In this document: in pieces, positions 1 to 64,000 of the stretch
How positions within the stretch are numbered: position 1 is the stretch's first letter
Layout: the number at the start of each line of letters is the position of its first letter
Source of the DNA: Escherichia coli
GTDB lineage: Bacteria > Pseudomonadota > Gammaproteobacteria > Enterobacterales > Enterobacteriaceae
Reading direction: 5' to 3' (one strand)
Assembly (NCBI RefSeq): GCF_016903815.1
Contig: NZ_CP069973.1
Length of the DNA: 64,000 nt
Notes under the pieces: generated by a model
The model's input: only the letters and a program-made list of their open reading frames with translations
The model's database searches: none
What the model was told of the DNA's origin: nothing
Made by a program: the position numbers and the translations under genes

Positions 1-308
1 GTCTCATTATTTGTTGGAAAATCAGTAGCAACGCAATGGCCCAACAGAAAATAAAATCTGTGACAATAAAGGCATATAACCCGCGCAGAATAACGTATAG
101 CAAATTAAAAGTATAATTTTTATTTTGTATGTATTATCTTCAATACATTCACCAGACTTATTATCATTTCAGAAGAATTATTTGATTAAGGTTTTACTTA
201 AGGCGTAACAAATGATATTTATCGGCTAACTGAACTTCTCCTTTAGGATGCTTTCACTCCCCAAAATGGGGATGAAAAGGCAAATAAAATAACTAAAGGA
301 TTTATTCA

Positions 309-1442
309 ATGAAAAGCAAAGTACTGGCACTTTTAATTCCTGCCCTGCTCGCCGCAGGTGCTGCACATGCAGCCGAAGTTTATAATAAAGACGGCAACAA
401 ATTAGATCTGTATGGCAAAGTTGATGGCCTGCATTATTTTTCTGATAATTCAGCGAAAGATGGCGACCAGAGCTATGCGCGTCTGGGTTTTAAAGGCGAA
501 ACCCAAATTAACGATCAACTTACTGGCTACGGTCAATGGGAATACAATATTCAGGCAAACAACACTGAATCTTCAAAAAACCAGTCATGGACCCGTCTAG
601 CATTTGCCGGACTGAAATTTGCAGATTACGGTTCTTTCGATTACGGACGTAATTATGGCGTTATGTACGACATCGAAGGCTGGACCGATATGCTGCCTGA
701 ATTTGGCGGTGACTCTTATACCAATGCAGACAACTTTATGACTGGTCGAGCCAATGGCGTCGCGACTTATCGTAATACTGATTTCTTCGGTCTGGTAAAT
801 GGTCTGAACTTCGCGGTGCAGTATCAAGGTAACAACGAAGGTGCCAGTAATGGTCAGGAAGGCACCAACAACGGACGTGATGTTCGCCATGAAAACGGTG
901 ACGGCTGGGGTCTTTCCACAACATATGATTTAGGCATGGGCTTTAGCGCTGGTGCGGCATACACCTCTTCTGACCGCACCAATGACCAGGTTAACCATAC
1001 TGCGGCGGGTGGTGATAAAGCAGACGCGTGGACTGCTGGGCTAAAATACGATGCTAACAATATTTACCTGGCAACCATGTATTCAGAAACGCGTAATATG
1101 ACCCCGTTTGGCGACAGCGATTATGCTGTTGCAAACAAAACCCAGAACTTTGAAGTTACTGCACAGTACCAGTTTGATTTTGGTCTGCGTCCGGCAGTCT
1201 CTTTCCTGATGTCTAAAGGCCGTGACCTGCACGCTGCCGGTGGTGCAGACAACCCAGCAGGTGTTGATGATAAAGATCTGGTTAAATACGCCGATGTTGG
1301 CGCGACTTACTATTTCAACAAAAATATGTCCACCTACGTTGACTATAAAATCAACCTGTTGGATGAAGATGACAGCTTCTACGCTGCCAACGGCATCTCT
1401 ACCGATGATATTGTCGCTTTAGGTCTGGTTTATCAGTTCTAA
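309..1442 (+). CDS. ompN: Outer membrane porin OmpN (OmpC/OmpF family)
   Basis: 377-aa ORF with signal peptide [21 protein letters not shown], then [23 protein letters not shown] and C-terminal ...LVYQF typical of general porins; followed by a hairpin terminator. Confidence 0.85.
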
Positions 1443-1450
1443 ATCCTCCT

Positions 1451-1475
1451 GCCCGCTGTTATGGCGGGCTTTTTC
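1451..1475 (+). terminator. Rho-independent terminator after ompN
   Basis: gcccgc-tgttat-ggcgggc stem followed by ttttt. Confidence 0.6.
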
Positions 1476-1501
1476 TGCTTATTCTTCCTCCTTTGATCTA
1501 A

Positions 1502-2017
<516 letters not shown>

Positions 2018-2024
2018 CACTAAC

Positions 2025-2049
2025 GCCCGCACATTGCTGCGGGCTTTTT
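2025..2049 (+). terminator. Rho-independent terminator after uspF
   Basis: gcccgcacattgctgcgggc stem-loop followed by ttttt. Confidence 0.6.
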
Positions 2050-2506
2050 GATTCATTTCGCAAATGTGCTGACATTTTCCCCTCTAATCCGTACCATACA
2101 CGCCACAGTTTTTATATCAGATTTCTTATGCTGGGCGTTCCGGCATGACGCATACTCTTCTGATGCCATATAACGAATTGAGTCGCTTTTAAATGTCGCA
2201 AAATCAAGAAATTAGTAAGAAAGAACAATACAACCTGAACAAGTAAGGGCAAAAATCACAACTCTCTGACTCATAAGTATTTTACTTATTTTTCAATGTG
2301 TTAAATATCATCAGCGACAACAATAAGCTACGATAACCCACTCTTTTTTTGCCCCTTTTTTGCCCCTTTTGCAGCGCTTTGCCCCATTTTTGCCATCAAC
2401 AATTTTCCTCATCAAGTCATTTCAAAGCCTAATAGGTGCCCTACTTTTTTCCTCAGTACCACGTCGCCAGCAGGAAACAACCTAATCCCGGTTCGGATCT
2501 AAAATT

Positions 2507-2525
2507 GCTAATGATAATCATTTTC
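2507..2525. promoter_or_regulatory. Fur-box-like site upstream of sitA
   Basis: gctaatgataatcattttc closely resembles the Fur consensus GATAATGATAATCATTATC. Confidence 0.5.
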
Positions 2526-2547
2526 ATTTTGTATTGCTTATGCTATA

Positions 2548-2569
2548 AAACATAGCCGTTGCTATGTTT
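2548..2569. promoter_or_regulatory. MntR-box-like palindrome upstream of sitA
   Basis: Perfect inverted repeat aaacatagc-cgtt-gctatgttt immediately upstream of the sit start; matches the Mn-responsive MntR operator pattern. Confidence 0.55.
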
Positions 2570-2601
2570 GTTCTAATTTTGCTCACTATAGGTACTAAAT
2601 T

Positions 2602-3516
2602 ATGTACTCAATAAAAAAAGTAACCATGCTCTTGGGGTGCCTCGCCCTCACCTGCTCGATCGCATTTCAGGCGAGTGCAACTGAAAAATTCAAGGTCATT
2701 ACAACATTTACCATCATCGCAGATATGGCCAAAAACGTGGCTGGAGATGCTGCAGAAGTCTCATCCATAACCAAGCCCGGTGCAGAAATTCATGAGTATC
2801 AGCCTACCCCTGGCGATATTAAACGTGCGCAGGAGGCACAACTGATTCTCGCCAATGGTATGAATCTGGAATTGTGGTTCCAACGCTTTTACCAGCATCT
2901 TAATGGGGTTCCAGAAGTAATTGTCTCTTCGGGTGTGACGCCAGTAGGGATCACTGAAGGCCCCTATGAGGGCAAACCTAACCCCCATGCCTGGATGTCG
3001 CCAGATAATGCTCTGATTTACGTCGATAATATTCGTGATGCGTTGATAAAATACGATCCGGCAAATGCACAAACCTACCAACGTAATGCCGATACTTATA
3101 AAGCCAAGATTACCCAAACCCTTGCCCCCCTGCGTAAGCAGATTGCTGAACTCCCTGAGAATCAGCGATGGATGGTCACCAGTGAAGGGGCTTTTTCTTA
3201 TCTCGCACGCGATTTGGGGCTAAAAGAGCTTTATCTGTGGCCGATTAATGCCGATCAACAAGGCACGCCGCAGCAGGTACGTAAGGTTGTTGATATGGTG
3301 AAGAAAAATCATATCCCGGCAGTCTTTAGCGAGAGTACGATTTCCGATAAACCAGCGCGTCAGGTTGCGCGTGAAACCGGCGCGCACTACGGCGGTGTAC
3401 TCTATGTCGATTCCCTGAGCACAGAAAACGGCCCGGTACCTACGTATATCGACCTTCTGAAGGTTACTACCAGTACGCTGGTACAGGGAATTAAAGCCGG
3501 GAAAAGGGAGAAATAA
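2602..3516 (+). CDS. sitA: Mn/Fe ABC transporter periplasmic substrate-binding protein SitA
   Basis: 304-aa ORF with signal peptide and cluster A-1 metal-binding protein features; first gene of a 4-gene operon with overlapping stops and starts. Confidence 0.85.
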
Positions 3517-4343
3517 TGATGCAATCTGCGGGCATTGTCGTTAATGATGTTACTGTCACCTGGCGTAACGGGCACACAGCACTGCGCGATGCATCCTTCA
3601 CAGTACCAAGTGGATCTATTGCCGCTCTGGTTGGGGTAAACGGTTCCGGAAAATCGACGTTGTTTAAAGCGATTATGGGATTTGTGCGTCTGACCAGCGG
3701 AAAGATATCTGTTCTGGGTATTCCCACGCGACAGGCGCTACAGAAAAACCTGGTTGCCTACGTCCCTCAGTCAGAAGAGGTTGACTGGTCATTTCCTGTA
3801 CTAGTGGAAGATGTGGTGATGATGGGCCGCTATGGGCACATGGGTATGTTGCGTATAACCAAAAAGAGGGATCGTCAGATTGTCACCGATGCGCTGGAAC
3901 GTGTCGATATGGTGGATTTTCGCCATCGACAAATCGGCGAGCTTTCCGGTGGACAAAAGAAACGCGTCTTTCTGGCGAGAGCGATTGCACAGCAGGGTGA
4001 TGTGATCCTGCTGGATGAACCTTTTACCGGCGTTGATGTGAAAACCGAAGCGAAAATCATCAGCCTGTTGAGGGAGTTACGCGCGGAAGGCAAGACGATG
4101 CTTGTCTCAACGCACAATCTCGGCTCAGTCACGACATTTTGCGATTATACGGTCATGGTCAAAGGCACCGTCCTGGCAAGCGGGCCGACAGACACCACTT
4201 TTACAGCCGAGAACCTGGAGCTGGCTTTTAGCGGCGTACTGCGCCATGTCACACTTAACGCCTCGGAAGAAAGCATTATTACTGACGATGAACACCCTTT
4301 TGTGGCACATCGACCGTCAGCGGTGCAGAGGGAAGCAAGATGA
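3516..4343 (+). CDS. sitB: Mn/Fe ABC transporter ATP-binding protein SitB
   Basis: Walker [13 protein letters not shown] signature LSGGQKKR, Walker B ILLDEP. Confidence 0.85.
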
Positions 4344-5197
4344 ACGTGCTACTGGAACCCTTCAGCTATGAATATATGCTCAATGCGATGTGGGTCTCGG
4401 CGATGGTCGGCGGTCTCTGCGCTTTCCTGTCATGCTATCTGATGCTAAAAGGCTGGTCGCTGATTGGCGATGCGCTGTCGCACTCTATTGTCCCGGGTGT
4501 TGCGGGGGCATATATGCTGGGGCTTCCGTTTTCTCTGGGAGCCTTCTTTTCCGGCGGACTGGCAGCGGGCAGCATGCTGTTTCTTAACCAACGCACTCGC
4601 TTAAAAGAAGATGCCATCATCGGCCTGATCTTCTCCTCCTTTTTTGGCCTGGGGCTGTTTATGGTGTCATTGAACCCGACATCCGTGAACATTCAGACCA
4701 TCGTCCTAGGCAATATTCTGGCAATCGATCCGGCGGATATCCTGCAACTCACTATCATTGGCATTCTCTCGATCATCGTGCTTTTTTTCAAATGGAAAGA
4801 TCTTATGGTGACCTTTTTCGACGAGAATCACGCCCGTGCTATTGGATTGCATCCGGGCAGATTAAAAATCCTCTTCTTCACCCTGCTGTCGGTTTCGACC
4901 GTTGCGGCGCTGCAAACGGTTGGTGCCTTTCTGGTGATCTGTCTGGTGGTGACTCCCGGTGCAACAGCATGGTTGTTAACCGATCGTTTTCCCCGCCTGC
5001 TCATAATTGCTGTAACTATTGGCAGTGTAACCAGTTTCCTCGGCGCGTGGGTCAGTTACTTTCTGGACGGCGCGACAGGTGGAATCATCGTGGTGGCGCA
5101 GACACTGCTGTTTCTTTTAGCATTTGTATTTGCGCCCACCCATGGGCTTTTGGCAAATCGTCGGCGTGCGCATAAAGCGCTGGAGGATCGCTCATGA
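4340..5197 (+). CDS. sitC: Mn/Fe ABC transporter permease SitC
   Basis: 285-aa polytopic membrane protein, ABC-3 permease-like; 4-nt overlap with sitB. Confidence 0.85.
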
Positions 5198-6051
5198 TGG
5201 CATTATTACTGGAGCCACTGCAGTTCACCTTTATGAGTCACGCACTGCTGATTTCACTGGTAGTTTCCATACCCTGTGCGCTGCTGTCGGTCTTTCTGGT
5301 CCTGAAAGGTTGGGCACTGATGGGTGACGCGATGAGTCATGCGGTTTTTCCTGGCATCGTGCTTGCCTGGATTCTGGGGTTACCTCTGGCTACAGGGGCA
5401 TTTATCGCCGGAGTATTCTGCGCGGTGGCGACGGGATACCTGAAAGACAACAGCCGAATCAAGCAAGATACAGTGATGGGGATTGTTTTTTCTGGCATGT
5501 TTGCCGCAGGTCTGATCTTGTATATTGCAGTCAAACCAGACATACATCTTGACCATATTCTTTTCGGCGACATGCTCGGGGTAACCATCGGCGATATAAT
5601 CCAGACGATGATTATTGCCGGGCTGGTTACACTTGTTATTAGCGTAAAATGGCGGGATTTTTTGCTGTTCAGCTTTGATTATCAACAGGCGCAGGTAAGC
5701 GGTTTGCATACGCGATGGCTGCATTATGGGCTGCTGTGCATGGTTTCCCTGACCATTGTGGCGACGCTGAAAGCAGTAGGTATCATTCTCTCCATTTCTC
5801 TGCTCATTGCGCCTGGCGCCATTGCGGTACTCCTGACACAACGCTTTCATATTGCACTCCTACTGGCGACTGGCATATCGGTAATAGTCTCAATGACTGG
5901 TGTTTGGCTGTCCTTTTTTATCGACAGCGCACCAGCTCCGACGATTGTCGTCTTATTCGCGGTTGTGTTCATCATGACGTTTACCGTTATCAGTTTCAAC
6001 GCACGCACAAAGGGAAACGCTCATAGACAGGATCTGTTATCCCCCAATTAG
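5194..6051 (+). CDS. sitD: Mn/Fe ABC transporter permease SitD
   Basis: 285-aa membrane protein paralogous to SitC; 4-nt overlap with sitC. Confidence 0.85.
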   Translation: MMALLLEPLQFTFMSHALLISLVVSIPCALLSVFLVLKGWALMGDAMSHAVFPGIVLAWILGLPLATGAFIAGVFCAVATGYLKDNSRIKQDTVMGIVFSGMFAAGLILYIAVKPDIHLDHILFGDMLGVTIGDIIQTMIIAGLVTLVISVKWRDFLLFSFDYQQAQVSGLHTRWLHYGLLCMVSLTIVATLKAVGIILSISLLIAPGAIAVLLTQRFHIALLLATGISVIVSMTGVWLSFFIDSAPAPTIVVLFAVVFIMTFTVISFNARTKGNAHRQDLLSPN

Positions 6052-6523
6052 CACAACATCCGAGGGCAGCATTGTCCGCTAGTACACTGCAGTCCAGAAA
6101 GTCATGGGCGGACGTTGGGAGGAGGCGCTAATCCTTTCATACAAAAAATATGTAAAATCAATAACGGCTGTAAATCATTCAATACTCGCACTATCGGAAG
6201 TTCACCAGCCAGCCGCAGCACGTTCTTGCATACGACGTGTCTGCGGTTTCAACTTCACCAGTCCACCAATCACGATGGACAGTGCCAAGACAGCACTAGC
6301 AAAAACAGGAAATTAGCAGTCTCAGCAGAACACCGACCAGACGGTGAAGAAACAAAAAAGGATACGCAAAGGGGCCGCAGTTCCCGATTGATAAAAAAGC
6401 CAGCTTATGCGCTTTTTTTTCATGTATTATTAAGTATTGGTTAGCGTCTTTTTAATCAGAACTTTAAAGACAAGCCATTTGTAAGAAAACCGACAGATTC
6501 GGTTGACAAGCAGGAGTAATACT

Positions 6524-7318
6524 TTGGACATAAGAAAAGATTTGGAATCAGTAGCCCAATATATAAGTAGACTGTTATCGATAGGGTACGAATTTAGCCG
6601 TTTTGATAAAGACTGGGTCCATTTAAAAAATGAAGAGGATTTTCGTTTTATTTCAAGAATACCATTTGCAACACGGAATAAAGTGGAAGCAGTATATGCG
6701 GAAGGCAGAGATATGGCACTTTATATGTCTGATGAGTTACTATCCATTAATAGTGATTTCAGTAAATTTCCAACGTTGACAGCTATTATCGAAAGATTCA
6801 AGGACACTTGGGTTTATGGTAATTATGATTCGGAAGTGCCAAATATAGCTAAAAAAACATGCGAAGAAAATGCAGTTCAGCTTTGGTCTGTAGAACAGAT
6901 GTGTTCCTTATTCAAAAAGCAAGAACAACTATTAGCAGCAGTACGTATCACATTGCAGATGCTACAAGATAGTGACCTATACAAGATGGAGAATGGTTTA
7001 CCTCTTATGAAACAAGAAGCTAATATTCATGTCAGTGGAATTTCCGGTTCTAGTATCAATATACATTCTTCAGGTGCTACGGCAACTACTACGACAAATT
7101 ATAATGAGCCCACAATATTTAATGAAATGATTGAGGCAATAAAATCGAAAAACTTTGATGGCGCGACAGAATCACACCTTATAGATAATGTACAGGCACT
7201 GGCAGCCAGTCACCAAAGCGGCTGTTTTAAAGAAGCATATAAGGACTTTATTAATAATGTATCTGCACACATTACAGTATTTACTCCATTTCTTGCTGGC
7301 ATATCATCTTTACTATAA
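6524..7318 (+). CDS. Hypothetical protein (AT-rich cargo gene)
   Basis: ORF in clearly AT-rich DNA; probable TTG start at 6524 preceded by AGGAG, the track start at 6503 is also TTG; followed by hairpin gtgcccta-cca-tagggcac; no family recognised. Confidence 0.45.
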   Translation: MDIRKDLESVAQYISRLLSIGYEFSRFDKDWVHLKNEEDFRFISRIPFATRNKVEAVYAEGRDMALYMSDELLSINSDFSKFPTLTAIIERFKDTWVYGNYDSEVPNIAKKTCEENAVQLWSVEQMCSLFKKQEQLLAAVRITLQMLQDSDLYKMENGLPLMKQEANIHVSGISGSSINIHSSGATATTTTNYNEPTIFNEMIEAIKSKNFDGATESHLIDNVQALAASHQSGCFKEAYKDFINNVSAHITVFTPFLAGISSLL

Positions 7319-7863
7319 AATAAGTGACAGATACATTAATACATAACGAAAAATCTTTTTAGCTACTCATTCATATCAATAGTGCCCTACCATAGGGCAC
7401 ATTATTCGTGGAACTCGTTTATGACAAAAGAATTTTGATGGTCTGCCTGATGCAACAGATATAATTCTGGGAGTGTTGAGTAAGAGTATTCACCGGCGCT
7501 CAACACAAATGCCAGCAAGCACGAGAAAGAGCAGGTAAGCCTGAGTGTTCAGGAAATGTTTGAAAAGGCTAATATGTGGCTGGTTTCAGATTAAACGCCT
7601 TGAACCGTCATATTACTTAAGTACAATCCGCCTAGACTAGCAATCATTCAATAGTAGCACTATCGAGCGCTCGCCAGTCGAGCGCAATCATGCTCCTTGC
7701 ATACGGCGTGCAGCATATCACAAAACGATTACGCCATGACGGACTGCAGGCTACTCAATATCTGGCTCGATTAGCGTATTGGCATGATTTAACAGACCCC
7801 GGCGCTTATTCCCAGCAACCTGAAGCGGCACCTCTTCCTGTGTTGCGTTTACAACTCCCTTTT

Positions 7864-8172
7864 TCACCCACGATTAACCAACAGCCAGACCAGCAGACAA
7901 GCCACCACCGGCACAGAAAAATCCATCAGGCTTGCCACATCCCACACGCGCGGATCAAAACCACCCCACCACGGCATATTCATACGCTTGCCATGCCCGA
8001 ACATTTCAATCCAGCGATATTCTGCCTGGGTATGTTCACGAGCAATGAAGAACGTACAACCGGCTATCGCCCCGTAAGCCCAGTTTCCGGTAAAAAGACC
8101 AACCAGTACCTGCGCAGCCACAGCACAAAGTGCATGAAGGAAAGGTGTTATATCCATTTTCATCCTACCCAA
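7864..8172 (-). CDS. Small hydrophobic protein of unknown function
   Basis: 102-aa ORF with hydrophobic segments, on the same strand and directly downstream of the tail fiber genes; preferred over the overlapping plus-strand ORF 7690..8175. Confidence 0.4.
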   Translation of the reverse strand: MGRMKMDITPFLHALCAVAAQVLVGLFTGNWAYGAIAGCTFFIAREHTQAEYRWIEMFGHGKRMNMPWWGGFDPRVWDVASLMDFSVPVVACLLVWLLVNRG

Positions 8173-8199
8173 TAAAACGGGGCGCTCGGCCCCTTAATA

Positions 8200-9240
8200 T
8201 TATTTAGACGCAAGCGTCGCCTCAATTGCAGATAATCTTTGTTTTAATTCTGCATTTTCTTCTTCCAGTGCTGTTATTCTGTCGTCTGACTCTCTGGCTA
8301 CCTGAACAAGCAAGCCAGTAACACCAGAATAATCTACTGTGTAATAACGTTCACCTTCTTCACCTTCCGATCCGCTTGCACCGTCCTGATATTTCATTGC
8401 GGAACCTACAACTTCTGGGATTGCTTCCAGAGCTTCCTGTGCAATGACACCAGCATAGGGCATACCGTTTTCTTTAAGCGTGTATGTATAGCCGTTCATT
8501 TTACGGATGCGGTCGGTTGCATTATCGATCACCTGAATGTTGTCTTTCAGATCCCGGTCGGAATGCTGGTTAAATGCGGTGGCATGACATGCACCATTAA
8601 CGCTTAACATATAGGTGTTATCGGTATTTTTCTGCGCATAGAACATATAAGCGCCACCATCAACACCGACTTCATAAACAACAGGACGGCTGGAGTTGCC
8701 CCACAATTGAGCAGTAACACCAGCATAAGCGGTTCCCTGTGTGTTTAATGTCATGGTTGACCCATGATTGGCATATTTGATCTGTAATGTGTCGGTGTAA
8801 TCAAATTTAATAAGCGCGTTACTTCCACGCTTGCTGTATGACATAAGGCAGTTACCCATTTTGAGGTATCCGCTGTCACCGGGAAAAATCATCGTACCGC
8901 CATAAAGGTTGGTAAAGTCCCAGCAAATGTTTGTCCCGTTATCGTTCAGGTTAAGGCGCGCCATTGCGTTACCTGGACTGTCTATCCATTTTTTGAGGTA
9001 TAGTTCGCAATACGCATCCTCAACACCTGCCGTCCTGTGAGTTGAGCGGAGTTTTCTCCCAAATATAGCTCCGCTAGTTGGCAATACCTGCTGATACCAT
9101 GAAGCAGACCAGTCACCAACGATTTCATCTTTGCTGTCTACATATAATTTTGTTGCGTAGCTTCCTTGATCGTTTTTTAATTTGCTAACGTCGGATTTTA
9201 GCGTTTTGATGTCATCAGGAATTACTGTCGATGTAGCCAT
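8200..9240 (-). CDS. Tail fiber / receptor-binding protein with C-terminal intramolecular chaperone-like domain
   Basis: 346-aa ORF; C-terminus (NGYTYTLKENGMPYAGVIAQE...YYTVDYSGVTGLLVQ...ITALEEENAELKQRL) resembles the autoproteolytic chaperone domain of tail fibers and tailspikes. Confidence 0.55.
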   Translation of the reverse strand: MATSTVIPDDIKTLKSDVSKLKNDQGSYATKLYVDSKDEIVGDWSASWYQQVLPTSGAIFGRKLRSTHRTAGVEDAYCELYLKKWIDSPGNAMARLNLNDNGTNICWDFTNLYGGTMIFPGDSGYLKMGNCLMSYSKRGSNALIKFDYTDTLQIKYANHGSTMTLNTQGTAYAGVTAQLWGNSSRPVVYEVGVDGGAYMFYAQKNTDNTYMLSVNGACHATAFNQHSDRDLKDNIQVIDNATDRIRKMNGYTYTLKENGMPYAGVIAQEALEAIPEVVGSAMKYQDGASGSEGEEGERYYTVDYSGVTGLLVQVARESDDRITALEEENAELKQRLSAIEATLASK

Positions 9241-9249
9241 TTTTCTTCC

Positions 9250-9531
9250 TCACATCCAGCCACGAAGTTGATGCTCAACAGCAACCACGTATTCATCGAA
9301 TAATGACGATATTTGCGAATCATTAATGATGCGCACGTTTACAAAATATCCGTCTTCCTTAACACATACCGGTTCGCCATCTTCAGTCAGTTCTCCGGTT
9401 TCTTTGTACACGTTACCTATCACGTCAATAAGAATATCATCCTGCATCGACTCGTCATCATAATAGCCAATACTCTCCATAAAGGCCGAAAAGTCGGCCC
9501 TGTCGGCAAATTTGAGTGTTAAATCTTTCAT
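9250..9531 (-). CDS. Hypothetical acidic phage protein (possible tail fiber accessory)
   Basis: 93-aa acidic ORF between the two fiber genes; start overlaps the stop of the upstream stf-like gene. Confidence 0.4.
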   Translation of the reverse strand: MKDLTLKFADRADFSAFMESIGYYDDESMQDDILIDVIGNVYKETGELTEDGEPVCVKEDGYFVNVRIINDSQISSLFDEYVVAVEHQLRGWM

Positions 9532-11912
9532 TAGATTGACTCCCCCACCTGAGCATCAGTCAATGCCTTGTGCCATATTCTGAAATTCCTGACATGACCA
9601 AATAAATGACGTAACCCGGCTGTAGTCTGGCCTCCAATACGGATAATTGCGGTGTTCTGAATACAGGACCATGTGGTTTTTGTTTCGCTGGATATATGCC
9701 CGTTACTTACTGAGCACGTAGACTGCTCTGACTTTACACGCATCCCCATAACCATTTTTTCAAGCGATGCGTTTTCGTTTACCCGTCTGTTAGCTCCTCC
9801 AATATCGCAATAAGGAAATCCGTCGTAATCTGTTGAACGACCGAAGCCAAGAATAATAGCCGCTCCGGTTTGATGACCGCCGGTATCAAAAACACGTGGC
9901 GCTGCATTTGGCGTTTTATACCAGTTCTTATGTACCTCACAAAGAACCGTAAAAGGAAGATTATAAAGATTATTCTTAATTGGAACTGTAACTATATCGC
10001 TTGCGCGGGTCGCCGCCGTCGCTCCTGATATAATAAAAGATGATACACAAGGCCCATCTTCTACTTGTGGGGTGGCCAGATAAATATAGTCACCAGATAC
10101 GGTTGCCCCGCTCTGCTTAGGAGAATACTGTATCTGAGAGCCTATTTTTAACTCCCCATCAATTGCCTGAATTGTTGCCTCTGCAAAAATCCATCCGGTA
10201 GCTTCGTCCTTTCTGACTCTCGCTGTAATCCTTGAGGCAGCACCGCCTGTCATATTAATTTCAAGCGTTTGTGTATCAATATACGCATCACCAAGAAAAG
10301 TTGTTGCGCTACCGTCATATTTATCAAACCGGATACGCAACCTTACCTGCAGTTCTGTTTTAAAACGACATGAGGTTGTCACGTGTTTATTATCGCCTGA
10401 GACATCAACTGACTTTGTTGCAGCAATTGATGCCATATTAATGGCTGAGGTTTGCCCAATCAGAGAATCGTTGCAGACAAACTTTCCATAGGTAAAACCA
10501 AAATTATCCGTCCCTGTTTCGGGCACATCCATATTTGACGATCGCCCCCAACTGGCAGGGCTTTCCGAATTGAGCATGTAGTTTGTTCTTTGCCCCTCAA
10601 TAAGCAGGCCATCACGTTCAAATCGTGGCTCGTCAATGGCAGCCTCTGTCAGCACACCAGATTTGTTAATATAGGTTGCTTTCGATGCACGTTTAAACTT
10701 AACAACCTTGTCGCCAGGCATCGTTATTTCATCATCACCAATAACAATTTTTTTATATGATGGCGAAAAGCCCGTAATCATATCCAGCGAATCGTTAAAT
10801 GGTATCCACACATCAGGCAGCGGCTGTAAGACATATTTATACGGCTCCGCAGCCTGGCTTGCGTACTCTCTGGCTGCATCTTCGCTTGCTTTAGCTGCCG
10901 TCTGGCTTGCTGCCGATGCTTTCGCTGAGTTCGCAGCCGCTGTTTCGCTCACCTTTGCGTTGGTTTCACTGGTTTTTGCTGCTTTTTGACTGTTAGCTGA
11001 TGCAGTGGCAGAAGCAGCCGCCGCGCTTGCAGAACTGGCTGCGGCACTCTCGCTTTGGGCCGCTGCATCCTGACTGCTTTTCGCCGCAGTTTCACTGGCT
11101 TTGGCATTCGTTTCGCTGGTCTTCGCTGCCGTCTGGCTGGACTTTGCGTTAGTTTCACTCGTCTTCGCAGCTTTCTGGCTGTTAGCCGCAGCAGTTGCTG
11201 ATCCAGCTGCTGAAGTCGCAGAACCGGCTGCCGCGCTCTCGCTTTCAGCTGCTGCAGCCTGGCTGTTTTTTGCCGCAGTTTCACTGGCTTTGGCATTCGT
11301 TTCGCTGGTTTTCGCTGCCGTCTGGCTGGACTTTGCGTTGGTTTCGCTCGTCTTTGCGGCTGTCTCACTGTTTTTCGCGTTGGTTTCTGATTTTTTGGCT
11401 GCTGTCGCAGAGTTTGCCGATGCAGTCTTTGAGGTCGCTGCCGCCTGTGCACTATTAGCTGCATTCGTTTCTGAGGTTTTCGCCGCGTTCTTCGATGATG
11501 CCGCTGCAGTTTCGGATTTCTTTGCCGCCGCTGCGCTCTGAGAGGCGGCTTCGGCGTTGCGTGCCACTTCTTCCACCATTGCCTCAAAACGACGCAATGC
11601 CTCCGGCATGACATCCTCTTCCGTCATGGCACCGAGAAAATCATTCAGCGTACCTGGTCTGGAGCCTTCATAGACGGTAATGGTCCCGGCATGTGAAGGC
11701 GGAAAACCTTCAACCAGCAGGATGACGCTGTACTGGCCATGCTCAACATCCATGCTGTAACGCCCGGCTTCATCCGGATTTTCAGAGGCCACCGTGTTCA
11801 CCAGTACCGTGGTGCTGTTACGCTTTGCCTTCAGTTGAATAGTGCAGTTCTGTATTGGTTTTCCCGCACAATCTTTCAGCACACCTGAGATTTTTACTGC
11901 TGCCATATCCAC
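9531..11912 (-). CDS. stf: Side tail fiber protein (lambda Stf-like N-terminus, repetitive central region)
   Basis: 793-aa ORF; N-terminus MDMAAVKISGVLKDCAGKPIQNCTIQLKAK... like lambdoid Stf; central Ala/Ser/Thr-rich degenerate repeats (AAKTSETNAKSS...). Confidence 0.8.
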   Translation of the reverse strand: MDMAAVKISGVLKDCAGKPIQNCTIQLKAKRNSTTVLVNTVASENPDEAGRYSMDVEHGQYSVILLVEGFPPSHAGTITVYEGSRPGTLNDFLGAMTEEDVMPEALRRFEAMVEEVARNAEAASQSAAAAKKSETAAASSKNAAKTSETNAANSAQAAATSKTASANSATAAKKSETNAKNSETAAKTSETNAKSSQTAAKTSETNAKASETAAKNSQAAAAESESAAAGSATSAAGSATAAANSQKAAKTSETNAKSSQTAAKTSETNAKASETAAKSSQDAAAQSESAAASSASAAAASATASANSQKAAKTSETNAKVSETAAANSAKASAASQTAAKASEDAAREYASQAAEPYKYVLQPLPDVWIPFNDSLDMITGFSPSYKKIVIGDDEITMPGDKVVKFKRASKATYINKSGVLTEAAIDEPRFERDGLLIEGQRTNYMLNSESPASWGRSSNMDVPETGTDNFGFTYGKFVCNDSLIGQTSAINMASIAATKSVDVSGDNKHVTTSCRFKTELQVRLRIRFDKYDGSATTFLGDAYIDTQTLEINMTGGAASRITARVRKDEATGWIFAEATIQAIDGELKIGSQIQYSPKQSGATVSGDYIYLATPQVEDGPCVSSFIISGATAATRASDIVTVPIKNNLYNLPFTVLCEVHKNWYKTPNAAPRVFDTGGHQTGAAIILGFGRSTDYDGFPYCDIGGANRRVNENASLEKMVMGMRVKSEQSTCSVSNGHISSETKTTWSCIQNTAIIRIGGQTTAGLRHLFGHVRNFRIWHKALTDAQVGESI
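10850..11560. repeat. Degenerate tandem coding repeats inside stf
   Basis: Repeated gcagcc/gctgcc-rich units encoding AAKTSETNAK-type repeats; they generate spurious ORFs on the opposite strand. Confidence 0.6.
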
Positions 11913-11970
11913 TCCACAAAAAAGCCCGCCTGAACCGGCGGGCTGTCATAACACTGTGTTACCTGGCTAA

Positions 11971-12570
11971 TCAGAATTTATAACCGACACCCACGATGAA
12001 ACCGTCAGTGCGCCAGTCACCACTGCCGGAGCCTTCATAAGCAATATCAATGGCCACGGATTCGGTCGGGTTAAACTGCACGCCAGCCCCCCACGCCAGA
12101 GACGTGTTGCTGTGGCGACCGTCATCACTTCCGGTCAGCACATCGTGCGTTTTCCCCTTGCTGTCAGTTACGCGGAGATAATCCCCGGAAAAAGTTGAAA
12201 CACGGCTGTAAGCCACACCTGCCATCGCATAAGCACTGAACCATTCATTCACGCGTACAGACGGCCCCGCCATCATGCTGAACCAGCGGTTACGCACTGA
12301 ATCTTCATGCCAGCGGGTATCGCTGTAATGCGTTTTTTGCTCATCTTTGGCATTGGCATAACTGAATGACGTCACCAGCCCCAGCGTGTCCGTAAATTCA
12401 TAACGGTATTTCACGTTAATGCCCTTCAGGTCATCGTTGCCGGGCATATCAGTATGGGTCTGAAGATACCCGGCGCTTAGTGTGGACTGATGCTCTGCTG
12501 CGCTCGCTGGCGTACCAGCGGCGACCAGCCAGACTACTGTGGACAGAATAACAGCACATAATTTACGCAT
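11971..12570 (-). CDS. lom: Outer membrane protein Lom (Ail/Lom family)
   Basis: 199-aa ORF with signal peptide, beta-barrel pattern and C-terminal ...GVGYKF; position after J as in lambda. Confidence 0.85.
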   Translation of the reverse strand: MRKLCAVILSTVVWLVAAGTPASAAEHQSTLSAGYLQTHTDMPGNDDLKGINVKYRYEFTDTLGLVTSFSYANAKDEQKTHYSDTRWHEDSVRNRWFSMMAGPSVRVNEWFSAYAMAGVAYSRVSTFSGDYLRVTDSKGKTHDVLTGSDDGRHSNTSLAWGAGVQFNPTESVAIDIAYEGSGSGDWRTDGFIVGVGYKF

Positions 12571-12637
12571 AATTACCTCTCGCTTTTCTGCAATAAAAAA
12601 GGCGCCATTTCTGGCGCCCGTATCTGGGTTATAAAAT

Positions 12638-15600
12638 TCAGCTAATCGTGATGCCTGCAGTGGCTTTCTTCATCACAACAACCAGCAAATCGCTGATACT
12701 TGCTGTGGGATACCAGCCATTTACCCACCATGCTGATACAGAAAACTCCAGTGTCATTACGCCACTGCCTGCAGGCATATCAATAACACCCGTGTAAATC
12801 AGAGTATTATCCAGAGCCGTTCGGTTATAAATTTCAGCCCCGTTTTTCTTCACTATCAGGCGGCATGACGAATAAGTATCGCTATTCTCCCGTTCATGTC
12901 TGGCACCGCTGAAAGCCACCGCTGGAATAACAATTTGCCGGTCAAACGGCTGATCGTCATAAACCCTGACGGTAATGGTCCCTGATGGCCACCGCTCCGG
13001 TGCACGGGAGTCCCGGGGGAAAGCTTTGCCCACTGTTTTAACGAGATCGCCTTCAATCTGGTTCGCGGACAGTTTTCCCAGAACCCGACAGTTCTCGTTA
13101 ATCGTGACGTTGTTGAGCGTCCCGGAGTTCGCATTCACGCTACCGCTGATATCGGCATTTTTCGCCGTCAGTCGCCCGTCCGGTGTCAGGGAAAATGCCG
13201 GAGGATTACCGCCGCTGGTAATGGTGGGAGCCGTCAGATATTTCAGGAACACTTCATTCATGAATATCTGATCGCCCTGACCAACAAACATCGGCTTTGT
13301 GTTGCCATTCGCAGGATTAATCATCGCAATCCTGTCCGCCGCCAGCAGCACCTGACTCTGCATGCCGTCGGGGGTGTTCTCAATACCGGCACCGATACCC
13401 GCAATATAAAGGCGTCCGTCCTGCATCTGCTGCAGCTTCACTGCCCACATGCTGTTCAGGTTATTATTTGTATCAACCTGAACCTTCTGTATCTGCTGGA
13501 TCGCTGCACTCTGGTCTTCCAGTTTCTTATTGACGGTCTGCGTGATTTCATTGCTGACATCCGTAATGGACGTCCTGATTTCAGCCAGGTCAGGCGCAAG
13601 CTGACCGTTATCAATCTGCGTCCACAGCTCCTGAGCCAGATGGGTTTTCCCTATCTCGCCTTTGAAAAAATCCAGATAGCCGGATGCATCATCACTCGGC
13701 TGACCAACAGCCTCCACGAATGCCGATTTGCCAACGGTGTTCACACTGCGAACGTAAAAATAATAATCATGGCCCGGTTTGATATTGATACTGGCGGCTA
13801 TCCAGTACAGCCCCGTGCCAAGATAGCTGGCTGTGGTTTCAACCTGCCTGATATCGGTAATCCGCTTTTCCGAGAACCAGAACTCAAACTGTACCGTCGG
13901 GTCATAAACGGCAAGATGCGGCGTGGCGGTTATCTGAAAATACCCCGGCGTCAGCTCAATCCGCGACGGTGCTACCGGTGCGGCAATCCGGAACGATACC
14001 GACGCCGGATCGCCCTGCTGTCCCCACGCATTTACCGCCCGGACTGTCAGCGTGTACCGCCCCAGCGCCAGTTGCGTGAAGCGGTATGTGGTTTCCGTCG
14101 TCCGGGCCGTGCTGACCAGCCGCTCACTGCCGTCATCCGCTGCCACGGTCAGGCGAAGCAGGAAGCTCACGCCCTTCACCACCTTCGGCGTGTCCCAGCG
14201 CGCCAGCACCTGATATTCCCCGCTGTCTGCGGTGACTTCGGCGGTCAGGTGCTGCACCGCTGGCGGCGTGACACCATTCACCGTGCCGCTCTGGTCGCCG
14301 TCAAAGTGCGCCCCGTTATCCACGATGGCTTCTTTTTCCGGTACATGCTGCACGGCAGTGATGGCATACGTGCCGTCATCGTTCTCACGGATACTCACAC
14401 AGCGGAACAGGCGCTGGCGCAGCGTCGGCAGCTTCAGCCCCCACACACTGTATTCTGCAACGCCGTCAGGAACCCGGTTCACTTTCACCTTAAGTCCGTC
14501 GGTGACGGACTGAACCTCCACGCTGACCGGATTACCACTTCCGTCAACCAGGCTTATCAGCGTGGTACCGGAGGATGGCAGCGTGATTTCACGGTCGAGC
14601 GTCAGCGTCCGGGTCTGGCTGTTCACCGCCAGCACGCGACCACCGGTGCTGATACCGGCATAGTCATCATCACAGATTTCAATGACATCGCCCGGTACAT
14701 GGCGAAGCCCTTCGGCACCCACGCTGAAGTCCACGGTCTGCGTTTCCAGCAGTTCCGTTTTAATCAGCCACAGCCCGGCGCGGTGCGCCTGCCCCCGGCT
14801 GGTACAGCCAAAGGCATCCATCTTCGTGACGTTACGACCGTAACGGAGAATGGCCTGCGTATCTTCAACAAGCTCTGTCGCCGTCTCCCAGCCGTTATCC
14901 GGGTCAATCCAGTTCACCTCAACGGCATTATGGCGGTCCTTCAGGGCGCTGAAGCTGTAGCGGAACGGCGCGCCATCATCCGGCATCACCACATTACTGT
15001 GGTTATAGGTCCACACCTTATCCGACGGTCGGTCCTGCACGAACGTCAGCGTCTGCCCGTTCCATACCAGCATACAGCGCATCGCCGAACAGAAATCACT
15101 GAGCACATCCCACGCCTTGCGCTGTGTGGTCAGGTACGCATTACAGGTGATGCGCGGCTCCGTGCCGCCAAAGCCGTCCGGCACTGACTGGTCGCAGTAC
15201 TGGCCGATGACATACAGCGCCCATTTGTCCACATCCGCCGCACCAAGACGTTTCCCCATGCCGTAGCGTGGATGGGTCAGCATATCCCACAGACACCAGG
15301 CCATGTTATTGCTGTATGCTGGCTTAAACGTTCCGTCCCAGATACCGCTGTATTGCCGAGTCTGCGGGTTATAGTTCGATGGCACCTGCAGAATGCGCCC
15401 GCGAAGATGATAATTACGGCTCACCTGCTGGCTGCCGAACTGTTCCGAGTCCACCTGCACGCCGACCAGTGCCGTGTTCGGGTAGCACTGTTTCACATCG
15501 ATGATTTCAGTGTATGACGACCAGAGCGTTTTGTTCTGCAGCTGGTCTGTGGTGCTGTCCGGCGTCATCCTGCGCATCCGGATATTAAACGGGCGCGGCG

Positions 15601-16117
15601 GCAGGTTATCCACCACAACCGAGGCCAGATACTGTGAAGTGGTTTTACCCTTAATGGTGATGTCTTTTTCCGTCACCCAGCCACCGTTACGTTGTATCTG
15701 AACCAGCAGGCGGACTTCCGATGGATTCCTGTCCCCCTTTGAGGTGGTTTCCACCAGTGCCTGCACGCCGAAAGTAAAACGCAGACGGTCAATGTTTGCC
15801 GACGTGATGGTCCGGGTTATCGGCGTGTCATATTTCACTTCTGTACCGAGCACCGTCTCGGAGCCGGAGGATTCAAATCCCTCCGGCGGTGTCTGCTCCT
15901 GCTCACCGGCCCGGAACACCACCGTGACGCCGGATATATTGGTATTCCCCTCACTGTCCAGCACCGGCGTACTGTTCAGCAGCACGCTTTTTAATCCATC
16001 CACCGGACCTTCAACCGGCCCTTCGCTGATGGCATCGATCACACTCAGCAGCTGCGTGGACTTCAGGTTGTCCTTCGCTTCGCGCGGGGTATGCCCCTTA
16101 CTGCTGCCTTTACCCAT
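12638..16117 (-). CDS. J: Tail tip host specificity protein J
   Basis: 1159-aa ORF collinear with lambda gpJ, following I. Confidence 0.9.
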
Positions 16118-16177
16118 TCGTCATGCTCCATAAACGATAAAACCGCCCGGAGGCGGTTTCACATAAAACATTTTGCA

Positions 16178-16819
16178 TCAGCGACCAATCACCACAACCT
16201 GACCACCATCCCCTTCGTCTGCCGTGCTGATCTCCTGAGAAACCACGCGTGACCCCACGCGCATTTCACCGTACAGAACCGGCAGAACATTGCCCTGGGC
16301 AACCATGTTATCCAGTGAAGAAAAATAGGTGTTCTGTTTGCCGTTATCCGTTGTCTGTGTGCGGGGAGTTCTGGGTTTAGGGGCCAGCATCTGTGCAACA
16401 CCGCCAAGCGTCATACTGGCACCGAGAGAAAACAGCAGATTACTCGCCATAATTCCTACCCCCGGCATCCATATAGCAACCGCCATAACAGCCGCCCCCA
16501 GCACAGCCTGAAACACACCGCCACTTTTGGCTCCTGCCAGACGCGGCACGATATGGATCACGGCACCATTTTCCAGCGGCTCATTAAGACGGGCAGACAA
16601 TTCGGTTTCACCTGCATCACGCCCGGCAATGCGTACCTGGTACCAGCCGTCGCTCAGTTTCTGACGAAATGCCGGGATCTGCATGGCCAGCGCCCGGATG
16701 GCTTCGGCCCCCGTTTTCACTCGAAGGTCGATGCGGCGGCCAAATCGTTGTAAATCCCCGTAAAGGCAGATGCGTGCCATGCCCGGTGACGCCAGAGGGA
16801 GTGTGTGCGTCGCTGCCAT
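16178..16819 (-). CDS. I: Tail assembly protein I
   Basis: 213-aa ORF, lambda gpI-like, overlapping K as in lambda. Confidence 0.85.
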   Translation of the reverse strand: MAATHTLPLASPGMARICLYGDLQRFGRRIDLRVKTGAEAIRALAMQIPAFRQKLSDGWYQVRIAGRDAGETELSARLNEPLENGAVIHIVPRLAGAKSGGVFQAVLGAAVMAVAIWMPGVGIMASNLLFSLGASMTLGGVAQMLAPKPRTPRTQTTDNGKQNTYFSSLDNMVAQGNVLPVLYGEMRVGSRVVSQEISTADEGDGGQVVVIGR

Positions 16820-17460
16820 TTGTCGGTGTACCTCTCTCGTTTGCTCAGTTGTTCAGGAATATGGTGCAGCAGCTCGCTGTCACCACAGTAAATGGCGGCA
16901 TGATTCGGCACCGATGAACCAAAACAGCACAGCAGCACATCGCCCGGCTGCGCCGCTGACAGCGGCACCTGATACAGCCCTGCGGCCTCCAGATTATCCA
17001 GATAGAGATTCTGACCGTTACGCCACCAGTCATCCTCACGATGAAAATCCGGCATCTCAATCCCCGCCAGATGGTAAGCATCCCGGAACAGCGTGTAACA
17101 GTCCGTCACCCCGTGCTCAAAGAGCCGCCCGGTGAGATGCGGCACACAGCGGAATTTATGAATCGCCCCCCGGCAGACCAGCCACCACGGCAAATCACTC
17201 TGCACCTGCAACCGCCGGTCGGCCTCACTCAGCCAGGGCAGACCACCGGGATGGCTGTGCACCAGCGCCACAATCTCACCCTGCATTTCTGCCCGCAGCC
17301 AGTCCTCCGGCGACATCCGGAAATACGCCTCCGGCTCACCGGAGATATTTACGCAGGGAAGATATCTGTCTCCCTCCGGCGTTCTCACCACAAAGCCGCA
17401 CGACTCCGCTGGCGCACATCGCCGGGCGTGCGCCAGAATCGCTGATTCTGTCTCTGTCAT
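16717..17460 (-). CDS. K: Tail assembly protein K (NlpC/P60 and JAB-like)
   Basis: MTETESAILAHARRCAPAESCGFV... with HSHP motif; lambda gpK-like. Confidence 0.85.
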   Translation of the reverse strand: MTETESAILAHARRCAPAESCGFVVRTPEGDRYLPCVNISGEPEAYFRMSPEDWLRAEMQGEIVALVHSHPGGLPWLSEADRRLQVQSDLPWWLVCRGAIHKFRCVPHLTGRLFEHGVTDCYTLFRDAYHLAGIEMPDFHREDDWWRNGQNLYLDNLEAAGLYQVPLSAAQPGDVLLCCFGSSVPNHAAIYCGDSELLHHIPEQLSKRERYTDKWQRRTHSLWRHRAWHASAFTGIYNDLAAASTFE

Positions 17461-17465
17461 GGGAT

Positions 17466-18164
17466 TTACTGCGAAAGTTTGTTAATGGAAAGGAAGCCGC
17501 CAAAGTTGCCGACGTTATTGCGAAACTTACAGCCACTCAGGCATTTGCTGCATTTATCCTTCGTGATATCGGTTGTCGGCTGGTCATATTCATCCGCGAC
17601 AGCCGGACCGTGATAACCGCACTCATCACCGCGATAGGTCCAGGTGCAGGTGTTGGCCAGCATGATACGTCCCGGAAAAACAGCGCCATCCGTTTCCGTC
17701 GGCGTGGACAGTACAAAGGAGGCACTGACCGCGCTCAGTTCGCTGCACTGCTCGATGCGCCAGCGGCTGATCACCTCCTGCTCCGGATCGGCGTCGCTGT
17801 TTCCGTTGACGAAGTTCACCGCATCCAGAAAACGGGCATAAACCTTACGCCTGACCACCGTTCCGCCGACCAGACTCTGCAGGTCTTCCGCCATCCCGGT
17901 GACCATACCGTACAGGTTAGAAACCGTCAGCGTGGGGCGCGTACTGGTACCTTTGCCATTCAGTTCGAAACCACTCCCCTGAATGGGATACGCCTGATAC
18001 TGTCGCCCCTGCCAGGTGACCGGCTCACCTTTTTCGTTCTGCTCATTACAGAAAAAATAACGTTCTCCACCAACCTCTGTCAGATCGATTTCCCAGAGCA
18101 CCACGCAGGCAGACTGCTCCGCACGGGTGCATTCATTCAGTGTTTCCTGTCGGATATCCTGCAT
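17466..18164 (-). CDS. L: Minor tail protein L
   Basis: 232-aa ORF, lambda gpL-like, with Cys cluster near the C-terminus. Confidence 0.9.
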   Translation of the reverse strand: MQDIRQETLNECTRAEQSACVVLWEIDLTEVGGERYFFCNEQNEKGEPVTWQGRQYQAYPIQGSGFELNGKGTSTRPTLTVSNLYGMVTGMAEDLQSLVGGTVVRRKVYARFLDAVNFVNGNSDADPEQEVISRWRIEQCSELSAVSASFVLSTPTETDGAVFPGRIMLANTCTWTYRGDECGYHGPAVADEYDQPTTDITKDKCSKCLSGCKFRNNVGNFGGFLSINKLSQ

Positions 18165-18493
18165 CAGTTCACCACCTGTTCAAACTCTGCGCTGAACTCA
18201 ACACGCAGCATACTGACCCGCGACGACCATTTTGCGCAGGTCACCTTTATCTGCCGCCACTCATAAGGCGGCGTCCACAGAAAGGCTTTCCAGCCCCCGT
18301 GCTCTTCCAGAAACGACTCCAGTACCGTGGCCTCCTCACGGGGGACAGAAAGCGTCACGCTGTACGTTTTCAGGTTGGCATTCAGCCCGGCAGGCGCTCG
18401 CTGGGAATAGCCATCACCAAAGCGCACCTTTCTTACAGAAGGGGCCGAAGCCACATCCATACCGGGTTTCACTTTCCAGCGGAAGGTTTTCAT
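18164..18493 (-). CDS. M: Minor tail protein M
   Basis: 109-aa ORF, lambda gpM-like, between H and L. Confidence 0.9.
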   Translation of the reverse strand: MKTFRWKVKPGMDVASAPSVRKVRFGDGYSQRAPAGLNANLKTYSVTLSVPREEATVLESFLEEHGGWKAFLWTPPYEWRQIKVTCAKWSSRVSMLRVEFSAEFEQVVN

Positions 18494-21051
18494 CGTCCAC
18501 CTCCGGAGAACAGGCCACCATCACGCATCTGTGTCTGAATTTCATCACGGGCACCCTTGCGGGCCATGTCATACACTGCCTTCATCATCTGTGGACCTGG
18601 CAGACCATTCGTACCGTCGTTCTGAATCACCACGTGATTGTTCTGATTAAAATTAATGCCTTCAGCCCGCCGCATCTGCGCCGGACTTCCGGCACCGCCC
18701 ACATAACCACCTTCCGCATAGCCCCGCATCAGGCGGTACAGGTTGCCGACACCAATCCGGCTGGTTGCCTCCTTCGTGAAGACAAATTCACCACGGTGAA
18801 CAATCCCCGCTGGCTCATATTTGCCGCCGGTTCCCGTAAATCCCCCGGTCGCAAAATGGAATTTCGCCGCAGCGGCCTGAATGGCTGTACCGCCTGACGC
18901 GGATGCTCCACCACTGGCAGCACCGCCAATGGCGCTGCCGATACTCCCGACAATCCCCACCATTGCCTGCTTAAGCAGAATTTCTGTCATCATGGACAGC
19001 ACGGAACGGGTGAAGCTGCGCCAGTTCTGCTCACTGCCGGTCAGCATCGCCGCCATATTCTGTGCAATACCATCAAAGGTCTGCGTGGCTGCACTTTTAA
19101 CCTGCGACATACTGTCCGTGGCGCTCTCTTCCCACTCACTCCAGCCGGACTTCAGGCCTGCCATCCAGTTCCCGCGAAGCTGGTCTTCAGCCGCCCAGGT
19201 CTTTTTCTGCTCTGACATGACGTTATTCAGCGCCAGCGGATTATCGCCATACTGTTCCTTCAGGCGCTGTTCCGTGGCTTCCCGTTCTGCCTGCCGGTCA
19301 GTCAGCCCCCGGCTTTTCGCATCAATGGCGGCCCGTTTTGCCCGTTGCTGCTGTGCGAATTTATCCGCCTGCTGCGCCAGCGCGTTCAGGCGCTCCTGAT
19401 ACGTAACCTTGTCGCCAAGTGCAGCCAGCTGGCGTTTGTACTCCAGCGTCTCATCTTTATGCGCCAGCAGGGATTTCTCCTGTGCAGACAGCTGGCGACG
19501 TTGCGCCGCCTCCTCCAGTACCGCGAACTGACTCTCCGCCTTCCACAAATCCCGGCGCTGCTGGCTGATTTTCTCATTTGCTCCGGCATGCTTCTCCAGC
19601 GTCCGGAGTTCAGCCTGAAGCGTCAGCAGGGCAGCATGAGCATTGTCTTCCTGACGATCGCCCGCAGACACCTTCACGCCGGACTGTTTCGGCTTTTTCA
19701 GCGTCGCTTCATAATCCTTTTTCGCCGCCGCCATCAGCGTGTTGTAATCTGCCTGCAGAATTTTCCCGTCCTTCAGTGCCTTATTCAGTTCTTCCTGACG
19801 GGCGGTATATTTCTCCAGCGGCGTCTGCAGCCGTTCGTAAGCCTTCTGCGCCTCTTCGGTATATTTCAGCCGTGACGCTTCGGTATCGCTCTGCTGCTGC
19901 GCATTTTTGTCCTGTTGAGTCTGCTGCTCAGCCTTCTTTCGGGCGGCTTCAAGCGCAAGACGGGCCTTTTCACGATCATCCCAGTAACGCGCCCGCGCTT
20001 CATCGTTAACAAAATAATCATCCTTGCGCAGATTCCAGATGTCGTCTGCTTTCTTAAACGCAGCCTCTGCCTTAATCAGCATCTCCTGCGCGGTATCAGG
20101 ACGACCAATATCCAGCACCGCATCCCACATGGATTTGAATGCCCGTGCAGTCCTGTCTGCCCAGGTCTCCAGCGTGCCCATGTTCTCTTTCAGGCGGCGG
20201 GTCTGGTCATCAAACCCTTTCGTTGCGGCCTCGTTCGCTGCCTGCAATGCCCCGGCCTCATCGCCGGAACGCTGCAACTGAGCAACATACGCAATCTGCT
20301 CCGCCGTCACGTTATGGAACTGGCGCGCCATCGCCGTCAGCCCCGACGTCGGGTCTGTGGTCAGCTTCCCGAAGGCTTCAGCGACCTTGTCCACCTCCAC
20401 GCCGGATGCAGAGGAGAAACGCGCCACACTCTGGCTGATGGACGCAATCTGAGCCTCACCGCTTACTCCCGCCTTAACCAGTGCGCTGAGTGACTCGCTG
20501 GTCTGGTTAAACGTCAGCCCTGCCGCCTGCCCGGCTCTGGACAGGACCAGCATACGATCTGCCGTCAGACCCGACTGATTGCCGGAAAGGACCAGCGTTT
20601 TGTTGAAATCGGACAGGGTTGAGTTGCCCTGATACCAGGCATACGCCAGCGCACCGGTCGCCACCGCCAGCGAGGTGGCCCCGACCATCGGCAGGGTGAT
20701 CGCACCGGCAAGCCCCCGGAACATGGGGATCATCCCGCCGAAGGAGTCCTTCACCTGCCCCCCCTGTTGCAGCAGGATCAGCCACGGACTTTGCCCGCCT
20801 GCAAGCTGCGTGGCCACGTCGGTGAACTGTGCAGGCAGCATACGCATGGCGGCTTTATACTGCCCGACGGAAATCCCCGCTTTCTGTGCAGCCAGCGCCT
20901 GTCGGCTCAGCGACTGTTCAACGACTGCCGCTGTTTTTTTCGCATCACTTTCCGTACCGGAAAAATGACGCCTGACTCTGGCCATCTGCTCGTCAAATCT
21001 GGCCGCATCCAGACTTAAATCAACGACCAGATCGCCTACCGGTTCAGCCAT
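18490..21051 (-). CDS. H: Tail tape measure protein H
   Basis: 853-aa ORF, same length as lambda gpH; coiled-coil rich with a Gly-rich segment. Confidence 0.9.
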   Translation of the reverse strand: MAEPVGDLVVDLSLDAARFDEQMARVRRHFSGTESDAKKTAAVVEQSLSRQALAAQKAGISVGQYKAAMRMLPAQFTDVATQLAGGQSPWLILLQQGGQVKDSFGGMIPMFRGLAGAITLPMVGATSLAVATGALAYAWYQGNSTLSDFNKTLVLSGNQSGLTADRMLVLSRAGQAAGLTFNQTSESLSALVKAGVSGEAQIASISQSVARFSSASGVEVDKVAEAFGKLTTDPTSGLTAMARQFHNVTAEQIAYVAQLQRSGDEAGALQAANEAATKGFDDQTRRLKENMGTLETWADRTARAFKSMWDAVLDIGRPDTAQEMLIKAEAAFKKADDIWNLRKDDYFVNDEARARYWDDREKARLALEAARKKAEQQTQQDKNAQQQSDTEASRLKYTEEAQKAYERLQTPLEKYTARQEELNKALKDGKILQADYNTLMAAAKKDYEATLKKPKQSGVKVSAGDRQEDNAHAALLTLQAELRTLEKHAGANEKISQQRRDLWKAESQFAVLEEAAQRRQLSAQEKSLLAHKDETLEYKRQLAALGDKVTYQERLNALAQQADKFAQQQRAKRAAIDAKSRGLTDRQAEREATEQRLKEQYGDNPLALNNVMSEQKKTWAAEDQLRGNWMAGLKSGWSEWEESATDSMSQVKSAATQTFDGIAQNMAAMLTGSEQNWRSFTRSVLSMMTEILLKQAMVGIVGSIGSAIGGAASGGASASGGTAIQAAAAKFHFATGGFTGTGGKYEPAGIVHRGEFVFTKEATSRIGVGNLYRLMRGYAEGGYVGGAGSPAQMRRAEGINFNQNNHVVIQNDGTNGLPGPQMMKAVYDMARKGARDEIQTQMRDGGLFSGGGR

Positions 21052-21478
21052 ACCGGACTCCTCCTGCGATCCCTTCTGATACTGTCATCAGCATTACGTC
21101 ATCCTCCGTCATGTCCGCCACATCCGGGGAAGCGGGGATAACTTCATTCCCGTCCGGGCCAAAGCGGACACCTCCGGCAAGCCCTGCCGCTTTCTGCATC
21201 AGCACATCATCTTCAGGCTCTTCGTCAGCCTCACGCCGGTTCAGCAGACTGAAATCCAGCGGATGCATATCCGGATCGCTGAAAAACAGGCTGAGCACGG
21301 TGTACGTCAGCCCGGAAAAGTGCATATCCAGCAGAACATCATGAAAATAATGGGTACTGTAAAAGCGGTGCCAGTCGGCATACTCCGTGGATGACATCCC
21401 GGCAAGCATGGCACGCCAGTCGGGTCGCCCCATCTCACGCGCCAGTTTCAGGGCAAAACTCAGCTCACCGTCGAACAC
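21044..21478 (-). CDS. T: Tail assembly chaperone T-frame (expressed as G-T fusion by -1 frameshift)
   Basis: ORF in the -1 frame relative to G, overlapping the G 3' end where the GGGAAAG slippery heptamer lies. Confidence 0.75.
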   Translation of the reverse strand: MFDGELSFALKLAREMGRPDWRAMLAGMSSTEYADWHRFYSTHYFHDVLLDMHFSGLTYTVLSLFFSDPDMHPLDFSLLNRREADEEPEDDVLMQKAAGLAGGVRFGPDGNEVIPASPDVADMTEDDVMLMTVSEGIAGGVRYG

Positions 21479-21882
21479 TTTCCCGCAGAAACAGGCTCTG
21501 CGGGCCCGGCGTCCTCTGTCTGTTCAGGGGCATTATTCACCACAAACTCATACATACCAGACAGCCGGTACACCACGTTTTCAGCATGAGAAATTGCCTC
21601 CGTGGGCCAGGTGGTAAGCACTTCCTGCTCAATCTGTTTAACGGCTTCATTCATGGACGGCATCTGCGTCTTCTGCGGATGGTTATGCCACAGGGACATC
21701 GCCACCAGAAACGCGCCGGTTCTGATGGCGTCTTCCACAGTAAACTTCCGGTTGCTGTCTGACTCCGCCTGTTCTGCCTGCCGTTTCATCAGGGCGAGAT
21801 GCTCAATGCGCTGCAGGGCTGACAGTTCAGAAAGCGTGACGGTCACACCGTTATGTTCAAATGATTCGGTTTTCAGGAACAT
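21460..21882 (-). CDS. G: Tail assembly chaperone G
   Basis: 140-aa ORF MFLKTESFEHNGVTVTLSELSALQRIEHLAL..., lambda gpG-like. Confidence 0.9.
   Translation of the reverse strand: MFLKTESFEHNGVTVTLSELSALQRIEHLALMKRQAEQAESDSNRKFTVEDAIRTGAFLVAMSLWHNHPQKTQMPSMNEAVKQIEQEVLTTWPTEAISHAENVVYRLSGMYEFVVNNAPEQTEDAGPAEPVSAGKCSTVS
21476..21482 (-). other. Programmed -1 ribosomal frameshift slippery site GGGAAAG (G to G-T)
   Basis: Minus-strand GGGAAAG a few codons before the G stop, exactly as in lambda G/GT. Confidence 0.75.
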
Positions 21883-21897
21883 CGCTGACTCTCCGGA

Positions 21898-22638
21898 TTA
21901 ACTGGCGGTGACGGTAATTTCTGCAACCGCAGCAAACTCACCATTACCGGATACAACCGGAATGTTGACCTTGCCTGCAGCAACGCCGTTCACGGTGATG
22001 GTCATACCACTGACCGACACGGTGGCTTTTGTTTTATCCGCAGACACCGCACGAAAGCTCTTGTCGGTTACGCCCTCCGGCTGGAAGGCCACGGTCAGCG
22101 TGGTGCTCTGCCCTTTCACCACCGAGGTGCTGGCAGGCGTCACGGTCATGCCGGTTGCCGCTGTTACCGTGCTGCGATCTTCTGCCATCGACGGACGTCC
22201 CACATTGGTGACTTTCACCGTGCGGGTGATCACTTCCTTCGCCGTCACCGCCTTACCGATACTGCTGACCCAGCCACGGAACACATCGACCGTGCCGTTC
22301 GGGAAGCGGATTTTATAGGCACGGGTATCGCCTTCATTAAACCACGCCAGCAGCGCCTGCTGCCCCTGCTCTCCGGGCATCCACGCCAGCGTGAAGCTGG
22401 TATCTCCGGCAGATTTCTGCCCCTGCCCGGTCGCAGTCCAGTCTGCATCTTCATCATCGAGATAGCTGTCGTCATAGGACTCAGCGGTCAGTTCGCCGGG
22501 CGTCAGGTCTTTAACTTTTGCCAGACGCGACCAGTCAACGTCTGAAAGCGGATTCGCATAAGGGTCACCGCTCCCCTTATAAACCCACAGTGTGGTCCCG
22601 GCACCTTTCACCGGCATTGTTGGATTTGGTACAGGCAT
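21898..22638 (-). CDS. V: Major tail protein V
   Basis: [22 protein letters not shown]... with C-terminal Ig-like domain; start taken at the internal Met matching lambda gpV. Confidence 0.9.
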
Positions 22639-22645
22639 AGCGTCC

Positions 22646-23041
22646 TCACATTTCATAGGTAATGACATAAGTCAGATCGGCTGAACTCCACAGGCCCGCA
22701 TCATCGTCGCGCCGGTAGTCATAGCCACTGGCCACCATACTGGTGATCAAATCTGACAGTGCCGGGATATCGCTCATCACCGGATAAATCCGGGACTCCA
22801 TCCACGAATCCAGCTCTGAATCCGGCACCTGAGCAGGCAGGAAAACTTCAATATGCAGCTCCGCCTGCCAGGTATCGCTGTCCAGCTCTTCGCCCGTGTA
22901 TTCAGCGCCGGTGAGATAAACGGCAATTGCCGGAAAATCCGCCTCATCAAAAACAGCGGGGCGACCATCAAAAAGCGTCGCCCCGGTGTCATGCTTCTCC
23001 AGTGCATCCAGTACGGCTGCACGGAGTTCAGTATGTTTCAT
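22646..23041 (-). CDS. U: Tail terminator protein U
   Basis: 131-aa ORF, lambda gpU-like. Confidence 0.9.
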
Positions 23042-23616
23042 CGCTTTATTACCATTCTCAGTTGATGCTGCAGCGCATAGCCCAGCTCTTTCGGAAGACG
23101 TTCACGCCGTATCCGTTCAATATTCTGTTTAAACGCCGTGGTAAGCGGCACCGCCATCGGGATTTTCACCACATCAATGGGGTAACGGTTTTTCCCGGCC
23201 ACACGCTGCATGACATGCCACCGCCCATTTTTCAGTTGCTGAATAAACGCGCCGGGAATACGACGGTTACCCACCACAAGCACGCTGCCGCCACCTTTCA
23301 GGGATGAACGCTGCCCCTTTTTACGACGCCTGCGGCGGGACAGGACAACCCGCGCATTACCCAGCTTGATTACGGGCAAATCCCCCCGGTTAACTTTGAT
23401 TCTGGCCTGCGGGTTTTTGACCGTGGCCCTTTTCAGCCTGGCCCTTTCCTTTACCAGTTTCCGGCGTACCTTTGTCTCACGGGCAACCTGTGACGCCGAC
23501 TGCGATATCGCGGATGAAGCAACGCGGTTAATGGCCATTGCGGCGGCACCGGGCACCGCCGTTTTGCTGATACGGCTGAGGTTTTCAACGGCCTGCTCAA
23601 GACCTTTTATGGCCAT
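23038..23616 (-). CDS. Z: Tail completion protein Z
   Basis: 192-aa ORF, lambda gpZ-like. Confidence 0.9.
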   Translation of the reverse strand: MAIKGLEQAVENLSRISKTAVPGAAAMAINRVASSAISQSASQVARETKVRRKLVKERARLKRATVKNPQARIKVNRGDLPVIKLGNARVVLSRRRRRKKGQRSSLKGGGSVLVVGNRRIPGAFIQQLKNGRWHVMQRVAGKNRYPIDVVKIPMAVPLTTAFKQNIERIRRERLPKELGYALQHQLRMVIKR

Positions 23617-23627
23617 ACATCCCCCTT

Positions 23628-23981
23628 TCAGCGGCGACGGTTAACGGCAGGCGGCACGCCCCGTCCAAGCCAGAGATGACAGCTTCCGCCATCATCCGGC
23701 GAAACCCGATCTACCCAGAAATTTTCCTCACCGATGGTCAGCGTGTCTCCACGCCGCAGCTGCCGCACCTCATCAGTCCGGACAAACAGGGACGGGCTGG
23801 AGCCTTCAACGCGCACGCCCTGTCCGGCATAGCTGATATTTTCAGGGTCATCAAAAACACCACGTATCACCGCACCGGACTGCTCACCGGATGTAATGGT
23901 GGCTGACGTTCCCATGTACCCGCGTATCGTTTCATCGGCGCGGGCAATGGCAGCATCGAACAGGTTATCGAAATCAGCCAC
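23628..23981 (-). CDS. FII: Head-tail joining protein FII
   Basis: 117-aa ORF, lambda gpFII-like. Confidence 0.9.
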   Translation of the reverse strand: MADFDNLFDAAIARADETIRGYMGTSATITSGEQSGAVIRGVFDDPENISYAGQGVRVEGSSPSLFVRTDEVRQLRRGDTLTIGEENFWVDRVSPDDGGSCHLWLGRGVPPAVNRRR

Positions 23982-23992
23982 AGCGCCTCCCG

Positions 23993-24391
23993 TTATTGCA
24001 TTCTGGCCAGGCCGCGCTCTGTCATTTCGGCTGCCACACCGGCAGAGACACGAAACGCCGTTCCCGGCAGCACAAATGCCACAGCCTCATCCCGCGTGGC
24101 GTGAAGTGCATCAGTATGCAGCTTCACCAGTGCCACGACCGTGACCAGTTCAGACGTATCCAGAATCACGGTATCCGGCTGCGCTGATCCCACCTCATTT
24201 TCATGTCCGGTCAGCACATTTTCCCGGCTGAGAGGGGTGTCCTGACCGGCAGTTTCATCCGTGTCATCAAGCTCCTCTTCCAGCTCTGCCACACGGAGCG
24301 CCAGTTCTTCTTTCGTCCCCGTCAGGCTGACATCACGGTTCAGTTGTTCACCCAGCGAGCGGAGACGGGCAATCAGTTCATCTTTCGTCAT
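23993..24391 (-). CDS. FI: DNA packaging protein FI
   Basis: MTKDELIARLRSLGEQLNRDVSLTG..., lambda gpFI-like; start taken at the internal Met. Confidence 0.85.
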   Translation of the reverse strand: MTKDELIARLRSLGEQLNRDVSLTGTKEELALRVAELEEELDDTDETAGQDTPLSRENVLTGHENEVGSAQPDTVILDTSELVTVVALVKLHTDALHATRDEAVAFVLPGTAFRVSAGVAAEMTERGLARMQ

Positions 24392-24432
24392 GGACTCCTC
24401 CACAGAGAAACAATGGCCCCGAAGGGCCATGA

Positions 24433-25458
24433 TTACGCCAGTTGTACGGACACGAACTCATCAGGGTCAGCCAGCAGCATCAGCGGTGCTGACTGAATCA
24501 TGGTGAACTCACGCGCCGGATCGCCGGTGGTCACCCAGTTTTTCGGGTAACGGGCAGAGGCGTTAATGCCTTCGCGCTGTGCGTCCGCATCCTGAATGCA
24601 GCCATAGGTGCGCAGACCGCGTGCCTGAGTGTTCCCCAGCACCATCGTGTTGTCCGGCAGGAAGTTCTTTTTGACGCCGTTTTCCACGTACTGTCCGGAA
24701 TACACGACGATGGCCACATCGCCATACATCCCCTTATAGGACACCGCTTTACCTAGGTCTTTCACCGCTGTCTCCAGCTCGGAATGAGAGCCGCGACGAG
24801 TATCCAGCTTCTCCTTGACGGCTTTGAAGGAACGGAACAGCGCCCAGCCTTTCGGATCGAACACGATGATATTCACCACACCGCTGGCGTTCAGCGCGTA
24901 GGCTTCGATATCGTCGGTCGGGTCATACGTGGACTTGTCACGCTTGCTCCACTCCGTGCCGCCGGACTGCGTGATGTTATTCTCCTCACTGCGGCCCATA
25001 TCCACCTCAACCGGATCGAAGGCTTCACCGGTCATGGTGTATTTGCCCTTAAGCACGGCAGAAACTGCCTGCATCTCTTCGACCTGAGCAATGGCCAGCT
25101 CTTCGTCACGCATGTTCTGCATGATGATGCGACGGCGGCGGTAAGCCGGGTCCGCCAGATTCTGCGGATCTTCATCCGGCAGGCGACGCAGGGTCATCTG
25201 CGGATTCACTTCATGCTTCGGCTTGACATATCCCGGCGTAAATTCAGAGGTGGAGCCGCCACGGGAACGGATAACCTCACCGGAAACAATCGGCGAAACG
25301 TACAGCGCCATGTTTACCAGTCCCGGAATTTGTGAGAGATAGACTTTCTCCGTAGTGAAGGGATAGCTCTCACGGAAAAAGAGACGCAGAAACAGCGGAT
25401 CAAACTTAAATTTCTGCTCATTTGCCGCCAGCAGCTGGGCGGTTGTGTACATCGACAT
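24433..25458 (-). CDS. E: Major capsid protein E
   Basis: 341-aa ORF, same length as lambda gpE. Confidence 0.9.
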   Translation of the reverse strand: MSMYTTAQLLAANEQKFKFDPLFLRLFFRESYPFTTEKVYLSQIPGLVNMALYVSPIVSGEVIRSRGGSTSEFTPGYVKPKHEVNPQMTLRRLPDEDPQNLADPAYRRRRIIMQNMRDEELAIAQVEEMQAVSAVLKGKYTMTGEAFDPVEVDMGRSEENNITQSGGTEWSKRDKSTYDPTDDIEAYALNASGVVNIIVFDPKGWALFRSFKAVKEKLDTRRGSHSELETAVKDLGKAVSYKGMYGDVAIVVYSGQYVENGVKKNFLPDNTMVLGNTQARGLRTYGCIQDADAQREGINASARYPKNWVTTGDPAREFTMIQSAPLMLLADPDEFVSVQLA

Positions 25459-25512
25459 AAAAAAATCCCGTAAAAAAGCCGCACAGGCGGCCTTTAGTGA
25501 TGAAGGGTAAAG

Positions 25513-25845
25513 TTAAACGATGCTGATTGCCGTTCCGGCAAACGCGGTCCGTTTTTTCGTCTCGTCGCTGGCAGCCTCCGGCCAGAGCACATCCTCATAA
25601 CGGAACGAGCCGGACTTGTAGAACGTCAGTGTGGTGCTGGTCTGGTCAGCAGCAACTGCAAGAATGCCAACGGCAGCACCGTCGGTGGTGCCATCCCACG
25701 CAACCAGCTTACGGGTGGAGGTGTCCAGCATCAGCGGGGTCATTGCAGGCGCTTTCGCACTCAATCCGCCGGGCGCGGTTGCGGTATGAGCCGGGTCACT
25801 GTTGCCCAGCGGCTGGTAATGGGTAAAGGTTTCTTTGCTCGTCAT
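25513..25845 (-). CDS. D: Head decoration protein D
   Basis: [27 protein letters not shown]..., lambda gpD-like. Confidence 0.9.
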
Positions 25846-25854
25846 AAACATCCC

Positions 25855-27154
25855 TTACACTGGTGTGTTCAGCAAATCGTTAACGGCATCAGATGCCGGG
25901 TTACCTGCAGCCAGCGGTGCCGGTGCCCCCTGCATCAGACGATCCAGCGCAGTGTCACTGCGCGTCTGTGCACTCTGTGGTGCTGCGGCCAGAATACGGC
26001 GGGCCGTTTCCACGGTCATACCAGGGGTTTCGGCCAGCACGCATGCCTGTTCTTCGCGTCCGTGAGCCTCCTCACAGTTGAGGATCCCCATAATGCGACT
26101 GTTTTCTGCCGCAACCGCTGCGGTGATCTGCGCGTTCACGTCCGGCTGCGCAGCGCTGGCGTTCTCGCCCTCCGTCGCTTGCACCACGCCAGTAACGTCA
26201 GCCTGCGAAGCAGTGGCTGAAACAGTTGTTGATTGAGTCTCTTTGGTCATTCGCCCTCCTGAGAGACGGGATTTACGTGCATCCAGTGCATCACGCATGA
26301 CGGTGATCGCATCGGTACTGTTCACAAGTTCATCAGCCAGTCCGGCATCAATGGCCTCCTGACCGCTGTACACTGCAGCCTCGGTATCCAGCACAGCCTG
26401 CACGTACAGGCCGGTATATGCCGACACCTTCTGTGCAAACATCCGGCGGGTTGCATCCATCCGGGACTGCAGTGTTTCCCGGACATCATCCGGTAGATGG
26501 CTGTAGGGGTTGCCATCCACCTTATGGCTGCCGCTGTAAATCAGCGTGATTTCCACGCCCTGTTTCTCCAGCGCAGCACCGTAATTACTGTGAGCCATCA
26601 TGACGCCGATGGAGCCTGTCCGGGCGGTCTGCGTGACCAGACGCCGGGAGGCGGCGCTGGCAAGCAGCTGACCTGCACTGCAGTTCATGTCGTTGGCCAG
26701 CGCCCATACCGGTTTTATGTCTCGCACACGGGCGATGATGTCAGCACAGTCAAATGCTCCCGCCACCATCCCGCCCGGTGTGTCCATATCCAGCAGAATG
26801 CCGTCCACCATCGGATCGCTGGCAGCCTGTTGCAGACGGGCGATAATGCCGTTGTAACCGGTCATTCCCGAATACGGCTGCAGCGCCCGCGTCCGGCTGA
26901 CCAGCGTACCGGACACCGGCAGCACGGCGATGCCGTTCATGACCTGATAACTGCGGGCCTGTCGTGGTCCGTCATCATCACCGGATAACGCCAGCGCCGC
27001 GGGTGCCTCTCCGGCAATCAGGCTGTCGCCGGATACTGCATCCGTCAGGCGGCTGATCCCAAGCTGGCCTGCAAGCGCACAAAAGAAAACCCGCGCATAG
27101 GCGGGTTCAAGCATCAGCGGCTCATTAAAAGCCATGCTGGCAATATGCGGGAGA

Positions 27155-27174
<20 letters not shown>
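25855..27174 (-). CDS. C: Capsid assembly protease C (with nested scaffold Nu3 frame)
   Basis: ClpP/SppA-like serine protease; probable GTG start at 27174 giving lambda-like N-terminus TAELRNLPHIASMAF; overlaps the B 3' end by about 20 nt as in lambda. Confidence 0.8.
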
Positions 27175-30855
<3,681 letters not shown>

Positions 30856-30881
<26 letters not shown>

Positions 30882-31401
30882 TCAGCAACCCCGGTATCAG
30901 TTCATCCAGCGCGGCTGCTTTGTTCATGGCTTTGATGATATCCCGTTTCAGGAAATCAACATGTCGGTTTTCCAGTTCCGGAAAACGCCGCTGCACCGAC
31001 AGGGGGATCCCGTCGAGAATACTGGCAATTTCACCTGCGATCCGCGACAGCACGAAAGTACAGAATGCGGTTTCCACCACTTCAGCGGAGTCTCTGGCAT
31101 TTTTCAGCTCCTGTGCGTCGGCCTGTGCACGCGTAAGTCGGTGGCGTTCGTACTCAATAGTCCCTGGCTGGAGATCTGTCTCGCTGGCCTGCCGCAGTTC
31201 TTCAACTTCCCGGCGCAGCTTTTCGTTCTCAATTTCAGCATCCCTTTCGGCATACCATTTTATAACGGCGGCAGAGTCATAAAGCACCTCATTACCCTTG
31301 CCACCGCCTCGCAGAACGGGCATTCCCTGTTCCTGCCAGTTCTGAATGGTACGGATACTCGCACCGAAAATGTCAGCCAGCTGCTTTTTGTTGACTTCCA
31401 T
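30856..31401 (-). CDS. nu1: Terminase small subunit Nu1
   Basis: MEVNKKQLADIFGASIRTIQNWQEQGMPV..., 181 aa, winged-helix DNA-binding; adjacent to cos. Confidence 0.9.
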
Positions 31402-31578
31402 TGTTCATTCCACGGCCAAAAACAGAGAAAGGAAACGACAGAGGCCCAAAAGTTCGTTTTCAGCACCTGTCGTTTCCTTTCTTTTCAGGGGGTATTTTAA
31501 ATAAAAACATTAAGTTACGACGAAGAAGAACGGAAACGCCTTAAACCGGAAAATTTTCATAAATAGCGAAAACCCGCG

Positions 31579-31590
31579 AGGTCGCCGCCC
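31579..31590 (-). other. cosN 12-nt cohesive end (GGGCGGCGACCT on the minus strand) within the cos region of about 31420..31650
   Basis: Plus strand reads aggtcgccgccc; flanking sequence matches the lambda left and right ends in reverse complement (recalled from the lambda sequence). Confidence 0.8.
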
Positions 31591-31789
31591 CGTAACCTGT
31601 CGGATCACCGGAAAGGACCCGTAAAGTGATAATGATTATCATCTACATATCACAACGTGCGTGGAGGCCATCAAACCACGTCAAATAATCAATTATGACG
31701 CAGGTATCGTATTAATTGATCTGCATCAACTTAACGTAAAAACAACTTCAGACAATACAAATCAGCGACACTGAATACGGGGCAACCTC

Positions 31790-32023
31790 ATGTCAACGAA
31801 GAACAGAACCCGCAGAACAACAACCCGCAACATCCGCTTTCCTAACCAAATGATTGAACAAATTAACATCGCTCTTGAGCAAAAAGGGTCCGGGAATTTC
31901 TCAGCCTGGGTCATTGAAGCCTGCCGCCGGAGACTGTGCTCAGAAAAAAGAGTTTCTTCTGAAGCAAACAAAGAAAAGAGTGACATTACTGAATTGCTCA
32001 GAAAACAGGTCAGACCAGATTGA
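31790..32023 (+). CDS. ynfO: Small basic prophage protein, YnfO-like
   Basis: 77-aa ORF between cos and ydfO, the position of Qin ynfO; family assignment from memory. Confidence 0.55.
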   Translation: MSTKNRTRRTTTRNIRFPNQMIEQINIALEQKGSGNFSAWVIEACRRRLCSEKRVSSEANKEKSDITELLRKQVRPD

Positions 32024-32065
32024 AGCAATTTAGATAATCGTGCAGACTACGCCCCCTCATATCAC

Positions 32066-32491
32066 ATGGAAGGTTTATCTATGGATCAGGTAGTCATTTT
32101 TAAACAAATATTTGATAAAGTTCGAAACGATTTAAACTATCAATGGTTTTATTCTGAGCTAAAACGTCACAATGTCTCACATTACATTTACTATTTAGCC
32201 ACAGAGAATGTTCATATTGTATTAAAAAATGATAATACAGTGTTATTAAAGGGCCTAAAAAACATTGTGTCTGTCAAATTTTCAAAGGATAGGCATCTTA
32301 TAGAAACGACCTCTAATAAGCTGAAATCCAGAGAGATCACATTTCAGGAATACAGAAGAAACCTTGCTAAAGCAGGAGTTTTTCGGTGGGTTACAAATAT
32401 CCACGAACAAAAAAGATATTACTATACCTTTGATAATTCATTACTATTTACTGAAAGCATCCAGAAAACTACACAGATCTTACCACGCTAA
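32066..32491 (+). CDS. ydfO: DUF1398-family protein YdfO-like
   Basis: 141-aa ORF in the position of Qin ydfO. Confidence 0.65.
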
Positions 32492-32642
32492 ACCATAACG
32501 TCCGGCTTCTCTCACTCCTGAGCCGGACTGCATTGGTTTAATAAAAACCATCAACAATTGTGATTTAGATATTCGGAACCATTCAAATATAACAAAACCC
32601 CGTAAAAACGAGGTTTATGGATAAATTTTATTATTGAATACA

Positions 32643-32819
32643 TCAGATTAAATTAATCTTGACATCATAGCTTTCAAGACCCGTCATTTTTTCCCGTGCG
32701 GTAAACTGAATACTGGTAACTTCTTTCCCGGTCTTTTTCTTAAGTTCAATAATTTTTTTTGTTATATATTCAGAAATATCTGCTTCTGCTTTTGTTTTTA
32801 AGTTTTCAATATTCATCAT
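32643..32819 (-). CDS. gnsB: GnsA/GnsB-family small protein
   Basis: 58-aa minus-strand ORF not in the track: MMNIENLKTKAEADISEYITKKIIELKKKTGKEVTSIQFTAREKMTGLESYDVKINLI, matching GnsB (...FTAREKMTGLESYDVKI...). Confidence 0.7.
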   Translation of the reverse strand: MMNIENLKTKAEADISEYITKKIIELKKKTGKEVTSIQFTAREKMTGLESYDVKINLI

Positions 32820-32987
32820 TTCCTCTTTTAGTCTGTTATGACTTTCCAGTTACACAGTAAGTCGATTATATGGTGCAAACGTGTAAAAGATAAGATGAAA
32901 CATCGCAATAATCAACATACGATAGTCTAAATTTTACACAAACAGACAAAGAGAATTTTCCTGAATTATCAATGCAATAGCATCAAA

Positions 32988-33218
32988 TCAACTCAAGAGC
33001 CTTATTGCTGCTTCCAGAATTTCTTCTGAAGTAACATGTCGATCCGCGGCTACATAAATGACTTTATGATCTCCGGTCAGAGATGGAAACCCTGCGGCCA
33101 TTACAGTAAGGTGTGTTTTTTCGCCATTTGGATATTCACGCATGATGGTGTTAACTCCAGTCATCGCTGGCACTACCACTGCTGGTTCAGAGTTAAAAAA
33201 AACTATGATTTTTTTCAT
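32988..33218 (-). CDS. Hypothetical small protein (YnfN-position)
   Basis: ORF between gnsB and cspI; start taken at MKKIIVFF; no family recognised. Confidence 0.4.
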   Translation of the reverse strand: MKKIIVFFNSEPAVVVPAMTGVNTIMREYPNGEKTHLTVMAAGFPSLTGDHKVIYVAADRHVTSEEILEAAIRLLS

Positions 33219-33489
33219 GATGTTACCGTAGTATGTGAGTATCCATCGAATAGACACCAAGCAAAAAAGCTCCCGAAGGAGCCTTCATTTTCACTTTTTT
33301 AAATCCAACGACAGACGGCTGGCATTTAAGTATTGTGAAATATTATCAAATGTAATCATCATTGATTTACAAAAGATACATTTTGCCCCGAAAGGATTCA
33401 TGTCAGAAACATCAAAAGATGATGTTCTATACTGGGAACCATGACAACACGGGCATCTAAAGTGAATATGGTTTGTAATATTGTCTACC

Positions 33490-33702
33490 TCAAAGCGCCA
33501 CTACATGAACAGCGGCAGGACCTTTAGGTCCGTTCTCAATACCAAATTCAACTTCCTGATTCTCAGTTAATGTTTTGAAATCGTTGCTCTGAATTGCTGA
33601 GAAATGGACAAACACATCTTTGCTGCCATCTTTCGGCGTGATGAAACCAAAACCTTTTTCAGGGTTAAACCATTTCACTAAACCAGTCATTTTGTTAGAC
33701 AT
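33490..33702 (-). CDS. cspI: Cold shock protein CspI-like
   Basis: [23 protein letters not shown]... with RNP1 and RNP2 motifs. Confidence 0.85.
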
Positions 33703-34064
33703 AATTATTACCTTTTGAAGAAATTAGCCCTTGGGCAGAATGGTCCGAAAAAAAATATCAGAGAGAAAAACCAACAAGGAAATCTCAAGAGGTACAAATA
33801 ATAAAATTATAACAATGACTGCTTCAGATAAATTTGTAACAAACCAGAACACCATTAACGCATGATTAACCACCCATAGCAAGGATTACTTTTGTAAAGA
33901 AAAACACAGCAATGAAAGAATAGCTTTATTTATTAATAAAACGTGTCATTCTGATTAAGACCTTTTATCTTACCCTTAAGATTTCAGGAATTTTGGCTCA
34001 TGGAAGAGTCCTTTTTATTTAAATTTTACATTCCGCGATGTAAATGTTCCGATTTAATATTACC

Positions 34065-35088
<1,024 letters not shown>

Positions 35089-35092
<4 letters not shown>

Positions 35093-35400
35093 AGATATTT
35101 ATGATGAGGACGCTCGTGCTTATTGGCAGGATTTTCAATCTTAAAGGAGTACTGATGCTGCAGATAAGACTCAACTTTTTCTGACAATTTTTCTGCTACT
35201 TCCAGGAAGACTTGCCGGACGCTCCTTCTGGCTGCTGCCTCATAAAACTCCAGCGCAGCTCCTTCAACACGGTCCATGGCGACATCCAGGTCAAAAATTT
35301 CACCGTCAAAGCGTTCTTTGTCCTGTAAGGCTACAGTTACCGTAACTTTATTCTCAAAATTACGGACTCCTTTCACAACCAGTTCATAGTCTTGAGTCAT
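35089..35400 (-). CDS. ydfR: DUF1327-family prophage protein YdfR-like
   Basis: 103-aa ORF between holin and endolysin, as in Qin. Confidence 0.65.
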
Positions 35401-35404
35401 TGGA

Positions 35405-35620
35405 TTACTCTCCTCTCGCAGCCTTACGCCTGTCTTCTTTAATCTTGAAATAAAGATTTGTCAGATACGTCAGCAGGCCAAAAACCAGGCTACCCAGCAC
35501 ACCGATTGCAGCCCACTGTGACGGAGTTACTTTATCGAGTAACTGCAATGCCCAGAAACCAGCATTACCCGCCGATGTGCCATAGGCAACACCTGTTGTT
35601 AACTTATCCATTGATTTCAT
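35405..35620 (-). CDS. essQ: Pinholin (phage 21 S-like) with dual-start motif
   Basis: [28 protein letters not shown]...; two TM segments; the Met-Lys-Ser-Met start resembles a holin/antiholin dual start. Confidence 0.8.
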
Positions 35621-35836
35621 ATCCTCACCCCGATGTACACGGATGGTGCAATATGTTTGAAAAGATCGGAGTCTACGGGGTAGTTTTGACAGCACACGTT
35701 GTTCTCAACGGCGCTAAAAAAACATACACATTAAAAATGTGGGTAATTATTTTGAAAGAAAGTCATATATAAAATAATAATACGAGAAATGTTTTCATAT
35801 TTAGTGTACTGTATACGGCCATTTATACAGGAAAAG

Positions 35837-36010
35837 CCTATGTCAGAACGTAAAAACTCAAAATCACGCCGTAATTATCTCGTTAAATGTTCCTGCCCAA
35901 ACTGCACCCAAGAGTCAGAACACAGTTTTTCAAGAGTACAAAAAGGTGCCCTTTTGATCTGCCCTCATTGCAACAAAGTATTCCAGACAAATCTTAAAGC
36001 TGTAGCCTGA
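35837..36010 (+). CDS. Hypothetical small zinc-ribbon protein
   Basis: 57-aa ORF with CxxC...CxxC (CPNC...CPHC), Lys/Arg-rich N-terminus; weak RBS. Confidence 0.35.
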   Translation, partial: PMSERKNSKSRRNYLVKCSCPNCTQESEHSFSRVQKGALLICPHCNKVFQTNLKAVA

Positions 36011-36119
36011 TTGATTTTATTAGTAACAAGTATTTTTTATATTTTAATAATATATTTAAAGCAGATAAATAAATATCCTCCGGCATAGCCGGAGGTTTTT
36101 CAAATGCGCCTATAAGGCT

Positions 36120-36810
36120 CTCTTACCAGCCGCGCCCTAACAGGCGCACACGATCTGACATTTGCATCCAACTTCGTTACTTACGGCCCGTAAACGGGCT
36201 GCCCGGATAGGGAATCGATAACTGCTCTCCCATTTTATCCTCTTCAAGCTGGTGCTTTATGTAATCCTGTATCTTCGCCGTGTTCTTACCCACTGTATCG
36301 ACGTAGTACCCTCTGCACCAGAACTCCCTGTTCCTGTATTTGAATTTCAAATCACCAAACTGCTCGTAAAGCATCAGACTGCTTTTCCCTTTCAGATATC
36401 CCATAAACCCGGATACGCTCATTTTGGGCGGGATCTCCACAAGCATATGGATATGATCTGCACAGCATTCAGCTTCCAGAATCCGTACGCTTTTCCACTC
36501 ACACAGCTTTCTCAAAATACTGCCTATTGCTCTACGCTTCTCTCTGTAGAACACCTGTCTTCGGTATTTTGGCGCAAAAACTATGTGATATTTACAGTTC
36601 CATCGGGTGTGCGCTAAGCTCTTTTCGTTCCCCATTGGGACCCCCTTTTGATTTCTTGTTTGACACTTGCAGTTGCCAGACCGCAAGGTGTTTTAACAAA
36701 TCAAAAGGGGTTTTAATAACTGGCTCAAAGCTGAAAGCTTTCCGGAACCCCCAGCCTAGCTGGGGGTTTTCTGTGCACAATAAAAAACCCGCCTGAGCGG
36801 GTTTGAGATT
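36120..36810 (-). mobile_element. IS200-like insertion sequence (approximate bounds)
   Basis: 152-aa Y1 transposase with hairpins upstream (acccccagcctagctgggggtttt, aacccgcctgagcgggttt); about 0.7 kb, typical of IS200. Confidence 0.55.
36177..36635 (-). CDS. tnpA: IS200/IS605-family transposase TnpA (Y1 HUH)
   Basis: MGNEKSLAHTRWNCKYHIVFAPKYRRQ...HIHMLVEIPPK...; HUH motif (HIHML) and catalytic Tyr region. Confidence 0.85.
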   Translation of the reverse strand: MGNEKSLAHTRWNCKYHIVFAPKYRRQVFYREKRRAIGSILRKLCEWKSVRILEAECCADHIHMLVEIPPKMSVSGFMGYLKGKSSLMLYEQFGDLKFKYRNREFWCRGYYVDTVGKNTAKIQDYIKHQLEEDKMGEQLSIPYPGSPFTGRK

Positions 36811-37085
36811 GTGGTGCTTTTTGTGGGAGTCATCCACTTACGCACTTTGTTTTGCCATGCCAGCAGTTAGCTTCTGCTGTAAAACTATTCATGCAGCAAA
36901 CCTGCACTTCACCACAATGGTTAGCATACTTTTCCTGATTAAGATTTTGCCAAATATGCTAGCCATTGTTTCATGTATTGGACCTCCTTACTTTTTATTA
37001 AAGAGATCCAATATTCACTACTCTGTCCGTATCTCTACTCAGGCATCAGCCTTCTTCGTTATCGTATACAGACGAGCGATGAATT

Positions 37086-37301
37086 TTAATCAGTAATGAT
37101 GACATTTGCTGCTGCAGGACCTTTAGCACCACTCTCTATAGAGAAGGTAACCTTTTGACCTTCAAATAAGGTTCGATAATTATCATTCTGAATCGCAGAA
37201 AAATGCACAAACACATCTTTACTACCATCAACAGGAGAAATAAAGCCGAAACCTTTATCAGCGTTAAACCATTTTACTAAACCAGTCATTTTATTTGACA
37301 T
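37086..37301 (-). CDS. cspB: Cold shock protein CspB-like
   Basis: [23 protein letters not shown]..., 71 aa. Confidence 0.85.
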
Positions 37302-37601
37302 TCTACATTCCTTAACTTGAGCCTTTCGGCATAAATGGTTTGCATAACAGAAACGACTTCGTACTTAATTGGAGAGACTCAAAGAAGGAATAAGTGAATA
37401 ACACCTGAAATGAGAACTGCTTTAGTAAACTACTTCGTATATCGTCTGTTCTTCAAACCGACGCAATCATTAACGCATAGTTGAACATATGAAGCAATGT
37501 TTATTTTAGACATCCAGCCATCTTCAACCCCATCAAAAAACTATAGCTTTCTTCAGGAACGTGTGTATAGTGCGCCAAGTTATCAGTATTAAGGAATTTT
37601 T

Positions 37602-37814
37602 TTGTCCCGTAAAATGACAGGAATTGTCAAAACCTTTGACGGCAAAAGCGGCAAGGGTCTTATCACCCCATCCGATGGTCGTATCGATGTCCAGCTTCAT
37701 GTTTCAGCGCTCAATCTCCGCGATGCAGAAGAAATTACCACCGGATTACGCGTGGAATTTTGCCGGATAAATGGTCTGCGTGGCCCTTCAGCTGCCAATG
37801 TTTACCTTTCATGA
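37602..37814 (+). CDS. cspF: Cold shock-like protein CspF-like
   Basis: [23 protein letters not shown]..., 70 aa. Confidence 0.8.
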
Positions 37815-38235
37815 GCTATATTAAAGCTTTAATTTCAGGCCCCATCGGATCACACATGGAGAGTTTTTATGAATAACCCCGTCTGTCTTGATGACTGGTT
37901 GATTGGCTTTAAAAGCTTATGCTGTACTTTGGCCGTAATAGCTCTGCTAATAATATAATAAGCAGACTCATTGTGTTTAGGGACATTGTACTGGAAGAAA
38001 ACATTTTAAACATCAGGCAAATAACCAAGTCACCAGCTAAATAATAAGTTAACAGACATGAGTCCCGGGATGAGATTCAACATTACCATTGCCCCATTTA
38101 AAGCACAAAACCCGCTCATCAGCGGGTTTTCTACTTTTTCTTAACGTCGGGTATACAAAGCCCATCGTTGAAAAAATTTTATCCATATTTTTTGAAAAAT
38201 GCAAACATCATGTCGCCATCTTCAGCAAAAATCAT

Positions 38236-38988
38236 TTATCTCGTCACCTTCCTCAATTGCGCTTCCGCGTATGCTTCTTCCTGCCAGCACTTTGTTACCA
38301 GTTTACCAATGACGTCCGCATACCCCTTATACCACTGATAATCGGTCAGGTCTGGTACCAGCTTCTGGACATGACGTCGTGCCAGCGTGGTCGGTAAACG
38401 ACTAAACCGGTTTCCATTACAACGCCCACAAATCTTATATACCGGTACGCCATGAAACCGGGTTCTTTTTTCATCCAGAACAATCCCTTTACCCTTACAC
38501 CCTCTGCACGCTGTGCTGGCTTCGCCCTTACCATGGCAATGCTGACATAGTTCCTTCACCCATTCTTCCTTGATTACAGATTCCCCGCGTCTGTAGTGTT
38601 TCACCACTTCGCGCAATACATTATAAAATCCCGTACCTGAACAATGCTCACAGCGAGCCTTACTTGCCGCAGACCTGGAGTAATCAGCAAAGGCAAAACT
38701 CACGAGGTAAGGAATAATCTGTAACCGGATTTCTTCACTCAATTTGTTCAATGTCGGGTTATCCAGTGCCATCGCGTAATTTAGCAGGCCTTCAATCGCA
38801 AACTGAGGGTCCTGAACACCAACTTTTGCCAGAAATAAGGCCAACCCAAGTGGTGCTTTCGACTGCACCATCCCCTGCGCTGCCATTACATCCGTAATTG
38901 TTAAACAACCGGTGCCTGTCGCTGGAGCGTCATCGCTCAATTTTGGAGATTTTGGGGAGTAATATTTTGGTAAGGCTTCAAGGTTCAT
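38236..38988 (-). CDS. quuQ: Late gene antiterminator Q (zinc-binding)
   Basis: MNLEALPKYYSPK... with CxxC pairs (CEHCSGTG, CQHCHGKG, CRGCKGKG); positioned upstream of the lysis cassette. Confidence 0.8.
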   Translation of the reverse strand: MNLEALPKYYSPKSPKLSDDAPATGTGCLTITDVMAAQGMVQSKAPLGLALFLAKVGVQDPQFAIEGLLNYAMALDNPTLNKLSEEIRLQIIPYLVSFAFADYSRSAASKARCEHCSGTGFYNVLREVVKHYRRGESVIKEEWVKELCQHCHGKGEASTACRGCKGKGIVLDEKRTRFHGVPVYKICGRCNGNRFSRLPTTLARRHVQKLVPDLTDYQWYKGYADVIGKLVTKCWQEEAYAEAQLRKVTR

Positions 38989-39001
38989 GCTCGTTCTCCA
39001 C

Positions 39002-40090
39002 TTACGCCAGTACGCCAATTGTCAGCGCGCGATCGATAAAACGAAATATCAGCTCCAGTTGGGAGCCATACTTATCTTCAAATGCCACTGTATCCGTATG
39101 CAGCTCGTTGTGATGCTTTCTGCACAAAGGCAACACAAAGAGATCATGTGCTTTTGTTCCCATTCCGCCCTGCCCGTGACCAATCAGATGATGCGGATCG
39201 TCGGCTGGCATACCGCAGCAAGCACACGGCTGTGTCTTAACCCAACGTGTGTATTTCTCCTTAACCCAGCGGCGACGTTTAGGCAGCTTCATGAAAGATT
39301 CCGGAGACTCTGGATCAACGGTGATGCTTACCACCGTCTTTTCCTGTGGTGATTTTTGTTGCTGGTGGGCGTAAGGCAACGGTGCAAGATTTTTTGTGCG
39401 TTGTTTCAATATGCTGGTGGCGGTCTGCTCTCCCGGTACGATGTCGCTTTCGCGGTACACCGAGCAGATTTTTTCCGCTGGTAATCCCAGCGAACGACGC
39501 GATACAGCCTCAGGTAGTGCATCCACCACCTGATTGCAGACCGCCCACCAGGATAATTCAGCCAAAGATAATTCCCGCTCCTGCGTACCGCTTATTGCGT
39601 GACGGATGACGTCAATCACCCATGCTGTCAGATTTTGTTGAGCAAGCAGCTCCAGTGATTCCGATGTCTGGTCACGCAGTTGGTTGTCGCAGTGCCAGCA
39701 CAACACCATTGCGCCGGTACCATAACGGTGAATGACTGTTTCAGTGTGATGGTAATCGCCATTAGGCCACTGGCAGGATGTAACATGACGTAATAGCCAG
39801 TCGGACAATGCGCCAACGCCGCCAGCAGCACGAATCACCCGTTCGTTACTAAAAAACGGCAGCAATGTTTTGTCTTCCGCCAGCGGCTGGCGAACGGCAG
39901 GAACGACTCCGGATGGCAGATTACGCATGCTTTTTGGTTCCGGTTCCACCAGCACTCGAGGATTATGAAATATCTGTATGGATTCACGGCCCGGCTTAAG
40001 GACCACCAGCCCAAGCTCAGGCACCAGAACAGGTCTAAGTAATACCCGCACGTTACCTCCAGATCCGTTGCTGGAAAGTGCGGGACGCAC
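39002..40090 (-). CDS. ydfU: DUF968-family prophage protein YdfU-like
   Basis: 362-aa ORF with C-terminal Cys/His motifs (PCACCG...HHLIGHG...CRKHH), Qin ydfU position. Confidence 0.7.
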   Translation of the reverse strand: MRPALSSNGSGGNVRVLLRPVLVPELGLVVLKPGRESIQIFHNPRVLVEPEPKSMRNLPSGVVPAVRQPLAEDKTLLPFFSNERVIRAAGGVGALSDWLLRHVTSCQWPNGDYHHTETVIHRYGTGAMVLCWHCDNQLRDQTSESLELLAQQNLTAWVIDVIRHAISGTQERELSLAELSWWAVCNQVVDALPEAVSRRSLGLPAEKICSVYRESDIVPGEQTATSILKQRTKNLAPLPYAHQQQKSPQEKTVVSITVDPESPESFMKLPKRRRWVKEKYTRWVKTQPCACCGMPADDPHHLIGHGQGGMGTKAHDLFVLPLCRKHHNELHTDTVAFEDKYGSQLELIFRFIDRALTIGVLA

Positions 40091-40331
40091 GTGGTGGGCG
40101 TTCGGAATAAGGCAGCCTGACAGAGATTATCCAGTGCCGATAGTCGAGACTGAGAGCTTTCTTAACCTCGAACCCGCGCCTGCGGTAAGAATGAATCAGC
40201 CATTCGGCCTGTTCTGCAGTGCATGGAGGGTGCTGGAACCATTCAGACTTGAATGCGTGAGAATACCGCCCGTGCGTGCAGGCAAGAACGGGCGAATTAT
40301 CAGAATTGTAATATTTTGCGTTGCGTGCCAT
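40053..40331 (-). CDS. rem: Small prophage protein Rem-like
   Basis: 92-aa ORF downstream of the hok/rel cluster and upstream of ydfU. Confidence 0.5.
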   Translation of the reverse strand: MARNAKYYNSDNSPVLACTHGRYSHAFKSEWFQHPPCTAEQAEWLIHSYRRRGFEVKKALSLDYRHWIISVRLPYSERPPRASRTFQQRIWR

Positions 40332-40397
40332 CGGTTTTCTCCGGTGGCACGGTGTTACTCAGCGGGAGTTCAGCCCCGCGCAAGATTGTAGATGAGT

Positions 40398-40649
40398 TTA
40401 TTCTCCTGAAAAAGCAGAAAAGCCAGCTTTTATTCCGATCTCTTTCAATGCCTGTAATGAAGTGACAAACTCACCTTCGCGCAAGATAAATCCGTCCGTG
40501 ACCCGAGCATCCACAAAATTAATTAACGCAGCCCCATTCTTTCGCAAACACATAATGCGGTAATGACTAACAAGATTTCCATTTTCAACGCACACAGCAT
40601 AGAGGCCATCTTCACAAAAAATTTTACGCAGTTCTTCGATGTTCATCAT
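40398..40649 (-). CDS. Hypothetical small protein
   Basis: 83-aa ORF between hokD and rem; no family recognised. Confidence 0.4.
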   Translation of the reverse strand: MMNIEELRKIFCEDGLYAVCVENGNLVSHYRIMCLRKNGAALINFVDARVTDGFILREGEFVTSLQALKEIGIKAGFSAFSGE

Positions 40650-40865
40650 CAGAATCCTTCCGGATAATTAGCTCTCCCCTTTAAGGGACCATCCCTCTTA
40701 TCCCTGCGCGCTACTTAAGTATTTTTGATTCTATTCCGGCACCGTCCAGAACTTCAAACGCGTTGAAAATAAAAACAAAAACCCGCCGAAGCGGGTTAAG
40801 TGCGGGTGCGTTGAGGATGCCTGCCACATCAGAGGTGGCGAGGGATTTCTCCCCCGCCGGGTCTC

Positions 40866-41021
40866 TTACTCCTCAGGTTCGTAAGCTGTGAAGACAGCGA
40901 CCTCCGTCTGGCCGGTTCGGATTCGTACCTCGCAGAGGTCTTTCCTCGTTACCAGTGCCGTCACTATGACGGTTAAACAGATGACGATCAGGGCGATTAA
41001 CATCGCCTTTTGCTGCTTCAT
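40866..41021 (-). CDS. hokD: Hok-family toxin HokD (RelF)
   Basis: Minus-strand translation MKQQKAMLIALIVICLTVIVTALVTRKDLCEVRIRTGQTEVAVFTAYEPEE (51 aa), not in the ORF track. Confidence 0.85.
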   Translation of the reverse strand: MKQQKAMLIALIVICLTVIVTALVTRKDLCEVRIRTGQTEVAVFTAYEPEE

Positions 41022-41092
41022 AGCCTGCTTCTCCTGTCAACGCAAAGCAGAAGTGTCACCTTCGGTGCGAAACAGAGATGTCATGCTTTGGT

Positions 41093-41380
41093 TCAGAGAA
41101 TGCGTTTGACCGCCTCGCTATATACTTCCGAGCGTTCTCTTTTCCCAACAGAAATCACGAAAACGACAACTTTCTCGTCTATAACCTGGTATACAAGGCG
41201 ATAGCCTGAAGACCGGAGCTTAATCTTGTAACAATCAGGCATACCACGGAGCTTGTTTGCTTCAATCCGGGGTGACTCAAGTACTTCAACCAGCTTCTTT
41301 TTCAACTGTTCACGTACCGTCGAGCCCAGCTTTCGCCATTCCTTTAGTGCCCGCTCGTCAAAATCCAGAAAATACGCCAT
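41093..41380 (-). CDS. relE: mRNA interferase toxin RelE
   Basis: MAYFLDFDERALKEWRKLGSTVREQLKKKLVEVLE..., 95 aa. Confidence 0.9.
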   Translation of the reverse strand: MAYFLDFDERALKEWRKLGSTVREQLKKKLVEVLESPRIEANKLRGMPDCYKIKLRSSGYRLVYQVIDEKVVVFVISVGKRERSEVYSEAVKRIL

Positions 41381-41619
41381 CAGAGTTCATCCAGCGTCAC
41401 ACGTACTGGCTTAGGATTACGAAGCCGTTCTTTCACTATCTCCACAAGTTCAGCATCTTCATCACTCAGGAGTGTCTGTTTGAACGGCAAGCGTTCATTG
41501 TCAGCGATATACTCGAGCATGAGACGAAGCGCTTCAGAAGGAGTTACACCCATTTTTTCAAGCGCGGCGTAAGAACGCGCTTTAAGTTCATCGTCAATAC
41601 GCAGGTTAATGCTACCCAT
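41380..41619 (-). CDS. relB: Antitoxin RelB
   Basis: MGSINLRIDDELKARSYAALEKMGVTPSEALRL..., 79 aa; 1-nt overlap with relE. Confidence 0.9.
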   Translation of the reverse strand: MGSINLRIDDELKARSYAALEKMGVTPSEALRLMLEYIADNERLPFKQTLLSDEDAELVEIVKERLRNPKPVRVTLDEL

Positions 41620-41643
41620 GTCTTACACCTCTTGTAATTACAA

Positions 41644-41949
41644 ATGTCATTACAAGTATCGCACTACAACATGCTTAGGGCAAGTCACGAAGGAAGTCAG
41701 AAAGTAGTCGTAAGAACGGTGATCACTGTCCGCTTTGTGCCAGGAGCAGCCATTGCTAAGTCCATCCTGTATTGTGCAGGTCAGCTCGTTTTTAAAGAGT
41801 CCGGCCATCATCTTACTGGTACAGACACCATATACTTTGTGACGGTCAGGCTACATATGCACAACTCAACTTATTCATCTATTTTTTGCTTTAGCATGTC
41901 AGTGTTGCTTTCTCGTCGGCGGGTGAGCGGTGACCTGACCTGTCGATAA
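41644..41949 (+). CDS. ydfV: Hypothetical protein, YdfV-position
   Basis: 101-aa ORF between relB and flxA; positional assignment only. Confidence 0.4.
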   Translation: MSLQVSHYNMLRASHEGSQKVVVRTVITVRFVPGAAIAKSILYCAGQLVFKESGHHLTGTDTIYFVTVRLHMHNSTYSSIFCFSMSVLLSRRRVSGDLTCR

Positions 41950-42151
41950 AGGAACGTAACACGTTTTATGCAACACCCGCATGCGGCAGAAAATTATTGC
42001 CGAACGTTTACCCCTGTCAACAAGCTTTACTTTCTGAGGCGCGCCAGCCCGCGAGGAAAACAATCTGAACATCAAACAATTAATGACACAAGAAATACGA
42101 TTAAAGATTTTTTTGTGCATGCCGATAGTGCTTTTTTAAAAGGAGAAATCT

Positions 42152-42484
42152 ATGTCTGTCACAATTCAGGGAAATACCTCAACCGTTATTTCAAACAACT
42201 CCGCCCCGGAAGGAACATCAGAAATAGCCAAAATCACAAGACAAATTCAGGTGCTGACTGAAAAGCTTGGGAAAATCTCATCGGAAGAGGGGATGACGAC
42301 ACAGCAGAAAAAAGAAATGGCTGCATTGGTACAGAAGCAAATTGAAAGCCTCTGGGCTCAACTGGAGCAGTTGTTAAGGCAGCAGGCAGAGAAAAAGAAT
42401 GAAGACGCGACAGTTCAGCCTGATAAAAAAGAAGAGAAAAAAGACGATACAAATACCGCTGGCACCATTGATATTTACGTCTAA
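42152..42484 (+). CDS. flxA: FlxA-like protein
   Basis: 110-aa ORF MSVTIQGNTSTVISNNSAPEGTSEIAKITRQIQVLTEKL... Confidence 0.8.
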   Translation: MSVTIQGNTSTVISNNSAPEGTSEIAKITRQIQVLTEKLGKISSEEGMTTQQKKEMAALVQKQIESLWAQLEQLLRQQAEKKNEDATVQPDKKEEKKDDTNTAGTIDIYV

Positions 42485-42879
42485 GTGACAGCCGTATTGT
42501 GGCCCTCATCGGGCCACTTTTCGCCATCAGCCTTTTCTTTAAAGACATATTATCTTTGTATCATTTCTGATAGTTAACATTACAAGATATAAGTAATGGA
42601 CGCACTCCCAATTAGTCTATTTAAATCGCCACGAGTTTAACTGACAACCCATGATCAATTATGAATTGCAACTATTTCTGTAGTCACTTTTGTGGGGACA
42701 GTCCACAAAACTGCCAACTTCCGCTTCTTGCTCTTAGCGGACATTAGCATAGGCTATTTACCATAACGCCTCATTACGCGCACCGCCCAGACTGACTCAG
42801 CGCGTTTCTGGCATATCCCCGGTAAAACAAGTAACAAACCACCCGAAAATGAACACCAGAAACGCGACTTAAGAATCTA

Positions 42880-44300
42880 CCCTATGAATGGATATGCACT
42901 CAACCGAATCGATCTTGGTTTCAATCTTTTTTATCGGGATCAGGCTTCTTTTTAGGTAACTTCGGGGGCTTAACTTGCTGATGACTTTGCGTTCGGCGCG
43001 TAAGCCAGGGATGGTCAGCTTTAGGTTTAACATAGTATTTTGAGCGTAAATCAATACGGGCATTATCCACTCGTTCATGGACACTCTTTTCATCATCCAG
43101 TGGTATAGGCTCCGGGCCATCAACATACTTTTCCCAGCCCAGCGCTTTCCCGTCATACAGAACGTTAATTTCACCGTCAAAGTTCTCGCATACAGTAACA
43201 ACCGAATGCCTAAGTCGATATCCCCGGCCCTCACTGCGTACCTGAAACGCACTGCTTTTGTACTGGAAAGTGAGATTTTTAGACAGAACGCGCTTCGCCT
43301 GTAGGCTGAAGATATAACCCAGTTCCTCTTCAGAATGGTGCACATCAAGATGAGCATTATCAGTAGTACGAGGCGACGTAGCGAACCGGTTGTTATAGGC
43401 TTCAATAAAGGTCGGCAACCATGCATTTGCTGTTTCAATATCACTGATATTCTGAAGCCGCATTTCTTTGACCAGCCTGTCCTGTAGTGTCTGATTGGCG
43501 CGCTCTACCCGCCCTTTTGCCTGCGGGCTGTTGGCATGGATTGGCTCGATGCCCAGTGTCTTTATCGCACGAGTGAACTGGGTCAGCTCACCTTCCCGCT
43601 CTGGGTTATTTACCCTGAATATACTGTGTCTATCAGAGTAGAGAGCGAGCGGTACGCCATGATCATTAAGGTAACCCCGGAGGGTTTCCATGTAAGCCCG
43701 GGTTGTTTCAGCAGGCACAAAACGCAACGCCATCAACGCACTGGTGGCATCATCAATGAAAACGATCAGTGTACATCTGGGGCCTCGATTTTCAAACCAG
43801 TCATGAGGTGAGCCATCAATCTGGATCAGTTCACCGTAAGATGGTCGTCGCATGCGGCGTTGATATATACGGGCAATTTTACGACGGCGTTCACGCCATA
43901 ACCCCTCTTCTATCATCCACTTTCTGAGAGTTTCAACGGATAAAGATAAACCGTGTATCTCGCGCAATTTTTCGCACGCAAACGTAGGTCCAAAATCAGC
44001 GTAACGGCCTTTGAGGAGTGAAATTACTGTTGCTCTGAATTCAGTAGAAAAGGAATTATTAGGACGCTTTCCACGTCGGTGGGAAACCAGACCAGAAGGC
44101 CCTTCATTTCTATACCGTTGCACCAGACGTTTAACCTGCCGAATAGAAATGCCAATGCGTGCCGCAGCTTGTTCCTGAATAATCTGAAGTCGGTGGAGTT
44201 CCTTATGACTCATCGTAACAGTCTCTTTGATCATGAAAAATCCCCCAGAGAATTGTCTGGGGACATTTTAGAATGGTTCAAAGGGGACATTACAGCTTGG
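42880..44300 (-). mobile_element. IS element with rve-type DDE transposase (IS481-family-like; ends not resolved)
   Basis: Single long transposase ORF; terminal inverted repeats could not be defined by eye. Confidence 0.4.
42921..44213 (-). CDS. DDE transposase, HTH plus integrase-core (rve) domain
   Basis: MSHKELHRLQIIQEQ... N-terminal HTH, central DDE-like core, Lys/Pro-rich tail. Confidence 0.75.
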   Translation of the reverse strand: MSHKELHRLQIIQEQAAARIGISIRQVKRLVQRYRNEGPSGLVSHRRGKRPNNSFSTEFRATVISLLKGRYADFGPTFACEKLREIHGLSLSVETLRKWMIEEGLWRERRRKIARIYQRRMRRPSYGELIQIDGSPHDWFENRGPRCTLIVFIDDATSALMALRFVPAETTRAYMETLRGYLNDHGVPLALYSDRHSIFRVNNPEREGELTQFTRAIKTLGIEPIHANSPQAKGRVERANQTLQDRLVKEMRLQNISDIETANAWLPTFIEAYNNRFATSPRTTDNAHLDVHHSEEELGYIFSLQAKRVLSKNLTFQYKSSAFQVRSEGRGYRLRHSVVTVCENFDGEINVLYDGKALGWEKYVDGPEPIPLDDEKSVHERVDNARIDLRSKYYVKPKADHPWLTRRTQSHQQVKPPKLPKKKPDPDKKD

Positions 44301-44717
44301 TGTTAACAATAGCCTGCTTCTCCGTGCCTTTCGGCACGTAAGAGGCTAACCTACATGTGTCTAGCATGAAATTGGCCTCAGATTAATGTTAAGCGTCTTG
44401 CAGGACGCGTAATGTTAACTGGGGCTTTTCTCTATCTGCCTTTGGTGTTCGTGCCCGAGGCAGATAGCCTCAAGCACCCGCCGTGATTCTACAAAAACAT
44501 TACCCACCTTTCCAGCAATTCACAACAACTCCATGCAAATAGTAAGTAGAATAATAAGTTATTAGTATTAGCAATTTACTTAGTTTCTAATTTGTGCCAA
44601 TGATTTTCATTTTTGCATGAAAAATACCTTAACATTTTATATTTACTTACTATTTGTAAGCCCCATCAGTTCTTTCTGATGGCGGCTGGTATTTCAGTTC
44701 CAGATATAGTATATGCT

Positions 44718-45746
44718 TTACGCCTTAATAGGGTTAATCACATTTCCGCTATCCGTACCATAGTATTTTTTTGTAGTCATGCCTTGTTTATAATAATCAT
44801 TTAACAGTTTGAGAAAGTTTCTTCCTTGCCTCTCATCTTCTATGACTAATTTACCATGCTCATTGGTCTTAAACTCTTCGTTCTGAAACATTTTTAGCAC
44901 ATCATTCATAGCTTGAACATCATTCTTTTCCAGAACCGTATGGTTACCTTTCTCAGCGATATGAGTGAGAATTTTTCTCAGTGATGGCTTATGAAGAATA
45001 GCTTGTTCAATAACATCTAAACCTTCAATAAGATCAAGTTCTTTAATTGTATTTAATGTTTTTTGTGCAGCTTCTGTAAACTCAACCTCCAAGCCTACAA
45101 TAGCCTCAAAACTTTTCTTATGAAATACATAAAATTGATCTTTTATATAAATACAATCGATTTTGTCATCAAAATTGACTGCGCTGCCATCAAATGATCT
45201 TAACTCTTTATCTGTTTTATCAAACAAAGCGAATACGCGCTGAGTCATATTTTGTGGTTCATTTGTTGTGACTTTCCCCCTGCTGATTTTTCGGAAAGAA
45301 TAAGTGACGTCAGCCCCCTTTTGGACTTTAATACAATAGGCCCACAAATCATTCTGAACCTCAGCAAGAGAGGTAAGTACAACTGGTTTATCATTCTTTA
45401 TATCGTTATTAATAACTTTTGAAAACGATATCGCGTTATTCATAGCATAGGCATAAATTTTATTATCAATATCATCATCAATAACAGTATGCTTTTTCAT
45501 CACAATATCATCTTTCGAAGCATGAGAAATAATCTGGTTTGATAAAGTATACTTAAAAAATTTAGCAATATCTGGAGCGATTGGAGCTTTAATGATTTTA
45601 AAATCGAATTTATCAACAACTCTTGCGGTTCTACTCATACCCGCTTTAAGATGTCTAGTAATGAAATACAACGATATTTTCGCCGCATCATCATCCTTAA
45701 GTTGCTCAGCATACTCTAATAATTCTTCAAGCTTTAACATTTTCAT
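44718..45746 (-). CDS. Soluble partner protein of candidate defense operon (KwaB-like by architecture, unverified)
   Basis: 342-aa Lys/Asp-rich AT-rich ORF; start overlaps the stop of the upstream membrane-protein gene (ATGA). Confidence 0.5.
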   Translation of the reverse strand: MKMLKLEELLEYAEQLKDDDAAKISLYFITRHLKAGMSRTARVVDKFDFKIIKAPIAPDIAKFFKYTLSNQIISHASKDDIVMKKHTVIDDDIDNKIYAYAMNNAISFSKVINNDIKNDKPVVLTSLAEVQNDLWAYCIKVQKGADVTYSFRKISRGKVTTNEPQNMTQRVFALFDKTDKELRSFDGSAVNFDDKIDCIYIKDQFYVFHKKSFEAIVGLEVEFTEAAQKTLNTIKELDLIEGLDVIEQAILHKPSLRKILTHIAEKGNHTVLEKNDVQAMNDVLKMFQNEEFKTNEHGKLVIEDERQGRNFLKLLNDYYKQGMTTKKYYGTDSGNVINPIKA

Positions 45747-46357
45747 TCCTTATGGGATTCAGCATAAAAAAGTTTTGGGCCCACGTCCTCAACATCAAGA
45801 AGATCATCTTCCTCCAAATACTTTGATTTAGTCAAAACCATACCAGTGCGTTTTTTGTCGCTTTCTAAATCCAAATATGTAACTTGATATAAAGTATAAT
45901 TAATACTTATTGTAGGATTTATAAGTATCATGCTTGAATTAATATATATTAAAGCCGTTACCGTTAACAATATTGCTATAGGTATAACATTAGTTAAAGT
46001 GGATAGATCCTGAAATACAAACGGAATTATATATGTAAAAAGATAGCTTATTGATTCATTGTTTTTATTTTCAATATCTATAACTCTTACAGTTCTACCA
46101 CTAGTGGCGCATCGACGTTTTATATTTTTTAAAAAAATTGTTAATCCTACAATACCAAATAATGATAATACACCAATGACACTGACCGCGCCAAAGTATT
46201 TAAAGAAAATAGTTAATGATTCAACACTTATACCTTTCCAATTTAAATAGCTTCTATAAGTATACAATTGCACAAAACACATGATAAAGAATAGGGGAAG
46301 GTATGACACTATAAATAGCGAAACTCTAGCACCTAAATGTAGTTTATTTACTCTCAT
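45743..46357 (-). CDS. Four-helix membrane protein of candidate defense operon (KwaA-like by architecture, unverified)
   Basis: 204-aa ORF with four hydrophobic stretches (about residues 12-32, 55-76, 103-115, 124-140) and an acidic C-terminal tail. Confidence 0.5.
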   Translation of the reverse strand: MRVNKLHLGARVSLFIVSYLPLFFIMCFVQLYTYRSYLNWKGISVESLTIFFKYFGAVSVIGVLSLFGIVGLTIFLKNIKRRCATSGRTVRVIDIENKNNESISYLFTYIIPFVFQDLSTLTNVIPIAILLTVTALIYINSSMILINPTISINYTLYQVTYLDLESDKKRTGMVLTKSKYLEEDDLLDVEDVGPKLFYAESHKE

Positions 46358-46565
46358 AACTACCCCACAGCCTACACGTCTAGTATTTTATGTTATTTCG
46401 AATAATTATGCATCAGATTACCATCCTACAATTGTGCATAAAACGAGCATTTTGCTGATTTTTCTGCGGATGCCTGAGACAGACAACCTCAAGCACCCGC
46501 AGCAATTTTACTTAACTCCCGCTACCTCGCCAATATGAAATCAATAAGAAAGGTGCTCCATAAAA

Positions 46566-47252
46566 TCACTCCTTCTCTTCTTTATCGTAGTGGAGTTGAC
46601 CAATTTTGATAAGAGGGCGTCCCTGAGATTTGCGGTGTAGATTGGTATCGCGCAGAGAATACACACAGCCACAATATTCCTGCTGATAGAATTTTTCGCG
46701 CTTGCTGATTTCAATCATGCGGGACGAGCCGCCCTGCTTGCGCCAGTTATAATCCCAGTACACCATGCCCGGATAATGCGCGACGGCTCGCCGCCCACAG
46801 TCGTTAACCTGCTGCATATTTTTCCAGCGTGAAATGCCCAGTGAACTGCTGATCACACTGAAACCATTTTCAGCAGCGTACAGCGCTGTCCGCTCAAAAC
46901 GCATGTCAAAACACATGGTACAACGGATCCCCCTCTCGGGCTCCCATTCCATTCCTTTGGCACGTTCAAACCAGTTGTCTGTGTCGTAATCAGCATCAAT
47001 AAATGGCACGCCGTGTTGTTCAGCAAAGCGAATATTCTCATCCTTACGAATTAAATACTCTTTCTGAGGATGAATGTTCGGGTTGTAGAAAAAGATGGTA
47101 TAGTCGATTCTCGAGGCCTGAAGTGCCTCCATCACTTCACCGGAACATGGAGCACAGCAAGAGTGCAGTAGTAGTTTGTTTGCCCCGTTTGGGAGCTCCA
47201 ATTTAGGCCGTTTGAAATCAGCAATAGTCATAAATATTTTTATTGGGGTCAT
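46566..47252 (-). CDS. DUF208 / QueH-like protein (putative epoxyqueuosine reductase family)
   Basis: [11 protein letters not shown] and FFYNPNIHP motifs plus additional Cys (CTMC, CGC) as recalled for the QueH/DUF208 family. Confidence 0.6.
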
Positions 47253-47433
47253 AAAAATAGCACAGAGTGTGGCATCAGAGCAGGGCTATCGGGAATAGAT
47301 GTCTAAATCTGGTAATATCTGCTTTTGACGCATAGCAGACAACCACGCTAGCTCAATCCTGTGCCGTGAAAATGTCAATTCACATCTGAACTAATGCTCT
47401 TTAATCTAGTTACGTCTATAAATAACGAAAATT

Positions 47434-47832
47434 TCACTGATAAAATGCCAGTATGCGCTGCATAACTTCGCTCTTCCGGCACTCACAGCAAATTATGTTT
47501 TGGTGCCTGTCATAACGACGTATTTCTCCGTCAGGTAATGACCAGATAAGGTCCGGATCAACCACAGATGTTTTCTTCACCTTTGCCCTCGAGAGTTTTT
47601 TGCGGGCGTTTTGCCAGTCCTTACGAGCCTGTTCAGACGGGAATAACCCGTAGCCAGAGTTATATACATCACCACTGGCAACCAGCTCTCTGGCGAGAAC
47701 GCTCATCAGATATCTTGTCGCACCTGTCTTGGCTTCCAGTTGCCGTAACGTCTCGCGCCCACTCCGGCGTACTAGCTCAACAACCTGCCCCTTGATTTTT
47801 TCCCGCTCTTCTTGTGTAAAAACTTTTGCCAC
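47434..47832 (-). CDS. Hypothetical prophage protein
   Basis: 132-aa basic ORF downstream of the replication initiator, with a CCEC motif; no family recognised. Confidence 0.4.
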   Translation of the reverse strand: MAKVFTQEEREKIKGQVVELVRRSGRETLRQLEAKTGATRYLMSVLARELVASGDVYNSGYGLFPSEQARKDWQNARKKLSRAKVKKTSVVDPDLIWSLPDGEIRRYDRHQNIICCECRKSEVMQRILAFYQ

Positions 47833-47872
47833 AAGTCCCCCTTAAAATTACCTCATGACCTGAAATCAAAAC

Positions 47873-48838
47873 TTATCCTCTGAAACCAGGCGGAATTTCT
47901 GTATCCGGTTCAGAAATATGATTAACACAACGCTGTACAGGTGAACGCCCCAGGCGGATGACCAGTTCGTCCCATTTTTCGCGGAGCTTTGACGGGCTCA
48001 TGATGTTTTTTACCCAGAATGGATCCCGCTGTACCCGACCAAACATTTCACAAATTTGTCTGTGACTTCTGCCATCCAGCATCCGCATTGTGCGCACATC
48101 ATTGGCCCAGACAGTCCAGTTAGGCTCTTTTGGTCGCATGATCTCGCCATCATCACTGGCGGCCTGTTCGTAGAGACCCACGATCCGCCCCCATATCCAC
48201 TGCGCACACGCCAGATCCTCCTGGCTACCCCACTGGCGTTTTTTCGCACTAAACACAACTGCGCCAGGGTGCCGGATTAAAAAATCCTGTTCAGCCGTCT
48301 GCGGGTCCGGTTGCGAAGCTTCCGGACGAAAAGTGTTTTTATTCTCTGTAGTAATCTCTGTTGTATTCTCTGTAGGATCATCGGGCCATTTTGACCCGAT
48401 GACATTGGGTCGTTTTGAACCAATGGAGCGTTTCATTTTGACCTCTTCCATCGTGTCATTTTGACCTGATGGAGCGGCGCATTTTGAACCGATGGATTCG
48501 CTCAATTTGCCATCATCTAAAAGCTCGCTCCCATAGTTAATCGTGTAGAAATTGGTCATATCGCGCTTTGATTTATTGAGCTTTTCACAACGCAAAAGCC
48601 CCAGCGTTTTCAGACTTGCAAACGCGCGCTTTAACGTTGACTCTGACCAGAATGGGAACTGTTCCAGCCATTGTTCCGTTGTGTTGTAAATCCAGCGAAC
48701 ACCATCACATTCCATGCCGGAATTGGTATCTCTCAACCAGTAATGCAACTGCTGCAACACAATGGCTTCATTTAAGCCAATCTTCATCGCAAGCTGTGTG
48801 TTTATAACCAGTGGGCGTTCAGCAAAAAGAAGGCTCAT
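47873..48838 (-). CDS. Replication initiator (lambda O-like replisome organizer) containing ori iterons
   Basis: N-terminal replisome-organizer-like region; internal 23-bp iterons encode repeated SIGSK motifs; start uncertain (48892 or 48838). Confidence 0.65.
   Translation of the reverse strand: MSLLFAERPLVINTQLAMKIGLNEAIVLQQLHYWLRDTNSGMECDGVRWIYNTTEQWLEQFPFWSESTLKRAFASLKTLGLLRCEKLNKSKRDMTNFYTINYGSELLDDGKLSESIGSKCAAPSGQNDTMEEVKMKRSIGSKRPNVIGSKWPDDPTENTTEITTENKNTFRPEASQPDPQTAEQDFLIRHPGAVVFSAKKRQWGSQEDLACAQWIWGRIVGLYEQAASDDGEIMRPKEPNWTVWANDVRTMRMLDGRSHRQICEMFGRVQRDPFWVKNIMSPSKLREKWDELVIRLGRSPVQRCVNHISEPDTEIPPGFRG
48385..48500. repeat. Origin iterons: five direct repeats at 23-bp spacing
   Basis: Core (a/g)ttttga(c/a)c at 48388, 48412, 48435, 48458 and 48481, inside the initiator gene as in lambda ori. 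Confidence 0.65.
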
Positions 48839-49340
48839 AATTCCATCCAGCTTTTTGTTGGTATTGCTGTCGATACGCAAGCTTGAAAGCAATTGCTTTT
48901 TCTATAAGTTCGTCAGTTTCACGATCCACTACGGCAGGATCAGCAAAAAGCAGTCCGGACTCCACCACATCGCCATATTCTTTGTTTAACCCGGCGATCA
49001 TGCACGTGATGCTTTTTCCGTCAGTAATTTCACGATACAACCTGAAATCACTAATCCGGATAGCCTCCATAATCGCAGGCACTAGCGCCGTGAACTTTTC
49101 ACGCTTATCCCTGGTGTCGATAGCCTTCCAGCGTTCGAATATCTTCACTCGATTAACGCCAAGCGCTCGCTGATCAACCGCGCCACCTTCATCTGTGACA
49201 CGCTGAACATCGATGTTCGGGCGCTCTTTCAAAGCCCAGAATGCTTCAGTGATTAATATCGTCGCCTGCTCCTGTGTCATTCCTGGTCGACATATCCAGG
49301 CATCCAGAGCCTCACGAGCCTGTTCAGGAGTGATTTTCAT
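48819..49340 (-). CDS. Hypothetical early-region protein (YdaT-position)
   Basis: 173-aa ORF directly downstream of the cro-like dicC. Confidence 0.45.
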   Translation of the reverse strand: MKITPEQAREALDAWICRPGMTQEQATILITEAFWALKERPNIDVQRVTDEGGAVDQRALGVNRVKIFERWKAIDTRDKREKFTALVPAIMEAIRISDFRLYREITDGKSITCMIAGLNKEYGDVVESGLLFADPAVVDRETDELIEKAIAFKLAYRQQYQQKAGWNYEPSFC

Positions 49341-49554
49341 TGTTCAACCGCCCCGCCCGCTTCGTCTTACGATATTCATCATAAACTTTGGGATCATACT
49401 GAAGCTCCCCGCCAGATGCCTCCTGTAGACGCATCGCGCGACCTTCAGGAACCAGTATCCCCCAAGCAGCAACACTTGCCAGCCTCACTCCTGCGGCATT
49501 GGCAAGCTTTGTTTTGCTGCCAAAAAAAGTAATTGCGTCAACTTTAAGCATCAA
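49324..49554 (-). CDS. dicC: Cro-like repressor DicC
   Basis: 76-aa ORF ...FFGSKTKLANAAGVRLASVAAW...LVPEGRAMRLQEASGGELQYDPKVYDEY...; divergent from dicA. Confidence 0.85.
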   Translation of the reverse strand: MMLKVDAITFFGSKTKLANAAGVRLASVAAWGILVPEGRAMRLQEASGGELQYDPKVYDEYRKTKRAGRLNNENHS

Positions 49555-49563
49555 AGCCCCCTC

Positions 49564-49582
49564 TTGTTAGACTTTTCTAACA
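49564..49582. promoter_or_regulatory. Operator palindrome in the dicC-dicA divergent promoter region
   Basis: ttgttaga-cttt-tctaaca inverted repeat. Confidence 0.6.
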
Positions 49583-49631
49583 TTATTGTGCGCGGGATAC
49601 CTAAGTCAAGAAAAATTAGAATTACCTAACT

Positions 49632-50039
49632 ATGGATACAAGAACCCTGGGCCAGCGAGTTCTGGCGCGACGAAAAGAATTACGCTTAACACAACGAGAA
49701 GCCGCGCGCCTCGCTGGAGTTGCTCACGTCACAATTTCACAATGGGAAAGAGACGAAACCCAGCCAGTCGGAAAACGATTGTTTGCTTTAGCGGATGCTC
49801 TGAAGTGCTCACCTACATGGCTAATGTTTGGTGACGAAGACAAGGCACCAGTGCCTGCACAAGAACTTCATGTGGAAACAGAGCTAACTCCCAACCACAA
49901 AGAATTGATCGAATTATTCGATGCTCTTCCATCTTCCGAGCAGGAAGCCTTGCTGTCTGAAATGCGCGCAAGAGTAGAAAACTTCAACAAACTCTTCGAA
50001 GAAATGCTTAAAGCGCGTAAAAATAAATCAATAAAATAA
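49632..50039 (+). CDS. dicA: HTH-XRE repressor DicA
   Basis: 135-aa ORF ...LTQREAARLAGVAHVTISQWERDETQPVGKRLFALADALKCSPTWLMFGDED... Confidence 0.9.
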   Translation: MDTRTLGQRVLARRKELRLTQREAARLAGVAHVTISQWERDETQPVGKRLFALADALKCSPTWLMFGDEDKAPVPAQELHVETELTPNHKELIELFDALPSSEQEALLSEMRARVENFNKLFEEMLKARKNKSIK

Positions 50040-50074
50040 CATTCTTTTCAAGTGATTAGTTGCGTCCACCCTTT

Positions 50075-50128
50075 TTGTTAGATCAATCTAACAAAAAACA
50101 CTTGCCTCTCATGTTAGGTTATTCTAAA
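50075..50128. promoter_or_regulatory. Two operator-like palindromes at the dicB-operon promoter
   Basis: ttgttaga-tcaa-tctaacaa (50075..50094) and tgttag-gttat-tctaaa (50112..50128) between dicA and ydfA. Confidence 0.6.
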
Positions 50129-50207
50129 TTATTTTCCATCAAGACACCGCACGGTGTTCTCAGCAAACAGTTCCGCTACCCCGGCGTTAAGGGGAAATGA
50201 GGTCAGC

Positions 50208-50363
50208 ATGGATACTATCGATCTTGGCAACAACGAATCTCTGGTGTACGGCGTGTTTCCAAACCAGGACGGCACGTTCACCGCAATGACGTATACCAAA
50301 AGCAAAACGTTTAAAACCGAAAATGGTGCCCGTCGCTGGCTGGAAAGAAACTCAGGTGAGTGA
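50208..50363 (+). CDS. ydfA: Small prophage protein YdfA
   Basis: MDTIDLGNNESLVYGVFPNQDGTFTAMTYTKSKTFKTENGARRWLERNSGE (51 aa). Confidence 0.8.
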   Translation: MDTIDLGNNESLVYGVFPNQDGTFTAMTYTKSKTFKTENGARRWLERNSGE

Positions 50364-50364
50364 T

Positions 50365-50940
50365 ATGGATTTCGACACAATCATGGAAAAGGCTTACGAA
50401 GAATACTTCGAAGGCCTTGCCGAAGGCGAAGAAGCTCTCAGCTTCAGTGAGTTTAAACAGGCACTCAGAATAAGAATGTGCTCTCACAATGACGCGGAGC
50501 ACAAATATGAGAAGCAAAATCAGACCGCAGAAAATTTTGTTCTGGAACCCGGAGAAACGCTTTTCAAAATTCCCGTTACGTGCCCCATTTGCGGTTTTAC
50601 ATCAGAAGAACTTGACGACTCCTGTAACAATCAGGAAACAACCAAGTATGTCGAAGATGATACCGAGTGCGCACGAAGAACGATTATATCCACGAGTCCA
50701 AACTCCAGGACCAATAAATCTCACTTTGAGAGGGTGATTAATCCACTCCCCCAAACCAATAAAAAAGATGCCGGAGGACAAAAAACCCAATGGAACAACG
50801 GGATATCTGTCAAAAAAAGACGTTCCATTAAAGACAAACAACGCAGCGCCAACAACTGTAAGCGCTTTATACCAGTAATCAATTTTCATGTTCTTAAGCG
50901 GATTTATTGGTGGTTGCGACATTGCTTAATGAATCCTTAA
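50365..50940 (+). CDS. YdfB/YdfC-region protein, continuous 191-aa reading frame
   Basis: Starts MDFDTIMEKAYEEYFEGLAEGEE (YdfB-like); with zinc-ribbon-like CPICG and basic C-terminus. Confidence 0.5.
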   Translation: MDFDTIMEKAYEEYFEGLAEGEEALSFSEFKQALRIRMCSHNDAEHKYEKQNQTAENFVLEPGETLFKIPVTCPICGFTSEELDDSCNNQETTKYVEDDTECARRTIISTSPNSRTNKSHFERVINPLPQTNKKDAGGQKTQWNNGISVKKRRSIKDKQRSANNCKRFIPVINFHVLKRIYWWLRHCLMNP

Positions 50941-51198
50941 AACTGTGGTGATTTTAAGGATACCACCTCGCCTGACGTGGTTAAAAGCAGGCACACAACA
51001 CGAAAGCGCACGGCGAAGTTCGTCTCACTGTACGGTGTCGTTAAATTTAATTCGACCGTGCGCTTCCGGTTGTGGCAACCCGCGAAATGGCGCGGCGGTA
51101 AGTATGGCGGGGTTATTCCTTCCCCGTTGAGGACACCGAGTTGTCAGGTTGACCATACGCTTAAGTGACAACCCCGCTGCAACGCCCTCTGTTATCAA

Positions 51199-51256
51199 TT
51201 TTCTGGTGACGTTTGGCGGTATCAGTTTTACTCCGTGACTGCTCTGCCGCCGTTTT
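51199..51256 (+). ncRNA. dicF: DicF small regulatory RNA
   Basis: tttctggtgacgtttggcggtatcagttttactccgtgactgctctgccgcc followed by a T-run; matches the DicF sequence from memory. Confidence 0.8.
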
Positions 51257-51426
51257 TAAAGTGAATTTTGTGATGCGGTGAATGCGGCTAAGCGCACGCG
51301 GAACAGTTAAAACCAAAAACAGTGTTATGGGTGGATTCTCTGTATCCGGCGTTAATTGTTAACTGGTTAACGTCACCTGGAGGCACCAGGCACTGCATCA
51401 CAAAATTCATTGTTGAGGACGCGATA

Positions 51427-51615
51427 ATGAAAACGTTATTACCAAACGTTAATACGTCTGAAGGTTGTTTTGAAATTGGTGTCACTATCAGTAACCCTGT
51501 ATTTACTGAAGATGCCATTAACAAGAGAAAACAAGAACGGGAGCTATTAAATAAAATATGCATTGTTTCAATGCTGGCTCGTTTACGTCTGATGCCAAAA
51601 GGATGTGCACAATGA
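51427..51615 (+). CDS. dicB: Cell division inhibitor DicB
   Basis: MKTLLPNVNTSEGCFEIGVTISNPVFTEDAINKRKQERELLNKICIVSMLARLRLMPKGCAQ (62 aa). Confidence 0.85.
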   Translation: MKTLLPNVNTSEGCFEIGVTISNPVFTEDAINKRKQERELLNKICIVSMLARLRLMPKGCAQ

Positions 51616-51803
51616 ATTCAGCATTTGCGCTTGTTCTGACAGTTTTTCTTGTTTCCGGAGAGCCAGTTGATATTGCAGTCAGTGTTCACAGGACAATGCA
51701 GGAGTGTATGACTGCAGCAACCGAACAGAAAATTCCCGGTAACTGTTACCCGGTCGATAAAGTTATTCACCAGTATAATATCGAAATCCCGGCAGGTCTT
51801 TAA
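51612..51803 (+). CDS. ydfD: Small prophage protein YdfD
   Basis: MNSAFALVLTVFLVSGEPVDIAVSVHRTMQECM... (63 aa), overlapping the dicB stop. Confidence 0.8.
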   Translation: MNSAFALVLTVFLVSGEPVDIAVSVHRTMQECMTAATEQKIPGNCYPVDKVIHQYNIEIPAGL

Positions 51804-51896
51804 AACAGTTCCGTAATAAATATCCGGTTTCATTCTTATATGCCAGCAATGGCAGGGATTTGTTCATCCTTAAATCTGTCATGAGGTTAAAACAAA

Positions 51897-54368
51897 ATGA
51901 GTAAAGTCTTTATTTGCGCCGCTATTCCTGACGAACTGGCAACAAGGGAAGAAGGCGCTGTGGCTGTAGCCACAGCCATTGAAGCTGGCGACGAACGCCG
52001 TGCTCGAGCAAAATTTCACTGGCAATTCCTGGAACATTATCCGGCTGCTCAGGACTGCGTTTATAAATTTATTGTCTGCGAGGATAAACCTGGCATACCC
52101 CGCCCTGCCCTCGATTCATGGGATGCTGAATATATGCAGGAAAACCGCTGGGATGAGGAGTCTGCTTCTTTTGTCCCGGTTGAGACTGAATCCGATCCGA
52201 TGAACGTCACTTTTGACAAGCTGGCCCCTGAAGTACAGAACGCTGTCATGGTTAAGTTCGACACATGTGAAAACATCACCGTTGATATGGTTATTAGCGC
52301 ACAGGAATTGTTGCAGGAAGACATGGCAACATTCGACGGACATATCGTTGAAGCGTTGATGAAAATGCCAGAAGTTAACGCCATGTATCCGGAGCTTAAG
52401 TTGCACGCCATTGGGTGGGTTAAGCATAAATGTATTCCTGGTGCTAAATGGCCCGAAATTCAGGCAGAGATGCGCATCTGGAAAAAACGTCGCGAAGGTG
52501 AACGCAAGGAAACCGGAAAATACACGTCTGTTGTTGATCTCGCCCGCGCCAGAGCCAATCAACAGTACACTGAAAATTCAACAGGAAAAATCAGCCCGGT
52601 CATTGCTGCCATTCATCGCGAATACAAGCAGACATGGAAAACACTGGATGACGAACTGGCCTACGCTCTCTGGCCTGGTGATGTGGATGCCGGAAACATT
52701 GACGGCAGCATCCATCGCTGGGCAAAAAATGAAGTTATCGATAACGACCGCGAAGACTGGAAGCGTATCTCGGCATCAATGCGCAAACAGCCTGATGCCC
52801 TTCGCTACGACCGCCAAACTATTTTTGGCCTTGTCCGTGAACGTCCGATCGACATTCACAAAGATCCCGTAGCACTGAACAAATATATCTGCGAATACCT
52901 GACGACAAAGGGCGTGTTTGAGAATGAAGAAACAGACCTGGGCACTGTTGATGTTCTCCAGTCATCAGAAACACAAACTGATGCAGTGGAAACTGAGGTA
53001 TCTGATATCCCAAAAAATGAAACCGCGCCGGAAGCTGAACCATCTGTAGAGCGTGAGGGGCCGTTCTATTTCCTCTTCGCAGATAAGGACGGAGAAAAAT
53101 ACGGTCGCGCAAACAAACTTTCTGGTCTGGATAAGGCACTGGCTGCTGGCGCCACTGAAATCACAAAAGAAGAATATTTTGCCCGAAAAAATGGCACATA
53201 CACGGGCTTACCGCAAAATGTAGATACCGCTGAAGATTCAGAACAACCAGAGCCGATGAAAGTTACCGCTGACGAAGTAAACAACATTATGCAGGCAGCC
53301 AATATCATCCAGCCTGACGCCGATAAGTTGCTTGCTGCATCACGTGGTGAATTTGTTGAAGGGATTAGTGACCCGAATGATCCGAAATGGGTTAAGGGGA
53401 TCCAGACCCGCGATTCTGTGAACCAGAACCAGCATGAATCGGAACGGAACTACCAAAAAGCGGAACAAAACAGCCCAAATGCGTTACAAAACGAGCCAGA
53501 AACGAAACAGCCTGAATCAGTGGCGCAACAGGAAGTGGAAAAAGTCTGCACCGCCTGCGGTCAGACCGGCGGCGGCAACTGCCCTGATTGTGGCGCGGTA
53601 ATGGGCGACGCAACATACCAGGAAACATTCGATGAAGAGTATCAGGTTGAAGTTCAGGAAGATGATCCGGAGAAAATGGAAGGCGCTGAACATCCACACA
53701 AGGAGAACACTGGCGGCAATCAGCATCACGATAGCGATAATGAAACTGGCGAGACGGCAGATCACTCAATTAAGGTGAACGGTCATCACGAAATCACATC
53801 CACCAGCAGGACGTGTGACCATCTAATGATCGACCTTGAAACCATGGGAAAAAATCCTGATGCCCCGATCATCTCAATAGGTGCAATATTTTTCGATCCG
53901 CAAACCGGAGATATGGGACCGGAATTTAGTAAGACTATCGATCTGGAAACTGCTGGCGGAGTCATTGATCGGGACACCATTAAATGGTGGCTTAAGCAAT
54001 CACGCGAAGCGCAATCTGCCATTATGACCGATGAAATCCCGTTAGATGATGCACTGTTACAATTGCGGGAATTTATCGACGAAAACTCCGGTGAATTTTT
54101 TGTTCAGGTCTGGGGAAATGGAGCCAACTTCGACAACACGATTTTGCGCCGTTCATACGAACGGCAGGGGATCCCCTGCCCGTGGCGTTACTACAACGAT
54201 CGCGATGTACGCACAATCGTTGAGCTGGGGAAAGCCATAGACTTCGATGCCAGAACGGCTATTCAATTCGAAGGTGAGCGCCATAATGCACTTGATGACG
54301 CCCGTTACCAGGCAAAATACGTTTCAGTTATCTGGCAAAAACTGATCCCGAGTCAGGCTGATTCTTAA
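51897..54368 (+). CDS. Prophage exonuclease-family protein (YdfE-like N-terminus, DnaQ-like 3'-5' exonuclease C-terminal domain)
   Basis: 823-aa ORF; C-terminal DLETMG...[13 protein letters not shown] resembles the DEDDh exonuclease fold; acidic low-complexity middle region. Confidence 0.65.
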
Positions 54369-54440
54369 TGTTCAACTGTCGCCGGTTGTGACTGGTATTC
54401 TGCAACCGGCGCTCGTCTAATGTAAGAGATAAAGAAATCG

Positions 54441-54692
54441 ATGAGCGAAGTAATCATGATTGTCTCTCCCGGCAAATGGGTATCCGAAGAGCAGTTAATT
54501 GCGCTGAAAGGAATAAAAAAAGGTACGTTAAAAAAGGCCCGGGAAAAATCGTTTATGGAAGGAAGGGAATATAAGCATGTCGCTCATGACGGTATGCCAT
54601 GGGATAACAGTCCATGCTTTTACAACCTGGAAGAAATTGATCGCTGGATTGAGCGCCAGGCATCAGCAAGACCAAGACGTCATCTTACTTGA
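54441..54692 (+). CDS. Excisionase-like small DNA-binding protein
   Basis: 83-aa ORF immediately upstream of the integrase region; Xis-like character. Confidence 0.45.
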   Translation: MSEVIMIVSPGKWVSEEQLIALKGIKKGTLKKAREKSFMEGREYKHVAHDGMPWDNSPCFYNLEEIDRWIERQASARPRRHLT

Positions 54693-54792
54693 CTAAAAGC
54701 CACACTAACGTAACCGGCTCATTTAAACCGTCTGGTCTGTTTCCTCCGGCTCTACAAAAATAATGTCCATCATTTTTAATGGACACTATCGT

Positions 54793-55440
54793 ATGAAACA
54801 CCGGACCTGGATCACTGAAGCTTTACGTCTTCACTTTGAAGAACATTTACCCCGGGTTGTGGCCGGGCGTCGCCTGGGTGTACCAAAATCAACAGTTTGT
54901 AGTATGTTCGTGCGCTTTCGGAGAGCTGGCCTTTCGTGGCCTTTGCCCGCAGGCATGTCGGAGCAGGAACTTGATGCCTGCCTTTACGGACAATTTTCCA
55001 CGGTACCAGTCGTACGTCCTGAAAGCACCGTTATATCCGAAGCCCCCGTGGTAAAAAAACGTCCCCGGCGGCCCAACTTCCCTTATGAGTTTAAAATCGC
55101 CTTAGTGGAGCAGTCACTGCAGCCCGGAGCCTGTGTGGCGCAGATCGCCCGGGAAAACGGAATCAACGATAACCTGCTCTTCAACTGGCGCCATCAATAC
55201 CGGAAAGGTGGCCTGCTGCCTTCCGGAAAAAATATGCCGGCACTGCTTCCCGTGACGTTAACGCCGGAGCCGGATAATAAAATCCCGGCCCCCGCACAGG
55301 AACCAGAGCAGATAAATACACCGTCCGACAGTCTGTGTTGTGAGCTGGTTCTGCCGGCCGGAACTCTCAGGCTTAAAGGTAAACTGACGCCGGCGTTATT
55401 ACAGACACTTATCCGCGAAATAAAAGGGAGCAGCCACTGA
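54793..55440 (+). CDS. IS66-family accessory protein TnpA
   Basis: HTH-containing ORF with KRPRRPNFPYEFKIALVEQSL...; start uncertain (54763 or 54793). Confidence 0.7.
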   Translation: MKHRTWITEALRLHFEEHLPRVVAGRRLGVPKSTVCSMFVRFRRAGLSWPLPAGMSEQELDACLYGQFSTVPVVRPESTVISEAPVVKKRPRRPNFPYEFKIALVEQSLQPGACVAQIARENGINDNLLFNWRHQYRKGGLLPSGKNMPALLPVTLTPEPDNKIPAPAQEPEQINTPSDSLCCELVLPAGTLRLKGKLTPALLQTLIREIKGSSH

Positions 55441-55787
55441 TGATATCTCTCCCTGCAGGTTCGCGTATCTGGCTGGTTGCAGGTATCACCGATATGCGAA
55501 ATGGCTTTAACGGCCTGGCATCAAAAGTTCAGAACGTCCTGAAGGATGACCCGTTCTCCGGACACCTGTTCATCTTCCGCGGACGCCGGGGTGACCAGAT
55601 AAAAGTGTTGTGGGCTGACAGTGACGGACTGTGCCTCTTCACCAAACGCCTGGAGCGGGGCCGCTTCGTCTGGCCAGTCACCCGTGACGGCAAGGTGCAC
55701 CTTACTCCGGCTCAGTTATCCATGCTTCTTGAAGGTATCAACTGGAAGCACCCGAAACGAACGGAACGCGCTGGAATCCGCATATAA
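55440..55787 (+). CDS. IS66-family accessory protein TnpB
   Basis: 115-aa ORF MISLPAGSRIWLVAGITDMRNGFNGLA... Confidence 0.85.
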   Translation: MISLPAGSRIWLVAGITDMRNGFNGLASKVQNVLKDDPFSGHLFIFRGRRGDQIKVLWADSDGLCLFTKRLERGRFVWPVTRDGKVHLTPAQLSMLLEGINWKHPKRTERAGIRI

Positions 55788-55806
55788 CCCGTTGTAAAGT
55801 GAGGAT

Positions 55807-57378
55807 ATGGACACCTCACTTGCTCATGAGAACGCCCGCCTGCGGGCACTGTTGCAGACGCAACAGGACACCATCCGCCAGATGGCTGAATACAACCGCC
55901 TGCTCTCACAGCGGGTGGCGGCTTATGCTTCCGAAATCAACCGGCTGAAGGCGCTGGTTGCGAAACTGCAACGTATGCAGTTCGGTAAAAGCTCAGAAAA
56001 ACTTCGTGCAAAAACCGAACGGCAGATACAGGAAGCACAGGAGCGAATCAGCGCACTTCAGGAAGAAATGGCGGAAACGCTGGGTGAGCAATATGACCCG
56101 GTACTGCCATCCGCCCTGCGCCAGTCTTCAGCCCGTAAACCGTTACCGGCCTCACTTCCCCGTGAAACCCGGGTTATCCGGCCGGAAGAGGAATGCTGTC
56201 CTGCCTGTGGTGGTGAACTCAGTTCTCTGGGATGTGATGTGTCAGAGCAACTGGAGCTTATCAGCAGCGCCTTTAAGGTTATCGAAACACAACGTCCGAA
56301 ACAGGCCTGTTGCCGGTGCGACCATATCGTGCAGGCACCAGTACCTTCAAAACCCATTGCACGCAGTTATGCCGGAGCGGGGCTTCTGGCCCATGTTGTC
56401 ACCGGGAAATATGCAGACCATCTGCCGTTATACCGCCAGTCAGAAATATACCGTCGTCAGGGAGTGGAGCTGAGCCGTGCCACACTGGGGCGCTGGACAG
56501 GTGCTGTTGCTGAACTGCTGGAGCCGCTGTATGACGTCCTGCGCCAGTATGTGCTGATGCCCGGTAAAGTCCATGCTGATGATATCCCCGTCCCGGTCCA
56601 GGAGCCGGGCAGCGGTAAAACCCGGACAGCCCGGCTGTGGGTCTACGTCCGTGATGACCGTAACGCCGGTTCACAGATGCCCCCGGCGGTCTGGTTCGCG
56701 TACAGTCCGGACCGGAAAGGTATCCATCCACAAAATCACCTGGCCGGTTACAGCGGTGTGCTTCAGGCCGATGCTTACGGTGGTTACCGGGCGTTATACG
56801 AATCCGGCAGAATAACGGAAGCCGCGTGTATGGCTCATGCCCGGAGAAAAATCCACGATGTGCATGCAAGAGCGCCCACCTACATCACCACGGAAGCCCT
56901 GCAGCGTATCGGTGAACTGTATGCCATCGAGGCAGAGGTCCGGGGCTGTTCAGCAGAACAGCGTCTGGCGGCAAGAAAAGCCAGAGCCGCGCCACTGATG
57001 CAGTCACTGTATGACTGGATACAGCAACAGATGAAAACACTGTCGCGTCACTCAGATACGGCAAAAGCGTTCGCATACCTGCTGAAACAGTGGGATGCAC
57101 TGAACGTGTACTGCAGTAATGGCTGGGTGGAAATCGACAACAACATCGCAGAGAACGCCTTACGGGGAGTGGCCGTAGGCCGGAAAAACTGGATGTTCGC
57201 GGGTTCCAACAGCGGTGGTGAACATGCGGCGGTGTTGTACTCGCTGATCGGCACATGCCGTCTGAACAATGTGGAGCCAGAAAAGTGGCTGCGTTACGTC
57301 ATTGAACATATCCAGGACTGGCCGGCAAACCGGGTACGCGATCTGTTGCCCTGGAAAGTTGATCTGAGCTCTCAGTAA
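55807..57378 (+). CDS. IS66-family transposase TnpC
   Basis: 523-aa ORF with N-terminal leucine zipper, CxxC zinc-finger region and DDE core. Confidence 0.85.
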
Positions 57379-57433
57379 ATATCAATACGGTTCTGACGAG
57401 TCGCTTACACACTAACTAATGAGAGAAGTTGAA

Positions 57434-58714
57434 ATGAAATATCCGACAGGCGTGGAAAACCATGGAGGGAAATTACGTATCTGGTTTGTTTATAAAGGCG
57501 TAAGAGTCAGGGAAAACCTGGGGGTTCCTGACACAGCAAAAAACAGGCGCGTTGCAGGTGAGCTACGCGCCTCTGTTTGTTACGCAATAAAAACTGGTGT
57601 TTTCGACTATGCAAAACAGTTTCCCTCCTCACGCAATCTGGAAAAATTTGGTGAGACCCGACAAGATTTAACCATAAAAGAACTGGCTGAAAAATTTCTG
57701 GCACTGAAAGAAACTGAAGTCGCAAAAACATCACTCAACACATACCGTGCCGTCATCAAAAATATCCTGAGCATAATCGGTGAAAAAAATCTTGCCTCAT
57801 CGATTAATAAAGAAAAATTACTGGAGGTTCGTAAAGAGCTACTGACTGGATACCAGATCCCCAAAAGTAACTATATTGTTACACAACCAGGGAGATCGGC
57901 TGTAACTGTAAATAATTACATGACAAATCTTAACGCCGTGTTCCAGTTTGGTGTTGATAACGGTTACCTGGTAGATAACCCGTTTAAGGGGATCTCGCCA
58001 TTAAAGGAATCAAGAACCATTCCGGATCCTCTTTCGCGGGAGGAATTCATCCGTCTTATCGATGCGTGCAGAAATCAGCAAGCCAAAAATTTATGGTGTG
58101 TTTCTGTTTATACTGGCGTTCGCCCTGGTGAGCTGTGTGCACTTGGATGGGAGGACATAGATCTGAAAAATGGAACAATGATGATCAGGAGAAATTTAGC
58201 AAAAGACCGTTTCACGGTACCAAAAACACAGGCGGGAACCAATCGGGTCATTCATCTTATTAAGCCAGCAATCGACGCTCTCCGGAGTCAGATGACATTA
58301 ACGAGACTGAGCAAAGAGCATATCATTGATGTTCACCTCAGAGAGTATGGCAGAACAGAAAAACATAAATGCACCTTTGTTTTTCAACCTGAAGTGTCAG
58401 CGAGAGTAAAAAATTATGGTGACCATTTTACCGTTGACTCAATAAGGCAGATGTGGGACGCAGCGATAAAACGTGCCGGACTCCGCCATCGAAAATCATA
58501 TCAGTCGAGACATACTTATGCCTGCTGGTCGCTGACAGCTGGTGCTAACCCGGCATTTATAGCAAACCAGATGGGCCATGCAGATGCGCAAATGGTATTT
58601 CAGGTATACGGAAAATGGATGTCTGAAAACAATAATGCACAGGTAGCTTTGTTAAATACACAGTTAAGCGAGTTTGCCCCAACCATGCCCCATAACGAAG
58701 CAATGAAAAATTAA
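57434..58714 (+). CDS. intQ: Prophage tyrosine integrase
   Basis: MKYPTGVENHGGKLRIWFVYKGVRVRENLG... arm-binding N-terminus and C-terminal catalytic region (...HTYACW...); the IS66 element ends 25 bp upstream of the start. Confidence 0.8.
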   Translation: MKYPTGVENHGGKLRIWFVYKGVRVRENLGVPDTAKNRRVAGELRASVCYAIKTGVFDYAKQFPSSRNLEKFGETRQDLTIKELAEKFLALKETEVAKTSLNTYRAVIKNILSIIGEKNLASSINKEKLLEVRKELLTGYQIPKSNYIVTQPGRSAVTVNNYMTNLNAVFQFGVDNGYLVDNPFKGISPLKESRTIPDPLSREEFIRLIDACRNQQAKNLWCVSVYTGVRPGELCALGWEDIDLKNGTMMIRRNLAKDRFTVPKTQAGTNRVIHLIKPAIDALRSQMTLTRLSKEHIIDVHLREYGRTEKHKCTFVFQPEVSARVKNYGDHFTVDSIRQMWDAAIKRAGLRHRKSYQSRHTYACWSLTAGANPAFIANQMGHADAQMVFQVYGKWMSENNNAQVALLNTQLSEFAPTMPHNEAMKN

Positions 58715-58901
58715 TTTAATATTTATCAAATAGTTGACACGTATGACTCTTGAAATCCATAAATTCAAGCGCAGTGCCCAGCCATCCCGATACTGCTGCT
58801 TTCACCAAATCCTTAGTGCTTCTTTCGTGTTTTTCTATTGTCATAATGGTTATCTCTAAAAAAGAGGTAAGATGCGTACTACTTACTCGCCGTTATTGGT
58901 A

Positions 58902-59921
58902 TTATTCAGAAAAAGTGAGTAAGACTTTGCAGCAATGTTTTTGATCCTGTTCAAATAAACTAATGGCATCAGCAACATGCTGGAAATCAAACGTATGGGT
59001 AATTAATTTTTCTGGTTTAATTAACCCTTTACTTAACCAGTCGATAACGACCGGGAATTTATTTGCATTTAAGCGTGAAGAGAAAATAGAGAGTTCTTTT
59101 CCGGTAATTCCTTGCTGAATCACTTCAGACGGTTCACTGGAGAAGCCCATCAATACAATACGTGCCGCTGGAGAAGCCAGAGTTACGGCCTCTTTCAGGA
59201 TAGAAGGATGACAAGCCGCATCGATAATTAATGTCGGCTTTATGCCTTTTTCAGCGAAAATCTCGCCAAGCGGTGTCTGGCTGTTATTAATCGCCCAGTC
59301 AGCCCCGCTCTCTTTCGCTTTTTCCAGTCGTTCATCAATGCGATCGGCAACAATCACATTTTTAACGTTATAGACGCCTTTTAATACCTGAACGATCGTC
59401 AGGCCGATTGGACCGGCACCGTAAACCAGAACGGTATCATTTTCAGTCGGTTGACCATGACCGGTTACGTTCGCCGCAATGGTAAAAGGTTCGATCATCA
59501 CCGCATATTGATCGGCCACTGCTTCAGGAATTTTCCACGCATTTTTTGCCGGAACCACGGCATATTCACTGAAACCACCGTCAGCGTGCACACCTAATAC
59601 AGCCAGTGTTGTACAAACGTTCGGCTTACCTATAGAGCACGGATAGCAATGCCCACAGCTGACCACCGGATCGACAGCAACGCGTTCACCGACTCTGGCG
59701 CTTTCCACGCCTTCACCCACTGCATCAATGACGCCAAAAAATTCATGTCCAATGACGCGCGGATATTTCGCAAAAGGATTATGCCCACGATAAATATGGC
59801 TATCTGAACCACAAATTCCGGCAAGTTTCACTTTTACTCGTACTTCACCCGCTGACGGGGTAGGTATTTCGCGTTCGATAATTGCCAGTTGATTCGGTTT
59901 TTCAATTAAAATGCTTTTCAT
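58902..59921 (-). CDS. rspB: Starvation-sensing protein RspB (Zn-dependent alcohol dehydrogenase family)
   Basis: MKSILIEKPNQLAIIEREIPTP...GHEFFG...; overlaps the rspA stop. Confidence 0.85.
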   Translation of the reverse strand: MKSILIEKPNQLAIIEREIPTPSAGEVRVKVKLAGICGSDSHIYRGHNPFAKYPRVIGHEFFGVIDAVGEGVESARVGERVAVDPVVSCGHCYPCSIGKPNVCTTLAVLGVHADGGFSEYAVVPAKNAWKIPEAVADQYAVMIEPFTIAANVTGHGQPTENDTVLVYGAGPIGLTIVQVLKGVYNVKNVIVADRIDERLEKAKESGADWAINNSQTPLGEIFAEKGIKPTLIIDAACHPSILKEAVTLASPAARIVLMGFSSEPSEVIQQGITGKELSIFSSRLNANKFPVVIDWLSKGLIKPEKLITHTFDFQHVADAISLFEQDQKHCCKVLLTFSE

Positions 59922-59932
59922 TATCTTACTCC

Positions 59933-61147
59933 TTACCAGTTCCACAGCGTGCCATCTTCCAGACGTGCGACTGGCAGATAAGCAGGTTCATAGGGATATT
60001 TCGCCGCCAGCTTTTCATCGAATTCGATGCCAAGACCCGGTTTGTCTCCCGGATGCATATAGCCGTTATCGAAAGTCCAGTTGTGCGGGAAGACTTCGAG
60101 CATTTGTTCGGAATAACCCATGTATTCCTGGACACCGAAATTGGGGACCCACAGATCAAAGTGCAGCGCCGCAGCCATGCAGACTGGTGACAAATCGGAA
60201 GGACCGTGTGAGCCAGTACGTACCTGATACAGCGAAGCAAAATCGGCAATCCGGCGCATACCGGTAATGCCACCCGCGTGGGTCAGCGTAGTGCGGATAT
60301 AATCGATAAGTTGCTCTTCAATCAGTTGCTTGCAGTCCCAGATGCTGTTGAAGACTTCACCCACCGCGATGGGTGTGACGGTATGTTGGCGAATGAGACG
60401 GAAGCATTCCTGGTTTTCCGCAGGCGTCGGGTCTTCCATCCAGAACATGCGATAATCTTCAATGCTTTTACCAAAGCGCGCCGCTTCAATAGGCGTTAAG
60501 CGATGGTGCATGTCATGCAGCAAATGTTCATTAAAACCAAACTTGTTACGTACCGCGTCAAACAATTTCGGCATGAAATCGAGGTATTTCTCCGTCGACC
60601 ACAGCTGCTCTTCCGGCCACTGTCCTTTGGTTGCGGGTTCATAAGCCAGACCTTTGCCTTTCGACATGCCGTAGGTGGTTTTCATACCAGGGATTCCGCA
60701 CTGCACGCGGATGGCTTTGAATCCCAGCTCCTGATGACGGGCATAATCATCCAGAGCTTCATCAATACTGTGACCGGTGGTATGGCAATAAACCATCACC
60801 CCTTCACGAGACGCGCCGCCGAGTAACTGGTAAAGCGGCATGTTGGCAGCTTTGGCTTTAATATCCCACAGCGCCATATCAACCGCTGAAATGGCCGACA
60901 TCGTAACCGGACCGCGACGCCAGTAAGCACCTTTATAGAAAAACTGCCAGATATCTTCGATACGGTGCGCATCGCGACCAATAAGCTGCGGACAAAGGTG
61001 ATCCTGCAAATAAGAGGCCACGGAAAGCTCACGTCCATTGAGGGTGGCATCCCCAAGGCCCGTAATACCGTCCTCAGTGGTGATTTTTAATGTGACGAAA
61101 TTACGCCCCGGACAGGTAACAAAAACTTCAGCCTTTACGATCTTCAT
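59933..61147 (-). CDS. rspA: Starvation-sensing protein RspA (enolase superfamily, mannonate dehydratase-like)
   Basis: [40 protein letters not shown]... Confidence 0.85.
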
Positions 61148-61352
61148 GTTCGATTCCTTGCATCGCTTGTCGTGATGCATGAAATCTACGCAACTGAGCT
61201 ACTACCATACAAGTATAAAGATCAAAAAAAGCCGGAGTGATCACAAAAAAAGGCGTATATTTGCGCCGTGAATGGTTGACAAAAGATGAAATAGAATATC
61301 TTTTGTCAGCTGACACTTACTTGTATCTTATTGATAAAATGGATTTATGTCC

Positions 61353-61679
61353 TTACGCGCGCCCCCAGCCCGCAACAATGATCAACATGCCGCAAAGCGC
61401 AATCAACGCCCCCGTCCAGTCATAAAGACTCAGTTTCACGCCATCCACAACACGCAGCCAAATCAACGCCGTGCAGACATAAACGCCACCATAAGCCGCG
61501 TAAACACGCCCACTCGCCGCAGGATGCAACGTTAACAACCAGACAAACAGTGCCAGAGAAATCCCCGCCGGAAGCAACAGCCAGATACTGGCGTTTCGTT
61601 TTAACCACAACCAGGGCAGAAAGCATCCAATAATTTCACACAGCGCAGTAGCAAAAAATAGTAACGTTGTTTTAATCAT
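61353..61679 (-). CDS. ynfA: UPF0060 membrane protein YnfA
   Basis: Four-TM small membrane protein [27 protein letters not shown]... Confidence 0.8.
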
Positions 61680-61813
61680 CTTTGTCACTTATTGACATCA
61701 TGTATAGTTATAGGACGACATAATATCATCAATATAAACATCCTCCTGGTACGTTTTGCGTTCGCAGTGGATGGTGTAGAATCACCTTTAATCATTCATA
61801 CAGGGAATGAGTT

Positions 61814-62155
61814 ATGAAAATTACTCTCAGCAAACGAATTGGCCTGCTCGCTTTTCTGCTGCCTTGCGCAATGGCATTGAGCACAACTGTTCATGCCGAA
61901 ACTAACAAACTGGTGATTGAGTCTGGCGACAGTGCACAAAGCCGCCAGCACGCCGCTATGGAAAAAGAGCAATGGAATGACACGCGCAATCTGCGTCAGA
62001 AAGTGAATAAACGCACTGAAAAAGAGTGGGATAAAGCCGACGCCGCTTTTGATAACCGCGATAAATGTGAGCAAAGCGCCAACATCAATGCCTACTGGGA
62101 GCCAAATACTTTGCGCTGCCTGGACCGTCGAACTGGCCGCGTTATTACCCCCTAA
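61814..62155 (+). CDS. ynfB: Secreted protein YnfB (UPF0482)
   Basis: 113-aa ORF with signal peptide. Confidence 0.8.
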
Positions 62156-62189
62156 CCTGTTATTGATTTAAGGAATGTAAGGACACGTT

Positions 62190-62750
62190 ATGCCAAGCGC
62201 CCACAGTGTTAAGCTACGCCCGCTGGAGCGTGAAGATTTACGCTATGTACATCAACTCGACAATAACGCCAGTGTGATGCGTTACTGGTTTGAGGAACCC
62301 TACGAAGCCTTTGTTGAACTCTCTGATCTGTACGATAAGCATATTCACGATCAGAGCGAACGGCGCTTTGTGGTGGAATGTGACGGCGAAAAAGCCGGTC
62401 TGGTGGAGCTGGTGGAAATTAACCATGTTCATCGCCGCGCAGAATTTCAGATAATTATCTCCCCGGAATATCAGGGGAAAGGTCTGGCAACGCGTGCCGC
62501 AAAATTAGCAATGGACTATGGCTTCACCGTTCTTAATCTCTATAAGCTGTATCTGATCGTCGATAAAGAGAATGAAAAAGCGATTCACATTTACCGCAAG
62601 CTTGGCTTTACGGTTGAAGGTGAATTGATGCATGAGTTCTTTATTAATGGTCAATATCGGAATGCCATTCGCATGTGCATATTCCAGCATCAGTATCTGG
62701 CAGAGCACAAAACACCGGGTCAGACTCTCCTGAAGCCGACCGCACAATAG
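62190..62750 (+). CDS. speG: Spermidine N1-acetyltransferase SpeG
   Basis: 186-aa GNAT-fold [42 protein letters not shown]... Confidence 0.9.
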
Positions 62751-62752
62751 CA

Positions 62753-63463
62753 TTAATAATAATCGATAGTATTTTTGATGGTGTAAACCCGTTCGACGGC
62801 GGGTTTTACTCCTTCATCAACAATGATTAGCTGACAGTCCACCGGATTGGCGTGACTGTCATATTCACAGCTCTGTTTTACATTACCAACTCGTTGATTA
62901 TTCAGTAAAGTAACCGCTGTGTAATCTAATTTTTTGATCGGATCCGTTGATGGCGTAGCGCTAACAGATAATGTTTTGTCGTTACTTTTCGTGGTTTTAC
63001 CCAGCGGATAACCCTGATCATCATAGCGATATTCCATCTGCATCTGTTTGCTGCTGGCTTTAATCACAAAGCCATTATCATCGGTTTCCCAACTCACCCC
63101 TGCAGAAGGTAATTCTGCTAGCTGGCATTTTCCCTGCAAACGAACTCTTTTCTCCAGTGTCTGGGCATCACGGTAATAATTGGCGTCCAGTACCAGGGCA
63201 ACCACGGTATTATTTTCCAGATCCAGTAATTCGAGTGAATCAAAACAGCCTTCTTCCGACAAAGTCCCCGAAACACGTTTCGTCACTTCACCTTGCTCAT
63301 CCATTAATGTCTGAGTGAAATCTTTTACCGGACCACGCAGCGGATCAAAATCGAATTCATTAGAGAAACTGGCCATCTCAGGGGTAAATGAAAGTGTTAC
63401 CTCTGTGCGGTCACATCCTGTGAGGAATATCGCGAGTAAGCATGGCAGTAATTTGTATTTCAC
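62753..63463 (-). CDS. ynfC: Lipoprotein YnfC (UPF0257)
   Basis: Probable GTG start giving MKYKLLPCLLAIFLTGC lipobox; ORF-track start at 63499 is probably too far upstream. Confidence 0.75.
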   Translation of the reverse strand: MKYKLLPCLLAIFLTGCDRTEVTLSFTPEMASFSNEFDFDPLRGPVKDFTQTLMDEQGEVTKRVSGTLSEEGCFDSLELLDLENNTVVALVLDANYYRDAQTLEKRVRLQGKCQLAELPSAGVSWETDDNGFVIKASSKQMQMEYRYDDQGYPLGKTTKSNDKTLSVSATPSTDPIKKLDYTAVTLLNNQRVGNVKQSCEYDSHANPVDCQLIIVDEGVKPAVERVYTIKNTIDYY

Positions 63464-63567
63464 AACAGTCACCAGAGAGTAGAGATGATTCTCAATCATA
63501 GTAGCAAATACAGTACTTTACACGTTAAATGCTATGCTTAAAGAAGTTATCTTCGCGTAAGGAGCTT

Positions 63568-63876
63568 ATGATGAAACTCTCAACCTGCTGTGCCGCGCTT
63601 CTGCTCGCCCTCGCCTCACCCGCGGTACTCGCCGCGCCGGGATCCTGTGAGCGCATACAGAGCGATATATCACAGCGCATTATCAATAATGGCGTACCCG
63701 AAAGCAGCTTCACGTTAAGTATTGTACCCAATGACCAGGTTGATCAGCCTGATTCCCAGGTCGTCGGGCATTGCGCTAATGATACGCATAAAATTCTCTA
63801 CACCCGCACCACCAGCGGTAACGTCTCTGCTCCCGCGCAGTCTACCCAGGATGGCGCGCCTGCCGAACCGCAGTAA
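63568..63876 (+). CDS. ynfD: Secreted DUF1161 protein YnfD
   Basis: MMKLSTCCAALLLALASPAVLAAPGSCE... signal peptide; start taken at the internal Met. Confidence 0.75.
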   Translation: MMKLSTCCAALLLALASPAVLAAPGSCERIQSDISQRIINNGVPESSFTLSIVPNDQVDQPDSQVVGHCANDTHKILYTRTTSGNVSAPAQSTQDGAPAEPQ

Positions 63877-64000
63877 TACATTATCGACTGCACGCCGGAT
63901 ACGACACATCCGGCGATTTGAACATACAACATAATCCCACCTTATTACTCATACCCTTCTATTGATATGGATTAATAATTCTTAACCCAAAATAGGTAGA

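Follow-up and report, generated by a model that had tools for sequence, protein, structure and literature searches.

The DNA between uspF and sitA contains, upstream of sequences that resemble binding sites for the metal-responsive repressors Fur and MntR, an unusual tandem repeat in which runs of T are followed by GCCCC. This arrangement raises the question of whether the repeat takes part in the control of the sit operon, was left behind when the operon arrived, or belongs to a different element. We addressed it in a stretch of 64,000 nucleotides of Escherichia coli DNA, referred to here as the window. BLAST comparison with 5,426 complete E. coli genomes showed that positions 2020 to 2620 of the window are 100% identical to strain 7/2 (NZ_CP023820.1), the annotation of which is collinear with the window except for one copy of IS1. 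At ~32700 of the window (compared with locus L003, 1244-1941), the offset relative to strain 7/2 changes by 777 bp, the combined length of an IS1 copy and a target duplication of 9 bp, and the window thus comes from a close relative of strain 7/2 without that IS1. Downstream of sitABCD, lambdoid tail, head, lysis, and early genes lead to an integrase gene, which is followed by the 5' end of ydfJ and by rspB.

Genomes with an empty site match the window only over 2020-2242 and then continue into ttcA. The promoter-like site downstream of the uspF terminator lies in the segment from which these genomes run on into ttcA, and in the window it is aimed at ttcC', the P arm, and sit, a function that remains putative. 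The ttcC' remnant is the 5' end of ttcA severed by integration of a Rac-type prophage (Liu et al., PMC4632033), and the remnant in the window is identical to that in the attR of the K-12 Rac prophage. An attB feature annotated in the phage record Rac-SA53 coincides with the core given in Table 1. The “uspF-sitA intergenic region” of the original prediction is in fact a composite: after the uspF terminator come the orphaned promoter of ttcA and its remnant ttcC', then the attR core, the P arm, and finally the sit promoter. Comparing the region by BLAST between strains with and without sit, as had been proposed, separates the att arm from the sit DNA. Overall, we consider it probable that the interval comprises two adjoining and functionally separate modules, namely, a Rac-type attR (2193-2395) with putative arm-type units and a sit cargo under the control of Fur and MntR.

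Table 1. Features of the window, in order of position (strand left empty where none is assigned)
Feature	Position	Strand	Description
ompN, then uspF	uspF stop at 2017		First genes in window order
uspF intrinsic terminator	2025-2044	+	Terminator-like hairpin, then T-run, directly 3' of the uspF stop
Promoter-like site of the original ttcA, orphaned	2069-2097	+	CTGACA-17-TACCAT, 9/12 match
ttcC' remnant	2193-2246	+	18-codon ORF, original ttcA 5' end; product MSQNQEISKKEQYNLNK, then stop
attR core	2217-2242		26-bp identity AAGAAAGAACAATACAACCTGAACAA with attL inside ttcA
P arm of Rac-type attachment site	2243-2395	+	Phage DNA left between core and cargo
IHF-like site TTTCAATGTGTTA	2291-2303	+	12/13 to WATCAANNNNTTR; between core and arm repeats; predicted to bind IHF
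Five phased T-run + GCCCC units	2344-2395	+	Spacing of 9-12 bp; candidate arm-type sites for an IntR-family integrase
Unit R1	2344-2355		TTTTTTTGCCCC; by eye
Unit R2	2356-2366		TTTTTTGCCCC; by eye
Unit R3	2367-2377		TTTTGCAGCGC, degenerate; by eye
Unit R4	2378-2385		TTTGCCCC; by eye
Unit R5	2386-2395		ATTTTTGCCA; by eye
sit cargo module	2396-6160	+	Own promoter plus sitABCD, 3.8 kb; flanked by the outermost arm unit and a conserved element of the prophage
Fur box GCTAATGATAATCATTTTC	2507-2525		17/19 to GATAATGATAATCATTATC; overlaps predicted -35
Predicted sitA promoter	2521-2549	+	-35 TTTTCA (2521-2526), 17-nt spacer, extended -10 TGcTATAAA (2541-2549)
MntR operator AAACATAGC-CGTT-GCTATGTTT	2548-2569		Perfect palindrome
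sitABCD Mn/Fe ABC importer operon	2602-6051	+	ORFs and RefSeq annotation of collinear strain 7/2
Five Rfam matches typical of Qin-like prophages	33463-33848, 36645-36768, 37070-37462, 44308-44479, 51201-51252		Two cspA thermoregulator leaders, STnc490, sok antitoxin RNA, DicF
Integrase (Qin-like half of hybrid prophage)	57434-58714	+	Annotated tyrosine recombinase
P'-arm-type pair TTTGCCCC-aacc-ATGCCCC	58673-58691	+	In int 3' end; orientation as the 2344-2395 repeats

The sit promoter

A Fur-box-like 19-mer, a perfect MntR-type palindrome, and the repeat had all been placed in this interval by the original prediction, and rereading of the sequence together with pattern scans confirmed the coordinates given for each. 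All three features are genuine and exceed chance expectation by a wide margin. The Fur consensus, allowed up to three mismatches, found no match in any of 100 shuffles of the window, and the palindrome is the only match to its pattern in the window, with half-sites identical to those of K-12 mntH. The sitA promoter escaped a sigma-70 scan, as its -10 element ends in A. The promoter was instead assigned by eye and from conservation, its -10 block being invariant in our alignment of sit loci (A1), and transcription is predicted from sequence to start near 2556. Apart from the uspF terminator, a terminator scan flagged only the MntR palindrome, a trivial hit.

The Fur box is conserved in four sit contexts, including copies at the ttcA site, chromosomal copies at the icd site, and plasmid copies. 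The MntR operator is likewise conserved in four E. coli contexts, with a single C-to-T change in the plasmid copy, and both elements are present in the diverged sit operon of Citrobacter braakii. A scan of the genome collection with a combined Fur and MntR pattern returned five loci, of which two were relevant, and missed Salmonella. Between the Fur box and the ATG, the sit contexts show hardly any variation, and the DNA farther upstream varies and lacks the repeat. Since these other contexts keep the promoter without the repeat, the repeat appears, on this comparison, to have no part in sit regulation.

The arrangement of the operators suggests how repression could be achieved. The Fur box would cover the -35 element and the MntR palindrome the edge of the -10 element plus the predicted start site, so that each repressor could block RNA polymerase on its own, Fe-Fur and Mn-MntR acting independently as in mntH. 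Repression of sitABCD by both Fur and MntR in Salmonella and Shigella is described in reviews (PMC3852070, PMC8970401) and is credited to Ikeda 2005 and Runyen-Janecky 2006 as cited in PMC3852070. Together with the conservation of the operators and the parallel with mntH, these sources support the original prediction that Fur and MntR control sitA; this part of it was correct and corresponds to established knowledge on a virulence-associated Mn/Fe importer.

A role for the repeat in sitA transcription could still be imagined if the phased T-tracts formed intrinsically curved DNA serving as an upstream element or as a nucleation site for H-NS. The T-runs begin at 2344, 2356, 2367, 2378, and 2387, approximately 160 to 210 bp upstream of the predicted sitA start, and H-NS has been reported to influence excision of Rac (PMC4632033). 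However, plasmid-borne sit copies and those at the icd site retain the Fur/MntR promoter in the absence of the repeat, and in phages of other genera it is GCCCC that is kept and not the T-runs, which suggests sequence-specific recognition. We therefore regard this explanation as very unlikely.

The T-run/GCCCC repeat in attachment-site arms

Tandem Repeats Finder assigns the repeat a period of 11. It finds TTTTTTGCCCC in 2.4 perfect copies between 2345 and 2370 and, at 72%, in 4.8 copies between 2346 and 2394. The repeat units lie 102 to 153 bp from the attR core, which itself contains no TGCCCC. No Rfam family was matched in the repeat region, and folding of the repeat was no better than that of shuffled sequences (z = 0.12), with no RNA or DNA secondary structure; an explanation at the level of RNA or structure was rejected on these two results.

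The K-12 Rac prophage carries the repeat and lacks sit. It is 99.2% identical to the window over 2020-2395, every repeat unit included, and diverges after 2395. In an alignment of Rac-like attR arms (A3), two blocks stay conserved, the repeat units and the IHF-like site. The counterpart of the latter in phage PHB10, AATCAATTAGTTA, is a perfect match to the IHF consensus, although this consensus carries little information. The arms of PHB10 and of the O111 prophage are otherwise diverged and have kept the units. Four different cargos are represented in this alignment, namely, ynaM/ydfK (K-12), tail fiber genes (Rac-SA53), genes for DUF1076 proteins (O111), and sit (the window and EcPF15), and homology among the prophages that carry them ends right after the last unit, TTTTTGCCA(C/T).

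These results bear on the proposal that the repeat could be a recombination scar or the boundary of the sit island. As a boundary, the repeat was read rightly by position, as sit-specific DNA begins at ~2396, after the last unit. A functionless scar, formed by slippage or illegitimate recombination where the island inserted, would account for the exact coincidence of the repeat end with the start of sit-specific DNA, and slippage can produce tandem 11-bp units. Yet the repeat is integral to the Rac-type attachment site: it is 99% identical in a Rac prophage without sit, occurs next to three other cargos, keeps its units in PHB10 and O111 although the arms have diverged, and recurs beside the integrase gene and in phages of other genera. 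The idea of a scar does not survive these observations, and its probability is now close to negligible.

When both strands of the 64-kb window are considered, TGCCCC pairs on one strand with a distance of 25 bp or less are found at only two places, at 2350-2386 and at 58675/58686. The second place falls at the 3' end of the integrase gene of the prophage, equivalent in position to a pair that follows the stop codon of K-12 intR. In K-12 attL, this pair (GTTTGCCCCC-AATTTGCCCC) immediately follows the intR stop; its orientation is the same, its spacing is 11 bp, and it lies 49 to 70 bp from the core.

A BLAST search of phage records with the arm gave only three records, and relatives were then sought by means of the integrase protein. 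Phage PHB10, with an integrase 69% identical to IntR, has an intact attP. On its int side, the int stop is followed by TTTTTGCCCC, TATTATGCCCC, and TATTGGCTCC and then by a ttcA-like 5' ORF with the core; approximately 100 bp farther on, the far side has the four units TTTTTTTGCCCC, TATTTCGCA, TTTTTGCCCC, and TAAATTTGCCCC. An Stx1 phage (43% Int identity) has a pair at the 3' end of int, an annotated attachment site, and four units some 125 to 175 bp farther on. In Aeromonas phage AsXd-1 and Klebsiella phage RothD (approximately 42% Int identity), a pair at the 3' end of int is matched by a second pair ~165 to 175 bp downstream, and in these two phages from other genera GCCCC is conserved and the T-runs are not.

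Ends of attL from IMG/VR were informative for the few loci with sequence beyond the integrase gene, given that only eight had DNA downstream and most end 3 to 6 bp after int. In the seven ttcA-type ends, two units (TGCCCC or a one-base variant) lie 11 bp apart within diverged flanks; in one of the seven (L089), both units are changed to TGCCTC. Among 303 kb of loci chosen for containing att sites, 18 of 20 GCCCC-N5-7-GCCCC pairs fall in att arms, and the other two are in IS elements; with loci chosen in this way, the figure is supportive but gives no unbiased estimate for whole genomes. The units in the attR of K-12 Qin are only degenerate.

The position of the int-proximal pair relative to the coding sequence differs among these elements. 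In Rac and PHB10 it lies just 3' of the int stop codon, and in the int genes of Qin-type prophages, RothD, and AsXd-1 it lies inside the reading frame (window 58670-58714; L104 2415-2460; L103 2430-2475), where it encodes the C-terminal tail of the protein (EFAPTMPH.. in the window and DFAPSMPH.. in RothD). There, the DNA sites and the Int protein tail are entangled, and a coding constraint on FAPxMPH could explain part of the conservation of the int-proximal pair in several members of the family.

The integrases themselves are a possible binding partner. IntR contains the Pfam domain Arm-DNA-bind_2 (PF12167; residues 4-68, E = 4e-26), and the integrase of the window is 43% identical to IntR (BLASTP E = 5e-117) in an end-to-end alignment that includes this N-terminal domain. 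No solved structure of an Arm-DNA-bind_2 arm-binding domain was found by sequence, and no description of TGCCCC arm sites or of IntR binding was found in the literature searched, which was that outside subscription journals. Because the repeat is shared with a Rac prophage that lacks sit, occurs in both arms of attP, and belongs to a family whose integrase has an arm-binding domain, the T-run/GCCCC units, which make up the distal end of the P arm, most likely serve the integrase as binding sites of the arm type. The N-terminal domain of an IntR-family integrase would then bind the five units, and, by analogy with lambda, Int protomers may bridge the arm sites and the core across bends induced by IHF and Xis, giving rise to an excisive complex.

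The units in the P arm could alternatively be bound by the excisionase XisR, a recombination directionality factor, instead of by the integrase. The binding sites of directionality factors are often phased direct repeats that contain A/T tracts and are confined to one arm, and the five units, T-rich and phased at ~10 to 11 bp, are typical of Xis arrays; in addition, XisR shifts a 294-bp attR fragment and leaves an adjacent control fragment unshifted (PMC4632033). However, the motif is also found beside int in attL and in P' arms, where Xis sites of the lambda type are not expected, which argues for Int over XisR as the binder. AsXd-1 and RothD carry matched pairs in both arms, and the arm-binding domain of Int needs targets, for which the arms offer no other repeated motif. 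Binding by XisR in place of Int is thus improbable as an account of the repeat, even though some of the P-arm units may be Xis sites, given the reported shift of the attR fragment.

If the units are arm-type sites for Int, pairs of (T)TGCCCC approximately 11 bp apart could represent a common arm code of the whole PF12167 family, which includes Rac IntR, Qin-type Int, the integrases of Stx1 and Stx2 phages, Gifsy-2, Fels-1, and Klebsiella and Aeromonas phages. Core and attB specificities would differ among the members, prophages residing in the same cell could titrate or assist each other's integrases, and the outermost unit would form a docking boundary for cargo. This generalization is tentative, and we would put its chances at slightly below even. 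If it holds, the Rac-like and Qin-like pair in this genome, or multiple Stx phages in enterohemorrhagic E. coli (EHEC), would be candidates for cross talk. Confirmation of the TGCCCC units would provide a simple sequence marker delimiting attL and attR in a large family of integrases, including those of Stx phages, and would allow predictions as to which prophages can still excise.

The sit cargo and the hybrid prophage

The edges of the sit cargo can be placed by homology. On the left, homology to K-12 stops at 2395, homology to plasmid-borne sit starts at 2389, and chromosomal copies of the UTI89 type match the window from ~2419. On the right, a conserved element beginning CGGCTGnAAATCATTCAATACTC starts at ~6165, and the same element directly follows the arm in Rac-SA53 and in K-12 Qin. 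EcPF15 carries the same cargo in a Rac-like prophage that has not been inverted, with ttcA, intR (there a pseudogene), tail genes, sitDCBA, attR, and uspF in succession. Approximately 9% of complete E. coli genomes (494/5,426) have sitABCD at a Rac-type attachment edge. Taken together, sitABCD is a self-regulated set of cargo genes, the position of which coincides exactly with the border of a Rac-type attachment site, and the odd repeat next to it is a putative part of the prophage recombination machinery, neither an element of sit regulation nor a scar.

Other sit loci have different surroundings. In UTI89 and EC5931, sit lies near an icd' remnant of an e14-type site, at a distance of 0.9 to 1.9 kb, for which reason we gave up the candidate rule that every sit locus adjoins an arm. 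Plasmid copies are bounded by IS1 and are 85% identical. One plasmid (NZ_CP020934.1; L011, 2960-3010) carries TTTTTGCTTTGCCAT, which resembles a remnant of the outermost units of a Rac-type arm (window 2377-2400) and suggests that the plasmid sit copy was captured from a prophage-end location. In an Escherichia contig (NZ_JAATUR010000011.1; L099, 1150-1200), the uspF terminator is fused straight to TTTGCCCCATTCTTGCCAT, followed by sit. A deletion here eliminated ttcC' and the att core together with most of the arm, of which only the last two units remain, and sit is thereby locked in place.

The prophage of the window (2243-58770) is a hybrid. Its attR is of the Rac type (ttcC'), and its int end is of the Qin type, adjoining the 5' end of ydfJ and rspB. 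In strain 7/2, ttcA, intact intR, xisR, and Rac-like early genes are found at 1.542 Mb, and tail genes, pinQ, ydfK, ynfT, and ydfJ' are found at ~1.59 Mb. The gpJ and Lom proteins of this reciprocal hybrid are identical to those of the window, which indicates that ~250 kb was inverted by homologous recombination in J/lom between inversely oriented Rac-like and Qin-like lambdoid prophages. In each hybrid, the two att sites do not match. The attR of the window is orphaned, its cognate attL-intR-xisR segment being far away and in inverted orientation. It cannot, as such, support excision, and the sit operon is therefore in effect fixed in the chromosome.

Several other features of the hybrid were noted. 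In its Qin-like half, an IS66-family element (ISCro1-like, with tnpA, tnpB, and a transposase gene) occupies 54763-57378, between the excisionase and integrase genes, and probably uncouples int from upstream control. On the minus strand at 44718-46357, the annotation of strain 7/2 gives a protein with a Kiwa KwaB-like domain and an adjacent protein of 204 aa; this pair is possibly an antiphage defense cargo within the prophage. The window also contains RNA families typical of Qin-like prophages (Table 1). A second Fur-box-like 19-mer, GTAGATGATAATCATTATC, matches the consensus at 16 of 19 positions (31628-31646, minus strand) and is situated between nohA and ynfO, in a lambda-type cos region beside AGGTCGCCGCCC at ~31581-31592. 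The same sequence is present near the right end of phage lambda, and the resemblance to a Fur box may be coincidental.

Comparison with known systems

Regarding the promoter, sitABCD of Salmonella and Shigella represents the same operon under the same two repressors. It was compared here by way of secondary sources, and it differs in that the context in the window is the end of a Rac-type prophage. The promoter of K-12 mntH has identical MntR half-sites about a 4-bp center, AAACATAGC-AAAG-GCTATGTTT, with a Fur box that again precedes the MntR operator, at a similar distance. However, the center is AAAG in mntH and CGTT in sit, and mntH encodes an NRAMP transporter of the core genome, whereas sit encodes an acquired, prophage-borne ABC importer.

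The attachment site has its closest counterpart in the attR of K-12 Rac, with 99.2% identity over 2020-2395. The two differ in what follows, as K-12 continues into ynaM/ydfK/pinR and the window into the sit cargo, and in that the attR of the window has been parted from its attL by an inversion.

The attP of phage lambda contains the arm-type Int sites P1, P2, and P'1 to P'3 in addition to sites for IHF and Xis. The arm-binding domain of the Rac-type integrases belongs to another Pfam family (PF12167) than that of lambda, and the arm sites proposed here are defined by sequence. Their motif is (T)TGCCCC, whereas that of lambda is CAGTCACTAT; the Rac-type units are all in one orientation, whereas P2 of lambda is inverted; and the Rac-type P arm has four to five contiguous units at its very end. 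In both systems, the integrase is of the heterobivalent tyrosine type and has a domain for arm binding at its N terminus, and both have short repeats unrelated to the core on either side of it, 50 to 150 bp away and in tandem at ~10 to 11 bp. A putative IHF site separating the core from the distal sites would be a further parallel, and in both the P' sites adjoin int. The TGCCCC units, as computationally defined arm-type sites, would thus belong to a kind of element that is already well known.

Follow-up and report, generated by a model that had tools for sequence, protein, structure and literature searches.

The window analysed here is a stretch of 64,000 nucleotides from Escherichia coli (contig NZ_CP069973.1), which over positions 1–9500 shows 100% identity with the E. 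coli strain 7/2 (CP023820.1). The interval of interest covers the right end of a lambdoid prophage of Rac type that sits in ttcA, at the 5' end of the gene, and the sitABCD genes (2602–6051, plus strand) are placed there between the core gene uspF and minus-strand tail-fibre genes. The features named in the sequence-only reading of this DNA were all found where it had put them, save for the start and length of one small ORF. The features relevant to the argument are as follows.

1583–2017, uspF, core gene
2025–2044, terminator-like hairpin of uspF
2193–2243, plus, first 51 nt of ttcA (the K-12 pseudogene ttcC'), attR core region of the Rac-type prophage
2244–2402, plus, attP-derived right arm of the Rac-type prophage, common to sit-positive and sit-negative prophages at the site
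2403–6152, plus, sitABCD cassette (regulatory region, four genes and 3' tail), 3.75 kb
2507–2525, plus, Fur box 5' of sitA, 17 of 19 positions matching GATAATGATAATCATTATC, none expected by chance
2549–2568, plus, MntR-type palindrome AACATAGC-N4-GCTATGTT 5' of sitA, exact match
2602–3516, plus, sitA, substrate-binding protein (ORF, RefSeq name)
3516–4343, plus, sitB, ATPase (ORF, RefSeq name)
4340–5197, plus, sitC, permease (ORF, RefSeq name)
5194–6051, plus, sitD, permease (ORF, RefSeq name)
6152–6249, plus, conserved lambdoid b-region segment, ending in a terminator hairpin (6211–6247)
6243–6369, ssrA-3'-end-like stretch, in or at the AT-rich insert
6250–7641, plus, second, AT-rich cargo insert, independent of sit and bracketed by two copies of the conserved segment
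6524–7318, plus, gene for a 264-aa protein, 35.6% GC and 27.5% GC3
7382–7400, terminator hairpin in the AT-rich insert
7408–7594, dinI-like pseudogene, frameshifted (RefSeq annotation)
7864–8157, minus, gene for a 97-aa membrane protein (phrog_1443, 7e-59)
8200–9240, minus, tail fibre, 346 aa (module matches phrog_4563, phrog_1361 and phrog_1419)
9250–9531, minus, 93-aa protein of the fibre module (PHROG profile)
9531–11912, minus, side tail fibre, 793 aa (PHROG profile)
10690–16568, minus, tract of the stf 5' half, lom and J, 5,880 bp, identical to an inverted copy in a second prophage of strain 7/2
57419–58714, plus, integrase orthologous to K-12 intQ, adjoining the Qin-site flank
58902–63499, Qin-site flank with rspB, rspA, ynfA, ynfB, speG and ynfC

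Chromosomal sequence stops at the ttcA fragment and phage DNA begins after it, as evidenced by empty-site genomes (uspF-ttcA-dbpA), whose match to the window stops at 2242, 50 nt into ttcA, and by the K-12 annotation, which places ttcC' at the right boundary of Rac, adjoining uspF. The right arm that follows matches K-12 Rac to 2395 (99%) and a sit-less prophage (L002) to 2402, and in many genomes the match to the window ends at about 2395–2399. The att core and a Rac arm of 159 bp therefore precede the sit cassette, which lies within the prophage, as the sequence-only reading had proposed, in the lambda b-region position with tail fibres on one side and att on the other.

The limits of the cassette are set by L002, which matches the window at 1–2402 and 6153–6249 with 58 bp between them; the corresponding gap in K-12 Rac measures about 38 bp. 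Comparison with sit-negative prophages at the same site, suggested earlier as a route to the insertion boundaries, thus delimits the cassette as 2403–6152, and sit is dispensable in that both of these prophages keep the two flanks without it. The extent shared with the window is 2416–6071 in phage 21 and in strain S6, and 2389–6058 in ColV-type plasmids.

The four-gene architecture of binding protein, ATPase and two permeases is present, with overlapping stop and start codons. SitB scores 588.6 bits against the NCBIfam equivalog for Mn/Fe ABC ATPases (cut-off 393), and SitA, SitC and SitD match Mn/Zn ABC families. Identity of 97% to characterised sit loci, together with the literature, suggests that sitABCD is an importer of Mn2+ and Fe2+, and about 97% identity to the sit loci of plasmids and UPEC suggests a role in oxidative-stress resistance and virulence (PMC3852070). 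The MntR-type palindrome is the only match in the window, where none is expected by chance; sitABCD is summarised as repressed by MntR (PMC3852070), and a fur box upstream of sit has been described on phages (PMC6969025). A simple scan picked up no sigma-70 consensus promoter near the Fur box. Judged by its motifs, the cassette is a self-contained moron with a predicted Fur/MntR control region and a downstream terminator hairpin, and with control and termination of its own it would be expected to be expressed from a repressed prophage whenever iron or manganese runs low in the lysogen. In a Perceval lysogen of LF82, sit is reported to be transcribed (PMC9928086). The GC profile, proposed earlier as a check, does not mark sit as foreign (49.6% vs 48.9% for the window).

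The conserved segment downstream of sit recurs in PhiR63_1, in L002 and in both the Rac and Qin prophages of K-12, with a T-run after the hairpin in these. Here the hairpin folds at -22.9 kcal/mol (z = -3.3) and probably terminates the sit operon. A second copy of the segment, at 76%, lies at 7642–7686. In phage 21 the segment is 5' of sitA and not 3', and the history of the cassette must therefore include more than one insertion or recombination event. Beside sit there is a variable slot, which holds the AT-rich 264-aa gene and a dead dinI in this lineage and a type II R-M system in another prophage. At ≥99% identity the AT-rich insert is present in about 104 of the 5426 genomes, and at that identity none was found in phage records. 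The 264-aa gene, previously taken for a companion of sit, is instead an independent insert, which phage 21, S6 and most sit loci do not have.

The other supposed cargo gene, a hydrophobic protein read as 102 aa (7864–8172), starts at 8157 according to RefSeq and to the phrog_1443 alignment (residues 1–96 of 97), giving 97 aa. This gene ends the tail-fibre module and is not cargo, since it also occurs in sit-less phages: it directly follows the fibre genes in the sit-less Tritos, 2G7b, HannyBb and PhiR63_1, as well as in phage 21, whose annotation gives its product as a membrane protein with 2 TMDs. PhiR63_1 and Tritos carry the same fibre module without sit.

That sitABCD is lambdoid-phage cargo is correct, and was already known. 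The same cassette, at about 97% identity, lies between tail fibres and attP in isolated phages, among them phage 21, Perceval, 1H12, the Lambda_ev series and PhiR47_2, and the packaged genomes of infectious phages contain it, which holds for the cassette itself and not for the hybrid prophage described below. In the infant gut, sit is reported to be the commonest moron of lambda phages, being found on 70% of lambda isolates (PMC6969025). The phages carrying the cassette use other att sites, such as icd in phage 21, and strain S6 has an icd-site prophage with the same sit layout. Because infectious lambdoid phages at other att sites carry it, phages move the sit cassette between strains, and no fewer than two lineages of phage, differing in their att sites, have acquired it. 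The earlier proposal that sit travels with phages is thus borne out by isolated lambdoid phages (PMC6969025; PMC9928086).

Two other origins for the locus were considered. With sit directly 3' of core uspF and its GC content host-like, the operon could be a chromosomal island that abuts the prophage outside the phage boundary and is not phage-borne. This is extremely improbable, as the ttcA fragment with the att core and the 159-bp Rac arm separate uspF from sit, and the cassette recurs in isolated phage genomes and at the icd site. The finding that would speak for an island, sit at this site without a prophage, was looked for and seen in no genome: sit is present in 2336 of 5426 genomes and the uspF-ttcC'-sitA junction in 494, sit lies within 3 kb of ttcA in none of the 5426 complete genomes, and all five of the uspF-sit genomes sampled have phage genes after sit. 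It is also very unlikely that the prophage operon was copied from a ColV/ColBM-type virulence plasmid by IS-mediated transposition. There are about 1060 plasmid copies at roughly 97% identity, which fits such an origin, but the plasmid copy is shorter (2389–6058) and bounded by IS1 and a Tn3 remnant, whereas no IS elements flank the phage and chromosomal copies, which have additional flanking sequence in common. These differences favour transfer from phage or chromosome to plasmid, or independent transfer, as more likely than transfer from plasmid to prophage.

The two flanks of the prophage belong to different integration sites, the left being the Rac (ttcA) site and the right the Qin (rspB) site, and 57555–63006 is 98.3% identical to the K-12 stretch from intQ-rspB to ynfC. 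The tract of stf, lom and J is shared with the second prophage of strain 7/2: window 10617–18186 aligns to L020 37017–29449 on the opposite strand at 98.6%, with all mismatches outside 10690–16568, and for J and Lom the two prophages have the same protein accessions. From this alignment, the tract is identified as the crossover tract of a Rac-site/Qin-site inversion. The reciprocal prophage in strain 7/2 runs dbpA-ttcA-intR-recET-trkG...J-lom-fibres-pinQ-ydfK-ynfT-ydfJ and carries intR, xisR, ralR, recET, kilR, sieB and trkG; this junction was read from strain 7/2, which has one extra IS1 and so may be another isolate. A sit-bearing prophage at the Rac site has recombined with a prophage in inverted orientation at the Qin site through the shared tract, inverting a terminus-side segment of roughly 250 kb. 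The resulting hybrid prophage has a ttcA-type att at its sit end, whereas the integrase and att at its opposite end are those of Qin.

The sequence-only reading had implicitly pictured a single intact, excisable lambdoid prophage with matching att repeats and sit mobilisable with it. The gene order, collinear and lambda-like from tail fibres to int with most structural genes at full length, agrees with that picture, yet the mismatched flanks make it most unlikely. The ttcA 51-mer occurs once in the window, with no second copy found elsewhere in it; its 43-nt, 93% partner in strain 7/2 adjoins intR/ttcA in inverted orientation. Only attR of the Rac-type pair is therefore in the window, which does not hold attL and attR with the ttcA core around one intR element, and attL with intR is in the reciprocal hybrid, at a distance of about 250 kb and in inverted orientation. 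The att-like repeats suspected beyond int yielded no match, the integrase there being that of the Qin site, and a search for the Qin att core returned only an 11-nt match (E = 0.03), which is unconvincing. The prophage also contains copies of IS200 and ISNCY, and an IS66-family element separates xis from int. The hybrid prophage probably cannot excise, a view based on the mismatched flanks and not on a defined att pair. With mismatched Rac and Qin att flanks, sit would no longer be on an excisable phage but chromosomally fixed, so that in this genome it would not be mobile with the window prophage.

Taken together, the locus is best read, with a probability of about 90%, as the end of a Rac-type prophage with a self-contained sit moron in its b region, a Rac × Qin inversion having left sit on a hybrid prophage. 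The closest known system is the lambdoid sit moron (phage 21, OL657228.1; Perceval, OV696612.1; Lambda_ev/1H12; Mathieu et al., 2020), which shares with the window the four genes at about 97% nucleotide identity, the upstream region including the Fur box (PMC6969025; PMC9928086), and the place between the fibre module (93-aa and 97-aa genes) and att, on the strand opposite the fibres. Those phages differ in using icd and other sites and in having further genes between sit and attP, whereas the window prophage is Rac-type (ttcA), with only about 160 bp from att to sit, the terminator segment 3' and not 5' of sit, and an extra 1.4-kb cargo insert after it. K-12 Rac shares with the window the integration site, ttcC' by uspF, the right arm and the terminator segment, but has ynaM, ynaE and pinR where the window has sit, and the window's Rac-type prophage is split by the inversion. 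The likeness to K-12 Qin extends over 31.4–58.7 kb of the window in K-12 order: nohA, ynfO, ydfO, gnsB, cspI, rzpQ, rrrQ, essD (essQ in K-12), cspB/F, ydfT/U, rem, hokD, relBE, flxA, dicB, ydfD and the intQ orthologue next to rspB. The window prophage differs from K-12 Qin in that its integrase is intact and its lambda-like head and tail module complete, and in that its far end meets the Rac site where K-12 Qin meets ydfJ.

Prophage-mediated inversions and 'grounded' prophages have been described (Iguchi et al., 2006, as cited in PMC6379469); in these, inverted lambdoid prophages flanking the terminus recombine to give two hybrids with mismatched att. The present case is a specific Rac-site × Qin-site event with a 5.9-kb identical stf-lom-J tract, and a literature search, which was not exhaustive, found no published description of this inversion. 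Whilst a metal-uptake virulence factor on lambdoid phages is established knowledge, so that the headline changes nothing, the exact boundaries of the sit cassette in a Rac-type phage are of modest use, and the locus is a clear example of how an inversion between terminus-flanking prophages may 'ground' a phage-borne virulence operon, which would then be fixed in the chromosome of a clone that numbers about 100 sequenced isolates from the clinic.

The 264-aa protein has no match in Pfam, PHROG or NCBIfam, but close homologues (85) are spread across Gammaproteobacteria and profile matches number 1365. Relatives carry the N-terminal ~160 aa joined to effectors of the TIR, CHAT, PNP and PADLOC-candidate kinds, with C-terminal domains matching PDC-S54, S35, S66, M60C and TIR models, and homologues sit in an integron cassette, at an ICE end and at prophage ends. 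The AF2 model is all-helical (pLDDT 86.6) with a hydrophobic C-terminal helix, and Foldseek matches it to AbiTii-labelled proteins (E = 6.5e-8, TM 0.56). Because the N-terminal domain of its relatives is fused to TIR, CHAT and PNP effectors, the gene is a candidate single-protein anti-phage (abortive-infection-like) gene of an uncharacterised family, and a role against phages is probable. We tentatively suggest an undescribed modular family in which a helical sensor or scaffold of ~160 aa would be coupled to interchangeable killers, namely TIR, a CHAT protease, a PNP-type nucleosidase or a short hydrophobic helical C-terminus, the last of which, in the 264-aa form, would damage the membrane. 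Such a family would move as a single gene, through integron cassettes, ICEs and the lambdoid b-region hotspot.

A role outside defence, as a lysogenic-conversion membrane protein, an addiction-module toxin or an anti-defence factor, has somewhat less than an even chance. The hydrophobic C-terminal helix would suit it, and no PADLOC v2 defence model is matched significantly, the only match being a marginal one to PDC-M14B (E = 0.0017, 16 bits); in integron cassettes the homologue is also accompanied by a 99-aa membrane protein, which this locus lacks. Against this stand the repeated joining of the N-terminal domain to candidate effectors, the structural link to AbiTii-labelled proteins and the R-M system held in the same slot of another prophage. 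AbiTii/AbiJ-NTD proteins likewise combine an N-terminal domain of ~160–180 aa with interchangeable C-terminal effectors (Anantharaman et al., 2013; PMC3710099) and are sporadically distributed on mobile elements, like the 264-aa family. However, AbiTii is described as alpha+beta where the 264-aa protein is predicted to be all-helical, the effectors are TIR, CHAT and PNP rather than HEPN, the C-terminus of the 264-aa form is only short, helical and hydrophobic, and neither this protein nor any of 30 homologues matches Pfam AbiTii. The gene is a cheap, testable defence candidate in a variable cargo slot by the tail fibres.

The features named by a sequence-only reading, which had proposed the Mn2+/Fe2+ importer operon sitABCD and two uncharacterised genes as cargo at the tail-fibre end of the prophage, were all found in the window, and positions 1-9500 are 100% identical to E. 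coli strain 7/2 (CP023820.1). That interpretation is partly supported, its core claim being right but already published.

Features of the window discussed here
309-1442, ompN
1583-2017, uspF
2602-3516, plus strand, sitA
3516-4343, plus strand, sitB
4340-5197, plus strand, sitC
5194-6051, plus strand, sitD
6524-7318, plus strand, 264-aa ORF
7864-8157, minus strand, 97-aa gene (read earlier as 102 aa; corrected from RefSeq and the PHROG alignment)
starting at 8200, minus strand, tail-fibre genes
54441-54692, excisionase gene (xis)
54763-57378, plus strand, IS66-family element (tnpA, tnpB, 523-aa ISCro1-type transposase), between excisionase and integrase

Genomes with an unoccupied site have the order ompN-uspF-ttcA-dbpA, and their match to the window stops at 2242, 50 nt into ttcA. 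In K-12 the same 51-nt ttcA fragment (ttcC'), adjoining uspF, is annotated as the right boundary of Rac. On these two observations, 2193-2243 is the att core of a phage of Rac type, and all DNA to its right lies on the phage side. Beyond the core, similarity of K-12 Rac to the window runs on to 2395, and that of L002, a prophage that occupies this site and lacks sit, to 2402; both resume matching at ~6153-6209, with 58 bp in L002 and ~38 bp in Rac in place of the 3.75 kb of the window. Comparison with sit-negative elements, as had been suggested, therefore delimits the sit cassette to 2403-6152, ~160 bp from the att core. In it lie a Fur box at 2507-2525 (17/19 positions) and an exact MntR-type palindrome at 2549-2568, of which none would be expected by chance.

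A conserved segment 3' of the cassette (6152-6249) ends in a strong hairpin (-22.9 kcal/mol, z = -3.3), and the T-run that follows this hairpin in Rac, Qin, PhiR63_1 and L002 indicates that it is an intrinsic terminator. In K-12 Rac and Qin, L002 and PhiR63_1 this ~100-nt segment, with hairpin and T-run at its end, also lies ~200-300 bp in from the att-proximal end, and in sit-less phages it occupies the position of lambda tI/sib, downstream of int across attP; phage 21 has it upstream of sitA. Rfam and tRNA scans of 1-12000 returned no tRNA or tmRNA, giving only a truncated MicC and two sub-threshold hits. The MicC match is the 5' part of the sRNA (1-83, minus strand, 73.8 bits, truncated at the edge of the window) upstream of ompN, and micC-ompN is a known arrangement.

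The same cassette (2416-6071) is present at ~97% identity in the isolated lambdoid phages 21, Perceval, 1H12, 4A7, the Lambda_ev series and PhiR47_2, which bears out the proposal that sit is phage cargo. Phage 21 runs from J through the side tail fibre, a 93-aa gene and the 97-aa gene to sitDCBA, which lies on the opposite strand, and then to a few small genes, icd', attP and int, and the icd-site prophage of strain S6 has the same layout; sit thus stands between tail fibres and att, which is the lambda b-region position. Carriage of sit by phages is already known, with sitABCD reported on 70% of lambda phage isolates from infant stool, always with a fur box (Mathieu et al., 2020; PMC6969025), and listed among the transcribed morons of Perceval, a prophage of LF82 (Misson et al., 2023; PMC9928086). 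SitABCD imports Mn2+/Fe2+ under repression by MntR and Fur, and has been established elsewhere to aid oxidative-stress resistance and virulence (PMC3852070). When metal is limiting, a lysogen would be expected to express sit regardless of the phage repressor, to the benefit of the host and so of the prophage; sit would now be inherited vertically in this clone.

Among 5426 complete E. coli genomes, sit is present in 2336, at 1682 places on chromosomes and 1060 on plasmids. On plasmids the copy is shorter (2389-6058) and edged by IS1 and a Tn3 remnant; phage copies are without IS flanks. The uspF-ttcC'-sitA junction occurs in 494 genomes, and in all five junction-bearing genomes sampled (7/2, 18AR0366, ApSLC23, TA8571 and WI2) sit is followed by genes of a phage or of a Rac remnant. 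The refuting case that had been named, sit at this site in strains lacking any prophage, gained no support: a composite query of the sit 3' half and ttcA-dbpA returned none of the 5426 complete genomes with both within 3 kb. One apparent Rac-type sit phage, 'Salmonella phage SPF_0923' (ON032529.1), was rejected as a mis-bounded prophage region and not a virion genome. The public entry, labelled a 'complete phage genome', includes E. coli-type nifJ', ompN, uspF, ttcC' and sitABCD, and could mislead surveys of sit in phages.

The att repeats that had been anticipated at both prophage ends are lacking in the window, where the ttcA 51-mer is unique; this is accounted for by the prophage being a recombinant. 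Right of the integrase (57419-58714) lie rspB, rspA, ynfA, ynfB, speG and ynfC, which form the Qin flank of K-12, and 57555-63006 is 98.3% identical to K-12 intQ...ynfC. K-12 Qin genes also stand in order across 31-58 kb, and the left end of the prophage is therefore at the Rac site and the right end at the Qin site. Strain 7/2 holds a reciprocal element with the gene order dbpA, ttcA, intR, xisR, ralR, recT, recE, kilR, sieB, ydaT, trkG, terminase...J, lom, fibres, pinQ, ydfK, ynfT and ydfJ, so that the outer flanks of two prophages in one genome are seen to be exchanged, Rac with Qin and Qin with Rac. Both prophages share a 7.6-kb inverted repeat (partner at CP023820.1 1,579,448-1,587,016), of which 5,880 bp are perfectly identical (10690-16568: stf 5' half, lom and J). 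The single ttcA core of the window has a 43-nt partner adjoining intR, inverted; for the Qin att core only an 11-nt match was obtained, which is not convincing.

Given the identical inverted 5.9-kb stf-lom-J tract and the swapped outer flanks, the simplest reading is that homologous recombination between a Rac-site sit prophage and a Qin-site prophage inverted a terminus-side segment of ~250 kb. On this genome comparison, the Rac-type phage supplied sit along with the 264-aa insert and distal fibre genes, and the Qin-site phage all DNA right of ~16.6 kb. A Rac-type origin of the sit side agrees with TA8571 and 18AR0366, in both of which sit is next to remnants of trkG and recET. The arrangement appears common to ~100 genomes at at least 99% identity, as matched by a 16-kb query across the hybrid joint that is not discriminating, lambda-like tails being everywhere. 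Precise excision of the hybrid is unlikely because of its mismatched att sites and the IS66-family element between xis and int. The annotation of strain 7/2 places an IS200 and an ISNCY fragment elsewhere in the prophage. Strain 7/2 also has an IS1 between ydfO and gnsB (CP023820.1 1,822,243-1,822,940) where the window has none (~32.5 kb; offset 777 bp), and the window therefore comes from a very near relative or another assembly and need not be 7/2 itself.

The two genes said to accompany sit fared differently. The 97-aa gene, which matches phrog_1443, lies directly behind the same tail-fibre genes in the sit-less phages Tritos, 2G7b, HannyBb and PhiR63_1, and hence belongs to the fibre module and is not cargo. 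In the 793-aa side tail fibre, 21-nt-periodic repeat arrays (10881-11414, minus strand) encode an Ala/Ser/Thr/Lys-rich repeat region of the shaft (...KTSETNAKxSxTAA...). The 264-aa gene does hold as cargo, but within a 1.4-kb insert of its own (6250-7641) that also contains a frameshifted dinI. The conserved terminator segment stands on either side of the insert (6152-6249 and 7642-7720), its two copies being 76% identical over 6173-6217 and 7642-7686. In composition, the strongly AT-rich 264-aa gene alone stands out (35.6% GC, GC3 27.5%), whereas sit (49.6% GC, against 48.9% for the window) is indistinguishable from host DNA in GC and codon profile.

A search for the insert at 99% identity or more matched just 104 genomes and no phage record. 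The stretch 6243-6369 shows 84% identity to the final ~28 nt of ssrA (tmRNA) and the DNA downstream of it in an island-free E. coli, which hints that the 264-aa module may derive from an ssrA-site element, with 6243-6369 as an att-region remnant. Variable cargo in the UTI89 and Tig228 prophages is flanked by similar sequence. The slot (6250-7860) is bounded by the conserved terminator segment on one side and by the 97-aa/tail-fibre module on the other. Its content is variable: 18AR0366 has an MFS efflux gene there, WI2 a 410-aa gene, a UTI89 prfC-site prophage two unknown genes and Tig228 a type II restriction-modification system, and in ApSLC23 it is empty. In L024, one of the loci compared (L003, L007, L019, L023 and L024), PD-T7-1 lies just upstream of the slot. 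Such differing cargo marks the slot as a cargo or defence hotspot. The slot cargo proteins of UTI89, WI2 and S6 gave no PADLOC hits.

The 264-aa protein had no match in Pfam, PHROG or NCBIfam, and its fold none in the PDB below E = 0.4. Its 85 close homologues (32-76% identity) are scattered over Gammaproteobacteria. Homologues occur in mobile contexts of several kinds: a Klebsiella ICE end, Enterobacter prophage ends and a Stutzerimonas integron cassette with attC-like 79-nt repeats at its sides. In the integron array of a Stutzerimonas nitrititolerans contig (2771-4138 of locus L009), a single cassette encodes both the homologue and, upstream of it, a 99-aa protein resembling a membrane protein by sequence; the pairing recurs in another contig, and the partner is absent from the window and from the enterobacterial prophage and ICE copies. 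A profile search gave 1365 hits, many matching in the N-terminal ~160 residues only and having other C-termini. R4, D6, W31 and E38/D39 are invariant in the N-terminal part. Among 30 such relatives with other C-termini, Pfam detected TIR_2 in five, CAP12/Pycsar-type TIR in two, SEFIR in one, CHAT in two and PNP_UDP phosphorylase in one, and PADLOC, applied to ten relatives, matched several C-termini to the candidate effectors PDC-S54, S35, S66 and M60C. The AF2 model is all-helical (pLDDT 86.6), with a conserved low-confidence linker and a hydrophobic C-terminal helix, and Foldseek gave weak links to AbiTii-labelled proteins. From domain architecture and context, the 264-aa gene is a candidate single-protein abortive-infection gene, at a probability of roughly 0.4-0.5, and this candidate defence family is the only lead with some novelty.

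A complete Kiwa pair lies elsewhere in the prophage (44718-46357, minus strand), in an early-region patch that is very AT-rich (32% GC), comprising KwaB (342 aa; PADLOC 5e-158) and KwaA (204 aa; PADLOC 1e-101), and is adjoined by a QueH-like gene (46566-47252).

Follow-up and report, generated by a model that had tools for sequence, protein, structure and literature searches.

A probable branched side-tail-fibre cassette of three genes in place of the lambda stf C-terminus and tfa in an Escherichia coli prophage

Side tail fibres help decide which E. coli strains a temperate phage adsorbs to. Branched lateral fibres made of two proteins have been established by genetics for phage DT57C (PMC4728585), and in DT57C and DT571/2 the two proteins, LtfA and LtfB, each bring their own receptor specificity, for different O-antigens (PMC4728585, PMC10713586). 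For the T5-like phage IrisVonRoten (Bas32), Humolli et al. 2025 presented an AlphaFold-Multimer model in which Gp24 is attached to the proximal fibre Gp22 (PMC11990801). The galectin-like C-terminal domain of Gp22 protrudes from that fibre as a possible extra receptor-binding domain, while the role of the 92-aa protein of this phage is not treated in the same paper (PMC11990801). The head-spike fibre protein of RcGTA, a domain of which recurs below, binds capsular polysaccharide (PMC10218006). The Eligo papers on lambda STF engineering and the paper on the Gifsy-1 Stf do not treat the module described here.

We analysed a fibre locus within a window of 64,000 nucleotides from E. coli (NCBI RefSeq assembly GCF_016903815.1, contig NZ_CP069973.1). 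Our main reading, to which we assign a probability of roughly 0.62, is that the locus carries a three-gene side-tail-fibre cassette in place of the lambda stf C-terminus and tfa, comprising a lectin-headed Stf, an accessory protein (orf93) and a branch fibre (orf346). The trio belongs to an already known kind of fibre locus, and its biology is expected rather than surprising. It is likely that the cassette, intact but ordinary and common to many E. coli phages, sets host range.

The three fibre genes are all intact and tightly packed, downstream of J and lom (Table 1). As the first-pass annotation had stated, the open reading frames are called at 9531-11912 (793 codons from a GTG), 9250-9531 (93 aa) and 8200-9240 (346 aa) on the minus strand. 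Judging from the sequence context, the true start of stf is probably the ATG at 11906 rather than the GTG at 11912; this ATG is preceded by a GGAG box, and its product begins with MAAVKISG, as in lambda and phage 2G7b. Its place in the late operon, immediately behind J and lom, is that expected for a lambda-type Stf. The start of orf93 and the stop of stf share 1 nt (TAATG), and orf346 begins 9 nt past the orf93 stop with GAGGAAG in front. The terminator-like hairpin upstream of stf is equivalent in position to a terminator annotated upstream of the stf of phage 21. At the other end of the trio, the predicted 97-aa membrane protein is over 90% identical across the IMG/VR loci and is a conserved neighbour in lambdoid prophages only; it was not found after the module in T1-like, 9g-like or T5-like phages. 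Because it is missing from these non-lambdoid modules and lies beyond the terminator-like hairpin, we rejected it as a fibre part, and it is probably a separate moron outside the fibre.

Table 1. Features of the fibre locus and its neighbours (positions in the window)
Feature	Position	Strand	Basis or remark
J	12638-16117	-	neighbour gene, upstream of lom
lom	11971-12570	-	between J and stf
Terminator-like hairpin	11923..11944	-	between lom and stf
stf (side tail fibre)	9531..11906	-	791 aa from ATG; ribosome-binding site; PF08400 E 3e-65; full-length phrog_1419 match
Stf N-terminal tail-attachment domain (about aa 1-132), lambda-type	11511..11906	-	PF08400 residues 5-134
Ala/Ser/Thr-rich heptad-repeat shaft	10851..11558	-	DNA repeats in multiples of 21 nt
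Stf neck, conserved (aa 355-440, 793-aa numbering; QPLPDVWIPFNDSLDM...)	10593..10850	-	allele and phage comparisons
Stf hypervariable head (aa 441-760), two beta-sandwich lectin-like domains	9633..10592	-	
Stf conserved C-terminal tail (GQTTAGLRHLFGHVRNFRIWHKALTDAQVGESI), LamG-type closing strand	9534..9632	-	alleles and alignment
orf93, acidic 93-aa alpha/beta protein	9250..9531	-	candidate fibre assembly or accessory protein
orf346, short second fibre with predicted self-cleaving C-terminal chaperone	8200..9240	-	Peptidase_S74; phrog_4563 full-length match
orf346 conserved N-terminal peptide (MATSTVIPDDIKTLK...), putative docking segment	9145..9240	-	sequence conservation
orf346 S74 intramolecular chaperone domain, aa 227-346	8203..8562	-	profile match and motif
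orf346 predicted cleavage/catalytic motif S227-D-R-D-L-K232	8545-8562	-	Ser-Lys dyad (S-D-x-x-x-K)
Terminator-like GC hairpin	8179..8193	-	directly after orf346; end mark of fibre trio
97-aa predicted membrane protein	7864..8157	-	phrog_1443; hydropathy; phage 21 annotation

The N-terminus of Stf is indeed lambda-like, matching the prophage tail fibre N-terminal family PF08400 (E-value 3.1e-65) as well as the solved N-terminal fragment of lambda Stf (PDB 9e7m, E-value 1e-47). The shaft behind it is composed of 37% Ala, 19% Ser and 11% Thr, and its best periods at the protein level are 63, 14 and 7 residues. At the DNA level, Tandem Repeats Finder returned a 189-bp unit present 2.2 times (10953-11372, 83% matches, score 595) with sub-periods of 42 and 21 bp, and a second search found repeat families between 10873 and 11491 whose spacing is a multiple of 21 nt. 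The shaft, which also weakly matches the T5 L-shaped fibre (8hqz) and N-terminal regions of phage depolymerases, is probably a trimeric coiled coil. The repeats pointed out in the first-pass annotation are thus present, but they are not what separates this fibre from that of lambda, because lambda has a homologous Ala/Ser heptad shaft: lambda orf-401 is 58% identical to Stf over residues 5-331, which span the N-terminal domain and the shaft. The comparison of repeat copy number that had been called for rules it out as a major variable, since the shaft is of equal length in 54 of the 59 distinct Stf proteins from IMG/VR loci. The remaining proteins deviate by +63, -14, -41, -49 and -105 aa, and protein databases also contain Stf variants of 685-757 aa; repeat-length variation is therefore real, yet secondary to replacement of the head.

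Compared to lambda, Stf differs in its C-terminal 440 aa, which consist of a conserved neck and a hypervariable lectin-like head. BLASTP found no similarity between Stf and lambda orf-314, so that Stf has no orf-314-like C-terminal half, and no counterpart of lambda Tfa was found either, with no Caudo_TAP match in Pfam and no BLASTP similarity between orf93 and Tfa. The first-pass annotation was therefore right in expecting a receptor-binding part unlike that of lambda and no lambda-type Tfa after Stf, but it missed both the part that is truly replaced, namely these 440 aa, and the position of orf93 as the constant partner of the head.

The neck has a mean pairwise identity of 70-83% among 10 divergent alleles and is 80-98% identical in T1-like, T5-like and Queuovirinae phages; it is poorly modelled in a monomer AF2 model (pLDDT below 50) and is presumably trimeric. 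The C-terminal tail averages 62-70% identity among alleles, with invariant columns in the alignment. Between these two, the head has a LamG/pentraxin/CBM40 fold, with the beta-sandwich jelly-roll of Concanavalin-A-like lectins and LamG domains, although its second sandwich is only moderate in reliability in the monomer AF2 model. In addition, Stf residues 437-637 match the GTA head-spike-fibre domain NF048003 with 50.5 bits, against a curated cutoff of 36. On the basis of fold and variability, aa 441-760 are likely to be the receptor-binding domain, and the ligand would most likely be a surface glycan (O-antigen, LPS core or capsule). The lectin fold is used by some enzymes too, and the fold alone is therefore no proof of binding.

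We surveyed the alleles of the cassette in 80 IMG/VR loci. At least 10 alleles of Stf aa 441-760 occur, with 38-100% identity, while conservation holds for orf93 (91-100%), the opening 32 aa of the second gene and, within Stf, the neck and the C-terminal tail. The second gene occurs in two forms, one of 346 aa and one of about 234 aa, each with a C-terminus of chaperone type; head alleles and second-gene forms assort freely.

The chaperone-like C-terminus ascribed to orf346 was borne out by a domain search, which gave Peptidase_S74 (PF13884) at residues 227-278 with an E-value of 1.5e-13. Like the Stf N-terminal matches and the repeats, this lies well outside what chance would produce. Profile searches also matched orf346 to the chaperone domain of S16 gp37, the knob of T4 gp34 and the ICA domain of MYRF. 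S227 and K232 are conserved in at least 90% of 17 homologs, and the S227 motif aligns with SSDRRIKKDI of S16 gp37. Ahead of the chaperone domain lies a variable knob-like tip homologous to long-fibre tips (phrog_6578, phrog_5668, T4 gp34). The N-terminal peptide has invariant residues M1, T5, I7, D10, I11 and L14, and is 66-72% identical to that of the alternative 234-aa form and 57-74% identical to the N-termini of second fibres in six further phage lineages. No tail-attachment domain was found in orf346 using Pfam and PHROGs. As in branched two-protein fibres, the fibre genes are adjacent and the second combines the lack of an attachment domain with a conserved N-terminal segment; the locus is moreover homologous to a described member of this kind, that of IrisVonRoten. 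The suspicion that orf346 might be a fragment of a longer disrupted gene is refuted by its cluster at 98% identity, whose 2132 member sequences are all 346 aa, and by its own ribosome-binding site; it is also present in the isolated phages 2G7b, Tritos, HannyBb, PhiR63_1 and ESCO3. The form of about 234 aa would keep a predicted mature part of only some 105 aa in which no binding domain is evident, and this would suit a structural or chaperone function alone just as well as receptor binding.

orf93 is acidic, as described before, with a pI of 4.05 and 21 D+E against 7 K+R. It had no match in Pfam, NCBIfam or PADLOC, PHROGs gave only "unknown function", and no sequence or fold similarity was found to the known tail-fibre assembly families (Tfa/Caudo_TAP, T4 gp38, gp57A). 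Querying the literature with RefSeq protein and PHROG accession numbers yielded no publication. Homologs are nevertheless widespread, occurring in 183 phage genomes, and the gene is present in 984 of 5426 complete E. coli genomes (about 18%). In the lambdoid, P2-like, T1-like, Queuovirinae, T5-like and rV5-like genomes inspected, the orf93 homolog overlaps the stop codon of the fibre that carries neck and head. It also follows the fibre where there is no S74 gene, in phage 21 (which has no second fibre gene), a contig with a LamG fibre (L086), a P2-like prophage and the rV5-like CarlMeissner; in the last of these, the fibre is 1479 aa long and has this head at its end, with 45% identity. These arrangements indicate that orf93 follows the fibre head and not the S74 gene. 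Heads 84-95% identical to the Stf head here pair with orf93 homologs that are just 44-53% identical; orf93 tracks the phage lineage rather than the head allele. By gene linkage, orf93 is the constant partner of the neck-plus-lectin-head fibre. More tentatively, and at slightly less than even odds, it may represent a new accessory class unrelated to Tfa, gp38, gp57A and intramolecular chaperones, and the partner, as assembly factor or bound cap, required by a lectin-headed terminus that moves among at least six phage groups of different morphotypes; lambdoids with the cassette would then have branched fibres with two independently exchangeable receptor-binding elements.

We propose that the lambda-type N-terminal domain of Stf would dock on the tail tip, with the Ala/Ser heptad shaft extending outward to the conserved neck, which would bear the hypervariable double beta-sandwich head. 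orf93, translationally coupled to stf, would serve as a dedicated accessory of the neck-plus-head module, most likely as an assembly chaperone or bound cap, acting on the conserved fibre parts and not on the variable head. orf346 would form a separate short homotrimeric fibre, the C-terminal S74 domain of which drives trimer folding and then presumably cuts itself off at Ser227 by means of the Ser-Lys dyad. The mature protein would then be 226 aa long, and its knob-like tip would act as a second receptor-binding element that can be exchanged. Through its N-terminal peptide, orf346 may dock on Stf, probably at the neck, resulting in a branched fibre with two receptor-binding elements. Against this proposal stand the short mature part of the 234-aa form and the lack of a second fibre gene in phage 21.

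Other readings of the same genes were considered. The gene for orf93 lies between both fibre genes and is 84-100% identical within lambdoids while the flanking receptor-binding parts vary, which could suggest a physical adaptor, or hinge, between Stf and the second fibre rather than a chaperone for the assembly of Stf; the RefSeq name of the IrisVonRoten homolog is "tail fiber protein", and one sentence of PMC11990801 has the distal fibre connecting to Gp23. We consider this unlikely, as orf93 is retained without a second fibre gene (phage 21, L086, the P2-like prophage and rV5-like phages). Furthermore, a docking surface should be about as conserved as the peptide, yet across lineages orf93 falls to 40-55%, against 57-74% for the second-fibre N-terminal motif and 80-98% for the Stf neck. 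It is quite unlikely that orf346 is a trans-acting folding chaperone for Stf and not a virion fibre. Stf has no chaperone domain of its own, Tfa is absent, little more than a coiled coil remains as the mature part of the 234-aa form, and the BASEL annotation of the homologs in VogelGryff, KarlJaspers and PeterMerian reads "putative lateral tail fiber chaperone", although this probably merely echoes the Pfam name "Chaperone of endosialidase". All characterised S74 domains, however, act in cis (endoNF, T5 pb1, GA-1 gp12; cited in PMC4728585), and the variable knob-type tip before the S74 domain resembles a receptor-binding element. The Stf head, moreover, needs no S74 gene, because phage 21, the P2-like prophage and the rV5-like phage carry the same head without one.

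Attachment of the second fibre to the tail tip alone, giving two separate side-fibre sets, is suggested by weak cryo-EM density for DT57C LtfB near the tail tip (PMC10713586), but appears very unlikely here: phages from different families (lambdoid, T1-like, Queuovirinae and T5-like) share the N-terminal peptide of orf346, only the fibre neck and orf93 are seen beside it in every such genome, and orf346 is without a tail-attachment domain. Finally, the module might be decaying in the prophage, with the fibre no longer made, given that PGAP splits stf into an N-terminal pseudogene piece ("partial, missing C-terminus") and a separate 416-aa CDS and that the neighbouring dinI-like gene is frameshifted. 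This is highly improbable, since stf reads through 791 codons without interruption and is colinear with its 791-aa counterpart in the isolated phage 2G7b (98% nucleotide identity), and orf93 and orf346 are full length; the PGAP split looks like an annotation artefact of the low-complexity repeat region.

For phage engineers, the conserved joints of the cassette (the neck; the C-terminal tail with orf93; the second-fibre N-terminal peptide) represent swap points, and we suggest co-expression of orf93 when grafting this head onto lambda-based delivery particles.

Compared to known systems, the lambda-type background is clear: Stf of Ur-lambda occupies the same position after J and lom, and its N-terminal domain and Ala/Ser shaft are homologous to those of Stf here, whereas the orf-314 half and Tfa of lambda have no counterpart and lambda has one fibre protein per side fibre. 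The NF048003 domain is part of a capsid spike in RcGTA, while the Stf residues matched by its model lie at the end of a tail fibre and are followed by a second LamG-like sandwich. The S74 domains of K1F endosialidase, T5 pb1, S16 gp37 and the human MYRF ICA share the Pfam match and the S-D-x-x-x-K motif with orf346, and in the known carriers as in orf346 the domain is C-terminal and followed by a coiled-coil helix; orf346, with a predicted mature length of 226 aa, falls far short of the endosialidases and T5 pb1 in size and is encoded by a separate add-on gene. DT57C and DT571/2 likewise have two adjacent fibre genes (PMC4728585, PMC10713586). LtfB lacks a tail-attachment domain, as does orf346, and needs LtfA for incorporation; in DT57C it docks on a part of the mid-fibre with relatedness to phiEco32 gp14. 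Both systems have an S74 domain on the distal protein, but in DT57C LtfA ends in S74 as well, while the proximal fibre here has a lectin head without S74, plus the 93-aa protein. The trio Gp22-Gp23-Gp24 of IrisVonRoten has the same gene order and overlaps as the trio here. Over shaft, neck and lectin head, Gp22 and Stf share 53% identity, in an alignment mostly ungapped over neck and head, Gp23 (92 aa) is 39-40% identical to orf93, and Gp24, which begins with MVTKTVIPTDITKLK, shares the N-terminal peptide of orf346 and has a C-terminal chaperone domain. They differ in that Gp22 has a T5-type N-terminal attachment domain, where Stf has a lambda-type one, and in that Gp24 is a T-shaped protein of 574 aa with two binding domains, compared to the one small knob tip of orf346.

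We found that stf (the side tail fibre gene), orf93 (a small acidic protein) and orf346 (a second, short fibre) form a common, intact and horizontally shuffled fibre cassette. The window is E. coli chromosome. On its minus strand, a lambdoid prophage late region closes with J, lom, the three fibre genes and a membrane protein gene. Farther out come a dinI-like gene with a frameshift, an ORF of low GC content and sitDCBA. The coordinates of the fibre genes agree exactly with the first-pass annotation, although stf more likely starts at the ATG at 11906, which has a GGAG box, than at the GTG at 11912 (some residue numbers below follow the 793-aa, GTG-start numbering). The stop codon of stf and the start codon of orf93 overlap (TAATG), and orf346 begins 9 nt past orf93 with its own Shine-Dalgarno sequence. 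A terminator-like hairpin separates lom from stf, and another comes immediately 3' of orf346. Among complete E. coli genomes (n = 5426), 984 carry the orf93 gene, 511 carry orf346 at a coverage of at least 80%, and 299 hold at least 80% of the 5.4-kb stretch 7300-12700 (cassette plus flanks), which is 100% identical in many human isolates.

Features at the tail-fibre end of the prophage (window coordinates)
Feature	Coordinates	Strand	Remark
J	12638-16117	-	late region
lom	11971-12570	-	late region
stf	9531-11906	-	791 aa
orf93	9250-9531	-	93 aa
orf346	8200-9240	-	346 aa
membrane protein gene	7864-8157	-	97 aa, predicted; phrog_1443 (function-unknown family)
DinI-like gene	~7408-7594	+	frameshifted per RefSeq; just outside the fibre module
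271-aa ORF	6503-7318	+	low GC (36%); between sitD and prophage end
sitD	5194-6051		sitABCD operon
sitC	4340-5197		sitABCD operon
sitABCD	~2600-6051		iron/manganese transporter operon

RefSeq/PGAP splits the uninterrupted 791-codon stf frame (10232-12607 in locus L001) into two features, a pseudogene labelled "partial, missing C-terminus" and a separate CDS of 416 aa labelled "phage head spike fiber domain", and leaves the repeats unannotated; the split looks like an annotation artefact, and recurs in many genomes. The gene of the predicted 97-aa membrane protein comes after the fibre trio in lambdoid prophages (identity >90%) and is missing behind that trio in T1-like, 9g-like and T5-like phages; lysogenic conversion or exclusion may be its function. 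The 271-aa ORF gave no match in PHROG or NCBIfam and only a marginal one in PADLOC (PDC-M14B, E 0.0017), and could be a moron or defence candidate. The sitABCD operon adjoins the tail-fibre end of the prophage; since phage 21 carries it in the same position, behind its stf, 92-aa and membrane-protein genes, the operon here is probably prophage cargo. Neighbouring genes on the chromosome are uspF, ompN and nifJ.

The first-pass annotation held that the fibre module had been replaced relative to lambda. This is supported, with the correction that the replaced element is a lectin-type head with its 93-aa partner, and not the repeats. The N-terminus of Stf is indeed lambda-like (PF08400 at residues 5-134, E 3e-65; the solved lambda Stf N-terminal fragment, E 1e-47), and the Ala/Ser/Thr repeat region is equally evident: Tandem Repeats Finder returned a 189-bp unit present 2.2 times at 10953-11372, with sub-periods of 42 and 21 bp, a repeat search found families whose spacing is a multiple of 21 nt between 10873 and 11491, and the protein segment (37% Ala, 19% Ser) has periods of 63, 14 and 7 residues. 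These repeats had been taken as a departure from lambda, but lambda orf-401 is 58% identical to Stf over residues 5-331 and aligns across the Ala/Ser shaft; they are therefore common to both, not new. Lambda orf-314 has no resemblance to Stf anywhere, and, as the first reading had it, there is no lambda-type Tfa, orf93 showing no resemblance to Tfa. The part replaced relative to lambda is thus the last 440 Stf residues plus the accessory genes.

To delimit the exchanged part, we compared 60 distinct Stf proteins from 80 IMG/VR loci with an orf93 gene, using mean pairwise identities among ten divergent representatives. Residues 1-440, which end in a neck (355-440), are conserved (62-83%), the head (441-760) is hypervariable (17-56%), and the last 33 residues, the tail, are again conserved (62-70%). 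Residues 437-637 match the GTA head-spike-fibre domain of NCBIfam with a score over the cutoff, and an AF2 model from a 12-sequence alignment is confident over residues 444-624 (pLDDT ~90) and moderate over 649-793. The neck, probably a trimer of interdigitated chains, is where the model fails. Capsular polysaccharide is the ligand of the RcGTA head-spike fibre (PMC10218006). We infer that the Stf head serves as a receptor domain that binds glycans and is subject to diversifying exchange.

The C-terminus of orf346 had been likened to an intramolecular chaperone domain, and it matches Peptidase_S74 (E 1.5e-13). An alternative is that orf346 is a fragment of a longer, disrupted gene. This is ruled out by a cluster at 98% identity with 2132 member sequences of 346 aa and by an end-to-end match to phrog_4563, and orf346 is also carried by isolated phages (2G7b, Tritos, HannyBb and PhiR63_1) and, at ~95% nucleotide identity, by the virulent Nonagvirus ESCO3. 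The gene is therefore whole. In PHROG matches, its residues 92-343 are related to the C-terminal parts of fibres of 1200-1570 aa, which reflects shuffling of domains and not the disruption of a gene. When 17 homologs with identities as low as 39% are aligned, four parts can be told apart: an invariant N-terminal motif (M1, T5, I7, D10, I11, L14), a coiled-coil stretch with a varying heptad copy number, a variable tip, and a strongly conserved C-terminal domain opening with S227-D-R-D-L-K232. In a profile search, this alignment matches Salmonella phage S16 gp37 in its chaperone domain (E 4.8e-9), T4 gp34 in its knob repeats (8e-6) and human MYRF in its ICA domain (6e-4). Across the IMG/VR loci, the gene 3' of orf93 has two main forms, of 346 and ~234 aa, that share only their first 32 residues (66-72% identity); the shorter form also has an S74-type C-terminal sequence (SSIRYK...GLIAEEVGEIAPQFV), and second-gene forms assort freely with Stf head alleles. 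In several of these loci (L024, L034, L039, L052, L055 and L077), either the second-fibre gene is truncated, at 90, 189 or 323 aa, or the stf frame is shortened (7-191 codons upstream of the 93-aa gene). Some prophages thus show decay of the cassette, which is intact here.

The 93-aa protein is acidic, as first noted (pI 4.05), and has no match in Pfam, NCBIfam or PADLOC. Only 52 relatives, mostly of 85-125 aa, were found among 1.84 billion representative proteins. The AF2 model is a small alpha/beta fold of high confidence (pLDDT 87.5), for which a structural neighbour search returned nothing informative. Homologs occur in 183 phage genomes in total, and in every genome inspected the gene overlaps the stop codon of a fibre gene ending in the same neck and head: in lambdoids, a Queuovirinae-like contig, a LamG-fibre contig that lacks an S74 gene, a P2-like prophage (gpH-type fibre), the T1-like phages tinuso, KarlJaspers and PeterMerian, Seuratvirus VogelGryff, T5-like IrisVonRoten and rV5-like CarlMeissner (1479-aa fibre, head at 45% identity). 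Because orf93 is kept where the second fibre is missing, its primary partner is probably the head-bearing fibre. In other lineages, heads 84-95% identical to that of Stf here are paired with orf93 proteins only 44-53% identical, while within lambdoids heads at 38-100% identity go with orf93 at 91-100%. Thus orf93 and the head do not co-vary, so the contact of orf93 would have to be the conserved neck or tail. In the P2-like prophage (L087 2269-3999), the head is 95% identical to that of Stf here and is followed by a 92-aa gene and, past a ~900-bp unannotated gap, by a persisting Caudo_TAP assembly gene, an arrangement suggestive of a recent exchange of the head in which the former chaperone gene stayed in place.

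We propose that Stf trimers would dock at the tail tip, their coiled-coil shaft ending in the neck and three lectin heads that may bind a surface glycan. Translational coupling would keep orf93 production in step with Stf, and orf93 might help to fold, or cap, the neck-head region. The second fibre, orf346, would trimerise from its C-terminal chaperone domain, cut that domain off at Ser227, and attach to the Stf neck through its N-terminal peptide, so that the fibre gains another binding tip that can be exchanged on its own. The neck is favoured as the place where orf346 docks, because across six lineages it is 80-98% identical and the N-terminal peptide 57-74%, whereas orf93 drops to 40-55%.

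A literature search found no paper on the fibre module in lambdoid phages. The trio has published homologs in Gp22-Gp23-Gp24 of IrisVonRoten. Gp22 is 53% identical to Stf overall and Gp23 39-40% identical to orf93; Gp24 starts with MVTKTVIPTDITKLK and ends in a chaperone domain. The BASEL label "putative lateral tail fiber chaperone" on the S74 gene probably goes back to the name of the Pfam family. In the model of Humolli et al. (PMC11990801), Gp24 sits on the proximal fibre Gp22, with a protruding C-terminal galectin-like domain as a possible additional receptor-binding domain; the authors left the small protein Gp23 undiscussed. The principle of branched, two-protein lateral fibres has been shown genetically for DT57C (PMC4728585; PMC10713586).

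What the first reader, a model, noticed from the sequence alone, without database searches (positions are those of the whole stretch)
21460..21490. Conserved lambda-type G/GT programmed -1 frameshift signal
The slippery heptamer GGGAAAG lies on the minus strand at 21476..21482, a few codons before the G stop, with the T frame open in -1. It is the same sequence and position as in lambda, which argues the tail assembly chaperone system is functional.
Basis: partly seen in the sequence, partly recalled or inferred. Interest (0 to 1): 0.35.

Follow-up and report, generated by a model that had tools for sequence, protein, structure and literature searches.

The report
Lambda G/GT tail-chaperone frameshift site
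This is the well-known ribosome "slip site" that lets phage lambda make two tail-assembly helper proteins from one message, here carried intact and base-for-base identical to lambda in a lambda-like prophage of E. coli, so it is real but ordinary.

Summary
GGGAAAG lies on the minus strand at 21478..21484, not 21476..21482. It is phased G_GGA_AAG in a 140-codon ORF, five codons before the TGA stop. The -1 frame stays open for 144 codons and ends 8 nt inside the tape-measure gene.

- **Identity to lambda:** the ORF is nucleotide-identical to lambda gene G. The -1 frame differs from lambda T by one synonymous base. The heptamer corresponds to lambda 10109..10115, the experimentally established G/GT programmed -1 frameshift site.
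- **Family membership:** curated models agree (TIGR01674 plus TIGR01715, PF06894 plus PF06223).
- **Conservation:** in 221 related loci a shift-prone A-run lysine site sits at the homologous position, although its sequence varies.
- **Function:** all 20 morphogenesis genes nu1..J are intact and under purifying selection (pN/pS 0.13). The chaperone pair therefore looks functional.
- **Caveat:** the host element is a Qin-like mosaic prophage with three IS insertions and hybrid flanks, so whether it is ever expressed is untested.
- **Downstream RNA helix:** one is predicted 8 nt after the heptamer, but the evidence for it is inconclusive.

Verdict: already known, low interest.

The parts
21478..21484 (-). 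Slippery heptamer G_GGA_AAG (equals lambda 10109..10115). Zero frame reads Gly-Lys (GGA AAG). The -1 frame also reads Gly-Lys (GGG AAA).
   Evidence: identity to lambda; named as lambda's slip site in PMC3296357 Table 1 and PMC7618472
21460..21882 (-). Gene G, tail assembly chaperone gpG: 140 aa, 15.6 kDa, stop TGA at 21460..21462. This is the zero-frame product.
   Evidence: 423/423 nt identical to lambda G; PF06894 at 9e-62 and TIGR01674 equivalog at 1.5e-65; mass
21044..21478 (-). T reading frame (-1 relative to G), 144 codons plus stop. It is translated as the C-terminal half of the gpGT fusion (279 aa, 31.2 kDa: 21882..21478 joined to 21478..21044, with base 21478 read twice).
   Evidence: 100% aa identity to lambda T, with one synonymous difference at 21233; TIGR01715 at 2e-55 and PF06223 at 6e-14 on the fusion; PHROG 32165 matches the fusion end to end
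21898..22638 (-). Gene V, major tail tube protein (upstream neighbour), 246 aa, 100% identical to lambda V
18490..21051 (-). Gene H, tape measure protein (downstream neighbour), 853 aa. Its start overlaps the end of T by 8 nt.
   Evidence: 97.0% aa identity to lambda H, no gaps
12638..31401 (-). Complete lambda-type morphogenesis module nu1-A-W-B-C/nu3-D-E-FI-FII-Z-U-V-G-T-H-M-L-K-I-J. All genes are full length with no internal stops.
   Evidence: tblastn of every lambda protein; pN/pS = 0.13 over nu1..K
21401..21469 (-). Predicted downstream RNA helices. Helix 1 pairs 21469..21463 with 21407..21401 and starts 8 nt after the heptamer. Helix 2 pairs 21444..21434 with 21419..21409. Status: weak, not established.
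   Evidence: signal in 12 sequences; not significant on phylogeny-robust measures in 72 unique sequences; RNAalifold does not recover it

Best explanation
The site is the programmed -1 ribosomal frameshift signal of the lambda G/GT tail assembly chaperone pair, carried by a lambda-like prophage. Ribosomes start at the G ATG (21882). Most of them read G_GGA_AAG in frame, add CSTVS and stop, which gives gpG (140 aa). A small fraction, about 4% in lambda, slip back one base on the heptamer. The tRNA-Gly re-pairs GGA to GGG and the tRNA-Lys (mnm5s2UUU) re-pairs AAG to AAA. These ribosomes then read the T frame to 21044, which gives gpGT (279 aa). From work on lambda: gpG and the G part of gpGT coat the tape measure protein gpH. 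The T part recruits the major tail protein gpV so that the tube polymerises around gpH. Neither protein ends up in the virion, and the roughly 30:1 ratio set by the slip frequency is needed for tail assembly. Shown here: the sequence, the phase, the open frames, identity to lambda, family membership, conservation in relatives, and intact neighbours. Inferred from lambda: the slip frequency, the tRNA mechanics and the chaperone function. Not shown: that this prophage expresses its late genes.
For: The open -1 frame of 144 codons comes. G is nucleotide-identical to lambda and T differs by one synonymous base. The gene order V-G-T-H is annotated as such in lambda and in 100%-identical E. coli genomes. 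TIGR01674 and TIGR01715 equivalogs and PF06894 and PF06223 hit the predicted fusion, and PHROG 32165 covers residues 1-278. In comparisons, 12 relatives down to about 35% protein identity keep a slip site at the same position, as GGGAAAG, AAAAAAG or GGAAAAG, some annotated as 'slippery sequence for -1 translational frameshift'. Across 221 loci the counts are GGAAAAG 128, GGGAAAG 84, AAAAAAG 4, and A_AAA beside a TAG stop 5. Literature: lambda's slip site is GGGAAAG, with about 96% of ribosomes staying in the zero frame (PMC3296357). The gpG:gpGT ratio of 30:1 and the chaperone model are in PMC5009743. G_GGA_AAG is among the most shift-prone heptamers in E. coli (PMC5009743; PMC6815119).
Against: Nothing in the sequence argues against it. 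Three limits apply. No expression or protein data exist for this element. The prophage has ISCro1 between int and xis, IS200C between the Q homologue and the lysis genes, an ISNCY remnant, and no flanking att repeats, so late-gene expression and virion production are uncertain. The zero divergence of G from lambda may reflect a recent recombination block (no differences across window 22557..21234) rather than extra constraint.
Confidence: 0.95

Rival explanations
1. Intact but silent relic. The signal and genes are lambda-type, but the prophage is cryptic like its K-12 counterpart Qin. G/GT would then never be translated in this host, and the sequence is preserved only by recent descent or recombination rather than by current function.
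For: The early and late regulatory region is colinear with cryptic prophage Qin of K-12. ISCro1 separates int from xis, IS200C lies between the Q homologue ydfT and the lysis genes, and there is an ISNCY remnant. The flanks correspond to two different K-12 prophage sites and share no direct repeat of 12 nt or more, so clean excision is doubtful.
Against: All 20 morphogenesis genes nu1..J are full length with no stop or frameshift. pN/pS against lambda is 0.13 over 18 genes. The side tail fibre ORF is also uninterrupted. Closely related sit-carrying lambda-like phages and phages sharing the head and early region at 99% identity exist as deposited phage genomes. This rival concerns expression only. 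It does not change what the signal is.
Confidence: 0.3
2. T is made on its own by initiation at the GTG (21478..21476) that databases list as the T start, not by frameshifting.
For: Lambda and RefSeq records annotate T as a separate CDS starting at this GTG. The ORF list also shows a GTG-initiated 144-aa ORF.
Against: The GTG lies inside the heptamer. The only purine-rich stretch upstream (GCGGGAAA) abuts it with no usable Shine-Dalgarno spacing. Relatives with AAAAAAG-C or GGAAAAG-C have no start codon at that position yet keep the open T frame. N15, phi80 and Gifsy-1 records annotate it as the downstream half of a frameshift product. The literature describes gpGT as the product (PMC3296357, PMC5009743).
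Confidence: 0.02
3. The -1 product arises from RNA polymerase slippage on the A-run, not from ribosomal slippage.
For: Relatives with AAAAAAG have six consecutive A residues. Transcriptional slippage occurs in other bacterial genes (PMC5009743, PMC4256274).
Against: The window's run is only AAA, which from general knowledge is far shorter than the runs that support polymerase slippage. The frameshift level in lambda responds to tRNA-Lys U34 thiolation, a translational effect (PMC3296357).
Confidence: 0.01
4. The heptamer is a chance occurrence with no recoding role.
For: The heptamer's count in the window is what chance predicts: 10 against 8.3 expected.
Against: Its context is unique among the 10 copies. 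It is identical to the experimentally characterised lambda site. A shift-prone site is retained at the homologous position in 221 of 221 related loci while the flanking sequence diverges.
Confidence: 0.005

Closest known systems
Bacteriophage lambda genes G and T (gpG / gpGT), programmed -1 frameshift at G_GGA_AAG (Levin, Hendrix & Casjens 1993; Xu, Hendrix & Duda 2004, 2013, 2014, as cited in PMC5009743)
   Same: Everything testable matches. G is 423/423 nt identical and T is 434/435 nt identical with 100% aa identity. The heptamer, phase and distance to the stop (5 codons) are the same. The V and H neighbours and the 8-nt T/H overlap are the same.
   Different: It sits in a mosaic Qin-like prophage of a clinical-type E. 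coli rather than in lambda itself. The flanking genes H, L, K, I and J are 81-97% identical to lambda's, and the early region is unrelated to lambda's.
G/T-type frameshifts of other lambdoid phages (N15 genes 14/15, phi80 G-T, Gifsy-1 STM2596/2595, Stx phages)
   Same: Same gene position, homologous proteins, and a -1 slip site at the homologous codon.
   Different: These use G_GAA_AAG or A_AAA_AAG, and some stop one codon after the site. The window has the canonical two-tRNA heptamer G_GGA_AAG.
E. coli dnaX -1 frameshift (A_AAA_AAG with an upstream Shine-Dalgarno-like element and a downstream stem-loop)
   Same: Bacterial -1 slip on a lysine A_AAG codon read by tRNA-Lys(mnm5s2UUU). It yields two products with a fixed ratio from one gene (PMC5009743).
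   Different: There is no SD-like element 10-14 nt upstream. A downstream helix is only weakly suggested. Efficiency in lambda is about 4%. My recollection, not checked here, is that dnaX runs at roughly 50%.
Cryptic prophage Qin of E. coli K-12
   Same: The regulatory, lysis and cargo genes are colinear from intQ/rspB through nohA: dicB, dicC, relBE, hokD, ydfU, ydfT, cspB, cspF, essQ, rrrQ, cspI, gnsB, ydfO.
   Different: K-12 Qin has lost everything between nohA and stfQ, including G/T. The window keeps the complete nu1..J module and ends at the Rac-side flank uspF/ompN instead of ydfJ.

Membership tests
Lambda-type G/GT tail assembly chaperone with programmed -1 frameshift | Two overlapping ORFs located between the major tail protein gene and the tape measure gene | tested here: met
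   Order V (21898..22638), G (21460..21882), T (21044..21478), H (18490..21051), all on the minus strand
Lambda-type G/GT tail assembly chaperone with programmed -1 frameshift | [quoted passage not shown] | tested here: met
   G_GGA_AAG at 21484..21478, 5 codons before TGA
Lambda-type G/GT tail assembly chaperone with programmed -1 frameshift | Downstream ORF is in the -1 frame and open from the slip site | tested here: met
   144 codons open after the slip. The -1 frame opens 39 nt upstream of the heptamer
Lambda-type G/GT tail assembly chaperone with programmed -1 frameshift | Downstream ORF has no translation start of its own | tested here: inconclusive
   The only start-like codon is the GTG inside the heptamer, which has no spaced Shine-Dalgarno. 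Relatives lack a start codon there. Independent initiation cannot be excluded from sequence alone.
Lambda-type G/GT tail assembly chaperone with programmed -1 frameshift | Upstream product belongs to the gpG family | tested here: met
   TIGR01674 equivalog 219 bits (cut-off 74); PF06894 207 bits (cut-off 27)
Lambda-type G/GT tail assembly chaperone with programmed -1 frameshift | Frameshift extension belongs to the gpT family | tested here: met
   TIGR01715 equivalog 186 bits (cut-off 77); PF06223 52.6 bits (cut-off 25.9) on fusion residues 140-245
Lambda-type G/GT tail assembly chaperone with programmed -1 frameshift | Slip site conserved at the homologous position in diverged relatives | tested here: met
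   12 of 12 annotated relatives and 221 of 221 loci keep an A-run lysine slip site
Lambda-type G/GT tail assembly chaperone with programmed -1 frameshift | A fusion protein is actually produced at a low fixed frequency (about 4%) | not testable with these tools
   Known for the identical lambda sequence (PMC3296357; PMC5009743). No expression data for this element.
Lambda-type G/GT tail assembly chaperone with programmed -1 frameshift | Products bind the tape measure and major tail proteins, are required for tail assembly and are absent from virions | not testable with these tools
   Literature on lambda only (PMC5009743). The partner proteins V (100% aa identity) and H (97%) are present and intact here.
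dnaX-type stimulated -1 frameshift | Shine-Dalgarno-like stimulator about 10-14 nt upstream of the heptamer | tested here: not met
   The upstream sequence GCAGAGCCTGTTTCTGC has no GGAG/AGGA/GAGG element
dnaX-type stimulated -1 frameshift | Conserved stem-loop 5-9 nt downstream of the heptamer | tested here: inconclusive
   A predicted helix starts 8 nt downstream. Single-sequence fold z = -2.4. Covariation exceeds controls in 12 sequences but not on the robust measures in 72 unique sequences (189/500 and 23/500 shuffles), and RNAalifold does not recover it. No Rfam family matches.

The most novel reading that the evidence does not exclude
The lambda, N15 and phi80 branches of G/T genes may share a functional 3' RNA stimulator. 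It would be a bipartite helix beginning 8 nt after the heptamer (window 21469..21463 paired with 21407..21401, enclosing 21444..21434 paired with 21419..21409). It would help set the roughly 4% slip frequency and would be lost in the Gifsy-like branch. Two of its outer pairs change on both sides between clades (AU/GC/CG and CG/UG/GU/UA). I could not find in the accessible literature whether such an element has been described or excluded for lambda.
Probability: 0.12. Interest if true: 0.35.

Novelty: already known. Interest (0 to 1): 0.07.

Why it matters
It matters little beyond annotation. The site confirms that this prophage has a complete, lambda-identical tail assembly chaperone pair. The T CDS in RefSeq records of this sequence should therefore be read as the frameshift extension of G, not as an independent gene. 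In practice, the intact G/GT signal together with an intact nu1..J module marks this element as a candidate for producing tailed particles. That bears on whether its sitABCD cargo can be mobilised by this prophage or by recombination with infecting lambdoid phages. The survey of 221 loci also gives a compact picture of how the slip site varies while its position and its slipperiness are retained.

Tried and rejected
1. Heptamer frequency as evidence: rejected. There are 10 copies against 8.3 expected. Only the context is informative.

2. Downstream stimulatory RNA structure. It looked promising in 12 sequences. It did not hold on phylogeny-robust measures in 72 unique sequences from 221 loci, and RNAalifold did not recover it. 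It is kept only as a weak lead.

3. Upstream 9-bp hairpin overlapping the first three G of the heptamer (21504..21482). It is not conserved outside lambda's closest relatives, so no role is assigned.

4. Upstream SD-like stimulator: absent.

5. Rfam: no family matches. The only hit is a chance snoRNA match at E = 0.49.

6. PDB: no solved relative of gpG or gpGT by sequence.

7. Literature on a 3' element at the lambda site. The primary papers (Levin 1993; Xu 2004, 2013) are not held, and the reviews that are held do not address it. My recollection that Levin et al. found no required downstream structure is unverified.

8. att repeats flanking the prophage: none of 12 nt or more. This led to the hybrid-flank observation.

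9. Origin of the PhiR-series phage records that share 99% identity with the head and early region: no paper found.

10. The first related-loci scan returned only close relatives. It was repeated with distant members placed first in the alignment.

Full report
**Observation.**
The minus strand between 21520 and 21440 reads ...CCT GTT TCT GCG GGA AAG TGT TCG ACG GTG AGC TGA.... A pattern search puts GGGAAAG at 21478..21484 on the minus strand.

The ORF that contains it runs from ATG at 21882 to TGA at 21462..21460 and encodes 140 aa. In that ORF the heptamer is phased G_GGA_AAG. Five sense codons (CSTVS) follow it before the stop. After a one-base backward slip the frame stays open for 144 codons, down to 21044.

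**Chance.**
The heptamer by itself carries no information. It occurs 10 times in the window against 8.3 +/- 2.6 expected. I examined all ten copies in all three phases. Only the copy at 21478..21484 combines all four of these features:
- the X_XXY_YYZ phase;
- a long zero-frame ORF upstream (138 codons);
- a zero-frame stop close by;
- a -1 frame open for more than 100 codons.

**What it is.**
The 1.2 kb around the site is 99.8% identical to phage lambda and to many lambda derivatives. It is 100% identical to many complete E. coli chromosomes.

A base-by-base comparison with NC_001416 shows no difference anywhere in gene G (lambda 9711..10133). There is a single difference in T, at lambda 10360 (window 21233), and it is synonymous. 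The heptamer corresponds to lambda 10109..10115. The conventional 'T start' GTG at lambda 10115 is the last base of the heptamer plus the next two bases.

The neighbours are V upstream (100% aa identity) and the tape measure gene H downstream (97% identity). H starts 8 nt before the end of T.

Family models agree:
- gpG hits TIGR01674 (equivalog, 219 bits) and PF06894.
- The predicted 279-aa fusion also hits TIGR01715 (equivalog, 186 bits) and PF06223.
- PHROG 32165, a family of full-length fusions, aligns to residues 1-278.

**Mechanism.**
The experimental basis is in lambda, and it applies to an identical sequence.
- The slip site is GGGAAAG. About 96% of ribosomes stay in frame and the rest make gpGT.
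- gpG and the G part of gpGT bind the tape measure protein. The T part binds the major tail protein.
- A ratio of about 30:1 is needed for tail assembly, and neither protein is in the virion (PMC5009743, citing Levin 1993 and Xu 2004, 2013, 2014).
- G_GGA_AAG is among the most shift-prone heptamers in E. coli even without stimulators (PMC5009743; PMC6815119).

For the window, the sequence features are shown directly. The frequency, the tRNA mechanics and the chaperone role are inferred from lambda.

**Comparative test.**
I fetched 12 annotated relatives spanning 92% to about 35% protein identity: PhiR42_1, PhiR12_2, Stx2a and Stx1a phages, CP-1639, 1720a-02, N15, phi80, mEp213, a Klebsiella phage, 606R10 and Gifsy-1.

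All of them have a G-like ORF whose end overlaps an open -1 frame of 119-159 codons. All carry a shift-prone site at the same codon, as GGGAAAG, AAAAAAG or GGAAAAG. Several records annotate it explicitly as a -1 slippery sequence.

Three scans of viral contigs added 240 loci. In 221 loci I could anchor on the conserved T-frame ARE motif, which has no indels between it and the slip site. The heptamer at the homologous position was:

| Heptamer | Loci |
|---|---|
| GGAAAAG | 128 |
| GGGAAAG | 84 |
| AAAAAAG | 4 |
| A_AAA directly before a TAG stop | 5 |

The sequence of the site drifts while its slipperiness and position are kept. That is the signature of selection on the recoding event itself.

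**Stimulatory elements.**
No Shine-Dalgarno-like element lies upstream. A 9-bp hairpin at 21504..21482 overlaps the first three G of the heptamer, but it is not conserved.

Downstream, the 141-nt region folds better than shuffles (z = -2.4). A consensus fold of 12 sequences gave a helix starting 8 nt after the heptamer that encloses a second helix. In that set, covariation exceeded both controls.

With 72 unique sequences the result changed:
- The measures that are robust to relatedness were not significant. Pairs changed on both sides were 5 against 4.2 (189/500 shuffles reach that), and pair types were 15 against 13 (23/500).
- The inner helix is broken in the Gifsy-like clade.
- RNAalifold no longer predicts the structure.

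The region also encodes the most conserved part of T (LAREMGRPDWRAML), which confounds the analysis. I treat the helix as an unproven lead. Rfam has no matching family.

I could not read the primary lambda papers, so I cannot say whether a 3' element has been tested. My memory that none was required is unverified.

**Is the system functional?**
Arguments that it is:
- Every lambda morphogenesis protein from Nu1 to J has a full-length counterpart with no internal stops in the window.
- Over nu1..K there are 219 synonymous and 92 non-synonymous differences from lambda, giving pN/pS = 0.13.
- The side tail fibre ORF is uninterrupted (793 aa).

The chaperone pair and its partners V and H are therefore intact and have evolved under constraint.

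Arguments for caution:
- The element is not lambda. It is a mosaic whose regulatory, lysis and cargo genes are colinear with the cryptic K-12 prophage Qin.
- It carries ISCro1 between int and xis, IS200C between the Q homologue and the lysis genes, and an ISNCY remnant.
- Its flanks share no direct repeat.

Whether it is induced, transcribes its late operon or excises cannot be decided from sequence.

**Comparison and novelty.**
This is the lambda G/GT frameshift itself, in a lambda-type module found in 3706 of 5426 complete E. coli genomes at 60-100% identity. Nothing about it departs from the known system. Interest is low.

Noticed in passing
window 1-2100 (ompN, uspF) and 58900-64000 (rspB, rspA, ynfA...): The prophage's two flanks belong to different prophage sites in K-12. 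uspF/ompN adjoin the tail-fibre end of Rac, and rspB adjoins the int end of Qin. Their relative orientation here is opposite to K-12, and no direct repeat of 12 nt or more links the flanks. This fits a terminus-spanning inversion between two lambdoid prophages relative to K-12, which leaves a hybrid element.
   Followed up: partly
window 2602-6051 (minus strand): The sitABCD iron/manganese ABC transporter operon lies between the tail-fibre genes and uspF as prophage cargo. Deposited lambda-like phage genomes (Perceval, 1H12, the Lambda_ev series) carry the same cargo next to a similar tail module.
   Followed up: partly
window 54763-57378; 36177-36635; 43191-44213; ~32644-32653: Three IS-related insertions lie in the prophage: ISCro1 (IS66 family) between int and xis, IS200C between the Q homologue ydfT and the lysis genes, and a truncated ISNCY transposase. 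The otherwise identical strain 7/2 has an extra IS1 at about 32644-32653 that the window lacks.
   Followed up: partly
window 21234-22557 (minus strand; lambda 9036-10359): A 1.3-kb stretch covering the 3' part of V, all of G and half of T has zero differences from lambda, while the module as a whole has pS = 0.064. This is probably a recent recombination block shared with lambda.
   Followed up: partly
window 9531-11912 (minus strand): The side tail fibre ORF is continuous (793 aa). RefSeq annotation of the identical DNA in strain 7/2 splits it into an N-terminal pseudogene and a separate CDS. Lambda PaPa's stf is frameshifted, so this prophage may encode a complete side fibre.
   Followed up: no
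window 44718-47231: The prophage early region carries a KwaB-like (Kiwa anti-phage) domain protein with an adjacent hypothetical gene and a QueH epoxyqueuosine reductase homologue. relBE and hokD lie further on. All are possible defence or moron cargo.
   Followed up: no
window 21482-21504 (minus strand): A 9-bp hairpin (CCCGCAGAG / TTCTGCGGG) has a 3' arm that includes the first three G of the slippery heptamer. It is present in lambda-identical sequences and is not conserved in relatives at 75% identity or less.
   Followed up: partly
loci L145, L146, L151, L163, L164 (IMG/VR contigs): Five distant G/T homologues replace the A_AAG heptamer with CCCCTGGCAAAATAG or GGAAAAATAG. Here the lysine AAA codon is immediately followed by the G-frame TAG stop, so this would be a 'shifty stop' version of the same -1 slip.
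   Followed up: no
window 43145-43151 (minus strand): A second GGGAAAG lies in X_XXY_YYZ phase within a 118+93-codon open frame, with a 74-codon open -1 frame. It sits just past the annotated ISNCY transposase remnant and is probably chance.
   Followed up: no
locus L010 268-285 (phage N15): N15 is annotated with a putative rho-independent terminator between the major tail gene and its G homologue. The window has only a 15-nt V-G spacer and no room for such an element.
   Followed up: no

Follow-up and report, generated by a model that had tools for sequence, protein, structure and literature searches.

Organization of the cos region

The sequence analysed, referred to below as the window, is a stretch of 64,000 nucleotides from an Escherichia coli chromosome that was collinear with positions 1789535-1853534 of E. 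coli strain 7/2 (NZ_CP023820.1). It contains a lambda-type cos site located between the terminase genes of a prophage and a divergently oriented copy of ynfO. The genes on the two sides of cos were as follows.

31790..32023, plus strand: ynfO (YlcI/YnfO family, 77 aa), divergent from cos; lambda homology stops within its 3' part (~31927-31952)
30856..31401, minus strand: Nu1 (annotated nohA), terminase small subunit, 181 aa, 98.9 % identical to lambda
28956..30881, minus strand: gene A, terminase large subunit, 641 aa, three conservative differences from lambda (99.5 % identity)
16723..28959, minus strand: W, B, C/Nu3, D, E, FI, FII, Z, U, V, G, T, H, M, L and K, head and tail genes of the lambda type

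The window was aligned base by base to the circularised lambda junction (reference NC_001416), the minus strand of the window corresponding to the plus strand of lambda and the cos being the circular-junction form of the two lambda ends. An exact search located the cohesive-end 12-mer GGGCGGCGACCT in a single copy at 31579..31590 on the minus strand, precisely where the original prediction had placed it. Taken alone the 12-mer is weak evidence (shuffled sequences gave 0.28 matches with one mismatch allowed). A 55-nt block spanning cosQ, cosN and I2 was identical to lambda at 31566..31620 (minus strand) and had no match in 100 shuffles, even at three mismatches. A chance match was therefore rejected on the basis of this block and of the lambda-aligned flanks of 18 kb and 362 bp. 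On the terminase side window positions 13621-31590 aligned to lambda 18002-1 with 96.7 % identity, and on the other side positions 31591-31952 aligned to lambda 48502-48141 (362 bp). Within these flanks, lambda 48167-48502 together with 1-72 formed a stretch of 408 bp without any difference in the window.

The Nu1 start codon was found at window position 31401 (lambda 191), 177 bp beyond the last base of the 12-mer and 189 bp from the nick on the top strand, in agreement with the distance of about 180 bp expected beforehand. It had also been proposed that the cos joins the packaging genes to the end of the late region. The cos does adjoin intact Nu1 and A genes, but the late side is lambda-like for 362 bp only, to lambda 48141, and is of the Qin type beyond that point (ynfO, ydfO, gnsB, cspI, rzpQ, rrrQ, essD). 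Relative to the lambda reference (NC_001416, 48446-48502 and 1-190), the late region upstream of 48141 with bor, Rz, R and S is thus replaced in the window by Qin-type genes. The lambda record itself contains an unannotated open reading frame of the YlcI/YnfO family next to cos (64 aa, complement 48109-48303). Its first 49 residues are the same as those of the YnfO of the window, and the homology boundary (lambda ~48141-48166) falls inside the 3' part of the frame.

Subsites of cos

Work by the Feiss laboratory on the cos of lambda places the Nu1 start codon at bp 191 and cosQ, cosN and cosB together on a fragment of 238 bp, lambda 48446-182 (PMC9026076, PMC4856287, PMC4669245). The cosQ subsite acts in packaging termination (PMC4669245, PMC4856287), and I2 (bp 18-50) is an AT-rich bent segment that is needed early in packaging and fixes the distance between cosN and cosB (PMC4856287). 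Within cosB, R3 (bp 50-65, contacts at 55-63) is the critical site for TerS (Nu1), R2 and R1 share a common 16-bp sequence, and I1 is located between R3 and R2 (PMC9026076, PMC4856287, PMC4669245). The coordinates of R3 were taken from PMC9026076 and from the depositor's annotation of the phage 434 record, while those of I1 (bp 74-86) were taken from the same annotation and a scan with the IHF consensus. Each of these elements was present in the window.

31614..31620, minus strand: cosQ (GGGTCCT), exactly lambda 48473-48479; the 23-bp spacer to the nick is also identical to lambda
31579..31590, minus strand: cosN cohesive end GGGCGGCGACCT; the symmetric flanking bases are those of lambda
31591/31590 (top strand) and 31579/31578 (bottom strand): predicted cosN nicks
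31541..31573, minus strand: I2 spacer, identical to lambda bp 18-50
31526..31541, minus strand: cosB R3, identical to lambda bp 50-65
31505..31517, minus strand: cosB I1, core for IHF binding, identical to lambda bp 74-86; the other strand reads AAACATTAAGTTA
31467..31482, minus strand: cosB R2, a 16-mer identical to lambda bp 109-124, in the opposite orientation to R3 and R1
31426..31441, minus strand: cosB R1, accessory TerS site, a 16-mer identical to lambda bp 151-166

The order R3-I1-R2(inverted)-R1 is that of lambda and the three 16-mers and the IHF core were exact. The distance from cosN to R3 is also unchanged, as bp 1-72 are identical and free of insertions or deletions. The alignment therefore contained no substitution in cosN or in the binding sites of cosB, which were the places where a change would have spoken against the original prediction. 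The description of the site as essentially identical to lambda holds for every named subsite but is slightly overstated for the spacers between them, given an identity of ~97 % over the equivalent of the 48446-182 fragment. These results support the assignment of the feature as a cos of lambda specificity (cosQ-cosN-I2-cosB) with all of its subsites unaltered.

Spacer differences from lambda and natural variation

From bp 73 to the Nu1 start codon seven positions differed from lambda, every one of them in a spacer.

Window 31518: lambda 73, A to G, one base outside the I1 core
Window 31489: lambda 102, T to C
Window 31457: lambda 134, G to A
No window position: lambda 138, deleted
Window 31453: lambda 139, G to A
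Window 31447: lambda 145, T to G
Window 31416: lambda 176, T to G

The deletion is the sole change in spacing, giving a gap between R2 and R1 of 25 bp, compared with 26 bp in lambda. Phage 434 and PhiR26_1, both viable, carry all seven alleles of the window including the deletion at 138. The cos of phage 434 (OL657226.1) differed from that of the window at bp 23, 53, 99 and 151, and the cosB of PhiR26_1 was 99.5 % identical over 211 bp, differing at bp 151, while upstream of its cosN 9 of 120 bp differed. Since the differences are confined to spacers and are all natural alleles of viable phages, a damaged cosB was rejected.

A scan of viral contigs, for which the pattern was anchored on cosQ and cosN, found 119 cos sites, and 44 of these (37 distinct) had a cosB of the lambda type. 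Among the 37 distinct sites the window alleles were found with varying frequency: 73G in 28, 102C in 25, 134A in 23, the deletion at 138 in all 37, 139A in five, and 145G and 176G in 15 each. At bp 138 it is the lambda reference that is the outlier and not the window, because the deletion was present in 37 of 37 distinct natural lambda-type sites. The extra G of lambda is likewise missing from phage 434, PhiR26_1, the K-12 Qin prophage and the window. In lambda the corresponding stretch of the R2-R1 spacer (lambda bp 134-145, window 31447-31457) reads GAGGCTTTTTGGCCTC, a 5-bp inverted repeat that is absent from the natural allele. In the comparison of window 31183-31998 with lambda, the 408-bp patch without differences sits in arms that are ~96.7 % identical and is followed at bp 73-190 by alleles of the 434 type, and this pattern suggests a mosaic junction right inside cosB.

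The remaining 75 of the 119 sites had identical cosQ and cosN sequences and an unrelated cosB. Consequently cosN alone does not define packaging specificity, and cosB and Nu1 were therefore checked as well. No exact copy of the window cos was found among the 119 viral-contig sites, the nearest having two differences over 238 bp. Four viral contigs carried two complete convergent cosQ-cosN units within 939 bp. In these pairs one unit had a phage-type cosB with repeated R-like sequences, and the other had a right flank of the GGTGGTGGTGG type followed by an ATG ~140 nt from the nick. The convergent pairs were located as follows.

L008, 1363-2301
L041, 917-1855
L049, 317-1255
L063, 11512-12450

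In complete E. coli chromosomes the 581-bp cos region of the window was found at 100 % identity many times over, in hundreds of sequenced ones. Of 5426 complete genomes, 4632 had a cos of the lambda type, and the median number per genome was two. As identical and lambda-type copies are so widespread, the cos region is an ordinary one and already annotated. The identity across many genomes reflects clonal descent and is not proof of function.

Terminase and morphogenetic genes

Nu1 differed from the lambda protein only by A75T and L132I, both outside the N-terminal winged-helix domain. Residues 1-74 were identical, including the recognition helix (aa 17-24) and the wing (aa 31-39). The genes from W to K were all full length with 96-100 % amino-acid identity to lambda, the major capsid protein being 99.7 % identical to lambda E. 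Identity to lambda decreased further along the arm to 81 % for I and 82 % for J, and lom was divergent. The side tail-fibre gene (9531-11912) forms one open reading frame of 793 aa in the window, while PGAP annotated the identical sequence as two pieces, a pseudogene with a partial N-terminal domain and a 'head spike fiber' protein. This gene contains an internal direct repeat (~10920-11183 and 11111-11372) with 81 % identity.

A Qin-family prophage

The prophage that carries the cos belongs to the Qin family. Its int end abuts rspB and it contains both the late and the early Qin gene set (dicA/C/B, relBE, hokD, ydfT, essQ/D, rrrQ, rzpQ, cspI, gnsB, ydfO, ynfO and nohA). The gene order was taken from the PGAP annotation of the identical segment in strain 2779. 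It begins with rspB, int, ISCro1, xis, a RecE-like exonuclease gene, ydfD, dicB and the dicA-like and dicC genes, and continues with the replication module, cargo genes (QueH and a KwaB-like protein), ydfW, flxA, relBE, hokD, rem and ydfU. These are followed by ydfT (Q), cspF, cspB, IS200C, essD, ydfR, rrrQ, rzpQ, cspI, gnsB, ydfO and ynfO, and then by cos, nohA (Nu1), A and onward.

The Qin prophage of K-12 (MG1655) was 99.85-99.97 % identical to the window over 11.5 kb (window 30873-43105), cos included, with the IS200C of the window as the sole interruption. The likeness extends from Nu1/nohA to ydfW and takes in cos, ynfO, the lysis genes, Q and relBE, and the locus at the int side is also rspB. 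The K-12 cos, located between nohA and ynfO (MG1655 ~1,636.4-1,636.8 kb), differed from that of the window at two positions over 238 bp. K-12 Qin has an A at bp 54 within R3, where the window and lambda both have a G. The A allele was also present in seven of the 37 natural lambda-type sites. K-12 Qin stops inside the Nu1/A boundary. It has therefore lost A and the genes that follow as far as the tail fibres, nohA being fused beside stfQ, whereas the window retains the whole lambda-like morphogenetic arm. The IS200C, the ISCro1 and the inverted tail end are peculiar to the window in this comparison. Judged by its sequence, the element is the un-deleted form of the cryptic Qin prophage of K-12, and the feature under study is already known as the Qin-family version of the lambda cos.

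From int through to the tail fibres the window was collinear with a full Qin-like phage genome, PhiR42_1 (PV340562.1). PhiR42_1 lacks the two IS elements, and its immunity region, its nin cargo and its tail fibres are its own. The nin cargo of the window (44718-47231), unlike that of PhiR42_1, consists of a protein with a KwaB-like domain (Kiwa anti-phage; 44718-45740), a hypothetical protein (45743-46357) and a QueH-like epoxyqueuosine reductase (46566-47231). The window also has an ISNCY transposase fragment (~43191-44213), which it shares with the viable phage PhiR42_1. A literature search returned nothing on the PhiR phage series or on the Qin nohA cryptic prophage.

Inversion between the Qin-locus and Rac-locus prophages

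Homologous prophages are known to give rise to large inversions in E. coli. The two ends of the window matched two different prophages of strain 2779. Positions 10690-64000 were 100 % identical to its Qin-locus prophage, which ends as in K-12 with tail fibres, pinQ, ydfK, ynfT, attR and a truncated ydfJ. Positions 1-16571 matched, also at 100 % identity, the Rac-locus prophage, a pac-type element, over its tail end and the sitABCD, uspF and ompN genes that come after it. The left flank of the Qin-locus prophage of strain 2779 did not match the window. In strain 2779 the two stretches lie ~216 kb apart in inverted orientation, and the arrangement in the window is accordingly an inversion product. 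The overlap of the two matches defines the crossover.

10690..16571: crossover interval comprising part of the tail fibre gene, lom, J and part of I, identical in both parental prophages of strain 2779

The crossover thus took place in an identical tail module of 5.9 kb (tail fibre, lom, J and I). It swapped the distal tail-fibre end and took the cognate attR away. Both types of junction were found at 100 % identity in complete genomes, for example the window type in strain 103 and the canonical type in strain 222, two strains with the same genome length of 5,162,123 bp. By these sequence comparisons the inversion is recent and has probably been recurrent. It is evidently reversible, given that near-identical genomes contain one or the other junction type at 100 % identity, and a culture may thus include some cells with the canonical, excisable arrangement. 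The sitABCD genes, coding an iron/manganese transporter (2602-6051), are cargo carried at the end of the Rac-locus prophage, with the tail-fibre end of the prophage on one side and uspF-ompN on the other. The inversion has placed them downstream of the lambda-type cos in the direction of packaging.

Attachment sites, IS elements and genome length

Three features of the window bear on excision and late transcription.

58752..58762: attL core GAAATCCATAA, 11 bp, common to the attP of PhiR42_1 and the attR of strain 2779
54714..57407, plus strand: ISCro1 (IS66 family; tnpA, tnpB, transposase), with an 8-bp target duplication ACACTAAC, absent from the viable phage PhiR42_1
~36074..36778: IS200C, between Q (ydfT) with the cspF/cspB cargo and the holin gene essD, absent from PhiR42_1 and K-12 Qin

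No second exact att core was found in the 64-kb window, and the P' arm was also absent from it. The cognate attR adjoins ydfJ in strain 2779. ISCro1 was inserted in the 19-bp spacer between xis and int, ~22 bp before the int start codon, leaving both xis (54441-54692) and int (57434-58714) at full length. Its position would separate int from xis and from upstream promoters and transcription, and may thereby affect int expression. IS200C lies in the leader of the late operon, where it may affect Q-antiterminated late transcription. It is located just upstream of a terminator-like hairpin.

In the canonical arrangement the distance between the att cores is ~52.7 kb (~109 % of lambda), or ~49.3 kb without the two IS elements. 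Feiss et al. 1977 are said to have found that lambda heads take roughly 78-105 % of 48.5 kb (~38-51 kb). With this capacity of ~105 % and a capsid 99.7 % identical to lambda E, a genome of 52.7 kb would be at or above the head limit. In strain 7/2 the next ~59 kb downstream, in the direction of packaging, contained no match to cosN or to cosQ-cosN, and packaging in situ would therefore proceed without a termination site.

The original prediction had taken the cos as a sign of a packaging-competent genome arrangement, provided that the rest was intact. The part of that claim that rests on the genes stands, as cos, Nu1 and A are intact and W to K are full length. The arrangement itself is that of a hybrid prophage with neither a cognate attR nor a P' arm, with two IS elements, with a length of ~52.7 kb even in the canonical form and with no second cos. 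Packaging competence is thus not supported by the sequence for the orientation seen in the window. Because of the inversion, the two IS elements and the lack of a second cos within a headful, the prophage in its present arrangement is unlikely to yield packaged genomes of its own.

Interpretation of the site

The features described above are, in our assessment, very probably those of the cos of a Qin-family lambdoid prophage that has lambda packaging specificity and is stranded in its present chromosomal arrangement. A different reading is that the site belongs to a fully inducible prophage, capable of excision, replication, cutting from cos to cos and packaging. Such a prophage would be expected to have an intact cos and intact terminase, head and tail genes from Nu1 to K, as well as full-length xis and int genes, all of which are present, and it has viable close relatives in PhiR42_1 and PhiR26_1. 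Homologous re-inversion can also restore the canonical arrangement. This reading nevertheless appears unlikely given that the cognate attR and the P' arm are missing in the arrangement of the window, that ISCro1 cuts int from xis and the upstream promoters while IS200C sits in the late leader, and that even the canonical form would have to fit ~52.7 kb, or ~109 % of lambda, into a capsid 99.7 % identical to that of lambda.

The acquisition of IS elements and the rearrangement of the host prophage could also be taken to indicate a decaying relic whose cos has drifted beyond recognition by terminase, and the K-12 Qin copy is already altered inside R3 at bp 54. With zero substitutions in cosQ, cosN, I2, R3, the I1 core, R2 and R1, with every spacer difference an allele of viable phages, and with the cognate Nu1 and A genes intact, we regard this as very improbable. 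The cos sites of PICIs combine lambda-like cosQ and cosN with a lack of R sequences and have rpp downstream (PMC9026076). A site of that type, recognised by an Rpp-TerS heterodimer, gains some plausibility from the 75 of 119 viral-contig sites in which the same cosQ and cosN are joined to an unrelated cosB, showing that cosN alone is not decisive. The likelihood of a hijacker cos in the window is nonetheless close to nil, as I1 and all three R sequences of lambda occur in exact form and the downstream genes are Nu1 and then A rather than rpp. Specificity of either the PICI or the phage 21 type was rejected on the grounds that the R sites are exactly those of lambda and that the DNA-binding domain of Nu1 is identical.

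A stranded cos of lambda specificity carries little weight as a discovery, the lambda cos being a textbook site and the present copy that of the Qin family. It does hold a lesson for annotation in that a perfect cos with its terminase genes does not make a prophage packaging-competent. Calls of packaging competence need to be checked for att sites, IS insertions, genome length and inversions between prophages, and cosQ with cosN is insufficient to identify packaging specificity.

Proposed mechanism

The proposed function of the site follows the lambda paradigm (PMC4669245, PMC4856287, PMC9026076), to which the window contributes the sequences of the cis elements and the intact terminase genes. 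IHF would bend the DNA at I1 and Nu1 dimers would bind R3 and R2 across the bend. Nu1 would then anchor gpA on cosN, where gpA is predicted to nick the two strands 12 nt apart, at 31591/31590 on the top strand and 31579/31578 on the bottom strand. Terminase would remain bound to the end on the Nu1 side, which would dock on a prohead, and translocation of the DNA would proceed toward Nu1, then A and later J, in the direction of decreasing window coordinates. As termination needs a downstream cosQ and cosN, the cosQ at 31614-31620 would serve only when the cos is met as a terminating site.

We infer that this cos would be cleaved if terminase were expressed. In the present chromosome the likeliest results of such expression would be nothing at all or an abortive, one-ended packaging. 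A third outcome, normal function, would be expected only in cells that had flipped back to the canonical arrangement. Sternberg and Weisberg 1975 reportedly obtained 'doc' particles from non-excised lambda prophages, which would be comparable to one-ended packaging.

The most interesting by-product of the analysis is the inversion between the Rac-locus and Qin-locus prophages that joins the cos arm to sitABCD. It is conceivable, if rather improbable, that recombination at the 5.9-kb module works as a reversible switch spanning the replication terminus, with one orientation tying the cos and the packaging arm to their own attR and so leaving the prophage potentially excisable, and the other tying them to sitABCD-uspF-ompN such that terminase would run from cos into the sit locus. 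Were this the case, the terminase of this prophage or of a lambda-type helper would start at cos and traverse the tail genes into the sit locus, and one-ended ('doc'-like) or transducing particles with a virulence-associated iron/manganese transporter could result.
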